In this document: piece by piece, positions 1-43,859 of the stretch
How the letters are laid out: each line of letters begins with the position of its first letter
How positions within the stretch are numbered: position 1 is the first letter of the stretch
Virus genome (UHGV): UHGV-0870948
Strand: one strand, 5' to 3'
Source: a virus
Length of the DNA: 43,859 nt
Program-made: the position numbers and the translations under genes
Notes under the pieces: model-generated
Databases searched by the model: none
What the model saw: the letters and a program-made list of their open reading frames with translations, nothing else
Told to the model about the DNA's origin: nothing

Positions 1-67
1 TTTCACGATTACGCGCAATACCCCTGAGAACCGCCATGAACAAGGGCTTCATGATTTGTGATTTTAG

Positions 68-91
68 TTTGGTACGCAATTTGGTACACAA
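68..91 (+). repeat. Two tandem 12-bp direct repeats (TTTGGTACGCAA, TTTGGTACACAA); candidate integrase arm-type sites at the integrase-distal prophage end
   Basis: Core TGGTACRC is repeated here and three more times just upstream of int at 43654-43700, all in the same orientation. Confidence 0.4.
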
Positions 92-240
92 CACAATTTT
101 CACTTCAGCGGGTAGTCATCAAACTCACCATAACGAGCATCGTTAATGATGTATGTGATCACCACAAACATCACATCTGGACTAGTTCCGTTTTCATGCG
201 CAGGTATTTGTTCACGCCTCCCTTTCTGCAAATCCTAAAG

Positions 241-372
241 ATGAGATTTAAAGATGATGAACTGGCGCAATATAATTTGTGGCTGGATTATCTGGACGCA
301 CTGGAACTGGTTGATTCCTCCAGTGCGCCAGATATTGAATGGCCTACGCCTCCGGCTGTTCAGGCCAGATGA
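241..372 (+). pseudogene. Inverted C-terminal remnant of a tail fibre assembly (Tfa) gene
   Basis: Translation ...[32 protein letters not shown] parallels the C-terminus of the minus-strand Tfa (...[30 protein letters not shown]); only about 44 codons, convergent with the intact tfa. Confidence 0.45.
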
Positions 373-955
373 TATCCGGCGCGGTGCTGGTATCTGTTGC
401 CGTCACCGCGTCAATGTAATCCAGCACGGCGTTAAGTCGGGTTGTTTCTGCCTGCGTCAGCTTCCGCCCGGCCTGCAATTTCAGTTGAATCAGACTGATG
501 GAAGCCATTGCAGCATCAATCAGTGACTGTCGCTGTGCTTCCGCCGCTTCTACTGCGGCGCTATGCTGTGCCTCAGTATCCGTCACCCATTTTTGACCAT
601 CCCATTTATCATATGGCGTTAACTGGGGGATAGTGGTTGTATTTTCAGGGTAATCACCCGGAGCTGTGATTTCTTTTGATTCTCCTGTTTCGGTGCTAAA
701 GACGATTTCACCGCGATGGTCTGGCACATATTCCCATGAGTTAAAATCTGCAGAACGGCAGATTGCATAACCAGCTTTATGTGTAACTGGTGCATCTAAA
801 CAAGAACATGCCGGGATACCGACACCAACGGCAAGATATTCAGTTGATGTGGAAATATATTCCCGCGTTTCACCGCTGTAGTTGTAAACGGTGATGAAGC
901 CAGCTTCTGTTGCGAATCCGTTTTCATCTAAGGTGATTTTTTTTGTGGTCATCAT
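344..955 (-). CDS. Tail fibre assembly protein (Tfa)
   Basis: 203-aa ORF directly downstream of the tail fibre gene with 4-nt overlap; characteristic Tfa C-terminus ...[11 protein letters not shown]. Confidence 0.8.
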
Positions 956-1758
956 GCTGCCCTTACAATGTAGTTAAATGCAATGTTGCGCGGCCTTGTT
1001 TCAGCTGATGTTCTGGCACTCCTGGATAAATCAAGTGTGATACTATAGAAACTAAATGCACTACCAGCTGATGGAGCGGCATATTTAACCCCAGAACTAG
1101 AACCAATATTAAAAACTCCAGATGCTGAGAGAGAAGACCCCATAGTGTTATCACTCAGAGAACCCGTAACATTTTGCATAGCGTCAAGTTGTTCGCTTAA
1201 TAAAGCGCGTCCACTATCAACATCACGCCCGTCATCCCAGCCACGAATAAACTCACCACGTAAATCAGGCAATTTATTTGTCGGATAAACTTTTGCCAGT
1301 TCTGGATACTCTTCAGCAGAAAAAGGCGCTCCATTGCATTTCAGCCAGCCCGTTGGAGGAGTGGCTGAAGGCCACGGAACAGGTATGCCAACTGGTAACG
1401 CTGAGCCTTCTCCCAAACCAAGGTTTTCGAGAGCCGTTTTCACCGTGCCATCCGATTTGATATCACCAAACGGATTCTTGCGGCTCAGGTATTCAACAGC
1501 AAACCCCGATCCCAGCAATTCAACAAAACCGGGCAGATCACCATTATCAAGCACATCCCGTTGCGTTTTGTCACTTACAAACTGGGCCAGAGCTGCAGCA
1601 ATAAAGCTGGCCTGCCGAATAACCTTATTGACTTGCGCACTGGATGCTTTCCCTGCTGTAAATCCGGATAAAAGCGCAGGCAACGCTTCCCATTCCTCCT
1701 GCGACATAACATTGGCATTTCGATCAGTTGCAAACGCTTTAAAGTCATTTTTCGCCAT
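952..1758 (-). CDS. Tail fibre protein
   Basis: [36 protein letters not shown]..., Gly/Ser-rich C-terminus, followed by Tfa; start taken at the internal ATG overlapping the upstream stop. Confidence 0.7.
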
Positions 1759-2438
1759 CAGAGTAATACTCCCCATGCCCCTACATCAAAACCACTGATG
1801 AATTCGTTATCCATATCAAAACCAAAAAATTTAGAGCCTTCAGATGGAGTTTCCACCGAAGGTGTTTCAATGCCCCCCGCCCATACCCCGGCGGCTTTTA
1901 CTGTGAGATACCCCTGTTTAATTGCCGCAATTAACTCACGCGATACATCTGAAATATCAGTATCAGGAAAGACCCAGACCGATATCGTCATGTCCTGGTT
2001 ATCGACTATCTGCATTCGCAGCCCGGATCCTGCTGTTGCAGCGTCAAGAATTGCCGGAAGCGAATCATTCCGTCCGTCCCAGTTATTAATCGCAATCTTC
2101 GCTTTAAGGATGACACGATAAGTTTCATCGCTGAGGTACATGTATCCGGAATCAGGATCGTATGGCCCCTGCCATACACCCTGATCATATCCAAGCCCGT
2201 CGGTATCCCAGCTGAAATAGACACCTGAGATAGGCTGGCTGACAACACGGCTACGTCCGATCCACAATCCCAGAATGTCAAGTTGCACACCAACCGCAGA
2301 GTCAATATCAAATGCAGTAATCAGCCCTCTGGTGGCAGCCGCAACATCAATAAGTGGCCGGGTCATCAGATCAACATGCGCAAGAAATTTAGGTTTGGTG
2401 GCGTGGTAGTTCGTGATTAGTTCGGTGTATTTGCTCAT
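1758..2438 (-). CDS. Phage tail/baseplate protein (YmfQ-like, precedes tail fibre)
   Basis: 226-aa ORF between the baseplate J-like gene and the tail fibre gene; translationally coupled to both. Confidence 0.5.
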
Positions 2439-3634
2439 GACTCCACCGTTATAACGATATTTTCCGGGGTACAGGACGCAGATTCGTTGTATCTGATATC
2501 AATGTTTGATGACGACAAAGCCCCCGGGGATTTCCCAATCGTCAGTTCCTGAATATCGTAATAGCGTGCATTCCCGCCACTCACCACGCCAAGATTCGCC
2601 GGTGAGTAAATGCGACTTAAAAGGACCGAATCACCAATCGTCAAACTATTGATATAGTCGGAAATAGCCTGCTGGATCTGCTGCCCTATCTGTGAGGTAT
2701 AACCCGTAAAAACTTTTAATTTAATCCGGGCATAAACAGGCACATCACTGGAACGCGAGAATTTGATTACATGGGGATTGCCGTATTTATCCGGAACCGT
2801 AACGGATGTTGTACCGTGAGTGGCTGTCCCCTGGCCTTTATTCCCTCTGATAGCCTGAGCAATATCCGTCACATCACCGCCATCCACAATTACAGCAACA
2901 GAGTGTGGCGGTAACCCGTTACCGTCCTCCGAACCAGTATCGTTTTCATAGAGTTTGTGGCGGGTTACACCGGTAACATTAGAAACAGCACCATCCAGTG
3001 CTTCAAATGGGGTTATTGATGGCAACGCAACACTTTGCGACTGACGGATACGTAACTCAGCATCAGTTTCTGCCGGAGAACCAACAGTAGCCGCAGCAGG
3101 ATTAGTTACCGAAACCCAGCCACGGGTTGGCGTATTAATTTCAGTGATAGTTCCAGCCAGCGCCGCCACTGCACCACTGACGGAACATGTTGCGGTCGCC
3201 ATCACTGTACCATCCACGCCGACCACCACTGAAGCAGGCAAACGCCATATCACATTATTACTGTCTTTCACGCTGCCATTAATGATGGTTGTTCCGGCAG
3301 TTCCTGTAAGAAGCAAATCAACCGTAGAGTTCGTCGCGCCTTTACGTGAAATACCATTTATTTTCACGTTACTGGTCAGTGCAGCCCCATAGCCGGTTGC
3401 CGGTGAAAAACAGTTGTAGACAGTTATCGCCATATTATTGGCATCATGAATCGCCAGCGCCATCAGAGCCACCATCTGGCCGTCTTTGCTGTCCGGTTCG
3501 AGGTAGGCATCACTGCCATAAATCTGCTGAAAATAGCTAATCAGGGTGCTGAGTATCGTCTGATAATCAGGCGCACTGATCCCCTCCGCGGTTACCTTTG
3601 CAGATAAACCGAGAGAATCAAGGTTCAGAGCCAT
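2435..3634 (-). CDS. Baseplate J-like protein
   Basis: 399-aa ORF in the conserved position after the small baseplate protein; family assignment from memory. Confidence 0.65.
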   Translation of the reverse strand: MALNLDSLGLSAKVTAEGISAPDYQTILSTLISYFQQIYGSDAYLEPDSKDGQMVALMALAIHDANNMAITVYNCFSPATGYGAALTSNVKINGISRKGATNSTVDLLLTGTAGTTIINGSVKDSNNVIWRLPASVVVGVDGTVMATATCSVSGAVAALAGTITEINTPTRGWVSVTNPAAATVGSPAETDAELRIRQSQSVALPSITPFEALDGAVSNVTGVTRHKLYENDTGSEDGNGLPPHSVAVIVDGGDVTDIAQAIRGNKGQGTATHGTTSVTVPDKYGNPHVIKFSRSSDVPVYARIKLKVFTGYTSQIGQQIQQAISDYINSLTIGDSVLLSRIYSPANLGVVSGGNARYYDIQELTIGKSPGALSSSNIDIRYNESASCTPENIVITVES

Positions 3635-3987
3635 TACGCCTCCGATGTAACAGTCGTTATTCCATAGAGAGTGTCGATTTCAGCGGAAAACATGACACGT
3701 CGGGTCGTGGTATCCACCGTCGTATTGAAAGAGAGGATTGATTTAACGCCCTGCGTTTCGAGGATGCGCTTACGGATCGCCAGGTTGTAAGTTTCTGGTT
3801 TTTGCCTGCCCAGCACGGACTGGATCCACGGTGTTCCCTCTGTGGTATCAAGAAACCATTGCCCATACCACAATTCGAATCGCGTTTTCACAGCCTGCGC
3901 TACGGCCTCAGGCGAGTTAATCAGCCAGGTGTCATCACCGCTGCCAAAGGTGTAATCGCCATCGGCGTCTTCACGTCTGTATCGCAT
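3634..3987 (-). CDS. Small baseplate-associated protein (gp46/W-like)
   Basis: 117-aa ORF coupled between the spike and J-like genes. Confidence 0.45.
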   Translation of the reverse strand: MRYRREDADGDYTFGSGDDTWLINSPEAVAQAVKTRFELWYGQWFLDTTEGTPWIQSVLGRQKPETYNLAIRKRILETQGVKSILSFNTTVDTTTRRVMFSAEIDTLYGITTVTSEA

Positions 3988-4596
3988 CAGTTTACCCCGT
4001 CGGTACTGCTTCCACCACGCTGAACACCACCATGAGTGTGTGTATCATCGATTGGCTTGCCATTAGCCTTCACGCTCCCCAAAAACTCAACAGCACCAGT
4101 GATTTTTGAAGCCACACCAGAAACCACAGACCCCACCATGCCCCCCATCCAGGTTAACAGGCCATGAATGGTTACTTTCTCAGAAAAATCAGCCAGAGGG
4201 GCAACCACATCAAGACCACCTGGAGCGACAATTTTAATTTTCCTGGTATCAGGATTAAGCTCAAAATAGGTGCTGCCGTCATCACTACGCAACTGTGTGG
4301 CACTGGTATTAATACCGCTAATCTTCCTTGCCTGCGACTGGGGACCGACAATACAAAACGCATCCGATAAATCATGCATTCTGTCATCGACCGACTCCTG
4401 TATCCCGCCACTCTGCCACCAGAAATCAATACAACGATCGGCAAAAATCACCAAACATTCATCACCGGCTTTAACTGGGAACGTTAGCGTACATCCTCCG
4501 CCGCGCGGGAATACCACTGGCACATCCACCAGCAATGGGTAATTTTTGGTAATGCGGTTGCCGTCATTATCCTTTTCAACCGAACGGATAGCAGGC
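3987..4596 (-). pseudogene. Baseplate spike protein (gpV / Mu gp45-like), 3' portion separated from its 5' end by the IS66-family insertion
   Basis: Frame continues ...PAIRSVEKDNDGNRITKNYPLLVDVPVVF...; the PA codons lie in the left TSD copy and rejoin in frame with the fragment at 7138-7288. Confidence 0.7.
4589..4596. repeat. Target-site duplication, left copy (TAGCAGGC)
   Basis: Identical 8-mer abuts both ends of the IS66-family element. Confidence 0.8.
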
Positions 4597-4626
4597 GTAA
4601 GCGTCAACGGAGCACCGTATTGACGC

Positions 4627-6240
4627 TTATTTATTAGTGAGTACTACGTTCCATGGCAGGAGTTCGTCAACTCGGTTGGAAGGCCATTCCGGCAGTACGC
4701 TCAGGATATGGCGCAGATACGCTTCCGGATCGATACCATTCAACCGGCAGGTGCCGATCAGCCCGTACAACAGTGCACCACGCTCGCCTCCGTGATCGCT
4801 ACCGAAGAACACGTAATTTTTCTTTCCGAGACAGACTGCACGAAGCGCTCTTTCCGCTGTGTTATTGTCCGCCTCCGCCAGACCGTCATCACAGAAGTTG
4901 CACAACGCAACCCAGTGCTTCCTGATATACCGGAACGCATCTCTCAGACGGCATTTTTTCGATAACGTGTGTTCTTTCTCCTGCATCAGCTTATACAGGG
5001 AAGTCAGTAGCGGTTTACTCTGCATTTGCCTGACCGCCAGGCGTTCAGACACCGGCAACCCGCGTATTTCGTGCTCAATGGCGTACAGTTCGCCGATTAG
5101 TTTCAGTGCTTCTTCCGCCGTCGCGCTTTTGGTACTGATATATACATCGTGGATTTTGCGCCGTGCATGAGCCCAGCATCCTGCTTCCGTCAACGCGCCG
5201 CCTTCACGTTCGGCACTGAACAGCCGATCGTAACCTGCGAACGCATCTGCCTGCAGGATACCCCGGAAGGGACGAAGGTGTTGCTCCGGATGTTTACCCT
5301 GATGGTCCGGTGAGTAGGCGAACCAGACCGCCGGAGGTTCTGGCGAACCGGCATTTCGGTCATCCCGGACATACGTCCAGATATATCCTGTTTTCGCCTT
5401 CTTCCTGCCCGGTGCCAGTACTTTTACTGGTGTGTCATCAGTGTGAACCTTGCGGGTGTTCATCACATAACTGTACAGGGCATCATTCAGCGGAGTCATT
5501 AACTGGCAGCACGCATCAACCCAGTTGGAGAGTAAGGCACGGCTCAGTTCGACACCCTGGCGGGCAAAGATTTCACTCTGACGATACAGTGGCAGGTGTT
5601 CGCAGTATTTTCCCGTTAACACGCGGGCAAGTAACCCCGGGCCCGCGATACCACGCTCTATCGGACGGGATGGTGCCGGTGCTTCAACGATGCAGTCACA
5701 TTTTGTACAGGCTTTTTTTACCCGTTCTGTGCGGATCACTTTCAGGGCGCTGCTCACCAGTTCCAGTTGTTCTGCGCTGACTTCCCCCAGATAATCCAGC
5801 TCACCGCCACACTCCGGGCAACAGCTTTCTTCAGGCTCCAGGCGGTATATTTCACGGGGGAGATGTGCCGGTAACGGACGACGATGGCGCGACTGTCGCA
5901 ACTGGCGGGGAACCAGCGGGTCATCCTCACGCCCACTGTAACGATCGCTTTCCTGCTCGCGTTGTTTCAGCAGGGCTTCAGCCTGTTCAACCTCACGACG
6001 CAGTTTTTCAGAACGGGTTCCGAACAGCATCCGGCGCAGTTTTTCTATCTGAGCCCGCAGATGCTCTATTTCCCGTTCATCTTCTTCGATCTTTTCTTCG
6101 GCACGTGCCAGTGCAGAGCGCAGGAAGGCCTCCGTCTCTTCAACCAGACTCAGTTGCTGGTCTTTCTGACGGAGGGCTTCAGCCTGCTCAGAGAGCAGCC
6201 TTTCCAGCTCAGCGATGCGAATGAGGTATTTCTGACTCAT
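4627..6240 (-). CDS. tnpC: IS66-family transposase TnpC
   Basis: 537-aa ORF with N-terminal coiled-coil, CxxC...CxxC zinc motif and conserved IS66 transposase core. Confidence 0.85.
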   Translation of the reverse strand: MSQKYLIRIAELERLLSEQAEALRQKDQQLSLVEETEAFLRSALARAEEKIEEDEREIEHLRAQIEKLRRMLFGTRSEKLRREVEQAEALLKQREQESDRYSGREDDPLVPRQLRQSRHRRPLPAHLPREIYRLEPEESCCPECGGELDYLGEVSAEQLELVSSALKVIRTERVKKACTKCDCIVEAPAPSRPIERGIAGPGLLARVLTGKYCEHLPLYRQSEIFARQGVELSRALLSNWVDACCQLMTPLNDALYSYVMNTRKVHTDDTPVKVLAPGRKKAKTGYIWTYVRDDRNAGSPEPPAVWFAYSPDHQGKHPEQHLRPFRGILQADAFAGYDRLFSAEREGGALTEAGCWAHARRKIHDVYISTKSATAEEALKLIGELYAIEHEIRGLPVSERLAVRQMQSKPLLTSLYKLMQEKEHTLSKKCRLRDAFRYIRKHWVALCNFCDDGLAEADNNTAERALRAVCLGKKNYVFFGSDHGGERGALLYGLIGTCRLNGIDPEAYLRHILSVLPEWPSNRVDELLPWNVVLTNK

Positions 6241-6270
6241 GGCCGTTTTTATAATGCGGTCAGGAGTTTT

Positions 6271-6621
6271 TTACAACATTGTCAGTGCGTTAAGGCGGGA
6301 TGTTTTTGGCTGACGCCAGTCCAGCTTATCGAGGAGCATTGCCAGTTGCGAGCGGGTAATGGATATCTTACCGTCACGCACCGCAGGCCAGATAAACTGA
6401 CCTTCCTCAAGGCGTTTGGTGAACAGGCACAGACCATCAGCATCAGCCCACAGGATTTTAATCGTGTCTCCCCGTCGGCCACGGAAGATAAACAGGTGAC
6501 CGGAGAAGGGGTTATCATCCAGCACATGCTGTATTTGCTCCCCCAGACCGTTGAAGGATTTACGCATATCAGTAACGCCGGCAACGAGCCAGATACGGGT
6601 ACCTGATGGGAGTGAAATCAT
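6271..6621 (-). CDS. tnpB: IS66-family accessory protein TnpB (Orf2)
   Basis: 116-aa ORF MISLPSGTRIWLVAGVTDMRKSFNGL... typical of IS66 Orf2; overlaps tnpA. Confidence 0.8.
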   Translation of the reverse strand: MISLPSGTRIWLVAGVTDMRKSFNGLGEQIQHVLDDNPFSGHLFIFRGRRGDTIKILWADADGLCLFTKRLEEGQFIWPAVRDGKISITRSQLAMLLDKLDWRQPKTSRLNALTML

Positions 6622-7055
6622 CGTCCCCTCCCGGTCAGCTCACGGATCAACACCGTGAGCAGCTCTGGTGAAGGATTTTCCAGCATCATTTTACCGTAAT
6701 GGAATTCCACATGGCAGGAAGCTGCACAAGCAACTGATAATGCCTCCGGAGCAGGAGCATCTGTAGCACAGCGCGTGGTGTCGATAAGTTCCACTGGAAC
6801 CAGAGTCGGAGAGGCCGGAAAAGATTGTGATACTGTAGGGCCTACAATAGTTGGAGGCATTCTGCGAGAAATACGTCCTTCTCTTTGCCAGAGGCGTAGC
6901 CATTTAAAAATCAGGTTGTTATCAACGCCATGTTCCCGGGCCAGTTGTGCAACATTGGCATTTGGTTTCGAAGCCAGTTCAACCATATGAAGTTTAAATT
7001 CATTAGAAAATATCCGGCGGGTTCCGGAGCGCCAGTCTGTAGGTTTATCCATCAA
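6618..7055 (-). CDS. tnpA: IS66-family accessory protein TnpA (Orf1)
   Basis: 145-aa ORF with HTH-like segment (FSNEFKLHMVELASKPNANVAQLAREHGV), first gene of the IS66 operon. Confidence 0.75.
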   Translation of the reverse strand: MMDKPTDWRSGTRRIFSNEFKLHMVELASKPNANVAQLAREHGVDNNLIFKWLRLWQREGRISRRMPPTIVGPTVSQSFPASPTLVPVELIDTTRCATDAPAPEALSVACAASCHVEFHYGKMMLENPSPELLTVLIRELTGRGR

Positions 7056-7137
7056 TAGAACTCCGTCTAATTTAGAAGGAGCTCTAATTTAGTCTGCAAG
7101 GAGCAGGTGTTACAGACGGCATTGGCTTTACGCTTAC

Positions 7138-7145
7138 TAGCAGGC
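7138..7145. repeat. Target-site duplication, right copy (TAGCAGGC)
   Basis: Identical to 4589-4596. Confidence 0.8.
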
Positions 7146-7288
7146 TGCACAACTGCCGTCACCGCATCAGGATCGAATGACTGAATAATGCCAGGCAAGG
7201 CGACACGGATCTGGTTCTTTGTTGTTTCCCGTTCAGATTTGAATGTTTCGGCAAGGTCGCCGCTGCGGGTCTGGTCAGATACTGCCAT
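7138..7288 (-). pseudogene. Baseplate spike protein, 5' portion (first 50 codons) truncated by the IS insertion
   Basis: MAVSDQTRSGDLAETFKSERETTKNQIRVALPGIIQSFDPDAVTAVVQPA, then reads into IS sequence; rejoins in frame with 3987-4596 when the IS and one TSD copy are removed. Confidence 0.7.
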
Positions 7289-7307
7289 TTAGTAGGCTCC
7301 AGAAAGC

Positions 7308-7330
7308 AAAAAACCCGCCGAAGCGGGTTT
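7308..7330. terminator. Rho-independent (bidirectional) terminator downstream of the HEPN-like gene
   Basis: AAAAAA-CCCGC-CGAA-GCGGG-TTT: GC stem flanked by an A-run on one side and a T-run on the other. Confidence 0.65.
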
Positions 7331-7347
7331 GATAACGTTAATTTTAT

Positions 7348-7743
7348 TCATGAAACTCTAGCAGACTTTAGCTGTTCCCAGCGCTCAAAATAGAGTTCAG
7401 CAGCCTCGATTGCATCCTGTCCCATCTCTTTCGAAACAGTCACATTCGTCAGATCATAGTCAGCTTCATTTCTAGCATCCCGCCACTGGCGAAGTACGAA
7501 AGCTAGGGATTTCAGTGTATTTGTCGGGTATGGCTCTGATTTGCACTCTGAGGGCGTTGACATATAACCCACAGTATTTTTGTGATGCTCATGGGTAAAA
7601 TGCGGTATGGCAGTAAGTGAGCTAATAGACTCATGTAACATACTGTAATACGCCCTTGAGATAGCGCTTCGAAATCCACTCTCAATATTTTCAGACAGAC
7701 ATAATCGAGCGGTATCGAGAATCTGATTGCTAGTTACCGACAT
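7348..7743 (-). CDS. HEPN-like small helical protein (candidate toxin/RNase component)
   Basis: 131 aa; AISRAYYSMLHE (R-x6-H, resembles the conserved HEPN helix) and LRQWRDARNEADY; overlaps the upstream gene by 14 nt; region visibly AT-richer than flanks. Confidence 0.5.
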   Translation of the reverse strand: MSVTSNQILDTARLCLSENIESGFRSAISRAYYSMLHESISSLTAIPHFTHEHHKNTVGYMSTPSECKSEPYPTNTLKSLAFVLRQWRDARNEADYDLTNVTVSKEMGQDAIEAAELYFERWEQLKSARVS

Positions 7744-8503
7744 GGTAGCTCACCCCCGTATGCAACTGACGCGGAGAGGTAAATCTAGCTAACAGGGAAC
7801 AATCATCCAGTTTAGATTCAGCGCAGACTCTATCAGCCAAGTCGAAGTTCATTTTGGCAATAGTTTTAGGCTCAAGATTTTTAATATCAACAACATAGCA
7901 ACCGCTTCCACTAAGCTGAACGAAACCTGTCGTAGCCTTGTATTCACTTAGCAAGCCCCAGATTATGGATGCTAAGGTCTGGAACTGTTCCTTCGAGCAC
8001 TGTGTGGCGCTATAGAAATTATCCATTTCTGCAAGGAGTTCTTCTTTGTGCTTCATAGCATTACTCCTGCCTTCTGATTCAGAAAGAAGCTTAATGTGCT
8101 CTTCCATATAAAATTTTAACTGTTCACGCTCGCCGCAACGGTACGCCCAACTGTATGCGTTGTGACTAAAGAGTTTTGTCCGATACTTCTTTGCCAGCGG
8201 GACATAGACATCCTTGAGTTCATTATAGCTAAATGTATTAATTAAAATGTGATGATAGTGCATTGCCAACGTTACATCGTTTACTTCTAGGCTTATCCTG
8301 AGATAACGTAACGCGCTTTCAATCTTTCCGGTTATTGCATCCAGATAAGATAGTGCAATGTTGGTAGCAGGCGTTGGAGAGACAGAAAGTTCCTCTCGAA
8401 TTTTCTTTTCAGTGAAGGGATCTAAACTTTCCCTATCCAATAGAAGCGCATTGAATTGTTCAATATATTTTTGCGCTTTTTCTAATGGGATGCCTGCCGC
8501 CAT
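7730..8503 (-). CDS. Hypothetical protein, partner of the HEPN-like protein
   Basis: 257 aa, predicted mainly helical, no motif recognised; translationally coupled to the HEPN-like ORF. Confidence 0.55.
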   Translation of the reverse strand: MAAGIPLEKAQKYIEQFNALLLDRESLDPFTEKKIREELSVSPTPATNIALSYLDAITGKIESALRYLRISLEVNDVTLAMHYHHILINTFSYNELKDVYVPLAKKYRTKLFSHNAYSWAYRCGEREQLKFYMEEHIKLLSESEGRSNAMKHKEELLAEMDNFYSATQCSKEQFQTLASIIWGLLSEYKATTGFVQLSGSGCYVVDIKNLEPKTIAKMNFDLADRVCAESKLDDCSLLARFTSPRQLHTGVSYHVGN

Positions 8504-8598
8504 GGATTATTTCTCTTACTAAAGGGATTGTGATTGTGAACTTTGAACAATATCTCGTCAACCTTAAAGCGCTCATCTCGGAAGATTGACATCAAACT

Positions 8599-8940
8599 TT
8601 AGCGTAACGCCTTTTTACAAGGGAATGATCCGATGATTTTAGGCGCATCCATGCTGTTCTGCAGAAGCTGGACGTTCAGGAAACGCGTTTCGGTGCCAGG
8701 GCGACGAATGTATTCAAAGCCGTAGTTGTTACCGTCTTTGGCAGGCATAAGCCCCATGTCTACTTTCAAACCATTGGTACCCAGTTCGGTGATTTTTTGA
8801 GAGGTAACTCTTTCACCGTTAATTGTCGATAACTCGCCCTGGTTTGCAACCATAGTGTAGCCACCGCATTTAACCGTGAAGCCATCCGCCCACACGCTGC
8901 ACGCAGAAAAGACAGCTAACAGAAAAATGATACCCCTCAT
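8599..8940 (-). CDS. Secreted (periplasmic) protein with N-terminal signal peptide
   Basis: MRGIIFLLAVFSACSVWA-DG...: hydrophobic signal peptide with A-x-A-type cleavage site; two Cys in the mature part; starts 4 nt after the hub-like gene stop. Confidence 0.55.
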   Translation of the reverse strand: MRGIIFLLAVFSACSVWADGFTVKCGGYTMVANQGELSTINGERVTSQKITELGTNGLKVDMGLMPAKDGNNYGFEYIRRPGTETRFLNVQLLQNSMDAPKIIGSFPCKKALR

Positions 8941-8943
8941 TGC

Positions 8944-10005
8944 TCATCCCCTTTGCAAAGCCGATTGCGTATACAGATCCGCCGCGCCACGCGCTTCGCA
9001 CATCATATCCATGTACCACGCCTGGCCCCTTGTATCGCCAGTGTACATAATCCCGCGCACAATATAAACGCCATCCGTTGCGATGCTGGCAGGTTGTGCT
9101 GTGGTGCCGCTGAGCGTGATATTTCCGTCTGTGTTCTGGTCGGTGATCTGCCCACCAGCCATCGCGATATCATTGTTCGACAGCGCGGTGCGGTACACGG
9201 AAGCCTGATCCAGCTGAATAAGCCCGTTAACCCGGATGTTCGGATTAATAAGAGCGCGGACGTTTACGCCGTTACCGATAGTCTGCTGCGGCATGCCGAT
9301 AAGCCCGGTGGCGCTGTTGAGCACAATCGCGTCGTGAACATACTCGTTATTCGCCACCATCTGGCGCTGACCGTCCACAAATTGCCATGTTGCGCCACAT
9401 TGTCCGGCCACGTTATCCATAAGATGCCGTGTCATGCCGAACAGCACCCGCCCTCGAGGGTATACGGTAGCAGGCATTTCAGGCGTCAGTCCTTCGGTCG
9501 CGCCTTTGGCCTCAAAGTCTTTCATCAGCGCACGGTTCACATCTGCGACTGTGTAACCGGCAGCCAGCGTCTGTGAGGTTATACTGGTGGCAAATGCCAG
9601 ATCAGTATCTGCTGCCTGAATCAGGACGTAGGTATCAACCGGACTGTCTTTTCCTGTGACCGAGTAGCGAATTTCTCCGCTGAAAATCAGCCCGTAGTTG
9701 CGGCCATCACTCTGGCCCACGTCCGCCGCGTCAACTTCCCGCACAGTCCCGACGTCGCTTGCCGCCACCTCCGGCGCGATACCGTCGTAACCGGCAATCA
9801 GCCGCACTTTCGAAAACTCCTGCCCGGTAATTCGGTTCACAGTATCTGCCGAAAGGTTATAAATTTTGATAGTCCCTACCCGGGACGCGCTGCTGATGTT
9901 GAACCAGTCGATCGTAAAGGTGACTTTGAAATCACTTAGCTCAATTCCCTTACCGTTCCCGTCCACAAGCTGCAGCTCGAAATGTCTCATCCAGTTCTGT
10001 GACAT
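8944..10005 (-). CDS. Baseplate hub-like / tail protein
   Basis: 353-aa ORF in the tail operon shortly after the tape measure gene; functional call is positional. Confidence 0.45.
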   Translation of the reverse strand: MSQNWMRHFELQLVDGNGKGIELSDFKVTFTIDWFNISSASRVGTIKIYNLSADTVNRITGQEFSKVRLIAGYDGIAPEVAASDVGTVREVDAADVGQSDGRNYGLIFSGEIRYSVTGKDSPVDTYVLIQAADTDLAFATSITSQTLAAGYTVADVNRALMKDFEAKGATEGLTPEMPATVYPRGRVLFGMTRHLMDNVAGQCGATWQFVDGQRQMVANNEYVHDAIVLNSATGLIGMPQQTIGNGVNVRALINPNIRVNGLIQLDQASVYRTALSNNDIAMAGGQITDQNTDGNITLSGTTAQPASIATDGVYIVRGIMYTGDTRGQAWYMDMMCEARGAADLYTQSALQRG

Positions 10006-10007
10006 GC

Positions 10008-10310
10008 TTACTCCGTTGATACCAGCAAATGACTGCGCCCGCCCAGGTCAGTTTTCGTGGGATAATCCTGTGTGTTGTCATCGCAGACCACCAACAGCTT
10101 AAAACCAAGTCCCATACAGGCGTACTGCGCCAGCAGATCAGCGCCAGTGACGAGAGGAATACCGGAGATTACCGGCTCTCCTCTGTCGTTCTGCAGGTCC
10201 ATAATCCAGTAAGGATCGCGCCATATGATGCTAATCCGCCAGGTGACACCACCCAGGACGATGCTGAACTGCTGGTTGTCCGCTGTCAGCGGAATTTCCT
10301 GAATTGTCAT
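10008..10310 (-). CDS. Phage tail protein (hypothetical)
   Basis: 100-aa ORF coupled in the tail operon. Confidence 0.4.
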   Translation of the reverse strand: MTIQEIPLTADNQQFSIVLGGVTWRISIIWRDPYWIMDLQNDRGEPVISGIPLVTGADLLAQYACMGLGFKLLVVCDDNTQDYPTKTDLGGRSHLLVSTE

Positions 10311-10897
10311 TAGCCGCCTCCCAGTAATGACGCCACGTTACCCGTGATGCTTTTCAGCAGTGAAGTATCTGGAGGCTTTGTGGTTTTGTTACCGCTATTC
10401 TGTACCGCCGACGTGCTGGCCCCTTCCTTCATGTTGGTTTTATCCGCGACGGTAATCTGCTGTGTCCGGGAGATAATGACCTCCCTCAGGGTGAGGACGG
10501 CGGACAGGACGTTTTCGGTTGTCTTGTCCGTCGTCACTTCCAGCGCCCGGATCAACATGTTGCTGTACAGCCGTTTACCGGTTACCACATCGAAGGGGAT
10601 ACGGCTTTCCTGCAGATCCAGTAGCTCCTGATACGTCTGCTGAGGACTCAGGCCGAGCAGGCTGGTAGCTGTCAGATTACTGGCAAAATCCAGCAATGCG
10701 CCGCCACCGGCGAAACCAACCTCCATCACCACTTCTGACGGTTTTTTATAGGCATGATCAGCGACAGCGGCCCCGACCTCTACCGGATGCTCTGTTATTT
10801 CAAGCATATCTGTATGCTTCTCTGAAATAACAACACTGGGAACAATCATTCCTATTTTTCTGCTCTGCTGATGAAAAAGTGTAGAGAGAATATCCAC
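10310..10897 (-). CDS. Phage tail protein (hypothetical)
   Basis: 195-aa ORF immediately after the tape measure gene (stop/start overlap). Confidence 0.4.
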   Translation of the reverse strand: MDILSTLFHQQSRKIGMIVPSVVISEKHTDMLEITEHPVEVGAAVADHAYKKPSEVVMEVGFAGGGALLDFASNLTATSLLGLSPQQTYQELLDLQESRIPFDVVTGKRLYSNMLIRALEVTTDKTTENVLSAVLTLREVIISRTQQITVADKTNMKEGASTSAVQNSGNKTTKPPDTSLLKSITGNVASLLGGG

Positions 10898-12906
10898 TAA
10901 CCCACCCTCACCTGATTACTTCGCATGACCTGAGCATTTGCAGACTGTTGCCGACGTGCAACCTCATTACCGACAGCGTGCGGATCTCCGCCACCGTAAA
11001 TGTGGTAAGTATTTTGCTGGTTAACCTCTGTCATTTTGCCACTAATTCCCGCCACGGCAGCCTTATTAATCAGCTCTCGAGAATAGATATTTCTTCCATT
11101 TTCATGCTGGATAATGCTGCTCATCAATGCTGACATGGTTTGCGGATCGCTCATATTCAGGGCAGCCCGGGGATCCACTCCCAGTCGTTGCGATACAGCC
11201 CTGATATACGCAGTTGTGTTGTTATTATCAGACGCAGGTGCCCAGGTAGAGATAATTTTCTCCACACTGTTTATTCCCCGTCCGGCGTACAGCATTAACT
11301 GACGAGCAAGAGCCCGTAATCCATCAAAAGCAGTTTCAAATCTGGCAAATCGCCCGCCCGGGCGTTCAAGAGAAGCCCCTGCCTGACCAGCAAAATTAAG
11401 GTTTCCCGGATTGTTATTCCGTTCTCCTCGTTTCGTAGCCTGTGCATATTGTTCCGGCTCATCATCACCAAACCAGCCGCGTACCGTCCGGCCCACACTG
11501 CGGGGATCGAATCCCCAGTGCTCTTTAATCCAGTCGGCAGTACTGTTAGCGCTGTCTGTAACCATCGGCATCGCTGACGGATTTTCGCTGCCCTGATTAA
11601 GTATCTGTTTGCCGATGATGACGGCATCAGCCCAGCGGCCATCTTTGATAGCGTTGAGCAGGTCGGCGATCATGTTCAGCATTTTGCTGAATTCGCCCAT
11701 CTGGTCGATGAAGTTGCTGAAATCCCACTTCAGGGACCATGATTTGGGGTCAATATTGAGCAGTTTCGCCAGCGCTTTCGCCAGTTCATTAACAGACCCT
11801 TTCAGGTCACGAACCATCTTCAGCGCGGCATCGACCTCCGGCTTCCACTTGCCCCAGTCAATCAGGCTGTCGCCGCCTTCCTTCCAGGTCTGATAGTCCT
11901 CCCACAGAAGGGCAATCCCCGCCGCCAGCGCGGTAATGAGGCCAATCGGCGACATCCAGAACGTACTGTTCAGAATGCGCAGCGCAATCGTCAGCGCGCC
12001 AAACAGCGAGATGAGCTCCCGCGTTTGCTTATCCAGCGATTGCCACCAGGTGATAAGGCTGGATGTTCCCTCAATTAGCCTGAAGAACAGCCGCCCGATG
12101 ATGTCTCCGATCGCCAGAATGCCTTTTATGGCTTTCGTCAGGGTCTGCTCGATGCGCGGGAAGTTATCGAGGATGTGGCGGCGCAGTGTGTCCAGCGAAC
12201 CCGCCAGACCACCAGCAAGATTAGAGCCGATTTTGTCACGGGCCATGCCTGCCATCGCGCCGAACTCGCGCAGGGAGGTCATGAATTTGTTGGAGCTTCT
12301 GGCCGCCTCGTCAGCATTGAAGCCGATAGCTTTCGCCATTGCGCTGTACTGCCCGGAGAAATCACCCACACCCCGGCGCATCGCCATAAGGGTATTTTCG
12401 TCAATGCCTAGCATCTGCGCATACTGGTTAGCCCGGTAATACGGCATGCCGCTGAGCTTCTGGCCTACACCTGTAAAAATAGCGGCCATGTCACGCATGT
12501 TACCGCTGGCATCCCGTGTCTGTACCCCCAGGCGATTCAGGAATCCTTCCGCGCCGGGATTGTTACGAACAAACCGGGAGAGGCTTTCCAGAGAGGTTCG
12601 CGCCGCGTCCACGCTGCCGCCAACCTGCGAAACCGCATAGCCAATAGACTGAATTCCCTGGACTGTCGCGCCGGTGCGCTGTGACGCCCGGTAAAGATTA
12701 TCCAGGCCGGAGGCGATCTTAGCCGTGAAGGCCACCACGGACAGCGCAGCTCCTTCAACGGCCAGTCCCATTTTGATAGCATTTGCAGTTGTACCGGCGA
12801 GGACAGAACCGAACTTTTTCGCTCCTGCATCATCCACACTGAAGCCAAGCGAGACGAGGAAATCTTTAATAGTTTCAGCGTTCATTATCCTCTCTCCATT
12901 TCTCAA
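10897..12906 (-). CDS. Tail tape measure protein
   Basis: Largest ORF of the tail module (669 aa), Ala/Gly-rich helical, follows the chaperone gene. Confidence 0.6.
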   Translation of the reverse strand: MRNGERIMNAETIKDFLVSLGFSVDDAGAKKFGSVLAGTTANAIKMGLAVEGAALSVVAFTAKIASGLDNLYRASQRTGATVQGIQSIGYAVSQVGGSVDAARTSLESLSRFVRNNPGAEGFLNRLGVQTRDASGNMRDMAAIFTGVGQKLSGMPYYRANQYAQMLGIDENTLMAMRRGVGDFSGQYSAMAKAIGFNADEAARSSNKFMTSLREFGAMAGMARDKIGSNLAGGLAGSLDTLRRHILDNFPRIEQTLTKAIKGILAIGDIIGRLFFRLIEGTSSLITWWQSLDKQTRELISLFGALTIALRILNSTFWMSPIGLITALAAGIALLWEDYQTWKEGGDSLIDWGKWKPEVDAALKMVRDLKGSVNELAKALAKLLNIDPKSWSLKWDFSNFIDQMGEFSKMLNMIADLLNAIKDGRWADAVIIGKQILNQGSENPSAMPMVTDSANSTADWIKEHWGFDPRSVGRTVRGWFGDDEPEQYAQATKRGERNNNPGNLNFAGQAGASLERPGGRFARFETAFDGLRALARQLMLYAGRGINSVEKIISTWAPASDNNNTTAYIRAVSQRLGVDPRAALNMSDPQTMSALMSSIIQHENGRNIYSRELINKAAVAGISGKMTEVNQQNTYHIYGGGDPHAVGNEVARRQQSANAQVMRSNQVRVG

Positions 12907-13062
12907 TGCGCCGCTGGTTATCCGCTTTTACCGCCAGATGGTCATTCAAGAGAGCAATGTCGTACAAATCGACAGAGCCATCTTTAAGTGCTGTATAAGG
13001 AATTAACCCGGCGTCAACCGGATTGAGAAGGTAAGACAGCCCGTCCGGCAGGCTGTTAAACG

Positions 13063-13515
13063 TCAGCCCTGTTGCAGGCTCTGCGTCGTGCTGGTAAGGG
13101 GTGTAGGCAAAAAATTTCCCAGCGAATCGGCGACCACCCGCGCCACCAGATGCAGCATGACCAGCAAGTCAATATCATCAAACATCAGTTCGCCCTGGGT
13201 AAATACCGGAACCCATCCGTCCATATGACGCCGCGATACCACCGCAAGACAGGGATGAATAATCGCACTGGTGTCATCTTCGGTCAGGGAAGACAGTTCC
13301 TCAGCGATACGCGGGAGCATGGTTTCAAACACCGGTTTTAACTGCTCGAATTTCACGGTGTCGATTTTGCCATCAGCAGGCAAACGGGAGCGAATGCTCC
13401 CGAAATCTGACATCATTCCTGCCAGCACAGGCAGAAGTTTGCGGGTCACTTTCAGCTGATCAAAAACGCTGAGTTTTGCCGCGCGATATTTCACGCCTTT
13501 GATTTCGAATTCCAT
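13063..13515 (-). CDS. Tail assembly chaperone (putative)
   Basis: 150-aa ORF between the tail tube and tape measure genes. Confidence 0.45.
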   Translation of the reverse strand: MEFEIKGVKYRAAKLSVFDQLKVTRKLLPVLAGMMSDFGSIRSRLPADGKIDTVKFEQLKPVFETMLPRIAEELSSLTEDDTSAIIHPCLAVVSRRHMDGWVPVFTQGELMFDDIDLLVMLHLVARVVADSLGNFLPTPLTSTTQSLQQG

Positions 13516-13518
13516 GTA

Positions 13519-13959
13519 TTAAAACTCCCCGAGAACCTGGTCAATCTTGCCGCAGTCAAACACCCACGGCATCGTATTACCGGTTTTAGCGTTGGCATTA
13601 TCCGGTTGTTTCTGGAACGCAACACTACGTGCCGTGATGATGTCGCCGCTGACCTTGTTTCGGATCACAATAACGTTATTCCCCCATGTGGCAGAAGACT
13701 GGCTCTGTGCGTTATACGCCAGCGACAATTTTTTATTTGTCGGTGATGTCTTCAGAAGGTTAACGGTAATCGTCCCGCTTTTATCTGCATGGAGACTGTG
13801 CATCACTTCGCCATCAGCACCGATGGTCATGGTGTTTTTAGGGCCGCCCATCGCAACCACAATCCCCTCTTCAGAACTTGCAGAACCGTACCCGAGGTCA
13901 ATCGAACCGGTCGGCCCGGTCAGCGTCGCAGTGACATCCATAAAAGAATAGGTAGACAT
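13519..13959 (-). CDS. Tail tube protein (putative)
   Basis: 146-aa ORF immediately after the sheath gene. Confidence 0.55.
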   Translation of the reverse strand: MSTYSFMDVTATLTGPTGSIDLGYGSASSEEGIVVAMGGPKNTMTIGADGEVMHSLHADKSGTITVNLLKTSPTNKKLSLAYNAQSQSSATWGNNVIVIRNKVSGDIITARSVAFQKQPDNANAKTGNTMPWVFDCGKIDQVLGEF

Positions 13960-13969
13960 TCACTTCCCC

Positions 13970-15115
13970 TTAGCGAACAACGTTAATCTGTACGTCAGCG
14001 TAATGAACCGCGCCTGCAAGTTTTATTGCAGCCTGAATCACCGGAGCCTTACGGGCTTCACGTTCTGATTGTGCCTGTTCATCCAGCGGCTGGGCGTATA
14101 CGTAATAACCTTTGGGCAGCGTGTCACCTGATGACAACTGGCCAAGGTCGCCCCCGTTCCATACGCCCGGAGCAATCAGTCCATTCTGAACGGCCTGATC
14201 CAGTGATTTTTCAACATTTGATAACAGTCGGGTAATACCGGCTTCAGTCTGGGGAACTTTCGTGGCGCTGGTATAAAGCAGGTTATAGAGGTTGGTCTGC
14301 ACATAATTCTGTAACCAGTCCAGGCCGTGGCGTTCATCAAAGAAATCGCCGTTAGCCATCACTCCCTGCTGGAGGATAGCTGTATCATTCTGGTAGTACA
14401 CGAACACATTGCAGTTTTTTGCATCAAGTGCCGATGCCTGGCTGACTGTCAGTGTTTCATACCCGACACCCGGCTCCTGCTTAAACTTGAGCGTAATCGC
14501 GGTATTACTGCCATTGAAATTAACCGTGAATGCCCGGCCAAATGCAGATAACGCAGCGTATTTATTACCCGATGAATACTGAATAAAACTGCGTGAATAT
14601 CCGGCGGTTTTCAGTTTTGATGCCAAATCATCGCTGGATGCAGTCTGCAGGCATTTCTCATCGCTTGTCGTAATCGCCAGAATACGGCTTACAGAAGAGG
14701 ATTCGATCGCCGCAGCCACTTTCAGCCAGTCTGCATCCGGAATATCTTCATCGTCTGCAATCCCCAGCCCATACCATGAAGTATAATCGAGCATGGCATT
14801 CACAGCCTGCTCCAGCGTCTCAGTCGTGGCCTGTTCGCTGTCTCCCTTCGTTTTCACCCAACGACCAACAAAAACCTCCTGAGGTTTCGGTGATTGTGAG
14901 AAAAACACCTGCGCAGCCTTATATTCTGGTGATTCCACGCCAAAATCTTTTCCAATATCTTCCGCGGCAGAATAACGACGAATGCGCTCACTTACCGGAA
15001 TGATTGTGGACGGGCCGAGAATGAGTAATGCACCAAAATTTCGCCCTGATGCTGCACGCGGCGACATGATCACATCAACATTAACAACGTTTGATACAGG
15101 CAAGCCCTGTGCCAT
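13970..15115 (-). CDS. Tail sheath protein (putative)
   Basis: 381-aa ORF preceding the tube gene; sheath-tube-chaperone-tape measure order. Confidence 0.6.
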
Positions 15116-15118
15116 AGC

Positions 15119-15727
15119 TTAATCTCCGAAAAAGATGACTGGTGCTTCCACCAGCGATTTAATACCGTACTCGCGCACAACCTTCCGGCGCAGACGCACC
15201 GTCATATCGTAGCGGCGGACCCATTGCTGATTAATAAGTTCAGGGAAGGGAGTCAGACCTGTGTAATCGCCAAGAGACAGCCCCAGCGCATTCAGTGCTG
15301 CGTTGTTCTGCGGTACAGATATACCGTCACGAAACCGGGACGCATACACCATCCCCGCCGGACCATAAAACGAAGCCATACACTCAATCGTTTCATGCCG
15401 CCAGAGCTGAGAGCCATCATCGGTCTGTCTGGTGAATGCCGGACTGTCATCACCTGACCATCCGATAACCCCAAACGCACACCAGTTCGTTTCAACCGGT
15501 AGCAGTGGCGGCTGCTCTTTCTGCCAGCGCGGGCGAACCATCCCGGCAGACAGACCGGAAACGTTACGCATCCACTGGCTTAACAGCCTGTCGAGCGCTT
15601 CGTCATAATCCGGATCGCCACTGGTTGGTATCAGCCATCCGCGCTCTGTGCTGGTGTTATTGCTCAACCGGAATTCCCCCATCAAACGGCAGCAACTCAC
15701 AATGCGCCTGAACGAATCCGGCACCAT
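15119..15727 (-). CDS. Phage head-tail joining/tail completion protein (hypothetical)
   Basis: 202-aa ORF in the operon between the capsid and sheath genes. Confidence 0.35.
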   Translation of the reverse strand: MVPDSFRRIVSCCRLMGEFRLSNNTSTERGWLIPTSGDPDYDEALDRLLSQWMRNVSGLSAGMVRPRWQKEQPPLLPVETNWCAFGVIGWSGDDSPAFTRQTDDGSQLWRHETIECMASFYGPAGMVYASRFRDGISVPQNNAALNALGLSLGDYTGLTPFPELINQQWVRRYDMTVRLRRKVVREYGIKSLVEAPVIFFGD

Positions 15728-16046
15728 ACGCTGTATACGGGTCGACGAAAGTCACACGATAATCACGGCCCTGATACGTCACGATATCGGCATCACGGCC
15801 AGTCTGTCCCTGTGTCAGTAGCTCAGTCGTCACAATCAGAATTGCACCACTGATTACCTGCCCAGCCTGCATACGACGGTTTTCCAGAGAGCGATCAACA
15901 GTTACGACTCCGGCAAACTGCTTTTTAACTTCACTGTCGCTGCCGATCCCGTCATCGTCCACCGTTTGCACGCGACGCGTTACCCACAGGTTGAAGTCGC
16001 AAAAATCGGGGTCAAAAAGCACGTCTGTTACATCAAGAGTCGGCAT
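15657..16046 (-). CDS. Phage structural protein (hypothetical)
   Basis: 129-aa ORF in the operon. Confidence 0.35.
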   Translation of the reverse strand: MPTLDVTDVLFDPDFCDFNLWVTRRVQTVDDDGIGSDSEVKKQFAGVVTVDRSLENRRMQAGQVISGAILIVTTELLTQGQTGRDADIVTYQGRDYRVTFVDPYTAYGAGFVQAHCELLPFDGGIPVEQ

Positions 16047-16587
16047 CTTTATCCCTCACTACATGGGTAATAGCTCTGCGGTACTGTCCGGTGTCAATTA
16101 GCGGTTTCACCAGATCGGTTCCAGGAGACTCACCAGCAGCGCGCCGCGCAAGTTCCGCTTTTGCCCCTTTGCGCCCTCGACGTGCACGGGCTTCAACAGT
16201 GCTGTCAGCAAGCGGCGTAAAGCCGGTAATAGTCATGTAACGCCTGACGCCATTAGCGGCCAGCGTTCCGGCACGGTTGAGCGCTCTTTCCGCACCCGAC
16301 GCATTACCATCAAGCGCAGCCTGCGCAGCTGCTTTGAGCTGCGGCACTGTCTGTCCCTCTACCGATTTAACGCCGGGGGTCAGGTGCGGGCGTGGGGGGA
16401 TGTTTTGCGCTGGTGAGCCGTATTCGTTGACATAGCCGATCCCGGCATTACCAAACGGAACATCTTCACGCTCGCTGTCTTCCGAAGGGATGCCGACCAG
16501 CACATCCTTTTTGGTTAGCGATCTGAGCGCATCCAGAATGGCCTGAGCGTTATCCACCCTCGTTGTTACACCGCTTTTGAAGCTCAT
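16033..16587 (-). CDS. Phage structural protein (hypothetical)
   Basis: 184-aa ORF coupled in the operon. Confidence 0.4.
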
Positions 16588-16991
16588 AGCTGGCGACCGC
16601 CTGCACCAAACATCGTGATCAACTGATAAAATTCAGCGCCATATCGGGTGTTATTCCAGAAACCTGCATCAGGATTCAGCGTCGCGCTGGTGTCATAGCT
16701 GACGCTTACCTTGTCAACAGACTTAGAGGATTGAACACCATTGGTTGAACCGCCCGGGCCGCCAACCAGCATTGCCCGACTATCTGCCGCCCATAGCGTC
16801 ATGTAGTGCGCAACGAACAACCCGGCAAAGTACGGAAACAACTTTTTCCCGGTGACGTTTTCGCTCAGCAGTTCATCGGCCAGATTCAGACGAAACTGGA
16901 TTTGCGCTTCGGGATATTTGGCAGGGTCAGCAAACTGCGGGAAGTCGCGGCGAAAATCACTTACCGCTGGCAGACTTTGATTCTTTGGCAT
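16584..16991 (-). CDS. Phage head-tail connector-like protein (hypothetical)
   Basis: 135-aa ORF in the operon. Confidence 0.4.
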
Positions 16992-17178
16992 TTTTTACCT
17001 CGTTACGCGCGTCTGTGGCTTTGCCAACGGATACCTCCGCGTGCGCACGAGTGAACCAGTGCGTGGCAACTTCTTCCTCCACAGCATGACGGCCTTTAAC
17101 AAACTCGCGCCGTGAACCGTCGGGAAGCGTGAGCACAAACGGGGTATGTACGTGTATTACTGCATTATTTTTTGCCAT
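16957..17178 (-). CDS. Small phage protein (hypothetical)
   Basis: 73-aa ORF directly downstream of the capsid gene. Confidence 0.3.
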
Positions 17179-17220
17179 CGGGTCATCCTTAATGGCCCCC
17201 GCCAGGGGGCCATGTGGCTG

Positions 17221-18162
17221 TTAAATGCCATCAACGTACGAAATGGTTTCTTTGTACACTGGCTCAACCGCACCCAGCTTGCCGTAGTAGGTCGCAATCT
17301 GATACAGACCACGATACTGGATAGGAACGCTCTGCAACGGCACCAGCGGATAGCGCACGTATTTCTTGTCGTTGGTGTACGCAACCATGCGATCCTTATC
17401 CCCCACACCACGGCCTTTCAGCCATTTAACCGCGCGGATATTCAGCGGAACACCGTTCTGGTGATAGCTGATGGTGTTGGTCTGAAGATACGTCAACAGG
17501 GACTGGTTCCCCGCAGATGAAACGATGATGCTGGACAACAGAGCAAACTGCTCAGGCGGGATCAGCAAATCACGCGGAACCACAGAGTAACCGGAAGCGG
17601 CCCACGCATCAGACAGCACCTGGTTAATGCTTGCGCGGATTTCGTCCGGTGTTGAGGTTGCCCACGTTTTGGCAGCGTTGTTGACAGGAACACCGTTCAG
17701 GGTAACAAGGCCTTTCAGGTTTAATGCGGAATCGCCAACATACACCTGTTCATCGTTATCCATCTGCCATTTCAGTTGCATCCCGTCATACTTCTGCGTA
17801 TCAATCGGGCGTCCGACCTGCTGAGCAGCCTGCAATTCTATGACCGTCCAGCCAAGTTCCATCCCCCACAGGTTCAGCGGGTTACCGGATTTGCCGATAT
17901 CCACGTTCACGCCAGCAATAGCGGTTGAGTCTTTGCCTACCCAGTTTTTGCCATTCGGATTTGCGCCAGTACCCGCAGCGGCGAAGCTGGTATTCGTCCA
18001 GCTGGAAATGTCATCTGCGATGGAGACATCTTCACGCAGTTGGATATCGCGGGTCCAGGTGTACCCCACCAGTGGCAGGTTCAGCGTCTGGTCGAGTCGT
18101 TCCAGCTCCCCGATGAGAAAGGCACCAGAGCTGTCAACGGTTGCCTGATCAAAAGTAATCAT
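17221..18162 (-). CDS. Major capsid protein (putative)
   Basis: 313-aa ORF following the scaffold/decoration genes, with GC-rich hairpin downstream. Confidence 0.6.
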   Translation of the reverse strand: MITFDQATVDSSGAFLIGELERLDQTLNLPLVGYTWTRDIQLREDVSIADDISSWTNTSFAAAGTGANPNGKNWVGKDSTAIAGVNVDIGKSGNPLNLWGMELGWTVIELQAAQQVGRPIDTQKYDGMQLKWQMDNDEQVYVGDSALNLKGLVTLNGVPVNNAAKTWATSTPDEIRASINQVLSDAWAASGYSVVPRDLLIPPEQFALLSSIIVSSAGNQSLLTYLQTNTISYHQNGVPLNIRAVKWLKGRGVGDKDRMVAYTNDKKYVRYPLVPLQSVPIQYRGLYQIATYYGKLGAVEPVYKETISYVDGI

Positions 18163-18173
18163 TCGTCTGTTCC

Positions 18174-18677
18174 TTAAATCTTCCAGGAAATTTCTGCATT
18201 GCCGTTAGCATCACCGGCACCTGTGAATTCAGCGTTGGTCAGCACCACGTTTTTGCCACTGACTGACGTGGCCATGAATCCACCCAGCGGCACTTTGATG
18301 GATGCATCAGTGGAGACGACAACGTATACCGGGTCGCCTTTTTTGATGGTGCTGGCATCAAAATCAGAACCGAGATTAACGGTCACGTAGCCACGCTTCA
18401 TTGCGTCGCCCGGGAAGTTCTTGCCACTCCCCACCTGGCGAACCATGTCCGGCTGCGAAGTGGTCGGATAAGGGCGCACATAGATCCCCTTCACCTTGTC
18501 TGCGGTATCACCATCTGCCAGCGGCACGAAAAAACCGTCATCATCGTATTTACCAGCCAGCCCATAGGCAGCGAAGGCGTTATCGGATTTAAGGACCACC
18601 GGTTCGACGGTTAAGTCCTGCGGGCGAGAGATAGCCCCGGCAATGCCAACAGGCATCCGGTACAGATATGCAGTCAT
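18174..18677 (-). CDS. Head decoration/structural protein (putative)
   Basis: 167-aa ORF between the scaffold-like and capsid genes. Confidence 0.4.
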   Translation of the reverse strand: MTAYLYRMPVGIAGAISRPQDLTVEPVVLKSDNAFAAYGLAGKYDDDGFFVPLADGDTADKVKGIYVRPYPTTSQPDMVRQVGSGKNFPGDAMKRGYVTVNLGSDFDASTIKKGDPVYVVVSTDASIKVPLGGFMATSVSGKNVVLTNAEFTGAGDANGNAEISWKI

Positions 18678-18681
18678 TGGA

Positions 18682-19902
18682 TTATCCTTTGCGGTTAGAC
18701 CAGAATTCGGCGTTTTGTTTGTTCAGGGAAGCGATGCTGGTCATGCCCATATTTTGGCGCTGTGCATCGCCGGTGGTGGCGCGGGTGTTTCGCCCTTTGG
18801 CAATCTCAGACACGGCATTAAACGCCATGTCGACCGATTGTTTCGGCAATTTGCGGATATCCGCATCACCGACGATCTGGCGAACCAGCGTTTTATCTGC
18901 GGAAGCCAGAACCTCGCGTTTGAACGCGGTCGGTTTCATCTTACGGCTCAGATCGATACCCGGAACGATAACTTCGGCACGCCAGGCTGAGTCACCAGTA
19001 ATCGTGGTTTCCTCTTCATCGTCCTCGCCGTCACCGGTCGGATTATCGTCAGGCTTATTGTCGTTATCGCCCGTCGCATTTCCTTCCAGCTTAGCCAGCA
19101 GGGCTTTCAGTAATGTTTTGAGGTCATCATCACTGTCGCCGGTTGGACCTCCACCCATCTCTGGTGCTTTGTCCGGTAGTGGTTGCTGCGGGGACAGGTT
19201 GATGTTGAGATTAACGCCCTGCGGCAAATCCCCCTCATCTCCTGTAACCGATGCGGGAGCCGACTCCACCAGTTCGTTCATGGTGTCGGCATCTCCTGTC
19301 TTGATGGCTGCACGCATGCGGTTCCACCAGTTTTTCTTTTGATTTGCCATTGTGTCTCTGTCTCCAATTGCACAACGATTTCCGGCTCTGCCTTTGGGGA
19401 CAAGAGCCACATGGTTTCCGTTAATATCGACCTGCTCGGCTTTACCTGGCTCGGTCTGCTCGTACTCCGCGTCATAGCCGCACGACACTTCACGCAGGCC
19501 ATCTTCGATAAGCTGAATGGCGTTTTCGTCTTTGACGATAAGGTCAGCCAGCATCAAATCAGACTGCTCACCCGTCCCGCGCCGGACATTCTGGAGGTGC
19601 CCGACCGCAAGCTCTTTCCAGTTCTCGGGATTTACCAGCCGCACATTCCCGTTTTCATCTTCAGGATGCAGGATCGTGATGCTCATCCCTTCGAATGAGG
19701 CGAGCGTGGCCGGATGGAATACCTGCTCAGGAGAACGCGTTACGACTATCTCACCGAGCTTGTCGGGTTTGAGGTTTGGCAGATCGGCAGCGCCATAGAG
19801 CTGCTTACCCGTTCGACCTATCGGCACGTCTTTGCACAGCAGCGAGCCGTCAGCCAGCTGATAGCGGGTTTCCCCCAGCCGGGTATTGAAAAAATATTTC
19901 AT
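18682..19902 (-). CDS. Head scaffolding / prohead protein (putative)
   Basis: 406-aa ORF with highly acidic low-complexity central region (DSDDD, GDGEDDEEE). Confidence 0.45.
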   Translation of the reverse strand: MKYFFNTRLGETRYQLADGSLLCKDVPIGRTGKQLYGAADLPNLKPDKLGEIVVTRSPEQVFHPATLASFEGMSITILHPEDENGNVRLVNPENWKELAVGHLQNVRRGTGEQSDLMLADLIVKDENAIQLIEDGLREVSCGYDAEYEQTEPGKAEQVDINGNHVALVPKGRAGNRCAIGDRDTMANQKKNWWNRMRAAIKTGDADTMNELVESAPASVTGDEGDLPQGVNLNINLSPQQPLPDKAPEMGGGPTGDSDDDLKTLLKALLAKLEGNATGDNDNKPDDNPTGDGEDDEEETTITGDSAWRAEVIVPGIDLSRKMKPTAFKREVLASADKTLVRQIVGDADIRKLPKQSVDMAFNAVSEIAKGRNTRATTGDAQRQNMGMTSIASLNKQNAEFWSNRKG

Positions 19903-19916
19903 GGTTTACCTGCGAT

Positions 19917-20690
19917 TCAGGCGAGATAAGAATGAGGGTTGGGAAAAACGATTTCTTTATAACAGCGACAATTCGGGAGCTCGCCAGCGTGACCGGTCAT
20001 GCCATCAAGCGTTGGAGGTTTGCCCCATTCGACAAACTTACCTTCCATCTCCCGATGAGAATGCCGGACGTCGCCATCTTCGGCTGTACGCCAGATATAA
20101 CCATTCGAGCCGATTGACAGCGCACGCGCCTGATCCAGCGCGCCGGTTGCACGTCCAAGCTCGGTACGGGCGATAAGGTTCGCTCGTGAGCGTGACACGT
20201 CACCGGACGCTGCTATCTCTTTCGCGAATGGTTCAGCGCGGCCACCAGACACAACGGCCTCGATGGCCTTGTTCTGAATGTCATACACCCGATCGGCGGC
20301 CTCAAGAGGCAGTGACTTGATGTACTTAATTTGCTCGGCGACGATGGATTTCATCACCTGGCCTACCGGGGCGCGGTCGACCATGTTGCGCAGCTCTGCG
20401 CTGATGTTCCTGCTGTGCTGACGCCACTGCTTTTCATTCTGGCGCGCAATGTCGGCGGTAAAGTTCTCAGCAACCTTCGTCGCCCAGGGGGTGATGATTT
20501 CGCTGTAGCGCTCCAGCGCATCCATTATTTCGGTGACACTGTCATTTGAACCATCGTAGCGACCATTTACGATATCCCCGACCGCCCGCGCTATCTGCCG
20601 TAGGCTCGCTCGATATCGGATCTCCGCCTGGCGACTCTGGCGGTTTGTCGCCAAGTTCGCCGATGCCTGGCGGCGCTTCGTCTTCGGCAT
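19917..20690 (-). CDS. Minor head / head morphogenesis protein (Mu F / SPP1 gp7-like)
   Basis: 257-aa ORF after the portal gene; true start is probably an internal codon because the longest ORF overlaps the portal 3' end. Confidence 0.6.
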   Translation of the reverse strand: MPKTKRRQASANLATNRQSRQAEIRYRASLRQIARAVGDIVNGRYDGSNDSVTEIMDALERYSEIITPWATKVAENFTADIARQNEKQWRQHSRNISAELRNMVDRAPVGQVMKSIVAEQIKYIKSLPLEAADRVYDIQNKAIEAVVSGGRAEPFAKEIAASGDVSRSRANLIARTELGRATGALDQARALSIGSNGYIWRTAEDGDVRHSHREMEGKFVEWGKPPTLDGMTGHAGELPNCRCYKEIVFPNPHSYLA

Positions 20691-22008
20691 TCTCTATGTC
20701 CTCGTCGGTAATGGATGCCCCGATGCCGGTTACGTCAGAATTTTCGCGCAAATCGGTCATAGCGGCTTTCAGTGTCATCAGACCATCACCCAGCGCCGTA
20801 CTGATTGCGTTGGTAGTGTTTAACGCCACCGTTGAGCGGTCAACGTCAGACATTTGCCATAGCGGGTTAAACTCAAACGTGAAATCGTCCGGCAGCGGCT
20901 TACCGAGTTCCGAGCGGTGCATAATGTCCAGTATCCGGCGCATCGGCATACGTAAGCGGCGTTCCTGCAATGAGCTCACCCGGTCGTAATAGTTGGCAAG
21001 ATCTGCATCACCGGTAGAAAATCCTTTCGGGGACTGTCCGAACAACCGCACCAGTGGGATACCAACAGCGCCACTAATCTGTTCTGCAAACTGTGAAAGG
21101 ATGTCATCCAGACCACTGAAGCTGTACTGATGGGTTTCAAACTTATCCCGCGAGTCCATGAGCGTCATGCCTTCATTGCTCTGGAACTGTCGAATCAGGT
21201 CGATATTCTTCAGCAACGCTTCATACGCAGGACCACCAAGTGCGATAAGCTCACGTAGCTTCTCCACGCTGTAGGTACGCAGATGCGCCTTGTAGACCAG
21301 CTGCGCCGCACCGACAGTAGCGCTGTCGAACGCGGTAAGACGATCCCAGATACGCTCTACAACCGACATTCCCCATTCGTTCTCGGTCATCTTCTGCTGG
21401 AATGGCAGCGTCACCCCGTCGAAGCGAATCAGGCGACTGTGATGGATGCGCCAGGCTGGAATGCCCGTGGCAGTGGTCACCACATCGTAAAACTCAGGTT
21501 TGCCGAGATCCGGCCCCATCTCTTTAATGCGGCGTGTCAGCACCGGGTTAATCATCCAGCGGTCGAGCGGGAGAATGCCCTTAAACTTGCCTTCTCCAAT
21601 GGTTTCGAGCCGCAGCGGGGTCATTGGTGCCTGCCCCTCGATCATGATGAAGCCAACCGCACCGCCATAGAGACGCGACCATTTCAGCACGTCGTTCAGC
21701 GCATCCCAGATCTGCAACTCATCAAGTTGTGATTCGAGAATGCCGCGATCTTTTGCATCAATTTCCGAAGTGATGCGAATGCCTTTGCGGGTCATATCAT
21801 CCGGGATAGCGTCGACCGCTTCGCCGATGATCCAGGACGAACGATAGGACCATTCCACCAGCATGCGGTTGCGGCTGGTGAAGTTAGCCCGGTAGGTCGA
21901 TGCTGAGTGCTGGTTAGGCGTCTGCATTCCAACGCGGGCAACAAAGTTCTCATAGCCATCAGCGGTGGCCTGTGCCGTTCGCCGCGTGGCTTGTTTGTTT
22001 CGTGCCAT
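20542..22008 (-). CDS. Portal protein
   Basis: 488-aa ORF immediately after the terminase large subunit with ATGA-type overlap; acidic C-terminus. Confidence 0.7.
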   Translation of the reverse strand: MARNKQATRRTAQATADGYENFVARVGMQTPNQHSASTYRANFTSRNRMLVEWSYRSSWIIGEAVDAIPDDMTRKGIRITSEIDAKDRGILESQLDELQIWDALNDVLKWSRLYGGAVGFIMIEGQAPMTPLRLETIGEGKFKGILPLDRWMINPVLTRRIKEMGPDLGKPEFYDVVTTATGIPAWRIHHSRLIRFDGVTLPFQQKMTENEWGMSVVERIWDRLTAFDSATVGAAQLVYKAHLRTYSVEKLRELIALGGPAYEALLKNIDLIRQFQSNEGMTLMDSRDKFETHQYSFSGLDDILSQFAEQISGAVGIPLVRLFGQSPKGFSTGDADLANYYDRVSSLQERRLRMPMRRILDIMHRSELGKPLPDDFTFEFNPLWQMSDVDRSTVALNTTNAISTALGDGLMTLKAAMTDLRENSDVTGIGASITDEDIENAEDEAPPGIGELGDKPPESPGGDPISSEPTADSAGGRGYRKWSLRWFK

Positions 22009-23630
22009 CAGGCCTGTCTCCCTAGCAGCTCCCAGATGTTCAGGGCTGAATTCATTGGCGCGTAGCTGATCATCACCGAGTCGGCAAGGTTTGGCGACCG
22101 GGTTCCATCAGGCTGTTTATCAATAACGATTTTTCCCACACCATTAATGGAATAGGTCGGCTGCGAAAGCTCGATGATGAGTTTATCTTTGAGTGCCATG
22201 CTACTGCTGATTGAGATGATTTCGTCCGGGTTGTAAGCCATACCTTCAACCACGGCACGCCAGGTGTTCTGGAAAAGTTTACGTAACCGCCACCAGCTCT
22301 GGGCTTTGGCGTTAGCGAAGAAGTCCTTGTTCAGGCGGGCGGCCTGTCCGTTGTCACCGCGCACCGCTTCGTCGTCCGGATCAAATACCGCGCCACTACC
22401 TCGAAACGGTGTAGCGAGTATTGACGGTCGACGCGCAGCGTTACGCTGTTCGTTGATAGCGCGTGCATCGCCGCGAACGCCAGCGCCCAGCCCGTCCTCA
22501 TCAAAGCGAAACTCTTCGAGGTTGTCCTGTTCGCAAAAACCGAAGACCTTCTCGACGGACTGATAAATGTCGCTGCCCACACCGGACCATTCCCGCACAT
22601 TCTCCAGGAGGAAGCCATGACGGGTGGAAAAGGCATTTTTGTCCCTGCCTTCGTCGGCGACATCCATCGCGCCAAGTCGTTTGCCTGTTGGCTGGATCCC
22701 CAGTTTGATATGTGCATCAACGGCAGCCTGTACCCATTCGGATGGAATCAGGACGCCTTCCGCTGATGCGCTGTAGTTCAGGTCAAGTTCCTGTGCCACC
22801 ACCACCGGATTGTCGATTTTCTCGCATTCCCTGCGATACCACTCTTCATCCTTGCGAGGATCATCCCGCCAGTGGAATGTGAATACCGGTATCTTCCCGC
22901 CATGACGCTTCTGAGCGAACGGGTTCGCCATGCCGTTAACTGAACTCAGGTCAATACGGCAACGCGTCGTTTGTGACAACGCCGCATCAATCAGCAGAGG
23001 ACGCTGAAGGAATGCAGCCTCATCAACCAGATAAAGCGTGGTACGGTCACCACGGCCAATATTATCGCCAGCCTCACCTTTGATAACGGCACCAGTTTCA
23101 GGAAACTCAACGCGCATGTATGGTGCGTGCTTCTTTTCGTCCCACGAACCTCGAAACTCTACAGGTAGTGTTTCCACGAACTTGCGCGCCTTCCAGAACA
23201 ATGCTTTCGGGTCACCGGTGCTGTCGACGTATTCCTCTTTACGGGAGCCGAAACCGATAACCATTTCTTTGTTGAAGAGACAAAGCGAGCATGCCAGTCC
23301 GATCGCGGTCCAACTGAGCCCCATTTCACGGGATTTTTCGGTAATACCATTCTCCCGATTACCCCAGCGTTCCATAATCCAGTGGATCCACTCCTCCTGC
23401 TTAGGGAAGAGTAAAAACGGAATGGTCACCGGCAGGCCATAATCAATATTACGCGGGTCCGTTGTCATGCCCCAGTCGATGATGAACTGAGCCGGATTGG
23501 TGCGGTAAAACTGTTTTAGTGCAGGCAATATTTCAGGATTCTGGCGAATGCGCTGTAAGCGTTCCATCCGCCATTCAAAAACCATCTGGTAATCAGGATG
23601 TTTAAAATCGAAGGGGAATGGTAACGGCAT
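22008..23630 (-). CDS. Terminase large subunit
   Basis: 540-aa ORF following the small subunit; ATPase and nuclease-like segments. Confidence 0.8.
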
Positions 23631-23632
23631 AC

Positions 23633-24187
23633 TTAGCCCATCATTTTTCTATACGCCTCTGCAGCCTGCTCCGGCGTTAAGTTGGTAATTTCTGTTCTGA
23701 CTGGTCCTCCGTCAGCACCAGTCACTTCATTTTTGACATTGTCTTTAAACGCCTGAACAGAAACATGACGCCCGAGCAACTCAAGGTTTTTAACCTTATC
23801 AGGCCATTTGATTTTCTTCAGGAGAGCAGCACTATCTGCTGATGCCATCTCGACGACATCCATTCCTGATAGCGTTGTACGCCACACCTTAGGCCAGTCT
23901 TTAATCGGCTTCAGTTCGCCATTGGCAAGCAGAATGTCAAGCACGTCCATCTGATCGATTTCAGTCAGCCGTCGCAATACATAGGCAGCGTCTATACCTA
24001 CCTCTTCATTGCGTTCAGCCTTTAGCTCAGCAATGCGATCTGCTATGTCAGGTTTTGACAGGTTCTCGCTACCAGTGGCGCGAGCAGTTTTCTCGCTGTA
24101 ACCCGCCCTGATAGCTGCCTGAGTGGCGTTTAAATCTTTCAGGTACTCACGGGCAAACAGCTCTTGTTTGTCGGTGAGCTTTGCCAT
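23633..24187 (-). CDS. Terminase small subunit
   Basis: [31 protein letters not shown]... is the characteristic N-terminal HTH of this terminase small-subunit family. Confidence 0.8.
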
Positions 24188-24540
24188 TGTTGGCTCCGTT
24201 TATCCGTTAAAAGGGATATCAGTTAAGTTATCCCGTGTAGGGTATAAGCCATTGTCGAGACCACTCATTGAATGGCCTCTGCAATAACCGATGTCTTTCC
24301 ATCAGTCCGCCACCACAAAGAATCTTTTTTGCCATAAGGCAGGAGGTTCATCTTTCAGTGGCTGCCAGTGTTATTTCCCCACTTACTGCTTGGGTTGTTT
24401 CGTGGTACTGCCGTTAACTGGTGGCGCACAGATTTAGTTAAATCCGTTCTCGCATGATCCAGCTTTTACATACCTGGATTGTGAGGGATGTAAATCACGG
24501 TTTCATTATCAAGCCCACCAGTAGATGGGCTTTGGAATGG

Positions 24541-25059
24541 TCACTTTGGCAGTCCGGGGATCGATATTTGCGCCTGCTGCTCAAGCCTTTCGATTCTTGC
24601 TATGAGTTGCGGTTTTTTGATCCTGCCCCAGCGGTTCAGCAAGCGTCCTGACATACTGGCAACATCCTTTTCCTTCATGAACTCCAGCATTAACTCGTTG
24701 TGCTCTCTTTGGTATGAGTGAGCCAACTCCATCAGCCTGTCACGCATCCAATTAAATGCTTTGATAAACGCCTCTTTGATGGCGGCAGCTTTTTTGCCGG
24801 TAAACGACATGATGATGTACATCGCGCCGTCTTTGGAAATTTCATATTCAACATACTGATTACCCTTGTGTTCATAGGTAACCCGCGAAAAGTTGCTGGT
24901 TAGAAATTCATCCGAACAGTCTAGCTTTTCGATTTTCTGAATGATGTGGTGATGCTGCTTGTCGAAGTAAGCTGCTACCTTGCGGGAGGTTGTGATCACG
25001 CGATCACCAGAAACAACCACCATGTCCCGGAAATCGAGATTAGCCAATTGATGATTCAT
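24541..25059 (-). CDS. Rha-family phage regulatory protein (antirepressor-like)
   Basis: MNHQLANLDFRDMVVVSGDRVITTSRKVAAYFDKQHHHIIQKIEKL...; start taken at the internal ATG preceded by AAGG. Confidence 0.6.
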   Translation of the reverse strand: MNHQLANLDFRDMVVVSGDRVITTSRKVAAYFDKQHHHIIQKIEKLDCSDEFLTSNFSRVTYEHKGNQYVEYEISKDGAMYIIMSFTGKKAAAIKEAFIKAFNWMRDRLMELAHSYQREHNELMLEFMKEKDVASMSGRLLNRWGRIKKPQLIARIERLEQQAQISIPGLPK

Positions 25060-25203
25060 AGCGTCTTTACCTTTTAGAAAGTGAGCCTGTCTCACAGAAA
25101 AGCCGCCCGAGAGAGGTCGCCACCTATAACGGCTTTTCTCAGGCTCGCTTACTGAAAGGCTCTCGTTAATATGCGCGTGAGATGCGCTGTGAAATTCAGA
25201 TAT

Positions 25204-25228
25204 AAAAAAGCCCCGCACCGCGAGGCTC
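25204..25228 (-). terminator. Putative rho-independent terminator after the lysis cassette
   Basis: GC-rich imperfect hairpin followed by a T-run on the minus strand just downstream of the Rz stop. Confidence 0.4.
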
Positions 25229-25259
25229 ATTAAATTGACTTTGTGATTTGCAAAAAAAT

Positions 25260-25718
25260 TTATTTCAGGCATTGCGTCCTGATGTACTCCTGCAGGTAGT
25301 TAACCTGCGCGGTTATCTTGTCGATTCCACTTCGGAGACGGTAATAATTGAGTTCAGCATCTGCTGTAAGTCCTGGGCTTTCTCCATCGCCCATGCCGCT
25401 GGCTCCGGTCGTTGACTTTGCACAGGTGGCGGCGACTTGCAGGCGCTTACGACCAGCAGAAACATCAGCACGGAGACTTTCGATAGTCGCGTTAGCATCA
25501 GCAAGCTCCTTTGTATATCTGGCATCGAGTTCTGCTACGTCACGTTGACGCTTCTGCATGTCAGCGATGGTGGCGTTCGCCTTCTCCAGTTCACTGGCCT
25601 TGTTATCGCGCTGCTCTTTGTAGGTCATGGCGTTATCACGGTAATGATTAACAGCCCATGACAGACAGACGATGATGCAGATAACCAGAGCGGAGATAAT
25701 CGCGGTGACTCTGCTCAT
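25260..25718 (-). CDS. Rz: Spanin, inner-membrane subunit Rz
   Basis: 152 aa, N-terminal TM helix then coiled coil, directly after the endolysin gene. Confidence 0.85.
25313..25498 (-). CDS. Rz1: Spanin, outer-membrane lipoprotein subunit Rz1 (embedded in Rz, +1 frame)
   Basis: ORF inside Rz: [33 protein letters not shown] with lipobox VVSAC and Pro-rich mature part. Confidence 0.7.
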
Positions 25719-26191
25719 ACCTCAATCTCTCTGACCGTTCCGCCAGCTTCTTTGAATTTGGCAATCAGACTATCGATCTTGTGTTCATACTGACCGTAGC
25801 CAGCACCGGGCAATGAAGCCCAAATATTGCTGCAACGATCAATAGCCTGACGAATATCACCGCGATCAATCATCGGCAAAGCGCCACGTTCCTTAATCTG
25901 CTGCAGCGCAACAGCGTCCTGGCTTTTGGGAGAGAAGTCTTTCAGGCCAAGCTGCTTACGATAGGCATCCCACCAACGGGAAAGAAGCTGATAGCGACCG
26001 GCTGCTGTTGATTTGAGTTTTGGGTTTAGCGTGACAAGTTTGCGAGGGTGATCTGAGTAATCAGTGAATAGCTCTCCGCCTACAATGACGTCATAACCAT
26101 GATTTCTGGTTTTCTGCCGTCCGTTATCAGTTCCCTCCGACCACGCCAGCATATCGAGGAACGCCTTACGTTGATTATTGATTTCCACCAT
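25715..26191 (-). CDS. R: Endolysin R (lambda-type lytic transglycosylase)
   Basis: 158 aa, [39 protein letters not shown]...; essentially the lambda R sequence from memory. Confidence 0.9.
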
Positions 26192-26498
26192 CTTCTACTC
26201 CGGCTTTTTTAGCAGCGAAGCGTTTGATAAGCGAACCAATCGAGTCAGTACCGATGTAGCCGATGAACACGCTCGTTATATAAGCGAGATTGCTACTTAG
26301 TCCGGCGAGGTCGAGAAGATCACGAATGAACCAGGCGATAATGGCGCACATCGTTGCGTCGATTACTGTTTTTGTAAACGCACCGCCATTATATCTGCCG
26401 CGAAGGTACGCCATTGCAAACGCAAGGATTGCCCCGATGCCTTGTTCCTTTGCCGCGAGAATGGCGGCTAACAGGTCATTTTTTTCTGGCATCTTCAT
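26175..26498 (-). CDS. S: Holin S (lambda-type, dual-start MKM motif)
   Basis: 107 aa, [39 protein letters not shown]...; near-identical to lambda S. Confidence 0.9.
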
Positions 26499-26740
26499 GT
26501 CTTACCCCCAATAAGGGGATTTGCTCTATTTAATTAGGAATATGGTCGGTTACTGATAGAACAAATCCAGGCTACTGTGTTTAGTAATCAGATTTGTTCG
26601 TGACCGATATGCACGGGCAAAACGGCAGGAGGTTGTTAGGGCAACCTCATGCCACCCGCTTTCACGAAGGTCATGCGTAGAATGCCGCAGCGTAACTATC
26701 ACTGATGAATTCAGGATAGCCAGTGGCTACGGCTCAGTTA

Positions 26741-26816
26741 TGGTGCTGGTTAACGGACTTGAACCGCTACCCATTCGCTTACAAGGCGACTGCTCTACCA
26801 TTGGAGCTAAACCAGC
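26741..26816 (-). tRNA. tRNA-Thr (anticodon UGU)
   Basis: Hand-folded cloverleaf: 7-bp perfect acceptor stem, D stem GCTC/GAGC, anticodon loop CTTGTAA, T loop TTCAAGT, 3' ACCA; 76 nt. Confidence 0.65.
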
Positions 26817-26821
26817 ATATT

Positions 26822-26896
26822 TGGCGGGACAGCGTGGACTCGAACCACGATAAGAAGGTTAACAGCCTTCCGTAATGACCTTTATACGACTGACCC
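26822..26896 (-). tRNA. tRNA-Asn-like (anticodon GUU), possibly degenerate
   Basis: T arm CGTGG-TTCGAGT-CCACG, anticodon arm GAAGG-CTGTTAA-CCTTC, 3' GCCA; one acceptor-stem and one D-stem mismatch. Confidence 0.4.
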
Positions 26897-26959
26897 AAAT
26901 AAAAAAAGCCACCGTTGCAACTTAAGAGTCACTAACGGCAGCTTACCCTCTAATTATGG

Positions 26960-28141
26960 CTAAATGGCTAATTGCATGTCAAGGCTTTTAACGGCAACAT
27001 GCTTAACTTTCTCAACACGTTTACGCATTTTGAAAGCATTTTGCATTGGCTGGTATAAAACAAATAATGACGCTTTCAGGATGTCGTCAATTTCGTTTCT
27101 ACAGGTTGCCAGTGAAGGTTTTCTCCATCCCTCGCCACCACGTCCACACATCTTGCGTGGCTTTGCAGTCGCGTGATAGTAGGATGCAATTGCTCGCTTA
27201 GATGAACCATGAGCGTAGTAGCTGAGGAGGATGCCAAAGGCTTTCTTGTCAATGTACATGACGGAATCGACGACCTGAGAAATCAACATTCCATCATCAT
27301 CATTGCACATTGGCCTTGTCATAACTCTTCCCGGCTCTACGCTCTCCATGAACTTCGCTATTACGCTGCTCATGCGCTTTTCCAGACGACCTGAATAAAC
27401 CCATGCGCCCCACAGTTCAAGCCAGCCATTCAGCCACTCGTGCTGCTCTTTGGTGAGGTTTAGTTCTCTTATGCCCACGCGCCTTCTCCCTGTACCTGAA
27501 TCAATGTGAGGTTTTCCGCAGAACACTGCGCCGGTATCGATATACATCTGGTTGGCAAACTTGAGTAGTTTCACTGCTGGCGTATGACCAAAGATGAACG
27601 TGTCAGCTCCTTTGATTTCTTTCACGATCCCGTCTTGTGAGTTGCTGATTCGTTCGCGGTTCCAGATTACCTGCTGATGATCAACTGGCTTTCCAAATTC
27701 GTATTCGTCACAAGGATAATCGGCGTGGCAGATGACATATTTTTTACCTTCGCTCACCAGTTCGATGATTAACGGAAGTTCATCTGCTTTATGGGCAAGA
27801 GCTTTAGCCAGAATTTCTTTGTCGTAATCGAGATTAAAGAACCAGCCACCGCCATTAAACAGCCAGTGATTGACGTTTCCGCGCTCTGATAAGCCATCAA
27901 TCATCATTTGCTCATGGTTTCCACGTACAACTCGGAACCAGGGGAATGTGATTAATTCCAGACATTCGACGTTCTCTGTACCGCGATCGACCAAATCGCC
28001 AACCGAGATAAGCAGGTCTTTTTTGGTGTCGAATCCTATCGTCTCCAGTTTTTTCATCAGGTTCGTGTAGCATCCGTGCAGATCGCCAACTACCCAAATA
28101 TTTCGGTATTTGCTGCCATCAATTCTTTCGTAATAGCGCAT
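26960..28141 (-). CDS. NinI-type Ser/Thr phosphatase domain continuous in frame with a Q-like late antiterminator domain (fusion or frameshift)
   Basis: N-terminal part matches lambda NinI (GDLHGC...GNHE); C-terminal part has Q-like motifs LELWGAW and [11 protein letters not shown]; no stop between them; the alternative frame after the A4 run encodes [14 protein letters not shown]-stop. Confidence 0.6.
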
Positions 28142-28325
28142 CTCTTTCACTCCATCCGCGATGAACCATGAGAACGTCGTTGACGATGGCGTGCATTTTC
28201 CCGTCTTTATCATCAACGTATTTTCTGACCGTGCCGCGACTACATTTCAGTCTGCGTGCTACTTCTGTCTGGTTTCCGTATGCTTCAACGAGCATGTCTG
28301 GAATGGTTTTTACTGAGAACGTCAT
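28119..28325 (-). CDS. ninH: NinH
   Basis: 68 aa, [36 protein letters not shown]...; lambda NinH-like HTH. Confidence 0.8.
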
Positions 28326-28927
28326 GCGGCCTCACTTCTGCTATTTCGCAGGTCTTTGAGTTTCTGTTGGTACTCTGCCTTGATCGCCTTGCACTCTTCG
28401 ATAGTCCAGCGATGGCGGTTATGGTTTGATTCGATTTCGTCTACTGCTTCCTGCCCGATGCGGATAATCAGTTCGACGCGATACGGAACGAGATTTCCAC
28501 TTTTGTGCTGGTTGCACACCACGCATTGCTTGTGAATATTGCGTTCATCAAATCGGAGTTGAGGTGCCGCAGCAGTTGTCCGGTAATGTCCGGCATCCCA
28601 CTGAGCAGACGTGAGCGTTCCGCACGAGATACATGGTAAGTCGCGGTCTCTTTCTCTGATGAAGGCGTTTACGGCTTGTTGGGCTTGTTTAATCCAGTAA
28701 CTGCGGGGCTTTAAGGCGAGTTTTCGAATCTTCAGTTTATCTTTCTGTTTCTGCTCCTCTCGTCGTCGTTTCTTCTCTGCTGCTTTTTCCGCTTTTTTTC
28801 GCTGTTTACTTTGTAGTTTGAGTGCTAACTGAGTTCCGTGTTCCGGGCAGCACCACCACTGATTTGAGAATGCCGGGTGAAACCATTCCTTGCATATTTT
28901 GCATTTCCTTCGCGCTGGTTTAGCCAT
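28322..28927 (-). CDS. ninG: NinG (Rap) recombination endonuclease
   Basis: 201 aa, [31 protein letters not shown]...; lambda NinG-like. Confidence 0.85.
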
Positions 28928-29096
28928 CGTCTTCTTCCTCGTACATTGAGCTATTCGGATCGCTCATCAGTTCTGCGCAGCAGTGCTCACACACGTGAAC
29001 TTCCAGCACATGCAGCTTTTGACCGCAGTTAGCGCACGTTAAAGCCCGCTCGACGCTTTCTTTCTGGTATTGAAGGGATTGGGATGGGCTAAGCAT
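28920..29096 (-). CDS. ninF: NinF-like small Cys-rich protein
   Basis: 58 aa not in the ORF track: [58 protein letters not shown]; stop overlaps the ninG start. Confidence 0.65.
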
Positions 29097-29454
29097 TATT
29101 GGCGTCCTGCATCATGAGAAAGACAATCATGGCGGCGCGGAGTGGGTTTTCATCTTGAGTCATATGATATGGGGTACTATCACTGCCAACTTTTCTATGC
29201 GCTGCCTTCCATAATCCATTTTCTGGCGCTGGAATAATGCCAATTCTGTTCTCTACGATAATCGGCTCTGCGTCTGATGGGCTTTTACAGTAATCAACCG
29301 TTTTTATTGCATAACCAGTTTCGTCATCCCACTCAACACCAACGATTGATGTTCCCAACTTTGCGATTTCGCAATCTTCGGGAGCAAATCCACAGCAAAT
29401 TGCCACTCGCTTGTTAATTTCAAAATCACTTAACTGTGAATAATCCATTGTCAT
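29089..29454 (-). CDS. nin-region protein (hypothetical)
   Basis: 121 aa from internal ATG ([23 protein letters not shown]...); ATGA overlap with the upstream small gene. Confidence 0.5.
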
Positions 29455-29627
29455 TTCCTCGCACGATGTCTTAGCCACCGGATATCCCACAGGTGAGCCG
29501 TGTAGTTGAAGGTTTTTACGTCAGATTCTTTTGGGATTGGCTTGCGTTTATTTCTGGAGCGCTTCGTTGGAAGGTATTTGCAGTTTTCGCAGATGATGTC
29601 GGTGATACTTCGTCGCTGTCGTCTCAT
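29451..29627 (-). CDS. NinD/NinE-family small basic protein
   Basis: 58 aa not in the ORF track: [58 protein letters not shown]; preceded by AGGAGG. Confidence 0.65.
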
Positions 29628-30034
29628 TCGTACCTCCTGTCGGTAAATCTGACACCCTTACCAATAGCCCATGCTGTCGTGTACTCAATCAGACTTGCCA
29701 TACGCTTCACGCTCATCTGTGCGCTGCTCTCACGAATGTTGACGTATTCGCCTTCAAGCCCGGGCAAAACATCAGCTTCCTGCTTTGTCGCCACTGCATG
29801 ACCGCTTATCAACAAAACCTTCCATTGTTCTGGTTTTAACCATTTATCGCACCATTGAACCTGACGTGCGATATCCGCCAGCATCGCGTGAAATTTTGCG
29901 TTCTGGTCAAGGTTGCGCTTGTAGTCAGTAATGCGGATTGTGACTGGCTTGTCTTTATCGAGTGGTGTTGCGAGGATGGCATTTATTGCAGCTTGCTGTT
30001 GTTGCTTAGTTCGGAGGAAGATTGTTTGCTTCAC
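29624..30034 (-). CDS. ninB: NinB recombination protein
   Basis: 136 aa, lambda NinB-like (…[31 protein letters not shown]…). Confidence 0.8.
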
Positions 30035-30045
30035 TGAATACTCCT

Positions 30046-30237
30046 TTATTTTTTATGCCTGTAACCCCATTCTTCCAGCAACCTTGCGGCGTACCACCCA
30101 AGAAACAAAGGAAAGAACATTACAATGAGATATTCCCCGCCACGGTCAATGTTCGAAATTGACCAGATTACGATGTAACCAGTGCAGGACAGGAATATTA
30201 CAAACCCCAAAAAGCTACTTCGTCGACTCATGCTCAC
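30046..30237 (-). CDS. Small membrane protein (hypothetical)
   Basis: 63 aa with two hydrophobic segments. Confidence 0.4.
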   Translation of the reverse strand: MSMSRRSSFLGFVIFLSCTGYIVIWSISNIDRGGEYLIVMFFPLFLGWYAARLLEEWGYRHKK

Positions 30238-30530
30238 TCCTTCACTTTGATTCCAGCAGCGCGGATGTTTTCCTCATAAGCATCCATTGCATCACCGAAG
30301 CCATTGGAATAATCAACAGTAAACCCTTTGGCTAATGCTTCTCTGCTGTCGATAAACTTTGGCGCGGTTATTTCAATATCTGCTCGCGATGCCTGCCACG
30401 CCTCCCATGCAATCTCGACCTTGATGTGCATAATCTTCATCACGTCACTTGAAACGTGATATTTGTTTTTAAACCATTCTTCAAACTGCTTTCTTGATTC
30501 GTCCATATCACTCTCCGTTAGTAGTTTCAC
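30234..30530 (-). CDS. Hypothetical early protein
   Basis: 98-aa ORF coupled to neighbours. Confidence 0.4.
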   Translation of the reverse strand: MKLLTESDMDESRKQFEEWFKNKYHVSSDVMKIMHIKVEIAWEAWQASRADIEITAPKFIDSREALAKGFTVDYSNGFGDAMDAYEENIRAAGIKVKE

Positions 30531-30729
30531 TCACGAATCTGACAAAACCAGCCATGTTAATTTGCATGAGTTTTTTCAACACCTTGTCTCTTCGACTACG
30601 TTTTGGTTTTGGCCTGTGGTTGAATCTTTCACAAACTGGAAGTCTCGATGATTTCCAGTACCTATTACGCCTTGCTCCATCTTCAGCCATATCGGCATGA
30701 ATAAGGTCTGCGAGTGTGCTCATATTCAC
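30508..30729 (-). CDS. Hypothetical early protein
   Basis: 73-aa basic ORF. Confidence 0.35.
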   Translation of the reverse strand: MNMSTLADLIHADMAEDGARRNRYWKSSRLPVCERFNHRPKPKRSRRDKVLKKLMQINMAGFVRFVSETTNGE

Positions 30730-30738
30730 CTCTTCCAG

Positions 30739-30921
30739 TTACATTGGTTTTGTAATGTTGCTAGTCATCGTTCGAATAACAAAATGCGTAAGTAACCTTG
30801 CTTTCCACATGTAAATCTCTTCAAGGCGAGATAAATCTACGAATACCGGACCTTTGTAATCTGGTCTTGATGCCCTTATGTATGAGCTAATAGTTTGTGC
30901 ATCTTGCTCGTCAAGATTCAT
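30739..30921 (-). CDS. Hypothetical early protein
   Basis: 60-aa ORF. Confidence 0.3.
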   Translation of the reverse strand: MNLDEQDAQTISSYIRASRPDYKGPVFVDLSRLEEIYMWKARLLTHFVIRTMTSNITKPM

Positions 30922-31114
30922 GACTTCCCTCTCTAACAGATTTCAGGTTATTCCACTCCGTTACCGCACTGCGATAATTCGCGGCCGCCACAGCGGCGTG
31001 GTTAGCGCAGTAGATTTGGCACCCGTTCTCCATGTCGAATATTGTCGGTAATTTTCCGCATTTACATTTTTTGGCACGCGGTGCGTCTGAACACATTCCG
31101 TTAACGGTGTCCAT
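30911..31114 (-). CDS. Small Cys-rich protein (putative zinc-binding)
   Basis: 67 aa with C-x-C...C-x3-C pattern, downstream of the helicase gene. Confidence 0.4.
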   Translation of the reverse strand: MDTVNGMCSDAPRAKKCKCGKLPTIFDMENGCQIYCANHAAVAAANYRSAVTEWNNLKSVREGSHES

Positions 31115-31195
31115 CAGGATCCCCCTCGTTCTTAATCCAATAAAAAAGGGCTACTGTGTAAATAGCCCCTGTTATTAGCTCAGTGATGTAGATGG

Positions 31196-32572
31196 TCATA
31201 CGTCCGCCCCTTGTGCATATCGTCTGCCACGCGCAGCAGGTGCATTTGATGCTGTGCAAATCTGTCTGGCTTCATCCTGGTCACATGCAACAAAGTGTCC
31301 GTTACAGAACCGCTGGTAAACCGTACCAAGTGAGCCAAAACGGTTTTTCGTCACGATGATTTCAGCAAATGGTGCGGCGCTACTGTTCTCGTCATATACC
31401 GCTTCCCGATAGAGCATGATGATTGAGTCTGCGTCCTGTTCAATGCTTCCTGAATCACGCAAATCTGCGTTTGTCGGGCGTTTGTTTGGTCGCTTCTCAA
31501 CATCGCGCGAAAGCTGACTCAGGGAGATAACAGGCGTTTTCAGGTCTTTCGCCATCGCCTTCAGGCTTCCTGAGATGTGAGCAATTGCGAGGTCGTTGCG
31601 ATCTGCTTTCGGCTTCTCAATCAGGCCAAGATAATCCGCCATGATGAGTGACAGGTTTGGATTTTCCTGTTTGTGTCGTTCTGCGATTGAGCGTATTTCT
31701 TCGACCGATAACCGCGAGGCATCGACTACCCATACATCCAAATCTGCAAGCTGACTCATGCCGTTAGCAACACGCGCCCAGCCTTCGTCATCCATCGATG
31801 CAGGATTTCGCAGTACGCTAACCGACATCCTCCCGGCGTTGGCAATGCTTCGCTCTGCAATCTGCAATGCGCTCATTTCCATTGAGAAAATCAACACTCC
31901 GCGCCGGACGTCAGAACCAGGAATAACGCGGCTTGCAACGCCTTCGGCAATCTTCAGCGCCAGTTCGGTTTTCCCCATACCCGGACGAGCAGCGATAATC
32001 ACCAGGTCTTCCGCGTTCATCCCTCCGGTGATGGCGTCAAGTTCTTCGATTCCGGTCTTCAGGGTATCTGATTCCTCTCCGTTCCTCAGACGCCTGTCAA
32101 GCGTGTCAGTGTAGTCAGTGATGATTTCCCCTAACCGTACAGGTTTAACCTCGTCACGGGGCTTTCTGATGGCTGAAAGACGCTTTACAAGCTCATCCAT
32201 CGCCTGACTCGATGCGTCGATGGTTCCGCTCTGAATTGGTTCACGCATTTCATCCATGATTTCCAGCACCAGACGGCGGTGATAGTTATCCGCGACCATT
32301 CCGGCATATCCCTTCAGGTTTGCGGCACTCGGGCAGTTTTTGCTGGTCATCAGGATTGACGTGAAATGCTCCTCTCCGCACGCCTCGGCAACCATCAGCG
32401 CATCGATTAGGTTTCTGTTTCGCGCCTGCTTGCGGATAACCTCGAAGGCTTTCCGGTAGAGCGGAATTGAAAACGCTTCCGGCTCCAGCGTTGCAAGAAC
32501 GTCACTGGCGGTTGGAGTTAATCCACCAATCAGCAGGCCACCGATAACGCTCGCTTCGATATCCTGTCTCAT
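31196..32572 (-). CDS. Replicative DNA helicase (DnaB family)
   Basis: 458 aa; Walker A GMGKT, Walker B-like IMADYLGL, overall DnaB-like layout; follows the O-like gene. Confidence 0.85.
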
Positions 32573-33390
32573 GCAATCCCCCTGTCTGCAAACTTCCCTT
32601 CCCGTACTCCCGTTAACGAATCTTCCCTCAGCAGGTAATCAAAATCTGCCGTCCAGCCAGTGTCGTTGTCTCCGAAGTAAAACGGCTTGGCCTGATGCAC
32701 AAACGCCCTGACATACGCTCTGAAACCGTCCACGTTTGGCGTTTTCAGTTGCGGGATGATTTTCTTCAGGCGGCGTTTGCGTTTCTCGTTGACCGCAACA
32801 GCGTGTGGCAGTCTGTCACCGACTTCGGTGTTGTAGGCGTTCAGGAAGGATTCGTAGTCGATTCGTTCTGCCTTGCGACGTTCAGGTTTAACCTGCCCAT
32901 CGCCACCCCCGTTAGGGGGTAAGGGGGTATTTGTATTTATTGTCTTTTGTATATTGTCTTTTGTGTTTAGCTGACTTGGCTTATACCCATTAGCCGACTT
33001 GGCTAATGTTTTATTAGCTGTTTTAGCTAATGTTAAGCTGTCCTGGCTAATCCACTGAGAAACCACCTTGTTCACTCCGATTTTCACGCCATCAGCAATG
33101 AGGAATTTACGCTCGATAAGCTGGCGCTTGGCAGCGCAAACATGAGTGTGATGAATACCTGTCATGGCTGCTATCTGCGTGTTTGTGAGTCGATCCATCG
33201 GCTTATTGAATCCGTATGTCTTGCGCATGATAGCGAGCATCACCTTCAACTGCCGGACGGTTAAATCAGCCATCAGCAGACTGTCGGTAATCTCGTTAGC
33301 AACGCGCATGAAACCATCTTCGGTATCTGCCACGCGATGCTCCACGACCTCAAGTTGAGGCCTGTAATCAGCTAACTTAACGACGCCCAT
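32569..33390 (-). CDS. Replication initiator (lambda O-like) containing ori
   Basis: 273 aa; N-terminal HTH-like region; iteron array lies inside the coding sequence. Confidence 0.7.
32936..33051. repeat. Origin of replication: four ~17-bp iterons plus adjacent AT-rich direct repeats
   Basis: TAGCTGACTTGGCTTAT, TAGCCGACTTGGCTAAT, TAGCTGTTTTAGCTAAT, AAGCTGTCCTGGCTAAT spaced 20-24 bp; ATTGTCTTTTGT repeated twice next to them. Confidence 0.7.
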
Positions 33391-33572
33391 GTTTCACTCC
33401 TGCTTTGGCTAGTCTGTAAACACCAACAAGGCGCTCTGCGAACGCCCTGTTATTTGCTGCGGCTACCACTAATCCCTCAGGTGAATCAGGGTGTCGAATC
33501 TCTTCTTTTTCCTGGTATTTCTTACGACGTTTTGTCATAATTACTCCTGTGGATTGATCCAGTCTTTCTACA

Positions 33573-33851
33573 TCAGGCCTCGAAGAATTCGCCGTTCTTC
33601 GGGGCTTTTTCTTTTGTCAGCATTCTGGCTACTTTCTTAGCCAGTTCCGCCAACTCCTCGTCTTCAACACCCCATTCAAGAACAGCAAGAAGCATTCCCA
33701 TTTTGGGGATGAAGCTGTCTTTCCATCGCGAAATTTGCGATTCATTAATCCCTAACGCGTCGGCAACCTTTCGCTGACCACGTACAGCAATTCGATTCAG
33801 GATGTTGCTTGTAATTGCATTCGCTTTCTTGCGAGTACTTGTAAGTTGCAT
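33573..33851 (-). CDS. cII: CII-like transcriptional activator
   Basis: 92 aa, ...ADALGINESQISRWKDSFIPKMGMLLAVLEWGVEDEELAELAK... closely parallels lambda CII. Confidence 0.8.
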   Translation of the reverse strand: MQLTSTRKKANAITSNILNRIAVRGQRKVADALGINESQISRWKDSFIPKMGMLLAVLEWGVEDEELAELAKKVARMLTKEKAPKNGEFFEA

Positions 33852-33900
33852 ATGTAAGTATTTCCTTAACTAATAAGAAGTTATGCGCATCAACTTATGC

Positions 33901-33943
33901 GCGTTGTATTCCCGCATTTCGGCTGGAATGAGGACCATGACTG
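33901..33943 (-). promoter_or_regulatory. nutR-like site (boxA CGCTCTTTAACA plus imperfect boxB hairpin)
   Basis: Minus strand between cro and cII reads CGCTCTTTAACA...CCAGCCGAAATGCGGG; boxA and the loop are identical to the nutL copy. Confidence 0.5.
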
Positions 33944-33959
33944 TTAAAGAGCGGTGTTA

Positions 33960-34154
33960 CTATTTGTTTTTCTTGTTGCTTGGGAAAGGACGAACTTCCT
34001 CTCCAATCACACTGCCATCAGGCTTTACCGTAACCATAATGTTACGGCCTGCCAGAATGGCCTTGCTGATAGCGCACTGGATTACACCAAAGTCACTGGC
34101 TGCTTTAGCCTGTCCATGGATTTTGGCGTAATCGGCAAGTGTCATTCGAATCAT
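33960..34154 (-). CDS. cro: Cro repressor
   Basis: [64 protein letters not shown]; lambda Cro-like throughout. Confidence 0.85.
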
Positions 34155-34184
34155 ATGCACTCTCCGTTATTAACCATGAACAAA

Positions 34185-34226
34185 GAATACTACAGGTATT
34201 CAAAGCAATCAATACTCAGGGTATTT
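34185..34226. promoter_or_regulatory. OR operators (two 17-bp sites) overlapping divergent PR/PRM promoters
   Basis: GAATACTACAGGTATTC and CAATACTCAGGGTATTT, 25 bp centre to centre, in the cro-cI intergenic region; minus-strand -35 TTGATT / -10 TATTCT candidates. Confidence 0.65.
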
Positions 34227-34319
34227 TTAGTTTAAGTACCTTAGCTATTAGAATTAAGCTATGGAAAATAAAAATCACTGACGACAGAACAGCTGGAAGA
34301 CGCTAAGCGGCTTAAGGCT

Positions 34320-34976
34320 TTGTATGAGTCAAAAAAGAAAGAATTGGGAATAACACAATACTCAATCGCTGATGAACTGGGTATCACCCAAGGAGCGGTA
34401 GGGCATTATCTTAATGGCAGAAACGCGCTAAACGTTGAGGTTGCATCTGGTTTTGCACGACTGTTGCAAGTCTCAATTGCTGATTTTAGCCAGTCAATTG
34501 CTGCCAAGGTTGCAGAACAGGCAGAAAGCCTTAAGAGCGATGCCAACGTAAGGTATGCAGGGGAATACAGAGCAGGAAAGAGGTATCCGGTGTTAAGCAG
34601 TATCCAGGCTGGCTCGTGGTGTGAAGCATGCGAACCATACACCATTAAAGACATAGATGTTTGGCTTGAGTCTGACGCGCATATTCAAGGTAATGCGTTC
34701 TGGCTTAAAGTGGAAGGTGATTCAATGACGGCACCGGTTGGGTTAAGCATTCCAGAGGGAACATTCGTTCTTTTCGATACCGGAAGGGAGGCGATCAACG
34801 GCAGCTTGGTCATAGCAAAACTTTCTGACTCTAACGAAGCAACATTCAAGAAGCTGATAATCGACGGCGGAAATAAATACCTCAAGGGACTTAATCCTGC
34901 ATGGCCTCTCGTGCCAATCAATGGAAACTGCAAGATTATAGGCGTTGCAATTGAGACAAAACTAAGGCTGGTTTGA
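34320..34976 (+). CDS. cI: CI-type prophage repressor (HTH plus LexA-like S24 peptidase domain); N-terminus frame-disrupted upstream
   Basis: ORF-track product 218 aa from TTG; the frame stays open back to 34272 and encodes conserved KSLTTEQLEDAKRLKAL, but the only ATG (34261) is in another frame. Confidence 0.8.
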   Translation: MYESKKKELGITQYSIADELGITQGAVGHYLNGRNALNVEVASGFARLLQVSIADFSQSIAAKVAEQAESLKSDANVRYAGEYRAGKRYPVLSSIQAGSWCEACEPYTIKDIDVWLESDAHIQGNAFWLKVEGDSMTAPVGLSIPEGTFVLFDTGREAINGSLVIAKLSDSNEATFKKLIIDGGNKYLKGLNPAWPLVPINGNCKIIGVAIETKLRLV

Positions 34977-34993
34977 TCACGCAAGGGGCGATT

Positions 34994-35362
34994 ATGGTTG
35001 GAACCGCTATAGCAAGCTTTTTTGGGATGTTGGCAATCTCGACAATTTACGGCTTAGCGCATGCTTTTATTGCGAAATCTCTATCAGAAAAAATAAGCCA
35101 GGCTTGGGCGCATAGATTAGCTCGTTTCATGATTCTGGTGATCATAGCAATACAAGGGATATCTGCATTTATCCTCTATGGTTCAAGCTTATACCTGTTG
35201 TATCAAGGCGCGACATTTACGCCTTACACCAGTGATTACGGAACGCTATACGATGGTAGTGAAGACATCTCTATGGCTTGGATCGTCTTTGGTTTATCTA
35301 TGGCCGTGTCTGTTGTAGCAGACATCATTAAGGTAATTCTCGTCTTAACCTTCGCTGACTAA
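34994..35362 (+). CDS. Small polytopic membrane protein in the rexAB position (candidate exclusion protein)
   Basis: About 122 aa from ATG 34994 with AAGGGG RBS; three to four hydrophobic helices; overlaps or abuts the cI stop. Confidence 0.5.
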   Translation: MVGTAIASFFGMLAISTIYGLAHAFIAKSLSEKISQAWAHRLARFMILVIIAIQGISAFILYGSSLYLLYQGATFTPYTSDYGTLYDGSEDISMAWIVFGLSMAVSVVADIIKVILVLTFAD

Positions 35363-35492
35363 CCTATAATCCCGGCAGCAATAGCTATCGGGATCCACTT
35401 CACATATCCCGCATAAAAAGCACTGAACAAGCAGACACCGAAAAAATAAATATCCTTTGTATTCATTTGCTTATCATTATTTCATCAAAAAT

Positions 35493-35535
35493 AAATACCT
35501 TGGGTATTTACACAATAAAATACCTACAGTATTCT
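35493..35535 (+). promoter_or_regulatory. OL operators (two 17-bp sites) overlapping PL
   Basis: AAATACCTTGGGTATTT and AAATACCTACAGTATTC, 25 bp apart; -35 TTTACA (35507-35512), 17-bp spacer, -10 TATTCT (35530-35535). Confidence 0.65.
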
Positions 35536-35580
35536 TTAGCCATCAGCAGGACGCTGGAAGCCAAACGGAACAGATTGGCA

Positions 35581-35621
35581 GGCTCTTTAACATTGATGGG
35601 ATTGTCCCGCCGAAATGCGGG
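35581..35621 (+). promoter_or_regulatory. nutL (boxA GCTCTTTAACA and boxB hairpin CCCGC-CGAAAT-GCGGG)
   Basis: Located between PL and the N gene; same boxA and loop as nutR. Confidence 0.6.
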
Positions 35622-35729
35622 AACCAAAGAGTAGTTGGCTTTGGGGTGACGTGAAGTGCAGCTGCACGACGGCAACCGGAAGATAAGCACCCGGCGCGTC
35701 ACCGCCAAAGTCAATCATCGGAGGTCAAC

Positions 35730-36035
35730 ATGACAGTAGTCATTACATATCTGGCTGACGATAACGCCAGAAATCGCCGCAGAGCACGCAGACAGGCTCA
35801 ACGTGAACAGGCAATGCAAGAGCAGCGACTGGCGCGAAAAATTGCGCTAAAGCTCTCTGGTTGCGTCAGGGCAGACAAAGCAGCATCACTCGGAAGCCTT
35901 CGCTGCCAGAAGGCAGAAGAAGTCGAGCGTAAACAGAACCGTATTTACTACCGCAAGCCACGCAGTGAAATGGGTGTGACATGCTCAGGCCGCCAGAAGC
36001 AACGCGGAAAATCAATTCCAGCTTATTACGATTGA
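35730..36035 (+). CDS. N: N-type transcription antiterminator
   Basis: Arg-rich N-terminus (NARNRRRARRQAQREQ) and C-terminus ...YYRKPRSEMGVTCSGRQKQRGKSIP matching lambda N. Confidence 0.8.
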   Translation: MTVVITYLADDNARNRRRARRQAQREQAMQEQRLARKIALKLSGCVRADKAASLGSLRCQKAEEVERKQNRIYYRKPRSEMGVTCSGRQKQRGKSIPAYYD

Positions 36036-36043
36036 GGTGAGCC

Positions 36044-36181
36044 ATGCTCAAGAAAGTCAAACGCCGACTTTACAAAGAAGGTAGATATTCATGCCAGTTG
36101 CCAAAATGCGACACAGCAAAATGGAGTGTCGATGATTGGTGTAACTGGATAGATAGATACGGAACTTGGTGGGATAAATAA
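36044..36181 (+). CDS. Small Cys/Trp-rich protein (hypothetical)
   Basis: 45 aa not in the ORF track: MLKKVKRRLYKEGRYSCQLPKCDTAKWSVDDWCNWIDRYGTWWDK; RBS GAGGTGAG abuts the N stop. Confidence 0.3.
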   Translation: MLKKVKRRLYKEGRYSCQLPKCDTAKWSVDDWCNWIDRYGTWWDK

Positions 36182-36235
36182 CAGGTAACTTAAGCATATT
36201 TACTTTCGCAGCAAACCACTTATTTGAGGTGAGAT

Positions 36236-36706
36236 ATGACAAAATCATGGAGCGTACCTTTTCCTGAATCAGAAACTGAACATGATGGAATGCCTGTTTT
36301 CTGGAGATTCCAAGCGACAGTTGAAGAAGATGGAATCAAAATATTCGCACTTCAATATATAGCTTTTCATCAGACAGAGCATTATGCATGGTTGGTTCCT
36401 GCGAATTGGATTGTTAATTTTAAACCAGCACCAAATCAGTGGTTACAGGAATGGAAACAAAGGAGAAATAGATATGCAATTAAGAAAGTAGCAAAAAATG
36501 CAGAAAGATCTTTTGCATTCCCAACGAAGAAACTTGCCATTGAGAGTTTATTGCGCCGGAAGAAATACCATTTAATGAGAATCAAACAAGATTTGGCTGT
36601 TGTATCAACTCTTGTTGATGGGATGAAAAATATTGATACATCAACACCAGATATTGAATATAACTTTGGACACAACCAAGAAACAGAAAATTGGGTATTT
36701 TATTAG
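36236..36706 (+). CDS. Hypothetical protein in an AT-rich segment downstream of N
   Basis: 156 aa; RBS TTGAGGTGAG identical to that of the preceding small ORF; visibly AT-rich codon usage. Confidence 0.5.
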   Translation: MTKSWSVPFPESETEHDGMPVFWRFQATVEEDGIKIFALQYIAFHQTEHYAWLVPANWIVNFKPAPNQWLQEWKQRRNRYAIKKVAKNAERSFAFPTKKLAIESLLRRKKYHLMRIKQDLAVVSTLVDGMKNIDTSTPDIEYNFGHNQETENWVFY

Positions 36707-36810
36707 TACGAATAAGCACTGTGTATTCATTCCAACGAGTGAATACACGGAGCAATGTCGCTCGTAACTAAACAGGAGCCGACTTGTTCTGATTATTGGA
36801 AATCTTCTTT

Positions 36811-36836
36811 GCCCTCCAGTGTGAGGGCCTTTTTAT
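36811..36836 (+). terminator. Rho-independent terminator (tL-like)
   Basis: GCCCTC-CAGTGT-GAGGGC followed by CTTTTTAT. Confidence 0.55.
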
Positions 36837-36897
36837 ATGCATACCAATAACGCTTCACTCGAGGCGTTTTTCGTTATGTATAAATAAGGAGCACACC

Positions 36898-37038
36898 ATG
36901 CAATATGCCATTGCAGGGTGGCCTGTTGCTGGCTGCCCTTCCGAATCTTTACTTGAACGAATCACACGTAAATTACGTGATGGATGGAAACGCCTTATCG
37001 ACATACTTAATCAGCCAGGAGTTCCCAAAAATGGATAA
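36898..37038 (+). CDS. Small hypothetical protein
   Basis: 46 aa from ATG preceded by TAAGGAGC. Confidence 0.4.
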   Translation: MQYAIAGWPVAGCPSESLLERITRKLRDGWKRLIDILNQPGVPKNG

Positions 37039-37144
37039 AACACTTATGGCTATCCAGACTAAATTCACTATCGCCACTTTTATTGGCGATGAAAAGATGT
37101 TTCGTGAAGCCGTAGAAGCCTACAGAAAATGGAGGTCAAAATGA
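37031..37144 (+). CDS. Small hypothetical protein
   Basis: 37 aa (MDKTLMAIQTKFTIATFIGDEKMFREAVEAYRKWRSK), overlaps neighbours. Confidence 0.3.
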   Translation: MDKTLMAIQTKFTIATFIGDEKMFREAVEAYRKWRSK

Positions 37145-37329
37145 TTCCGGTAGAACTGGCGAAAACTCCAGAGTTAAGTCGATTAAAAAGAGAATATCAC
37201 ATTGCTGAGGCTCGTTACTGGCGTAAAGCGGGAGATAAATCAAAGAAACAACTTTGTTTATGGCAGGCGCAAAGAGAGCGCATGAATGAGCGCGAATTTC
37301 TTCCCCCCCCATCCGAATTACCATTCTGA
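37141..37329 (+). CDS. Small hypothetical protein
   Basis: 62 aa from ATG preceded by GGAGG. Confidence 0.4.
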   Translation: MIPVELAKTPELSRLKREYHIAEARYWRKAGDKSKKQLCLWQAQRERMNEREFLPPPSELPF

Positions 37330-37337
37330 GGTGAATT

Positions 37338-38018
37338 ATGGGAACTGCGACATTAATACTCGGTGAGTCTGGCACCGGAAAATCAACCAGCATGAGAAAT
37401 ATCAATCCAGAGGAAGCAATACTTATAAAACCAATAGGCAAGCCACTACCATTTAAATCAAAAGACTGGCTTGCATGGGATGCCAGAGCCAAAAAAGGAA
37501 CCGTAGTTACCACTGACAAATGGGACGTAATAGTTGCCGTAATTAAGCGTGCTCACGAATACGGGAAAAGAATCGTTATTGTTGATGACTTCCAGTATGT
37601 GATGAGCAATGAGTTTATGCGCCGCTCAGAAGAAAAATCGTTTGATAAATTCACTGAGATAGGCCGTCACGCATGGGAGGTGATTAAGGCTGCGCAGGAT
37701 GCACCTGATGACCTGAGAGTCTATTTTCTTGCGCACACCGAAGAAACCCCTATGGGGCGCGTGAAAATGAAGACTATCGGCAAAATGCTGGACGAGAAAA
37801 TCACTGTCGAAGGCATGTTTACTATAGTTCTTCGCACCCTTACCCGTGATGACCAGTTCTTTTTCACCACGAAAAACAACGGTGCAGACACTGTTAAATC
37901 CCCAATTGGAATGTTTGACTCCAATGAGATTGATAACGATCTCTCTTTCGTCGATGCCACTGTTTGTGATTACTACGGCATCAATAATGTTCATCAAATT
38001 AAGGAAAACGCCGCATGA
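37338..38018 (+). CDS. P-loop ATPase (Sak4-like recombination protein)
   Basis: Walker A GESGTGKST near the N-terminus and Walker B IVIVDD; 226 aa. Confidence 0.6.
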   Translation: MGTATLILGESGTGKSTSMRNINPEEAILIKPIGKPLPFKSKDWLAWDARAKKGTVVTTDKWDVIVAVIKRAHEYGKRIVIVDDFQYVMSNEFMRRSEEKSFDKFTEIGRHAWEVIKAAQDAPDDLRVYFLAHTEETPMGRVKMKTIGKMLDEKITVEGMFTIVLRTLTRDDQFFFTTKNNGADTVKSPIGMFDSNEIDNDLSFVDATVCDYYGINNVHQIKENAA

Positions 38019-38602
38019 GCAACGTGATTTTTACTTATAACGAAGAAGCAGCACTGACCGCAGGGCAAGGTGGTTTTATTAACGAAACTGGCGCTCATAT
38101 CATTACCATTACTGAAGCAGAACTAAAGCAATCAGAAAAAGGCGCAAAATTTATTGAGTTTTCTGGCGAATCCGACGACGGACGTAAAATCCAATATCTT
38201 AGCGTCTGTGTTCAGAAAAATGACGGAACGGAAAACAAATTTGGCGCAAATGTCGTTCACGCCATGATGGGGTGTGCCGGGATTGGACAATTAACGCAGC
38301 ATATGGTTTCCGCCAGTAAATTTGTTGCACCTGAATTTCATGGAAAGAAAATCGGGTTAGTGCTCCAGAAAGTATTAACCACAAACAAAAAGACTGGCGC
38401 AGACAGCTACCAGATGGAAATACGCATCCCGTTTATTGCACAAACAGGTCAAACCCTTAAAGAAAAGGCAGAAGGCAAGCAACCAGAAACTATCGCCAAC
38501 ATGGTTGCCAATCTCAAAGATAAAGACAATCGCTCTAAAAACGTAAGCCAGAATCATGCAGATGATTATGGTTACAGCCAGAACGATTACCCTCCTTTCT
38601 GA
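38015..38602 (+). CDS. SSB-like phage protein with acidic C-terminal tail
   Basis: 195 aa coupled to the ATPase; C-terminus ...DDYGYSQNDYPPF resembles the SSB acidic tip. Confidence 0.45.
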   Translation: MSNVIFTYNEEAALTAGQGGFINETGAHIITITEAELKQSEKGAKFIEFSGESDDGRKIQYLSVCVQKNDGTENKFGANVVHAMMGCAGIGQLTQHMVSASKFVAPEFHGKKIGLVLQKVLTTNKKTGADSYQMEIRIPFIAQTGQTLKEKAEGKQPETIANMVANLKDKDNRSKNVSQNHADDYGYSQNDYPPF

Positions 38603-38625
38603 TTACTGAAAATAAGGCTCCCATT

Positions 38626-38922
38626 ATGCCAGCGCCTCTGTATGGTGCGGATGACCCGCGCAATTGCTCCGGTAGCTCCAAGGCGGAGGTGCTGGAAAAT
38701 ATCAAAAACATTTTCGACACGTTTATTGATCTGCCACCAGAAACAAAAGCAGAACGGATGTACCGACGCGATATACAACTCGCGTTAAAAGATGAGAAGG
38801 ACCGAACAAACGAAACAGCAATGAGACCGTTGCGAAAAGCGACAATAGACAAATTCCCTGAATATATCGACCCGCGCCTGCGTAATTACCGCTCACGCTA
38901 TGGCGCTATCAGTAATGACTGA
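38626..38922 (+). CDS. Hypothetical early protein
   Basis: 98-aa ORF. Confidence 0.4.
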
Positions 38923-38932
38923 GGAATTTACC

Positions 38933-39100
38933 ATGAGAGGACTTGCATACAATCCCGGCATTCTTCCGGCAGAAATGATTATTCGCCAACGCGTAAAGCC
39001 AATGCCATCGAGAGAGGAATTGCTTAAGAGAAATAGTTTCGGTTCTGTTAATGACAACAAATATCTGAATGCGATGTGGCGTAAAGGAGGCAGCCAGTGA
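38933..39100 (+). CDS. Small hypothetical protein
   Basis: 55 aa from internal ATG with GAGG RBS. Confidence 0.35.
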
Positions 39101-39741
39101 ATAACCGTTTTTACATGATGTGCTTGCGTGAAACTGTGGGTAATAACGCCTCATTCCATTGCCATAACGGCAATGGTTACAGTTCTGATATCGATCGCGC
39201 TCATGTTTACACGCTGGAAGAAGCCCAAAAAGCCTGGAATTGTGGACGAGATATCGATCAGCCTGTTTGCGCTGATAGCGTGGATGCAATGGCAGTGTGG
39301 CACGTTGATTGCCAGTACATCCCTACAGAAAACCTGATTGAGCCAGATTGCACTGCGTATGTAGCCTACAAAAAAGGTAGCTGGAACGGCAACGACGTCT
39401 ACTGGCTTCAACATGGTGGGCTACCAACCGATGACTTCAGTCAAGCAACCATCTTTAGCGTCGCTAACAAAAACGAGCCAGGAATAGTTTGGTTGCCATT
39501 TTCCATTGCTGATGCAGCAAAGCGCCGGACGTTCAATATCAATAACTTTAACCGCAGAACAATGGTTCAGGGCGCAGGTTTGGTCATGCCTGACTGGTTG
39601 AAAAAGCAAAACAGAAGAAAGAAGTCGCGAAGCGGGAAAGTGCGCTGGAATTGTCCGCATTGCGGAAAAATAACCTGGCAGTACAGCCCATATGATTTTG
39701 AAGGCTGTAGTGATTACAACTGTGAAGGATGGCGAGAATGA
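39097..39741 (+). CDS. Hypothetical protein with C-terminal Cys cluster
   Basis: 214 aa; C-terminus CPHCG...CSDYNC suggests a zinc ribbon. Confidence 0.45.
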
Positions 39742-40538
39742 CAATTGACTATCAGGCACTGCGTGAAAAAGCAGAGAAAGCAACTAAAGGAAGCTACATC
39801 GTAGGGAATACATCTGTTAACCAGCACGGCAATTTAACAGGAGTTTTTGTTTGTCAAAAATGGAAAGGAGAACCCGGTGGCGTGATTGCAGAATGTCACG
39901 TTAACTGCCTGGTTGAAACAGATGCTCAGGCTTACGCAAACGCTGAATTCATAGCAGAGGTTAACCCAGCTACCATGCTGGCACTGCTGGATGAACGGGA
40001 AGCCCAAAACAAGTGTATCGCAGAACTGGAAAAAATCGCCACTGACTATGCACTGAAATTTCAGAAAGCCCAGGACGCATTAAAGCACGTTGTTTTGATG
40101 CGCAAATCAGAGCAGGAAGCCGCAGAGAACAACCTTATTGATAGTGAATGCCATGTTGCTGAACTGGAAGAAGCGCTACGCGATAAGCAGGCGTTACTTG
40201 AAGCCTCAGAAAAGCGCAACGCGAAATTACAAAGCGAGAATGCATACATCCGCAACCGGTTCAAAGAACTGGACCTATTAATCGGGAAAAACATTCTGGT
40301 CATGCAGGCTGCCATTATCGAATGGCAGGCAACTGGCGACGCTAAGAGCGGACTGGCATGGATTTATAACACACTGTTTGGCCCTGGCGAATTGCCGGAC
40401 GAATCTGAGAAAGATGCTCAGGCCTACTTTAATCGCAAATATGCACCGATTGACGAAAAGCTTATGGCGCTTCACAAGTGGTTTTGGGAACAAAGTGAAG
40501 CCGAGCGCGTCGCTGGCATTTGCATCAAAGGAGAGTGA
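39729..40538 (+). CDS. Ea22-like coiled-coil protein
   Basis: 269 aa with long central coiled coil; typical of lambdoid early-left regions. Confidence 0.5.
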   Translation: MARMTIDYQALREKAEKATKGSYIVGNTSVNQHGNLTGVFVCQKWKGEPGGVIAECHVNCLVETDAQAYANAEFIAEVNPATMLALLDEREAQNKCIAELEKIATDYALKFQKAQDALKHVVLMRKSEQEAAENNLIDSECHVAELEEALRDKQALLEASEKRNAKLQSENAYIRNRFKELDLLIGKNILVMQAAIIEWQATGDAKSGLAWIYNTLFGPGELPDESEKDAQAYFNRKYAPIDEKLMALHKWFWEQSEAERVAGICIKGE

Positions 40539-40539
40539 G

Positions 40540-40920
40540 ATGAGCGCTATAACCAAAGAACGTATCAAATTATTCATTAAAAATCCGCTTGATAACGGAC
40601 TTACTCGTGGCGAACAAATGGAACTGGCACGAATTGCACTGACATCGCTGGAAGCAGAGCCGGTGGCATGGACTGATGAAGAGGAACTGCGCGATGTCAA
40701 GCAGTATGGTTTCGGTGAGATATTTCAGTGCCCGCCAGATAAATACGCGGACTCGCGTCGTGTAATCCCGCTGTATCGCGAGCTGCCAGCGCAGGTAGTC
40801 CCGGAGGAAATCAGCATGTCCTCATCACTGCCTCTCATGAGTGATCAGTTGATGGCGTTGGGGTATGTGAAGGGCTGGAACGCCTGCCGTGCCGCTATGC
40901 TTCAGGGGAAAGGAGAGTGA
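40540..40920 (+). CDS. Hypothetical early protein (shares N-terminal motif with the DUF551-like gene)
   Basis: 126 aa from ATG with AAGGAGAG RBS; contains ELARIALTSLEAEPVAWT. Confidence 0.45.
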   Translation: MSAITKERIKLFIKNPLDNGLTRGEQMELARIALTSLEAEPVAWTDEEELRDVKQYGFGEIFQCPPDKYADSRRVIPLYRELPAQVVPEEISMSSSLPLMSDQLMALGYVKGWNACRAAMLQGKGE

Positions 40921-40921
40921 T

Positions 40922-41119
40922 ATGGACAAAAACACACCTGCTTACTGGAGTTTATCACTTGATACTGAATGCCCAAAATGCGGCCACAATTTCGATCTGC
41001 TTTGCGATGCTGATTTCTGGGAATTTTCTGGAGCAAAACAGGCATGTGAAGAAATAAAAGGTTACGAAACATGCTGTCCAGAATGTAACCATGAATTTAA
41101 AACAGATTTCGTGTATTGA
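40922..41119 (+). CDS. Small zinc-ribbon protein
   Basis: 65 aa; CPKCGH...CCPECNH. Confidence 0.45.
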   Translation: MDKNTPAYWSLSLDTECPKCGHNFDLLCDADFWEFSGAKQACEEIKGYETCCPECNHEFKTDFVY

Positions 41120-41129
41120 GGCATAACAA

Positions 41130-41660
41130 ATGACCACTATTACCAGAGAACAAGCTCTGAAAATTATTGAGGCAGCCGATGAGGTTATTAGTGCGCTTGC
41201 CGGAACTCACGAGGATGTTCACCCTGGTAGCGATAACATGCTACGCCTGTGGGATGACCTGAATGACCGTTACGCGCCGCCGGAAGTTGTGCGTGAGCTG
41301 GCACGGATTGCGCTGGCATCGCTGGAAGCAGAGCCTGTAAGCCAAACTTACAAGTTGAACGAGCTGTCGGGCAACTCTCAGGTAACTCCGGATGGTTGGA
41401 TAAGCTGTAGTGAGCGAATGCCTATAATCGGCGAGCTAAATTGGAGAACTGGTTTTCCTTTGCTGATTACGTGTGAGATCGGCGTTATACCAGCTTATTA
41501 CGGCTTTGTGAGCGTTAATGGGAATAAGCATTATGGTTTTATGGAGAGTCTTAAATACGGAGACGATAACGGCAACCATCCTCAAACTAATGAATATGGT
41601 CTGATTAGCAATGTCACACACTGGATGCCGCTACCGGAACCGCCGCAGGAGGTGAAGTGA
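41130..41660 (+). CDS. DUF551-like phage protein
   Basis: 176 aa; C-terminal ...HWMPLPEPP; N-terminal ELARIALASLEAEPV motif. Confidence 0.5.
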   Translation: MTTITREQALKIIEAADEVISALAGTHEDVHPGSDNMLRLWDDLNDRYAPPEVVRELARIALASLEAEPVSQTYKLNELSGNSQVTPDGWISCSERMPIIGELNWRTGFPLLITCEIGVIPAYYGFVSVNGNKHYGFMESLKYGDDNGNHPQTNEYGLISNVTHWMPLPEPPQEVK

Positions 41661-41938
41661 TGGACTCCTTCGCGAAATATACGATTATTGACTGGATAGC
41701 ATTCCTTCAGGTTTTGCTCATCTGGTTTTATATGGCTTACAGGAGTGGACAGTGGATTGTCAGTGTAGCCTGTAGCAAGGGATGGCGTTGGTGGAACCGG
41801 AAGAACAAAAAAGCACTGGCATTGGATTCGTTTTACGAAGCATTCAATCTTAACAGCCTTCAGCCTGGTTCTGTCATTGTAGCCACCACTCAAAGCGGCA
41901 TGACCATTCAGATTCATAAACCAAAAGAGGAAAAATGA
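41657..41938 (+). CDS. Hypothetical protein with N-terminal hydrophobic segment
   Basis: 93-aa ORF coupled to the upstream gene. Confidence 0.35.
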   Translation: MMDSFAKYTIIDWIAFLQVLLIWFYMAYRSGQWIVSVACSKGWRWWNRKNKKALALDSFYEAFNLNSLQPGSVIVATTQSGMTIQIHKPKEEK

Positions 41939-42255
41939 TGTGGCCTATATGTGTTAATTGCGGACGGATGTGCCTATCTGGATGGTGCCGAAAGTGCGAC
42001 AAATGCACGAAGAAAAGACAATAACAATCCTCGAACTCGCGGGGATTTCTTTTATCTGAACTCGCTACAGCGAGTTTTGTTTTATGGAGATGATAAATGC
42101 ACTTCCGAGTCACAGGTGAATGGAATGGATAACCATTCAACAGAGTTATCGAAGCAGAGGACATCAACGACTGCTATGCCCACTGGATGCTGTGGGCGCA
42201 GATAGCACATGCAGACGTAACCAACATTCGAATTGAAGAACTGAAAGAACACCAA

Positions 42256-42279
42256 GCCGCCTGATGGCGGTTTCTTTTT
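42256..42279 (+). terminator. Rho-independent terminator ending the early-left operon
   Basis: GCCGCC-TGAT-GGCGGT followed by TTCTTTTTG. Confidence 0.6.
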
Positions 42280-42294
42280 GCCTGGAGAATTAAG

Positions 42295-42486
42295 ATGACC
42301 GATACCAGCCTGATTCCTGAGAAAGAAGTGATGAACAAGCTCGGTGTTTCATCACGTCAGACAATCTGGAACTATACCAAACGGCACGGATTTCCGAAGC
42401 CAGTCAGAACCCACCCCAAATCATACCTTCGTGAAGCTGTTGAGGGGTGGATTCTTAACGGTGGCGTTAATCAGAAATGCTCCTGA
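42295..42486 (+). CDS. xis: AlpA/Xis-family excisionase-like DNA-binding protein
   Basis: 63 aa, ...EVMNKLGVSSRQTIWNYTKRHGFPKPVRTHPKSYLREAVEGWI; convergent with and overlapping the int 3' end. Confidence 0.6.
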   Translation: MTDTSLIPEKEVMNKLGVSSRQTIWNYTKRHGFPKPVRTHPKSYLREAVEGWILNGGVNQKCS

Positions 42487-43645
42487 TGTGCCAGAACAAT
42501 TTATCAGCGTGAAGCTCATACGCTTTGCGCTGAGCCTCTATCCAATCGTGTTTATTGTATACTGACATTATCCCGCCAAGTTCATGACCGAGCATTCGCT
42601 CAGTAACATGAGGCTCGACATTCATCTCGGACAGACGTGTAACAAGCGTTCTTCTGAAATCATGTGTTCGCCAGTAACCTAGGTCCACCCCTCCCCTTAT
42701 TCGATTTACGAATCGGTTGGCTGCAGCGATGCTGATCGGTTTGTTTATGTCTTCTCCAGGGAAAAGAACATCATTGTACGTTGTCATGGCCTTTTCGAGG
42801 AAAGGCTTAATTTGTTCGAAGATTGGACGGCGGATAACATTACCCATCTTGCTATGCTCTTTCGGTACGGTCCATACGTTGTCCAGCAGGTCAAACTCTG
42901 TCTTTGTTGCCAGCCTAAGCTCTGAGAGCCTCGCCCCCCACAGCATAAGCATCTGATGAAGTAGCTTATTTGACGTAGACGCACGGCTTCTTTCAATAGC
43001 AAGCCAAATCTTAGCCAGTTCGTGATACGACAGTACCCGATCCCCTACCTCAGCGCGGGAGCCGAAGTCCCTTGGTTGGATGCTCATAATTGCGCAACTA
43101 TCTATCAACTGACGCCGCATGCACCAACTTATTGCTGATCTTAGTTGACTTAGCACCTGTCTTGCTCGGCGTGGATTATCTCTTTCTTCTTCGGTAAGCA
43201 GGTCAACCCATTGCTTAACCGTGATAGAAGATGCCGGACGATTAGGAAAGGCGTCATGCATGCGCTTCATAACCGTTGATCGGTAAAGTGCCTGGGTCTT
43301 TTCTCTGAGAGTTGTAGAGACGTAGTTGTCGAACCAGTAGTCGAGACACTGGGCGACCGTCATGGAGTTCTCCACCTTCTCTTCAAAATAAGTGCGTGGA
43401 TCCGTTCCTGAGAAATAGAGCTTTCGCAAGTCAGCAGTGATCTGTCTGGCATCCTTCAAAGACAGGGATGGGTATCGACCAAGCCCAAGTCGATTAGGCT
43501 TGCCATGCCAGCGATAGCGGTACTGGAACTGGATGACCCCCTTCGGTGAAATTCGTACGCTGAGGCCATCGGCATCAGCCACTTCTTGTGGGCCCGAATA
43601 TGGTTTACCATAAATAGTACGCAGTTTTGTGTCGCTTATAGCCAT
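42467..43645 (-). CDS. int: Tyrosine-type site-specific integrase
   Basis: 392 aa; C-terminal catalytic region with HDFRRT and LGH...SVYNKHDW (R...H-x-x-R...Y pattern). Confidence 0.9.
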   Translation of the reverse strand: MAISDTKLRTIYGKPYSGPQEVADADGLSVRISPKGVIQFQYRYRWHGKPNRLGLGRYPSLSLKDARQITADLRKLYFSGTDPRTYFEEKVENSMTVAQCLDYWFDNYVSTTLREKTQALYRSTVMKRMHDAFPNRPASSITVKQWVDLLTEEERDNPRRARQVLSQLRSAISWCMRRQLIDSCAIMSIQPRDFGSRAEVGDRVLSYHELAKIWLAIERSRASTSNKLLHQMLMLWGARLSELRLATKTEFDLLDNVWTVPKEHSKMGNVIRRPIFEQIKPFLEKAMTTYNDVLFPGEDINKPISIAAANRFVNRIRGGVDLGYWRTHDFRRTLVTRLSEMNVEPHVTERMLGHELGGIMSVYNKHDWIEAQRKAYELHADKLFWHIRSISD

Positions 43646-43653
43646 AAATAATA

Positions 43654-43700
43654 TTTGGTACGCTCAAAAATAATGGTTTGGTACACATCTGGTACACAAT
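43654..43700 (+). repeat. Three direct copies of the TGGTACRC arm-type motif immediately upstream of int
   Basis: TTTGGTACGCTC, TTTGGTACACAT, CTGGTACACAAT; same motif and orientation as 68-91. Confidence 0.45.
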
Positions 43701-43859
43701 ATCACATGGACAACAGCGCACAGTAAACAACTATATTTGACGTTCGTAGACATACTCAGGTGAAAAAATGGTTGTTTTTCGAGTTATAACAGACAGTTAA
43801 TTAACTACAGTGGACAATGCTAGACAATGACAGACACAGATAAACAACCTACCTTCCTC

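What the first reader, a model, noticed from the sequence alone, without database searches (positions are those of the whole stretch)
34185..35535. Immunity specificity: four 17-bp operators with consensus AATAC-N5-GTATT, two at OR and two at OL
Seen in sequence: GAATACTACAGGTATTC and CAATACTCAGGGTATTT lie between cro and cI; AAATACCTTGGGTATTT and AAATACCTACAGTATTC lie upstream of N. Each pair is spaced 25 bp centre to centre and overlaps -35/-10-like hexamers (TTTACA/TATTCT at PL; TTGATT/TATTCT at PR on the minus strand). Only two clear sites per operator region were found, not three as in lambda.
Basis: seen in the sequence. Interest (0 to 1): 0.45.

Follow-up and report, generated by a model that had tools for sequence, protein, structure and literature searches.

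The report
HK620-type phage repressor operators
The four palindromes are real and are the repressor and Cro binding sites of the already-annotated phage HK620 immunity region, a close copy of the lambda switch; each side also has a weaker third site, so the finding is correct but ordinary.

Summary
Observation confirmed. AATAC-N5-GTATT occurs exactly four times in 43.9 kb (0.04 expected), only at 34186-34200, 34211-34225, 35494-35508 and 35519-35533. The two sites of each pair are 25 bp apart and overlap the PR and PL hexamers.

The region is the phage HK620 immunity module: DNA 98.9% identical, Cro identical, cI one substitution. GenBank AF335538 already annotates OR1-3, OL1-3, pR and pL there. 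The module occurs in 16 phage records and 146 of 5,426 complete E. coli genomes.

The claim of only two sites per operator is not supported. OR3 lies at 34234-34250, two core mismatches, 24 bp from OR2, fused to the PRM -10. Thirty related prophages (cI DNA-binding domain 59-83% identical) keep sites about 67, 43 and 19 bp upstream of the cI ATG, and OR3 is never perfect.

On the left, the HK620-annotated OL3 position does not match the motif. A one-mismatch site at 35448-35464, 45 bp from OL2, does, and a site recurs at that spacing in six relatives.

cI and Cro are clear lambda homologues, so this is a lambda-type switch with different specificity.

Side finding: cI here has a 1-nt deletion (A5, not A6) seen in none of 162 other records.

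The parts
33960..34154 (-). cro (64 aa, lambda Cro family). Recognition helix [10 protein letters not shown].
   Evidence: Pfam Cro PF09048, E=3.6e-26. Lambda Cro structures match at E=4.7e-19. Amino-acid sequence identical to HK620 Cro.
34185..34201 (.). OR1, GAATACTACAGGTATTC. Overlaps the PR -10.
   Evidence: Exact motif match. Same position as OR1 annotated in HK620. A site 64-69 bp upstream of the cI ATG is perfect in 20 of 30 related loci.
34184..34189 (-). PR -10, TATTCT.
   Evidence: Sequence read. Lies inside the HK620-annotated pR.
34207..34212 (-). PR -35, TTGATT, with a 17-nt spacer to the -10.
34210..34226 (.). OR2, CAATACTCAGGGTATTT. Overlaps the PR -35. Its centre is 43 bp upstream of the cI ATG.
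   Evidence: perfect in 16 of 30 relatives.
34234..34250 (.). OR3, AAGTACCTTAGCTATTA. Weak site with two core mismatches, 24 bp from OR2. Its right half overlaps the PRM -10.
   Evidence: Sixth best matrix score in the window. Annotated as OR3 in HK620. A site 17-21 bp upstream of the ATG has one mismatch in 18 and two in 6 of 30 related loci, and is never perfect.
34249..34254 (+). Putative PRM -10, TAGAAT. It is followed by 6 nt and then the cI ATG, so the cI mRNA is probably leaderless.
   Evidence: Sequence. A TA(G/C/A)(A/T)AT hexamer lies at about the same distance from the ATG (within a base) in most of the 30 relatives. The transcription start is inferred by analogy with lambda PRM.
34261..34976 (+). 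cI repressor gene (HTH_3 plus Peptidase_S24). It is interrupted by a 1-nt deletion in the A-run at 34270-34274.
   Evidence: HK620 cI starts at this ATG. Pfam domains. Lambda repressor 3bdn matches at E=1.1e-51. The frameshift is shown.
34994..35362 (+). hkaS-like gene of unknown function, in the position lambda gives to rex.
   Evidence: Annotated as hkaS in HK620. phrog_6534, unknown function, E=3e-78. No Pfam match.
35448..35464 (.). Candidate OL3, AAATATCCTTTGTATTC. One core mismatch, 45 bp upstream of OL2.
   Evidence: Fifth best matrix score in the window. Invariant in 9 close relatives. A site at exactly 45 bp occurs in L010, L012, L014, L022, L037 and L038, and is perfect in L037 and L038.
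35471..35487 (.). Position annotated as OL3 in the HK620 record, TTATCATTATTTCATCA. Not supported as an operator.
   Evidence: Matrix score -13.3, rank about 15,000. Three columns of this 17-mer vary among 9 relatives that are 99% identical overall.
35493..35509 (.). OL2, AAATACCTTGGGTATTT. Overlaps the PL -35.
35507..35512 (+). PL -35, TTTACA.
   Evidence: The HK620-annotated pL begins here.
35518..35534 (.). OL1, AAATACCTACAGTATTC. Overlaps the PL -10.
35530..35535 (+). PL -10, TATTCT, with a 17-nt spacer.
35730..36035 (+). N-like antiterminator gene, the first gene of the PL operon.
   Evidence: phrog_271, anti-termination protein N-like, E=7e-36. HK620 annotates N and nutL here.

Best explanation
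This is the immunity region of a lambdoid phage with HK620 immunity, and it works as a lambda-type bistable switch with a different DNA specificity. The cI repressor and Cro, both as dimers, recognise 17-bp pseudo-palindromes with half-site n-A-A-T-A-C-(C/T). On the right, three sites lie between cro and cI. OR1 and OR2 are strong, sit 25 bp apart and cover the -10 and -35 of PR, so repressor bound there shuts off cro and the replication genes. OR2 is centred 43 bp upstream of the cI start, the position from which lambda repressor activates PRM. OR3 is deliberately weak and overlaps the PRM -10, which is followed after 6 nt by the cI ATG. It therefore serves Cro repression and cI negative autoregulation of a leaderless cI mRNA. 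On the left, OL1 and OL2 cover the -10 and -35 of PL and block N expression. A third, near-consensus site 45 bp further upstream is the probable OL3. cI keeps the Ala-Gly cleavage site and the Ser/Lys dyad, so induction should be RecA-dependent. What is shown here: the sites, their spacing, their overlap with the promoter hexamers, the homology of the proteins, and conservation of the sites in relatives. What is inferred: binding itself, cooperativity, activation of PRM, the leaderless start, and any role for OL3.
For: The motif is exact four times and only at these places. The region is 98.9-99.4% identical to phages HK620, mEpX2, HK630, HK140 and HF4s. The HK620 record annotates OR1-3, OL1-3, pR, pL, cI, cro and N at the same positions. 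Cro is identical to HK620 Cro, and cI differs by one residue once the frameshift is corrected. cI has HTH_3 and Peptidase_S24 domains and Cro belongs to the lambda Cro family. cI aligns end to end with lambda repressor 3bdn (E=1e-51), keeping QAG, G(D/N)SM and FKKL, and Cro aligns with lambda Cro (E=5e-19). Thirty distinct prophage loci from Yersinia, Serratia, Pantoea, Pectobacterium, Proteus, Morganella and others have a cI DNA-binding domain 59-83% identical, with helix-3 region QGAVGHYLNGRN nearly invariant. Most also encode a Cro with the helix Q-x-A-I-S-K. In these loci the motif sits 64-69, 40-45 and 17-21 bp upstream of the cI ATG. Positions 2, 4, 5, 13, 14 and 16 of OR1 are invariant in 30 of 30, while the spacers vary freely. 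OR3 is never perfect: C at position 6 occurs in 8 of 30 loci, against 29 of 30 at OR1. Left-hand pairs 24-25 bp apart occur in 18 loci (the window and 17 relatives), and in the window and 6 of those relatives a third site lies exactly 45 bp upstream. The published Cro code pairs Gln H1 with A2, Ala H3 with A5 and Lys H6 with C6 (PMC6649833). It predicts A2, A5 and C6 for this Cro helix, and all three are observed.
Against: No binding, footprint or reporter data for this repressor were found in the open-access library, and the primary HK620 paper could not be read. The operator assignment therefore rests on sequence and homology only. By score alone, OR3 (11.5) is no better than the best chance hit elsewhere in the window (11.48 at 31037-31053). 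Its support comes from position and from conservation in relatives. The left part of the 45-bp element (AAAAATAAAT(A/T)CC) is also conserved in relatives whose right half does not match and which carry a third site at 21 bp instead. This element may therefore be conserved for another reason. As sequenced, the window's own cI is frameshifted, so the switch may not be functional in this particular genome.
Confidence: 0.9

Rival explanations
1. One reading: the switch is bipartite, with only two functional operators on each side and no OR3 or OL3.
For: Only four sites match the core exactly. OR3 has two core mismatches, and its matrix score equals the best chance hit elsewhere in the window.
Against: A third site 17-21 bp upstream of the cI ATG, fused to the PRM -10, is present with one or two mismatches in 24 of 30 related loci. 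In Serratia phage OS31 it has a single mismatch. HK620 annotates it as OR3. The two best non-training matrix hits in 43.9 kb both fall within 50 bp of the strong sites.
Confidence: 0.08
2. OL3 lies where the HK620 GenBank record puts it, at window 35471-35487, 22 bp from OL2 and contiguous as in lambda. On this view the site 45 bp upstream is irrelevant.
For: The HK620 annotation. A spacing of 21-22 bp is lambda-like, and five relatives do have a real third site at 21 bp.
Against: The sequence TTATCATTATTTCATCA matches 4 of 10 core positions and scores -13.3. Three of its columns vary among relatives that are 99% identical overall. None of the relatives with the 45-bp arrangement has a motif match at 21-22 bp, with the possible exception of a two-mismatch match in L022.
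Confidence: 0.07
3. The element at 35448-35464 is conserved for a reason other than repressor binding. It could be an A-tract or UP-like element, a host-factor site upstream of PL, a secondary PL2-like promoter, or part of the end of the cI-hkaS transcript. On this view its resemblance to an operator is partial ancestry or chance.
For: The left part AAAAATAAAT(A/T)CC and the downstream TCAT are conserved even in loci where the right half-site is absent and position 5 is T (L013, L015, L016, L017, L020, L021, L025). A spacing of 45 bp is about 4.3 helical turns, which is not in phase with OL2. From memory, lambda has IHF sites and a PL2 promoter upstream of PL.
Against: In L037 and L038 the site at 45 bp is a perfect AATAC-N5-GTATT. 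The window's version, AAATATC...GTATTC, carries the same C6-to-T variant found in 8 of 30 genuine OR2 sites. Nothing else in the window scores as high.
Confidence: 0.28
4. The palindromes are not phage operators at all. They would be chance inverted repeats or sites for an unrelated host protein.
For: There is no direct binding data.
Against: Four exact copies against 0.04 expected, all of them over PR and PL hexamers. The sites are conserved at fixed distances from cI in 30 loci that share the cI and Cro recognition helices. They also agree with the Cro recognition code.
Confidence: 0.01

Closest known systems
Immunity region of coliphage HK620 (GenBank AF335538 / NC_002730; Clark et al. 2001, J Mol Biol 311:657, seen as a citation). 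The same module is in phages mEpX2, HK630, HK140, HF4s, phi296 and phi367.
   Same: The DNA is 98.9-99.4% identical over 1.85 kb. OR1, OR2, OR3, OL1 and OL2 are base-for-base identical. Cro is identical and cI differs by A66T. Gene order is the same: cro, OR, cI, hkaS, OL, nutL, N.
   Different: The window has a 1-nt deletion in the A6 run of cI codons 4-5 that no other record shows. The rest of the window is a different mosaic, with a contractile-tail structural module related to phages 611R5 and SEN34 rather than the P22-like virion genes of HK620. My placement of OL3 (35448-35464) differs from the HK620 annotation (35471-35487).
Phage lambda OR/OL, cI and Cro genetic switch.
   Same: The operators are 17 bp with a central base-pair dyad. 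Three sites lie between divergent PR and PRM, spaced 25 and 24 bp; from memory, lambda has 24 and 23 bp. O1 covers the -10 and O2 the -35. OR3 is weak and lies over the PRM -10, and the cI ATG follows a few nucleotides after that -10. cI is homologous over its full length (E=1e-51; DNA-binding domain 52% identical). Cro is in the same family (E=5e-19). Half-site positions A2, A5 and C6 are shared.
   Different: Half-site positions 3-4 are A-T here, against T-C in lambda (TATCAC, from memory). This matches the changes in cI helix 3 (Q-S-G-V-G-A-L-F in lambda, Q-G-A-V-G-H-Y-L here) and in the Cro helix (Q-S-A-I-N-K in lambda, Q-C-A-I-S-K here), so the phages should be heteroimmune. The probable OL3 lies 45 bp from OL2 rather than about 20 bp. 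hkaS replaces rexAB.
Serratia phage vB_SspS_OS31 (MT843276) and about 30 Enterobacterales prophages carrying a 'QGAVGHYLNGRN' repressor.
   Same: The motif and layout are the same. In OS31, OR sites are spaced 25 and 24 bp, OL1 and OL2 are 25 bp apart, and a third site lies 45 bp upstream. The PRM -10 is fused to OR3 and the Cro helix is Q-x-A-I-S-K.
   Different: The cI DNA-binding domain is only 59-83% identical and the spacers are unrelated in sequence. The third left-hand site is at 21, 30 or 45 bp depending on lineage. Most of these loci lack hkaS.

Membership tests
HK620 immunity type (imm HK620) | Repressor and Cro essentially identical to those of HK620. | tested here: met
   Cro is 64 of 64 identical. 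cI is 237 of 238 identical after restoring the missing A. As sequenced, the cI frame is broken at codon 5.
HK620 immunity type (imm HK620) | Operator sequences identical to those of HK620. | tested here: met
   OR1, OR2, OR3, OL1, OL2 and the site at 35448-35464 are identical to HK620 in the alignments.
HK620 immunity type (imm HK620) | Homoimmunity: an HK620 lysogen excludes this phage, and the reverse. | not testable with these tools
   This needs cross-plating on lysogens.
Lambda-type cI/Cro switch | cI has an N-terminal helix-turn-helix domain and a C-terminal S24 self-cleavage domain with Ala-Gly, Ser and Lys. | tested here: met
   HTH_3 and Peptidase_S24. The alignment to lambda repressor keeps QAG, GDSM and FKKL.
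Lambda-type cI/Cro switch | Cro belongs to the lambda Cro family and is transcribed divergently from cI. | tested here: met
   PF09048, E=3.6e-26. Lambda Cro structures match at E=4.7e-19. cro is on the minus strand and cI on the plus strand.
Lambda-type cI/Cro switch | Three 17-bp pseudo-palindromic sites between PR and PRM. O1 and O2 lie over PR, and a weaker O3 lies over PRM. | tested here: met
   for the window. for 30 relatives. This is met at the sequence level only.
Lambda-type cI/Cro switch | Three sites at OL. | tested here: inconclusive
   OL1 and OL2 are clear. The third is a one-mismatch site 45 bp away, supported by six relatives, but its left flank is also conserved in loci without a full site. 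The annotated contiguous OL3 does not match the motif.
Lambda-type cI/Cro switch | Both proteins bind the operators, with opposite site preference, pairwise cooperativity and OL-OR looping. | not testable with these tools
   No experimental data were found.
Cro recognition code (Hall, Lefevre and Cordes 2005, as summarised in PMC6649833) | Gln H1 pairs with A at +2, Ala H3 with A at +5, and Lys H6 with G at -6 (C at +6). | tested here: met
   The Cro helix I-Q-C-A-I-S-K has Q at H1, A at H3 and K at H6. At OR1 in 30 loci, half-site position 2 is A in 30, position 5 is A in 30 and position 6 is C in 29. The code is as quoted.

The most novel reading that the evidence does not exclude
The third left operator of the HK620 immunity family is not contiguous with OL2, as it is in lambda and as the GenBank record annotates it. 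It sits 45 bp upstream (35448-35464), out of helical phase with OL2. OL would then be a 2+1 arrangement, and its contribution to long-range OL-OR looping and PRM autorepression would differ from the lambda model. Related lineages place this site at 21, 30 or 45 bp, so the family would be a natural series for testing how OL3 geometry matters.
Probability: 0.55. Interest if true: 0.3.

Novelty: already known. Interest (0 to 1): 0.15.

Why it matters
It matters little beyond correct annotation. The result fixes the immunity type of this phage as HK620. It predicts that the phage is heteroimmune to lambda and homoimmune to HK620, mEpX2, HK630, HK140 and some Stx2c phages. The module is common, occurring in 146 of 5,426 complete E. 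coli genomes.

Two by-products are modestly useful. First, a family of at least 30 repressor, Cro and operator sets across Enterobacterales shares one specificity, with a systematically weakened OR3. Second, the annotated OL3 of HK620 is probably misplaced. The private frameshift in cI matters for anyone using this sequence: either the assembly has a homopolymer error, or the phage cannot make normal repressor.

Tried and rejected
1. I tested the HK620-annotated OL3 at window 35471-35487. It has no motif match (score -13.3) and varies among close relatives, so I rejected it as an operator.

2. I looked for experimental work on HK620 operators or immunity in the paper library. I also tried to open Clark et al. 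2001 by DOI. Nothing usable was held.

3. I considered whether the 35-aa hydrophobic minus-strand ORF (35466-35359) explains the conservation of the distal site. The ORF is annotated only in HF4s, has no Pfam or PHROG match, and is cut to 8-14 codons in the relatives that keep the site (read by eye from the sequences). I rejected it as the explanation.

4. I considered programmed frameshifting at the A-run. A -1 slip after the AAA codon would restore the wild-type peptide. However, the sequence is not a canonical slippery heptamer and A5 is too short for efficient transcriptional slippage. A simple deletion or a sequencing error is more likely.

5. I looked by eye for an IHF consensus and a terminator hairpin between hkaS and OL. 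Neither was convincing, and the scan tool found no terminator there.

6. PR does not pass the promoter scan's threshold (8 of 12). I kept it because of its position and the HK620 annotation.
Full report
**1. The observation**

The four 17-mers are present at the stated coordinates. An exact scan for AATAC-N5-GTATT on both strands of all 43,859 bases returns only these four, at 34186-34200, 34211-34225, 35494-35508 and 35519-35533. Dinucleotide-preserving shuffles give an expectation of 0.04, and none of 100 shuffles reached four. Within each pair the centres are 25 bp apart.

- PL, plus strand: TTTACA at 35507-35512 and TATTCT at 35530-35535.
- PR, minus strand: TTGATT at 34212-34207 and TATTCT at 34189-34184.

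In both cases the -10 is made of the last five bases of the promoter-proximal operator plus a T, and the -35 overlaps the end of the second operator.

**2. What the region is**

Gene order around the sites is as follows:
- cII, cro and the replication genes on the minus strand;
- the right-hand sites;
- cI and a small gene of unknown function on the plus strand;
- the left-hand sites;
- nutL and an N-like gene on the plus strand.

A megablast of 33900-35750 finds 16 phage records covering at least 80% of the query, 12 of them in full, at 98.6-99.4% identity. They include HK620, mEpX2, HK630, HK140, HF4s, phi296, phi367 and two Stx2c-converting phages. The same module is in 146 of 5,426 complete E. 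coli genomes.

The HK620 GenBank record (AF335538) annotates OR1, OR2, OR3, pR, cI, hkaS, OL3, OL2, OL1, pL, nutL and N in this stretch. Cro is identical in amino-acid sequence to HK620 Cro. cI differs by one residue (A66T) once a frameshift is corrected. The finding is thus a rediscovery of an annotated feature. The paper behind that annotation (Clark et al. 2001) appears as a citation but is not held.

**3. The proteins**

- cI has HTH_3 and Peptidase_S24 domains, and Cro matches Pfam Cro at E=3.6e-26.
- cI aligns over its whole length with lambda repressor (3bdn, E=1.1e-51). It keeps the Ala-Gly cleavage site (QAG), the catalytic Ser (GDSM) and Lys (FKKL).
- Cro aligns with lambda Cro at E=4.7e-19.
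- The cI DNA-binding domain is 52% identical to lambda's.

Both regulators are therefore true lambda homologues with altered recognition helices. In cI, lambda Q-S-G-V-G-A-L-F-N becomes Q-G-A-V-G-H-Y-L-N. In Cro, Q-S-A-I-N-K becomes Q-C-A-I-S-K.

From my own knowledge of the lambda complexes, cI Gln44 reads A2, Ser45 reads base pair 4 and Asn55 reads base pair 6. Here Gln and Asn are kept and Ser is lost. This fits a half-site that keeps A2, A5 and C6 but changes positions 3-4 from T-C to A-T.

The published Cro code pairs Gln H1 with A+2, Ala H3 with A+5 and Lys H6 with G-6 (PMC6649833). It predicts A2, A5 and C6 for this Cro, and all three are observed.

**4. Third sites**

Allowing mismatches adds 34235-34249 (two mismatches) and 35449-35463 (one mismatch). 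I built a symmetric weight matrix from the four strong sites. With it, these are the 5th and 6th best of about 44,000 positions, scoring 13.7 and 11.5. The next hit scores 11.48, inside the helicase gene.

Score alone therefore does not prove OR3, but position does. OR3 lies 24 bp from OR2, in the 34-bp gap between OR2 and the cI ATG, and it is the OR3 annotated in HK620.

The OL3 annotated in HK620 corresponds to window 35471-35487 (TTATCATTATTTCATCA). It scores -13.3.

**5. Comparative test**

Close relatives are too similar to be informative, although two details are worth noting. All operators and the 35448-35464 site are invariant in nine of them. Three columns of the annotated-OL3 17-mer vary.

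A tblastn search found Serratia phage OS31, whose cI DNA-binding domain is 83% identical. Its layout is the same as the window's:
- OR sites at 2425, 2450 and 2474, spaced 25 and 24 bp, with 0, 1 and 1 mismatches;
- OL sites at 3374 and 3349;
- a third site at 3304, again 45 bp upstream of OL2.

A scan of one genome per species then gave 30 prophage loci with a cI DNA-binding domain 59-83% identical, plus one weak partial match that was not analysed. The genera include Yersinia, Serratia, Pectobacterium, Pantoea, Lonsdalea, Proteus, Morganella, Photorhabdus, Enterobacter, Kluyvera and others. The cI helix-3 region QGAVGHYLNGRN is nearly invariant among them. Most loci also encode a lambda-family Cro with the helix Q-x-A-I-S-K.

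Results anchored on the cI ATG, for 30 distinct loci (the window plus 29 relatives):

| Site | Distance upstream of cI ATG | 0 mismatches | 1 mismatch | 2 mismatches |
|---|---|---|---|---|
| OR1 | 64-69 bp | 20 | 8 | 2 |
| OR2 | 40-45 bp | 16 | 10 | 1 |
| OR3 | 17-21 bp | 0 | 18 | 6 |

The characteristic OR3 defect is loss of C at position 6, which is C in 8 of 30 loci at OR3 against 29 of 30 at OR1. At OR1, positions 2, 4, 5, 13, 14 and 16 are invariant, while the central five bases and the spacers vary freely.

The right half of OR3 (GGTATTA) runs into a TA(G/C/A)(A/T)AT hexamer, which is followed after about 6 nt by the ATG. This leaves no room for a Shine-Dalgarno sequence. From memory, it is the geometry of lambda PRM with its leaderless cI mRNA.

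The right operator is therefore tripartite, with a conserved weak OR3.

**6. The left operator**

Pairs of sites 24-25 bp apart were found downstream of cI in 18 loci, the window and 17 relatives. A further site (up to two mismatches) lies upstream of OL2 at one of three spacings:
- exactly 45 bp in the window, L010, L012, L014, L022, L037 and L038, with perfect consensus in L037 and L038;
- 21 bp in L013, L015, L016, L020 and L021;
- 30 bp in L017.

The window's site (AAATATCCTTTGTATTC) carries the C6-to-T variant that is also found in 8 of 30 OR2 sites. I therefore place OL3 at 35448-35464.

There is one caveat. The A-rich left flank and the left half (AAAAATAAAT(A/T)CC) are conserved even in the lineages with the 21-bp arrangement, where the right half is absent. 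Part of this element may therefore have another role. Also, 45 bp is about 4.3 helical turns, so adjacent-dimer cooperativity with OL2 cannot be assumed. I put the probability that this is a genuine repressor site at about 0.65.

**7. Mechanism**

The best-supported model is the lambda switch with a new specificity.
- cI dimers at OR1/OR2 and OL1/OL2 occlude PR and PL.
- cI at OR2, centred 43 bp upstream of the cI start, activates a PRM with a weak -35 (candidates TTTAGT or TTAGTT).
- OR3 gives Cro repression of PRM and cI autorepression at high concentration.
- RecA-stimulated self-cleavage induces the prophage.

Shown here: the sequences, spacing, overlaps, protein homology and conservation. 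Inferred: binding order, cooperativity, PRM activation, looping and the leaderless start.

**8. A side finding that bears on function**

The window has five A's at 34270-34274 where HK620 and eight other fetched relatives have six. An 80-nt query across this point matches all 146 E. coli genomes and all 16 phage records at 98.8%, spanning 81 nt in each listed record, and none at 100%.

As sequenced, cI reads MENKNH-stop. The next in-frame canonical start is TTG at 34320, which would remove the first 20 residues. This is either a homopolymer sequencing error or a genuine cI-null mutation. The tools cannot tell which.

**9. Verdict**

The 'two sites, not three' point is wrong for OR and probably wrong for OL. 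The feature is already annotated for phage HK620 and works like lambda. The only small novelties are the likely mis-annotation of OL3 and the breadth of the family that shares this specificity.

Noticed in passing
window 34270-34274 (cI codons 4-5): The window has a 1-nt deletion in an A6 run (A5 here). cI therefore reads MENKNH-stop, and the next in-frame canonical start is TTG at 34320. All 9 aligned relatives, all 146 E. coli genomes and all 16 phage records with this module have A6. This is either a homopolymer sequencing error or a private cI-null mutation.
   Followed up: yes
window 35359-35466, minus strand: A 35-codon hydrophobic ORF (MNTKDIYFFGVCLFSAFYAGYVKWIPIAIAAGIIG) runs divergently from PL, and its start codon overlaps the candidate OL3. 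It is annotated only in phage HF4s, has no Pfam or PHROG match, and is cut to 8-14 codons in more distant relatives. It is probably not a gene.
   Followed up: partly
window 35471-35487 (= AF335538 7888-7904): The OL3 feature in the HK620 GenBank record falls on a sequence with no resemblance to the operator consensus (4 of 10 core positions). The 'tIMM terminator' annotated just upstream (window about 35444-35474) also shows no obvious GC-rich hairpin.
   Followed up: partly
window 34994-35362, plus strand: This is an hkaS-like gene in the position lambda gives to rexAB, co-transcribed with cI. It belongs to phrog_6534 (unknown function) and has no Pfam match. The sequence looks like a small multi-pass membrane protein, so it is a candidate prophage-expressed exclusion function. 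This was not tested.
   Followed up: partly
L013, L015, L016, L020, L021 versus L010, L012, L014, L022, L037, L038 (left operator regions): Within one repressor-specificity family, the third left-hand operator sits 21, 30 or 45 bp from OL2 depending on lineage. An A-rich element, AAAAATAAAT(A/T)CC, about 45 bp upstream of OL2 is conserved in nearly all of them. Its role is unknown.
   Followed up: partly
relatives L005 (HK140), L007 (E. coli 162.2) and H34, H35, H49, H50, between nutL and N (window about 35600-35730): Several otherwise 99% identical immunity regions carry an insertion of about 200-250 bp between the nutL region and the N start. The matches split into two pieces, and the loci are 2,055-2,102 bp where the query is 1,851 bp.
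   Followed up: no
window 1-20000 versus 20000-43859: The genome is a mosaic. The structural half is 96% identical to contractile-tail phages vB_EcoM-611R5 and 606R2 and is related to Salmonella phage SEN34. The early region matches P22-like and lambda-like phages and Stx phages. No record in the phage collection covers 80% of either half.
   Followed up: partly

What the first reader, a model, noticed from the sequence alone, without database searches (positions are those of the whole stretch)
34994..35362. Small multi-pass membrane protein in the rexAB position downstream of cI
Seen in sequence: an ORF of about 122 aa with three to four hydrophobic helices begins immediately after cI, on the same strand, and ends before OL/PL. 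In lambda this slot holds the rexA-rexB exclusion genes expressed from the prophage. A lone small membrane protein here is a plausible lysogen-expressed exclusion or abortive-infection factor of a different type.
Basis: partly seen in the sequence, partly recalled or inferred. Interest (0 to 1): 0.55.

Follow-up and report, generated by a model that had tools for sequence, protein, structure and literature searches.

The report
Orphan prophage membrane gene hkaS
The ORF is real and is the long-annotated but never characterised gene hkaS of the phage HK620 immunity region: a three-helix inner-membrane protein made together with the repressor, sitting in a slot where related phages keep anti-phage defence genes, so it is a reasonable but unproven candidate for a new exclusion factor.

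Summary
Observation confirmed. Window 34994-35362 (+) is a 122-aa ORF that starts 17 nt after the cI stop, has its own Shine-Dalgarno sequence, and ends before OL and PL. It is hkaS ("unknown") of phage HK620. It has three predicted transmembrane helices, not four (AlphaFold2 pLDDT 92.5), oriented N-out, C-in.

The family is an orphan: no Pfam, NCBIfam, PADLOC or PDB match, PHROG 6534 "unknown function", and one family in 1.84 billion representative proteins. It is not related in sequence to lambda RexB or P22 SieA.

It is a real gene under purifying selection (dN/dS 0.14). All 75 sampled copies are intact, and it is linked 1:1 with HK620-type cI in 146 E. coli genomes. It evolves about 5-6 times faster than cI.

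In phages whose cI is 59-76% identical, the same slot holds BstA, a SIR2 protein, an OLD-like ATPase, a two-gene candidate system with a membrane partner, and a NYN nuclease.

The defence reading rests on position only; no experiment or homology supports it. My best guess is a lysogen-expressed inner-membrane block to superinfecting phages, by entry block or abortive infection. Moderate interest: a new candidate member of a known kind.

The parts
34186..34249 (.). OR1 (34186-34200), OR2 (34211-34225) and OR3 (34235-34249), operators of the HK620-type repressor. The inferred PRM fires rightwards (+) into cI, with TAGAAT at 34250-34255 six nt before the cI ATG, so the mRNA would be leaderless as in lambda.
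   Evidence: The operator pattern ARTAYYNNNNSTATT matches only 6 sites in 43.9 kb against 0.2 expected. HK620 annotates OR1-3 and pR here. The PRM -10 and the leaderless start are my reading of the sequence, not a tool result.
34261..34976 (+). cI repressor (HTH_3 plus Peptidase_S24), first gene of the inferred PRM operon. In this window it is frameshifted after codon 4 by a 1-nt deletion in an A6 run (34270-34274).
   Evidence: Pfam HTH_3 and Peptidase_S24. 99.5% identical to HK620 cI over 218 aa. The alignment shows A5 against A6. The A5 form occurs 0 times and the A6 form in 104 stretches of IMG/VR.
34983..34988 (+). Shine-Dalgarno AAGGGG for hkaS, 5 nt before the ATG
   Evidence: Read from the sequence. 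A purine-rich SD is kept at the same place in all diverged lineages.
34994..35362 (+). hkaS: 122-aa, three-TM inner-membrane protein. The N-terminus is predicted periplasmic. Loop 28-44 is basic, cytoplasmic and the most conserved segment. Loop 71-92 is acidic, periplasmic, carries a beta-hairpin and is the most variable. Invariant polar residues in the membrane are Q54, D110 and K113.
35369..35394 (+). Stem-loop just after the hkaS stop. It is the likely 3' end or stabiliser of the cI-hkaS transcript. It has no U-tail, so it is not a canonical intrinsic terminator.
   Evidence: RNA fold -15.3 kcal/mol, z -2.5. Each diverged lineage has a different hairpin at the same place, with z from -1.5 to -3.9. 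The terminator scan finds none here.
35449..35463 (.). Sixth operator-like site (AATATCCTTTGTATT), probably the true OL3, 45 bp centre-to-centre from OL2. It is conserved in all diverged loci.
   Evidence: It differs from the OL3 annotated in HK620.
35494..35535 (+). OL2 (35494-35508), OL1 (35519-35533) and PL (TTTACA, 17 nt, TATTCT; 35507-35535), which drives N (35730-36035)

Best explanation
hkaS is an accessory gene embedded in the HK620-type immunity cassette, between cI and its own OL operators. It is most likely transcribed with cI from PRM in the lysogen and translated from its own ribosome-binding site. The product is a 122-aa protein that inserts in the inner membrane with three helices, N-terminus out and C-terminus in. 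I propose that it protects the lysogen against superinfection by heteroimmune phages by acting at the inner membrane. The most likely mechanism is interference with passage of the incoming genome or with its membrane conduit. That is how P22 SieA works, which is also a small three-TM inner-membrane protein, and T4 Imm too (from my own knowledge). Shown here: gene reality, selection, predicted topology, operon layout, strict linkage to this cI type, and the defence-rich nature of the slot. Inferred: expression in lysogens, any anti-phage activity, and the step that is blocked.
For: (1) Layout: a 17-nt gap after cI, the same strand, its own SD, no terminator-like site in cI, in hkaS or between them, and a hairpin after the gene in every lineage. 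Lambda keeps rexAB in the same place. (2) The slot is a defence hotspot among this repressor's own relatives: BstA (E 1.5e-105), a KilA-N/BstA-like protein, SIR2 PDC-S25 (E 4e-235), OLD-like HEC-04, PDC-M53A plus a 4-TM PDC-M53B, and a NYN nuclease. Owen et al. 2021 make the same point (PMC8585504). (3) It is a confidently predicted membrane protein with almost no soluble part. SieA, shown experimentally to be an inner-membrane injection blocker, is predicted to have three TM domains (PMC10883804). (4) Selection: deep dN/dS is 0.14, so the gene is functional, yet dN is 5-6 times that of cI. Among 75 close copies, hkaS has 30 amino-acid-changing against 14 silent polymorphic codons, while cI has 5 against 26 (Fisher p = 8e-6), with no disrupted copy. 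The periplasmic loop is the least conserved segment (18% invariant). This fits a surface that meets changing incoming phage parts. (5) It travels with the immunity type and not with the virion type. The same module sits in the podovirus HK620, in mEpX2 and HK630 (lambda-like siphoviruses, from my own knowledge), in Stx2c phages, and next to this window's SEN34-like structural module, whose closest E. coli relatives are named vB_EcoM. That is what an accessory function aimed at other phages would look like. (6) cI relatives of 59-76% identity do without it, so it is not part of the switch itself.
Against: There is no direct evidence of any anti-phage effect. No defence model matches. There is no homology to RexB, SieA or anything else. 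Fold searches return only generic helical bundles. Known injection blockers such as sieA sit beside the virion genes they act on, whereas hkaS is tied to cI. The most conserved part is the cytoplasmic loop (53% invariant), not the periplasmic one, which would suit a cytoplasm-side partner. The excess of amino-acid polymorphism consists mostly of conservative hydrophobic swaps and may simply reflect loose constraint on TM residues. Guilt by position is weak, because about half of the sampled cargo in this slot also has no defence match.
Confidence: 0.35

Rival explanations
1. Abortive-infection effector. HkaS is a stand-alone, Rex-like or holin-like membrane protein that stays silent in the lysogen. 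When a phage infects, it opens or oligomerises, collapses the membrane potential and kills or arrests the cell before progeny are made.
For: It sits where lambda keeps rexB, reported to be a membrane channel (PMC8585504). It has the topology I recall for class I holins (three TM, N-out, C-in). Invariant polar and charged residues sit inside the helices: Q54, D110 and K113. Linkage to cI rather than to virion genes fits a broad defence against heterologous phages, as with Rex and BstA.
Against: There is no sensor partner: the slot holds a single conserved gene. It has three helices, not the four reported for RexB, and no sequence relation to RexB (hhalign probability 0.7%). It lacks the charged C-terminal tail that I recall as typical of holins; the protein ends in TFAD. 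If it is made constitutively from PRM, it must be harmless on its own.
Confidence: 0.2
2. Lysogenic conversion unrelated to phage defence. HkaS would be a small membrane protein that benefits the host in another way, for example immunity to a pore-forming bacteriocin, colicin or contact-dependent toxin, or tolerance of an envelope stress.
For: From my own knowledge, immunity proteins to pore-forming colicins of the E1, Ia and 5/K types are inner-membrane proteins of about 100-115 aa with three TM helices, the same size and architecture. Prophage accessory genes in lysogen-expressed positions include non-defence fitness factors, such as lambda bor and lom. About half of the cargo sampled in this slot has no defence match.
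Against: No Pfam, NCBIfam or profile match to any immunity family. No toxin gene lies nearby. The identifiable neighbours in this slot are anti-phage systems, not bacteriocin immunity genes.
Confidence: 0.2
3. A function intrinsic to the immunity module. HkaS would tune the phage's own lysis-lysogeny switch or its induction, for instance by modulating a membrane or cytoplasmic protease such as FtsH or ClpXP. From my own knowledge, RexB alone and cIII have been reported to do this. Alternatively it could couple membrane state to repressor stability.
For: Linkage with this cI clade is strict and 1:1: 146 genomes and 147 places for both genes, 16 of 16 IMG/VR loci with cI at 87% identity or more, and every diverged lineage. 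Sister clades, in contrast, swap cargo freely. The most conserved segment is a short cytoplasmic amphipathic helix and loop, KISQAWAHRxARF, which suits a conserved cellular or phage partner.
Against: Linkage is expected anyway, because hkaS lies between cI and the OL operators that must stay matched to it. cI relatives at 59-76% identity work without it. dN is 5-6 times faster than in cI and cro, which is unusual for a core regulatory part. No similarity to cIII or RexB.
Confidence: 0.15
4. Not a functional gene: a chance or decaying ORF in the cI 3' region.
For: No known domain. A high share of amino-acid-changing polymorphism among close copies.
Against: dN/dS is 0.14 at dS 0.71. Length and topology are kept down to 52% identity. 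All 75 copies are intact. The SD and start are conserved. AlphaFold2 pLDDT is 92.5 from only 7 sequences.
Confidence: 0.01

Closest known systems
HkaS of coliphage HK620 (AF335538, protein AAK28867; PHROG 6534)
   Same: The same gene: 96.7% amino-acid identity, the same position between cI and OL, and the same flanking operators. It is also present in mEpX2, HK630, HK140, HF4s, HZ41, phi296/phi367 and two Stx2c phages.
   Different: Only allelic differences; S42L was seen only in this window among the copies sampled. The function was annotated 'unknown' in the HK620 record and remains so. I found no paper on it.
Lambda RexB (with RexA), the classical occupant of the cI-OL slot
   Same: Same slot, strand and operon logic. 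Both are small, helical inner-membrane proteins expressed with the repressor.
   Different: No sequence relation (hhalign probability 0.7%). Three TM helices instead of four. 122 aa against 144 aa. No RexA-like partner gene.
P22 SieA superinfection-exclusion protein
   Same: A small prophage-expressed inner-membrane protein with three predicted TM segments and little soluble mass. SieA blocks DNA injection (PMC10883804).
   Different: No sequence relation (hhalign probability 0.3%). SieA is 162-164 aa, has its own promoter and lies next to the ejection-protein genes in the immI region rather than next to the repressor.
BstA (Salmonella phage BTP1) and the other cargo found downstream of related cI genes
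   Same: The same genomic slot directly downstream of cI-type repressors. BstA is highly expressed in lysogens and is a proven abortive-infection defence (PMC8585504). It is found here next to 74-75% identical relatives of this cI.
   Different: In the L041 locus BstA is a 301-aa protein with no predicted TM helix, and it is reported to act at sites of phage DNA replication (PMC8585504). It has no similarity to HkaS.
T4 Imm and the lactococcal Sie2009 type of membrane exclusion proteins (from my own knowledge; not tested here beyond the profile search)
   Same: Tiny membrane proteins that block phage genome entry. Sie2009 genes lie beside the prophage repressor.
   Different: No detectable homology: nothing outside the HkaS family was found in 1.84 billion representatives. 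The number of TM helices differs.

Membership tests
HkaS / PHROG 6534 (uncharacterised) | Full-length sequence match to the family profile | tested here: met
   phrog_6534 E 3.3e-78, residues 1-122 of 122. 96.7% identity to HK620 HkaS.
HkaS / PHROG 6534 (uncharacterised) | Position immediately downstream of an HK620-type cI and upstream of OL/PL/N | tested here: met
   146 of 146 E. coli genomes carry both genes.
Lambda Rex system (RexB) | Sequence homology to RexB | tested here: not met
   hhalign probability 0.7%. The profile search of 1.84 billion proteins finds only its own family.
Lambda Rex system (RexB) | Four transmembrane helices | tested here: not met
   Three hydrophobic segments and three long helices.
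Lambda Rex system (RexB) | Adjacent cytoplasmic sensor gene (rexA) | tested here: not met
   hkaS is the only conserved gene between cI and OL. The antisense 35-aa ORF is not conserved.
Lambda Rex system (RexB) | Located in the cI operon between cI and OL | tested here: met
Lambda Rex system (RexB) | Abortive infection with loss of membrane potential on superinfection | not testable with these tools
   Needs infection experiments.
P22 SieA-type injection blockers | Sequence homology to SieA | tested here: not met
   hhalign probability 0.3%.
P22 SieA-type injection blockers | Small inner-membrane protein with three TM segments | tested here: met
   By prediction only. The SieA properties come from PMC10883804.
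P22 SieA-type injection blockers | Blocks DNA delivery of specific phages; escape mutations map to ejection or tape-measure proteins | not testable with these tools
   Needs plating, potassium-efflux and DNA-entry assays.
Known or candidate defence systems (PADLOC-DB 2.0) | Match to any of 5027 defence protein models | tested here: not met
   No family at E <= 1.
Class I holins | Three TM, N-out and C-in, with a charged cytoplasmic C-terminal tail, encoded in the lysis cassette (features recalled from my own knowledge) | tested here: not met
   The topology fits, but the C-terminus is only 'TFAD' after TM3 and the gene is in the immunity region. No Pfam holin match.
Immunity proteins to pore-forming colicins | Sequence match to a colicin-immunity family; linked or circulating cognate toxin | tested here: not met
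   No Pfam or NCBIfam hit. No toxin gene nearby. The similar size and three-TM architecture are noted from memory only.

The most novel reading that the evidence does not exclude
HkaS is a minimal one-protein defence: a 122-aa, three-helix membrane protein with no partner. It would itself sense the membrane event of phage genome entry and then either close the route or collapse the membrane potential. That would make it a new family of single-gene, membrane-only anti-phage immunity that has been kept inside one repressor's immunity cassette across Escherichia, Salmonella and Hafnia. Alternatively it could be a membrane input into the repressor switch itself.
Probability: 0.12. Interest if true: 0.7.

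Novelty: new member of a known kind. Interest (0 to 1): 0.38.

Why it matters
The cI-to-N interval of lambdoid prophages is one of the most strongly expressed prophage positions. It has already yielded Rex and BstA. HkaS is present in about 2.7% of complete E. coli genomes, including Stx2c-converting phages. It has no relatives, no domain and no assigned function. If it does exclude phages, it would add a very small, single-gene, membrane-embedded defence family. It would also give a simple system for studying how phage genomes cross the inner membrane or how membrane-only abortive infection works: one gene, a confident model, and invariant Q54, D110 and K113 to mutate. It would matter for phage therapy and for phage typing of strains that carry HK620-immunity prophages. 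If it has no phage phenotype, it becomes a lead to a different kind of lysogenic conversion.

Tried and rejected
1. Remote homology led nowhere. I tried Pfam (only a sub-threshold TssN hit, E 0.041), NCBIfam, PADLOC, a PDB sequence search, a word-indexed search of 5.8 billion proteins (12 clusters, all the same family) and an exhaustive profile search of 1.84 billion representatives (own family only).

3. Direct profile comparison with lambda RexB and P22 SieA showed no relation.

4. A second gene in the slot is rejected. The 35-aa hydrophobic antisense ORF (35359-35466) is broken or absent in every diverged lineage, and its ATG is simply part of the conserved OL3-like operator.

5. A cleavable signal peptide is rejected. 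The 'AHA' after TM1 is not conserved in homologues, there is no basic n-region, and AlphaFold2 models a continuous helix.

6. A foreign-composition argument fails. hkaS has 42.3% GC against 45.5% for cI, which is not distinctive.

7. Literature searches for hkaS, mEpX2, HK620 with exclusion terms, and 'downstream of cI' found no functional study.

8. A scan of GTDB species-representative genomes found no copy, so it gave no taxonomic breadth.

9. I considered folding a tandem fusion to probe oligomerisation.

Full report
**What is there**

Window 31.2-36.0 kb is a lambdoid early region in reversed orientation. It runs P (31196-32572, -), O (32569-33390, -), cII (33573-33851, -), cro (33960-34154, -), OR, cI (34261-34976, +), the ORF in question (34994-35362, +), OL/PL, and N (35730-36035, +).

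- It starts 17 nt after the cI stop, and AAGGGG lies 5 nt before its ATG.
- In diverged homologues an in-frame stop lies just upstream of the same ATG and the purine-rich ribosome-binding site is kept. The 122-aa form is therefore the real product, not the 129-aa TTG form.

**Identity**

The whole cI-to-N stretch is 98.8-99.4% identical to the immunity region of coliphage HK620 and of mEpX2, HK630, HK140, HF4s, HZ41, phi296/phi367 and two Stx2c-converting phages. In the HK620 record the gene is 'hkaS: unknown'. It is not a new sighting, but I found no paper that addresses its function.

The rest of the window is a mosaic. It joins a SEN34-like structural module, whose closest E. coli relatives are named vB_EcoM, to a lambdoid early region. 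The same immunity cassette therefore rides with several different virion modules: HK620 (genus Lederbergvirus, the P22 group), mEpX2 and HK630 (lambda-like siphoviruses, from my own knowledge), Stx2c phages, and this window's SEN34-like module.

**The protein**

- Hydropathy gives three segments, about 3-27, 45-70 and 93-120.
- AlphaFold2, from an alignment of only seven sequences, gives mean pLDDT 92.5. It models helices 2-29 and 41-73, a short amphipathic helix 31-38 between them, a small beta-hairpin at 78-86, and helix 89-121.
- In all homologues, loop 28-44 carries 3-5 Lys/Arg, and loop 71-92 is acidic with almost no Lys/Arg. The positive-inside rule therefore gives N-terminus out, loop 1 cytoplasmic, loop 2 periplasmic and C-terminus in.
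- No cleavable signal peptide is conserved.
- Invariant residues include Q54 in TM2, D110 and K113 in TM3, and the KIxQxWxHxxARF stretch of loop 1.
- The cytoplasmic loop is the most conserved segment (53% invariant). The periplasmic loop is the least conserved (18%).

**Relatives**

None were found outside the family.
- Pfam, NCBIfam, PADLOC and a PDB sequence search give nothing significant. PHROG 6534 is 'unknown function'.
- Among 5.8 billion clustered proteins there are 12 clusters, in E. coli, Hafnia, Salmonella and metagenomes. Identity falls to 52%, and the full-length clusters are 122 aa.
- An exhaustive profile search of 1.84 billion representatives returns only the family itself.
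- Fold searches give only generic helical bundles.
- Direct profile comparisons with lambda RexB and P22 SieA are negative.

**It is a selected gene, tied to one repressor type**

- Against the Hafnia-type copy, synonymous divergence is the same for cI (0.78) and hkaS (0.71), so the two have been inherited together. dN/dS is 0.02 for cI and 0.14 for hkaS.
- In deeper comparisons cI stays 84-89% identical while HkaS drops to 52-61%. N and cII are unrelated or replaced.
- In every lineage the order is cro, cI, hkaS, a hairpin, OL, N.
- In complete E. coli genomes, cI and hkaS give identical counts: 146 genomes and 147 places.
- Among 80 IMG/VR loci with relatives of this cI, all 16 with cI at 87% identity or more carry the gene, and none of the others do.
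- In a further 75 IMG/VR copies, every hkaS is an intact 122-aa ORF, with 30 protein alleles. Polymorphic codons split 14 silent to 30 amino-acid-changing in hkaS, against 26 to 5 in cI (Fisher p = 8e-6). Most of the changes are conservative hydrophobic swaps.

The linkage is partly structural. hkaS lies between cI and the OL operators, and those operators must stay matched to cI.

**What the slot tells us**

In phages whose cI is 59-76% identical, the position just downstream of cI holds very different cargo.
- BstA (E 1.5e-105) and a KilA-N/BstA-like protein.
- A SIR2 protein (PDC-S25, E 4e-235).
- An OLD-like ATPase (HEC-04).
- A two-gene candidate system whose second protein has four TM helices (PDC-M53A/B).
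- A NYN nuclease.
- Several unknowns.
- One clade has a convergent 128-aa secreted or lipoprotein-like ORF instead.

Owen et al. 2021 note that this cI-N interval is a hotspot of mosaic diversity, holds rexAB in lambda and bstA in BTP1, and is served by one of the most active prophage promoters (PMC8585504). Lambda's layout was checked directly. This is real contextual support for a lysogen-expressed accessory or defence role. It is support by position only.

**Mechanism**

I commit to a prophage-expressed inner-membrane protein that interferes with superinfecting heteroimmune phages at the membrane. Entry block is somewhat more likely than abortive infection.

For entry block:
- The protein is almost entirely membrane-embedded.
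- It has no sensor partner.
- If it is made constitutively, it must be harmless.
- The fastest-evolving part faces the periplasm.

Against entry block:
- sieA sits beside the virion genes it acts on, whereas hkaS is tied to cI.
- The best-conserved part of HkaS is cytoplasmic.

The abortive-infection reading, a lone Rex- or holin-like depolariser, is supported by the slot and by the buried invariant D110, K113 and Q54.

Two non-defence readings remain open. One is a conversion function such as immunity to a pore-forming toxin. The other is a role in the phage's own switch, for example modulating a protease. Neither is excluded by anything I could compute. A spurious ORF is excluded.

**Comparison and novelty**

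By membership this is HkaS/PHROG 6534 and nothing else. It fails the defining tests for RexB (homology, four TM helices, a RexA partner), for SieA (homology, location) and for holins (charged tail, lysis cassette). By likely mode of action it belongs with the small prophage membrane exclusion proteins. I rate it a new, still hypothetical, member of a known kind.

Interest is moderate. A specialist would not be surprised by an accessory gene here. However, an orphan single-gene membrane candidate with a confident model and a clean genetic test is a worthwhile target.

**Side observations**

- The window's cI has lost one A from an A6 run at codons 4-5, so the annotated start runs into a stop after six codons. 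This A5 form is absent from IMG/VR, while the A6 form occurs in 104 stretches. It is either a homopolymer sequencing error or a private inactivating mutation.
- The operator pattern occurs at only six sites in the window. The sixth, at 35449-35463, is conserved in all lineages and is not the OL3 annotated in HK620.
- The hydrophobic 35-aa antisense ORF that starts inside that operator is not conserved.

Noticed in passing
window 34261-34280 (A-run 34270-34274): The window's cI has a 1-nt deletion in the A6 run at codons 4-5, so the annotated ATG frame stops after 6 codons (MENKNH*). The rest of cI is intact from TTG 34320 but would lack helix 1. The A5 form is absent from IMG/VR, while the A6 form occurs in 104 stretches. 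This is a homopolymer sequencing error or a private repressor-inactivating mutation.
   Followed up: yes
window 35359-35466 (-): A 35-aa, very hydrophobic antisense ORF (MNTKDIYFFGVCLFSAFYAGYVKWIPIAIAAGIIG) lies convergent with hkaS and overlaps its stop. Some phage records may annotate it, since they list two or three hypothetical proteins between cI and N. It is truncated or frameshifted in the Hafnia-, Salmonella- and other diverged loci, and its ATG is part of the conserved operator-like site, so it is probably not a gene.
   Followed up: yes
window 35449-35463: A sixth operator-like site (AATATCCTTTGTATT) lies 45 bp centre-to-centre from OL2. It is conserved in all diverged immunity regions. 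The HK620 record instead annotates a poorly matching, non-conserved sequence (about 35471-35487) as OL3. The unusual OL2-OL3 spacing may matter for cooperative or looped repressor binding.
   Followed up: partly
L029-L092 (IMG/VR loci with cI relatives), first 0.1-2 kb downstream of cI: The slot after related cI genes holds BstA, a KilA-N/BstA-like protein, a SIR2 protein (PDC-S25), an OLD-like ATPase (HEC-04), PDC-M53A with a 4-TM PDC-M53B (Rex-like architecture), a NYN nuclease, DUF7946/DUF7947, a ParA-like ATPase and many unknowns. It is a rich and largely unmined cargo site.
   Followed up: partly
L029 4249-4635 (-): In the sister clade (cI 76% identical) the slot holds a convergent 128-aa ORF with an N-terminal signal or lipoprotein-like sequence (…LPMVSNASC…). 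It is a possible envelope-located exclusion or conversion protein.
   Followed up: no
window 34994-35362 and 75 IMG/VR copies (L094-L173): hkaS shows a strong excess of amino-acid-changing over silent polymorphism compared with the adjacent cI: 30 to 14 against 5 to 26 polymorphic codons, Fisher p = 8e-6. No copy is disrupted. S42L was seen only in this window among the copies sampled.
   Followed up: partly
window 36236-36706 (+): A 156-aa ORF downstream of N has low GC (35.5% against 49% for the window). It matches PHROG 1636, unknown function, with no Pfam, NCBIfam or PADLOC assignment. It is a second uncharacterised accessory-like gene, in the PL operon. A 45-aa ORF (36044-36181, PHROG 1871) precedes it.
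   Followed up: partly
window 1-24000 against 24001-43859: The window is a mosaic. It joins a SEN34-like structural module (95.8% identical to vB_EcoM-611R5) to a lambdoid early region shared with P22-like, lambda-like and Stx2c phages.
   Followed up: partly
proteins P0006, P0007, P0009; phage HF4s (MT833387): A few database copies of hkaS have a frameshifted or rearranged N-terminal third (TM1 replaced), and the HF4s copy aligns in two pieces. These may be sequencing errors or occasional decay of TM1.
   Followed up: no

What the first reader, a model, noticed from the sequence alone, without database searches (positions are those of the whole stretch)
36044..36706. AT-rich accessory pair immediately downstream of N with identical ribosome-binding sites
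Seen in sequence: a 45-aa Cys/Trp-rich ORF and a 156-aa ORF each follow the 10-mer TTGAGGTGAG, and the segment is visibly AT-rich. In lambdoid phages the post-N slot often carries ral/sieB-type host-interaction or exclusion genes. A strong hairpin (GTGTATTCA...TGAATACAC) and a terminator follow.
Basis: partly seen in the sequence, partly recalled or inferred. Interest (0 to 1): 0.45.

Follow-up and report, generated by a model that had tools for sequence, protein, structure and literature searches.

The report
Two swappable accessory genes after N
Just after the antiterminator gene N of a lambda-like phage sit two real but uncharacterised early genes, each an independent plug-in cassette joined through the same short linker, which is why their ribosome-binding sites are identical; this is ordinary phage mosaicism, though the larger protein belongs to a widespread phage family with no known fold or function.

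Summary
A 45-aa ORF (36044-36181) and a 156-aa ORF (36236-36706) each start 2 nt after TTGAGGTGAG. The segment is the most AT-rich of the window (36.7% vs 49.4% GC), and a 12-bp hairpin and two terminator-like sites follow.

The two genes are not a functional pair. orf156 (99% identical to 933W L0079 and HK97 gp45; phrog_1636; no Pfam) occurs in 598 of 5426 complete E. coli genomes. orf45 (Pfam DUF5484; Sf6 gp36; T4-like gp55.4) occurs in 145. They are joined in only 45.

The identical 10-mers are copies of one junction: the 3' end and stop codon of a phage-21-type N gene plus a strong Shine-Dalgarno. In other phages this junction precedes orf28-ral, a 149-aa membrane protein, orf45 or orf156. 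orf156 sits where ral sits in lambda, and the hairpin and terminators are the conserved backbone that follows ral there.

Function is unknown. My best guess, at low confidence, is early-expressed host-interaction or counter-defence proteins. No homology to Ral or SieB was found. Interest is modest.

The parts
35582..35622 (+). nutL-like element upstream of N: boxA-like GCTCTTTAACA (35582-35592) and a boxB-like stem-loop (about 35605-35622). Context only.
   Evidence: Read directly from the sequence. boxA consensus recalled from established lambda biology. Not tested further.
35730..36035 (+). N antiterminator gene (101 aa). It is phage-21-type in its central and C-terminal part, with an alternative last ~14 codons that travel with the orf45 cassette.
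   Evidence: phrog_271 E 7e-36. Pfam N_peptide is weak, E 0.004, below its cut-off. 64% identity to phage 21 N.
36032..36041 (+). Linker copy 1: TTGAGGTGAG. It contains the N stop codon TGA (36033-36035) and the Shine-Dalgarno of orf45.
36044..36181 (+). orf45: a 45-aa protein of family DUF5484 (equivalent to Sf6 gp36, SfI gp44 and T4-like gp55.4).
   Evidence: Pfam PF17583 at 44.4 bits against a cut-off of 27. phrog_1871 E 5e-22. Cluster names. 1036 phage records by tblastn. Family alignment A3.
36208..36235 (+). Relic of the 3' end of a phage-21-type N gene (codons SKPLI-stop) plus linker copy 2 (10-mer at 36224-36233), which serves as the Shine-Dalgarno of orf156.
   Evidence: Identical to the N-3'-end/SD junction in 933W, HK97 and IMG/VR loci. 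In 18 of 83 occurrences across the loci scanned, a full N ORF stops at this TGA.
36236..36706 (+). orf156: a 156-aa basic alpha/beta protein, equivalent to 933W L0079 and HK97 gp45 (phrog_1636). The family has no Pfam model and no solved structural relative.
36716..36753 (+). Conserved hairpin (perfect 12-bp core at 36721-36748, 4-nt loop, no T-run). It is backbone sequence that lies 42 nt downstream of ral in lambda. Role unknown.
   Evidence: Homology to lambda, phage 21, HK97 and 933W. No Rfam family.
36811..36838 (+). Intrinsic-terminator-like site 1 (GCCCTC-cagtgt-GAGGGC followed by CTTTTTATAT). The homologous site is annotated as a terminator in phage 21 and HK97.
36849..36878 (+). Intrinsic-terminator-like site 2 (8-bp stem plus T-run), just upstream of cIII. 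In lambda, ea10 lies between the homologues of sites 1 and 2; it is absent here.
36885..37038 (+). cIII thermoregulator RNA element (36885-36943) and the cIII gene (36898-37038). This marks the right-hand end of the variable slot.
   Evidence: Rfam RF01804 at 88.5 bits. tblastn match to lambda CIII at 98%.

Best explanation
**Anatomy (shown, about 0.9 confidence).**
- The segment is the hypervariable accessory slot between N and cIII in the leftward early (pL) operon of a lambdoid phage.
- It holds two independent, gene-sized cassettes.
- Each cassette is attached through the same linker: the last codons and TGA stop of a phage-21-type N gene, fused to a strong Shine-Dalgarno (TTATT-TGA-GGTGAG).
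- Recombination at this linker swaps or stacks cassettes (orf28-ral, a 149-aa membrane protein, orf45, orf156). This leaves duplicated linkers and so identical ribosome-binding sites.
- orf45 has its Shine-Dalgarno over the N stop codon. orf156 has its own copy after a 54-nt spacer.
- No terminator-like or promoter-like site lies between N and the end of orf156. Both genes are therefore most simply transcribed from pL together with N, as early lytic genes.

**Function (inferred, about 0.3-0.35 confidence).**
- Both are dispensable early host-interaction proteins, of the counter-defence or host-takeover type, rather than prophage-expressed exclusion genes.
- orf156 is a compact monomer-sized protein. 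It has a three-stranded sheet, a 33-residue helix and a conserved basic belt at residues 71-120.
- I propose that it binds nucleic acid, or a host protein that handles nucleic acid, and occupies the same functional niche as Ral without being related to it.
- orf45 is a 45-residue Trp-containing early peptide shared with T4-like, phiKMV-like and Kuravirus phages. It most likely binds and modulates a conserved host protein.
For: **Coding reality**
- orf45 scores 44.4 bits against DUF5484 (cut-off 27) and hits phrog_1871. Homologues occur in 1036 phage records.
- orf156 hits phrog_1636 at E 2e-111.
- An exhaustive profile search for orf156 found 87 representative clusters.
- Its AF2 model reaches pLDDT 95.6 and pTM 0.83 with the 69-sequence alignment.

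**Independence of the two genes**
- Of the 80 IMG/VR loci that carry orf156, only 3 also carry orf45.
- In E. coli genomes: orf156 in 598, orf45 in 145, joined in 45.

**Linker**
- The junction is identical in 933W, HK97 and phage 21.
- A full N ORF ends at the TGA inside the 10-mer in 18 of 83 occurrences.
- Three cassettes in tandem, each with the linker, occur in L034.

**Slot equivalence with ral**
-. Ral lies upstream of orf156 in 0 of the 80 IMG/VR loci, but it co-occurs with orf156 in phi367.

**Early lytic expression**
- No terminator-like site lies between 35730 and 36811. The only +-strand promoter-like site is pL-proximal.

**Phage-wide early accessory character**
- Distant orf156 relatives lie in early operons next to DNA methyltransferases, a Lar-family gene, RdgC, YqaJ/RecT, SSB and integrase.
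- In one E. coli prophage an Nmad5-family gene sits between orf45 and orf156.
- orf45 relatives lie in early arrays of small genes in virulent phages.
- The BFVD structural neighbours are all uncharacterised phage proteins.

**Basic character**
- Median family pI is 8.9, with a positive belt at residues 71-120.

**Foreign composition**
- This is the lowest-GC stretch of the window.
Against: - No homology or fold match links either protein to any characterised anti-defence, exclusion, regulatory or DNA-metabolism protein.
- The association with methyltransferases (6 of 10 distant contexts) has no background rate. Such genes are common in these operons, so it is only a lead.
- A basic surface does not prove nucleic-acid binding.
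- Rho-dependent terminators and weak or non-sigma-70-consensus promoters would escape the scan. Immediate-early, N-independent transcription and silence in the lysogen are therefore inferred, not shown.
- Ral and orf156 co-occur in some phages (phi367, phi296, one E. coli genome), so they are not strict alternatives.
- No paper in the searchable library mentions either protein.
Confidence: 0.4

Rival explanations
1. DNA-metabolism accessory. orf156 is a basic DNA- or RNA-binding cofactor of the phage recombination and replication machinery (here Sak4, SSB, Abc2) rather than a counter-defence factor.
For: - It has a basic belt.
- Distant homologues lie beside RecE, RecT, YqaJ, RdgC and SSB genes.
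- It lies in the same operon as Sak4, SSB and Abc2 in the window.
Against: - In lambdoid phages it combines freely with unrelated recombination modules: Red in 933W and phi367, Erf in HK97, Sak4 here. This argues against a dedicated partner.
- It is absent from most lambdoid phages.
- It has no homology to any known recombination or replication protein.
Confidence: 0.2
2. Developmental or host-physiology modulators of the cIII/Kil type. These would be small early proteins that inhibit a host protein (protease, division, transcription or translation factor) to tune the lysis-lysogeny decision or host shut-off.
For: - They lie immediately upstream of cIII and kil in the same transcript.
- orf45 is a 45-aa peptide, like Kil and CIII.
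- orf45 relatives lie in early host-takeover arrays of T4-like, phiKMV-like and Kuravirus phages.
Against: - The sporadic distribution (11% and 2.7% of E. coli genomes) fits an arms-race accessory better than a core regulator.
- No target can be named.
Confidence: 0.2
3. Prophage-expressed exclusion or defence genes of the sieB/rex type, which protect the lysogen against other phages.
For: - The region between cI and cIII of lambdoid phages is known to host such genes (rexAB, sieB; lambda annotation).
- Very low GC is typical of morons.
- One distant homologue (L086) sits alone on the opposite strand among structural genes, like a moron.
Against: - No promoter-like site lies upstream of either gene other than pL, which the repressor shuts off.
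- Both families also occur in virulent phages, which have no lysogenic state.
- There is no PADLOC hit.
- orf156 is predicted to be soluble, unlike SieB.
Confidence: 0.12
4. A functional two-gene module (for example toxin-antitoxin or a two-component system), signalled by the matched ribosome-binding sites.
For: The two genes are adjacent, on the same strand, with identical SD and spacing.
Against: - The genes are joined in only 45 of the 702 genomes that carry either.
- Other genes are inserted between them in some loci.
- The identical SD is explained by the linker, which also precedes unrelated genes.
Confidence: 0.03
5. One or both ORFs are not real genes.
For: NCBI's pipeline leaves orf45 unannotated in RefSeq E. 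coli genomes.
Against: - orf45 has a Pfam hit above its cut-off, and the family is conserved across four phage groups with invariant residues.
- orf156 is conserved from 99% down to 20% identity, and its model is confident.
Confidence: 0.02

Closest known systems
HK97 gp45 / 933W L0079 / H-19B and BP-4795 homologues (phrog_1636)
   Same: Identity to orf156 is 98-99% over all 156 residues. The SD linker and 3' flank are the same, and the position after N is the same.
   Different: Nothing of substance differs. These are catalogued hypothetical proteins with no published function that I could find.
DUF5484 (Pfam PF17583): Sf6 gp36, SfI gp44, T4-like gp55.4
   Same: orf45 scores above the Pfam cut-off. 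K6, R7, L9, G13, Y15, P20, W27, W32, I36, D37 and G40 are conserved. All are early genes.
   Different: The three Cys of this copy are not family features. Identity to the virulent-phage homologues is only 38-50%. The function of the whole family is unknown.
Lambda Ral (restriction alleviation)
   Same: It occupies the same slot after N and has the same downstream hairpin and terminator backbone. It is preceded (through orf28) by the same N-3'-end/SD linker in phage 21.
   Different: There is no sequence or profile similarity (hhalign probability 0.1%). The sizes differ (66 vs 156 aa). The two can co-occur. No restriction-alleviation activity has been tested.
Mosaic cassette exchange at gene boundaries in lambdoid phages (modular theory; 'morons')
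   Same: The cassettes are gene-sized. The left junction is at the SD, the right junction is within about 10 nt of the stop codon, GC is atypically low, and a short conserved boundary sequence is reused.
   Different: Classic morons carry their own promoter and terminator. These cassettes have neither, and rely on pL and on translational signals in the linker. The comparison with the literature on mosaicism rests on my own knowledge, not on a paper read here.
Lambda SieB / RexAB exclusion genes
   Same: They lie in the same neighbourhood of the immunity and early-left region.
   Different: No homology was found. No own promoter was detected. orf156 is predicted to be soluble. The families also occur in virulent phages.

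Membership tests
Pfam DUF5484 (PF17583) | Score against the family HMM above the curated gathering cut-off (27 bits). | tested here: met
   orf45 scores 44.4 bits, E 1.3e-11, covering profile positions 3-41 of 43.
PHROG 1636 (HK97 gp45 / 933W L0079 family) | Full-length match to the family profile and near-identity to named members. | tested here: met
   E 2.3e-111 over positions 1-156 of 156. 99% identity to 933W L0079 and HK97 gp45.
Ral (restriction alleviation) family | Sequence or profile similarity to lambda Ral. | tested here: not met
   No Pfam, NCBIfam or PHROG Ral hit. hhalign of the 69-sequence profile against lambda Ral gives probability 0.1%.
Ral (restriction alleviation) family | Position after N, upstream of the conserved hairpin/terminator-ea10-cIII backbone. 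| tested here: met
   The 3' flank of orf156 is 98% identical to the DNA starting 42 nt after ral in lambda.
Ral (restriction alleviation) family | Alleviation of type I restriction or enhancement of modification. | not testable with these tools
   This needs plating of unmodified phage on EcoKI/EcoBI hosts with and without orf156.
SieB / Rex-type exclusion genes | Homology to the family or to any catalogued defence protein. | tested here: not met
   No Pfam hit. PADLOC gave only noise (E 0.013 for Cas1_II).
SieB / Rex-type exclusion genes | Expression in the lysogen from an own promoter. | tested here: inconclusive
   The consensus scan finds no +-strand promoter-like site between pL and 36706, but weak or atypical promoters would be missed.
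   C17, C22 and C33 are replaced by L/V/T, G and I in homologues from five other phages.
Lambdoid pL-operon accessory cassette (mosaic module) | Presence or absence varies between otherwise collinear phages, with junctions at gene boundaries. | tested here: met
   The left junction is at the SD linker. On the right, homology to lambda resumes at 36716, 10 nt after the stop codon.

The most novel reading that the evidence does not exclude
The HK97 gp45 / 933W L0079 family (orf156) has a previously unseen fold. It would be a phage-wide early protein that neutralises a nucleic-acid-targeting host defence (restriction or another system) by binding DNA/RNA or the defence protein. It would then be a functional analogue of Ral, carried by about 11% of E. 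coli genomes and by several well-known Stx phages (933W, H-19B, BP-4795, Min27). orf45 (DUF5484 / T4 gp55.4) would be a second, independent small inhibitor shared between temperate and virulent phages.
Probability: 0.25. Interest if true: 0.6.

Novelty: new member of a known kind. Interest (0 to 1): 0.3.

Why it matters
- **Immediate result:** it explains a puzzling detail. The identical ribosome-binding sites are duplicated recombination linkers made of the N stop codon plus an SD. It also dissolves the idea of a gene pair.
- **Longer-term value:** orf156 is a well-defined target. It is present in several well-known Stx-converting phages (933W, H-19B, BP-4795, Min27), in HK97, and in about one in nine complete E. 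coli genomes.
- It is conserved down to 20% identity in phages of many bacterial groups. It is confidently modelled, yet has no Pfam family, no solved structural relative and no literature that I could find.
- If it proves to be a counter-defence or host-takeover factor, it would add a new fold and mechanism to a heavily studied operon. It could also be relevant to the host range of Stx phages.
- If not, it remains one of many uncharacterised lambdoid accessory genes.

Tried and rejected
**Family and structure searches**
- *Pfam, NCBIfam, PADLOC and PHROG scans of both proteins and of all 69 members of the orf156 alignment:* only unknown-function PHROGs and DUF5484 came back.
- *PDB sequence searches with three profiles:* nothing below E 0.3.
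- *First AF2 run with a shallow alignment:* unusable, pLDDT 55.7. The second run with distant representatives succeeded.
- *BFVD:* only uncharacterised phage proteins.
- *Multi-domain relatives as fusion clues:* P0065, P0086 and P0057 turned out to be repeat-like or spurious matches.
- *hhalign against lambda Ral and Ea10:* no relation.

**Literature**
- Searches for L0079, DUF5484, the phrog ids, HK97 gp45, T4 55.4 and several accession numbers found nothing relevant.
- One accession I guessed (NP_049473) turned out to be exo, not L0079.
- The accessory-gene screen of PMC12373910 includes ral. Neither of my sequences appears in its held supplements.

**Other checks**
- *search for related loci with the divergent alignment:* failed for lack of a conserved stretch.
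- *Zinc-finger idea for orf45:* rejected, because the Cys are not conserved.
- *Toxin-antitoxin or pair idea:* rejected on distribution.
- *Hairpin as a cassette-specific regulatory RNA:* rejected. It is backbone sequence shared with lambda, it has no Rfam family, and it shows no variation that would allow a covariation test.

Full report
**What is in the sequence**

The window is a complete lambdoid phage whose + strand in this region runs in the direction of the leftward early operon. The gene order is:
- cI repressor (34320-34976);
- a 129-aa membrane ORF (34973-35362);
- a pL-like promoter and a nutL-like boxA (GCTCTTTAACA, 35582-35592);
- N (35730-36035);
- orf45 (36044-36181);
- orf156 (36236-36706);
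- a hairpin and two terminator-like sites;
- cIII, kil, a 66-aa ORF, Sak4, SSB, Abc2, an Ea22-like gene and others, then integrase.

- TTGAGGTGAG occurs exactly twice in the window, at 36032 and 36224, each 2 nt before an ATG.
- GC is 36.7% over 36044-36706 against 49.4% overall. This is the lowest of all equal-sized windows.
- The hairpin has a perfect 12-bp core at 36721-36748.
- Terminator-like sites lie at 36811-36828 and 36849-36868.

As a bare 10-mer, the repeat is not beyond chance. Its meaning comes from its position and its history.

**Why the ribosome-binding sites are identical**

The first copy contains the stop codon of N (TGA, 36033-36035). The 28 nt before orf156 (36208-36235, GCAGCAAACCACTTATTTGAGGTGAGAT) are identical to the 3' end of a phage-21-type N gene (codons S-K-P-L-I-stop) plus its downstream SD, as found in 933W, HK97 and many IMG/VR prophage contigs.
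- In 18 of the 83 occurrences of this junction before orf156 in the loci scanned, a full-length N ORF terminates at the TGA inside the 10-mer.
- In 933W and HK97 a different N is followed by a 58-nt relic of that N end, and then orf156.

The same junction precedes other genes:
- orf28-ral in phage 21, phi458 and phi367;
- a 149-aa membrane protein in L020 and L034;
- orf45, with a variant N end.

L034 carries three cassettes in a row, each with its own linker. The identical 10-mers are therefore duplicated copies of an 'N stop plus SD' linker, left by cassette exchange or stacking. They are not a sign of co-regulation.

On the right side, homology to lambda resumes 10 nt after the orf156 stop codon. 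The cassette is therefore gene-sized.

**The two genes are independent**

| Sample | orf156 | orf45 | Both joined |
|---|---|---|---|
| 80 IMG/VR loci chosen for orf156 | 80 | 3 | 3 |
| 5426 complete E. coli genomes | 598 | 145 | 45 |

In some genomes an Nmad5-family gene lies between the two. RefSeq annotation calls orf156 'hypothetical protein' and leaves orf45 unannotated.

**The flanking hairpin and terminators are backbone**

Window 36716-36900 is about 98% identical to lambda, phage 21, HK97 and 933W.
- In lambda and phage 21 this DNA starts 42 nt downstream of ral.
- There it is split by ea10, which is absent here.
- The homologue of the first terminator-like site is annotated as a terminator in phage 21 and HK97.
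- Rfam recognises only the cIII thermoregulator (36885-36943).

orf156 therefore occupies the ral position. Ral lies upstream of orf156 in none of the 80 IMG/VR loci, but the two co-occur in phi367, phi296 and one E. coli genome.

**orf45**

orf45 belongs to Pfam DUF5484 (44.4 bits against a cut-off of 27) and to phrog_1871. Sources name identical or near-identical proteins Sf6 gene 36 protein and SfI gp44.

tblastn finds relatives in 1036 phage records. Most are T4-like (gp55.4 in SP18, between nrdH and gene 55). Others lie in Klebsiella T4-like phages, a phiKMV-like Pseudomonas phage and a Kuravirus, always within arrays of small early genes.

The family alignment conserves K6, R7, L9, G13, Y15, P20, W27, W32, I36, D37 and G40. 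It does not conserve the three Cys, so a zinc-binding peptide is unlikely. No solved relative was found by sequence.

**orf156**

orf156 is 99% identical to 933W L0079 and HK97 gp45. It is present in H-19B, BP-4795, Stx2 phage 86, Min27 and many Stx1a/Stx2a phages.
- *Close relatives:* confined to Enterobacterales.
- *Wider family:* an exhaustive profile search found 87 representative clusters, mostly proteins of 130-155 aa at 18-28% identity.
- *Known families:* none of the 69 aligned members hits a Pfam, NCBIfam or PADLOC family meaningfully. All fall in unknown-function PHROGs 1636, 13631 and 25384.

With the deep alignment, AlphaFold2 gives pLDDT 95.6 and pTM 0.83. The model has three long antiparallel strands (19-30, 33-46, 50-55), short helices, a short strand (83-86), a 33-residue helix (98-130) and an ordered C-terminal tail.
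- Foldseek against the PDB gives nothing better than E 0.46.
- BFVD returns only uncharacterised proteins from diverse phages: Erwinia phiEa2809, Achromobacter phiAxp-3, Delftia RG-2014, Cellulophaga phi17:2, and Rhizobium and Sinorhizobium phages.

The family is basic (median pI 8.9) with a conserved positive belt over residues 71-120. G33, T47, K87 and A101 are nearly invariant.

**Context of distant relatives**

Ten independent contexts place the gene in early operons of temperate or virulent phages. Its neighbours include RdgC, YqaJ, RecT, RecE, SSB, CsrA, a Lar-family gene and integrases. In six of the ten, a DNA methyltransferase gene lies in the same operon within about 5 kb. I computed no background rate, so this is only a lead. 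One homologue sits alone on the opposite strand among structural genes. No conserved neighbour or fusion partner emerged.

**How it most likely works**

*Shown:*
- both are real genes with strong, optimally spaced SDs;
- no terminator-like or promoter-like site separates them from N.

*Inferred:*
- They are transcribed from pL together with N, early in lytic growth, and are repressed in the lysogen.
- Five features fit dispensable early host-interaction proteins: sporadic distribution, low GC, the ral slot, presence in virulent phages, and neighbourhoods rich in anti-restriction and DNA-handling genes.
- I put counter-defence or host takeover at about 0.3-0.35.
- I suggest that orf156 acts through its basic surface on nucleic acid or on a nucleic-acid-handling protein.

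*Rivals:*

| Rival | Confidence |
|---|---|
| Recombination or replication accessory | 0.2 |
| cIII/Kil-like modulator of host physiology | 0.2 |
| Prophage-expressed exclusion | 0.12 |
| True two-gene module | 0.03 |
| Spurious ORFs | 0.02 |

None can be excluded without experiments.

**Comparison with what is known, and verdict**

- orf45 is a member of DUF5484. orf156 is a member of the HK97 gp45 / 933W L0079 family.
- Neither is a member of the Ral or SieB families. Similarity was tested and not met.
- orf156 is nonetheless positionally equivalent to Ral.
- The cassette architecture is ordinary lambdoid mosaicism. The reused N-stop/SD linker is a neat, concrete example.
- I found no publication on either protein.

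The finding is real and now explained at the level of anatomy. The genes are already catalogued as hypotheticals, and their function remains open. Interest is modest (0.3). It would rise if the orf156 family proves to be a new-fold counter-defence factor (probability about 0.25).

Noticed in passing
window 36898-37059: cIII carries a TAA stop at codon 47 (37036-37038), where lambda has a Ser codon. The product is 46 aa instead of 54. The remaining 8 codons still align with lambda CIII (and direct reading). HK97 cIII is also short, so the protein is probably functional.
   Followed up: partly
window 36838-36849: The ea10 (ssb-like) gene lies between the two terminator-like sites in lambda, phage 21 and 933W. 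It is cleanly absent here. About 28 of the 80 related loci have it and 35 lack it.
   Followed up: partly
window 36885-36943: Rfam identifies the lambda cIII thermoregulator RNA element (RF01804, 88.5 bits) spanning the cIII start codon.
   Followed up: yes
window 34973-35362: A 129-aa predicted membrane protein (phrog_6534, unknown function) overlaps the cI stop codon by 4 nt and sits in the rexAB position between cI and pL. It travels with this cI allele in related loci. It is a candidate lysogen-expressed exclusion gene.
   Followed up: no
window 37129-38922: The recombination module is Sak4-like ATPase + SSB + Abc2 (anti-RecBCD), preceded by a 66-aa ORF (phrog_1723). It is not the Red exo/bet/gam module found beside orf156 in 933W.
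   Followed up: partly
L034:4272-5470 and L020:4464-5470: A third cassette encoding a 149-aa protein with hydrophobic segments (MEEQANKILV...) is preceded by the same linker and stacked between orf45 and orf156.
   Followed up: partly
L105:2696-3319 (E. coli NZ_CP185938.1): A gene that RefSeq calls 'Nmad5 family putative nucleotide modification protein' sits between orf45 and orf156. A 'TolA'-annotated gene lies between orf156 and cIII in the same prophage.
   Followed up: no
protein P0038; corresponds to window ~36148 joined to ~36737: A variant orf45 product ends ...DDWCNWSEYTEQCRS. This is orf45 fused to the reading frame that crosses the right arm of the hairpin. It implies a natural deletion that removes the 3' end of orf45 and all of orf156.
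   Followed up: no
window 36905-37144: A 79-aa ORF overlapping cIII in another frame matches the long 'Kil' annotation (phrog_2461, 89 aa) used for 933W. The Pfam Kil domain matches only the last 32 codons (37046-37144). The long form looks like an annotation artefact.
   Followed up: partly
E. coli RefSeq genomes: orf45 lies under no annotated feature in all 12 listed hits (145 genomes match in total), although it is a bona fide Pfam DUF5484 member. This is a systematic small-gene annotation gap.
   Followed up: partly
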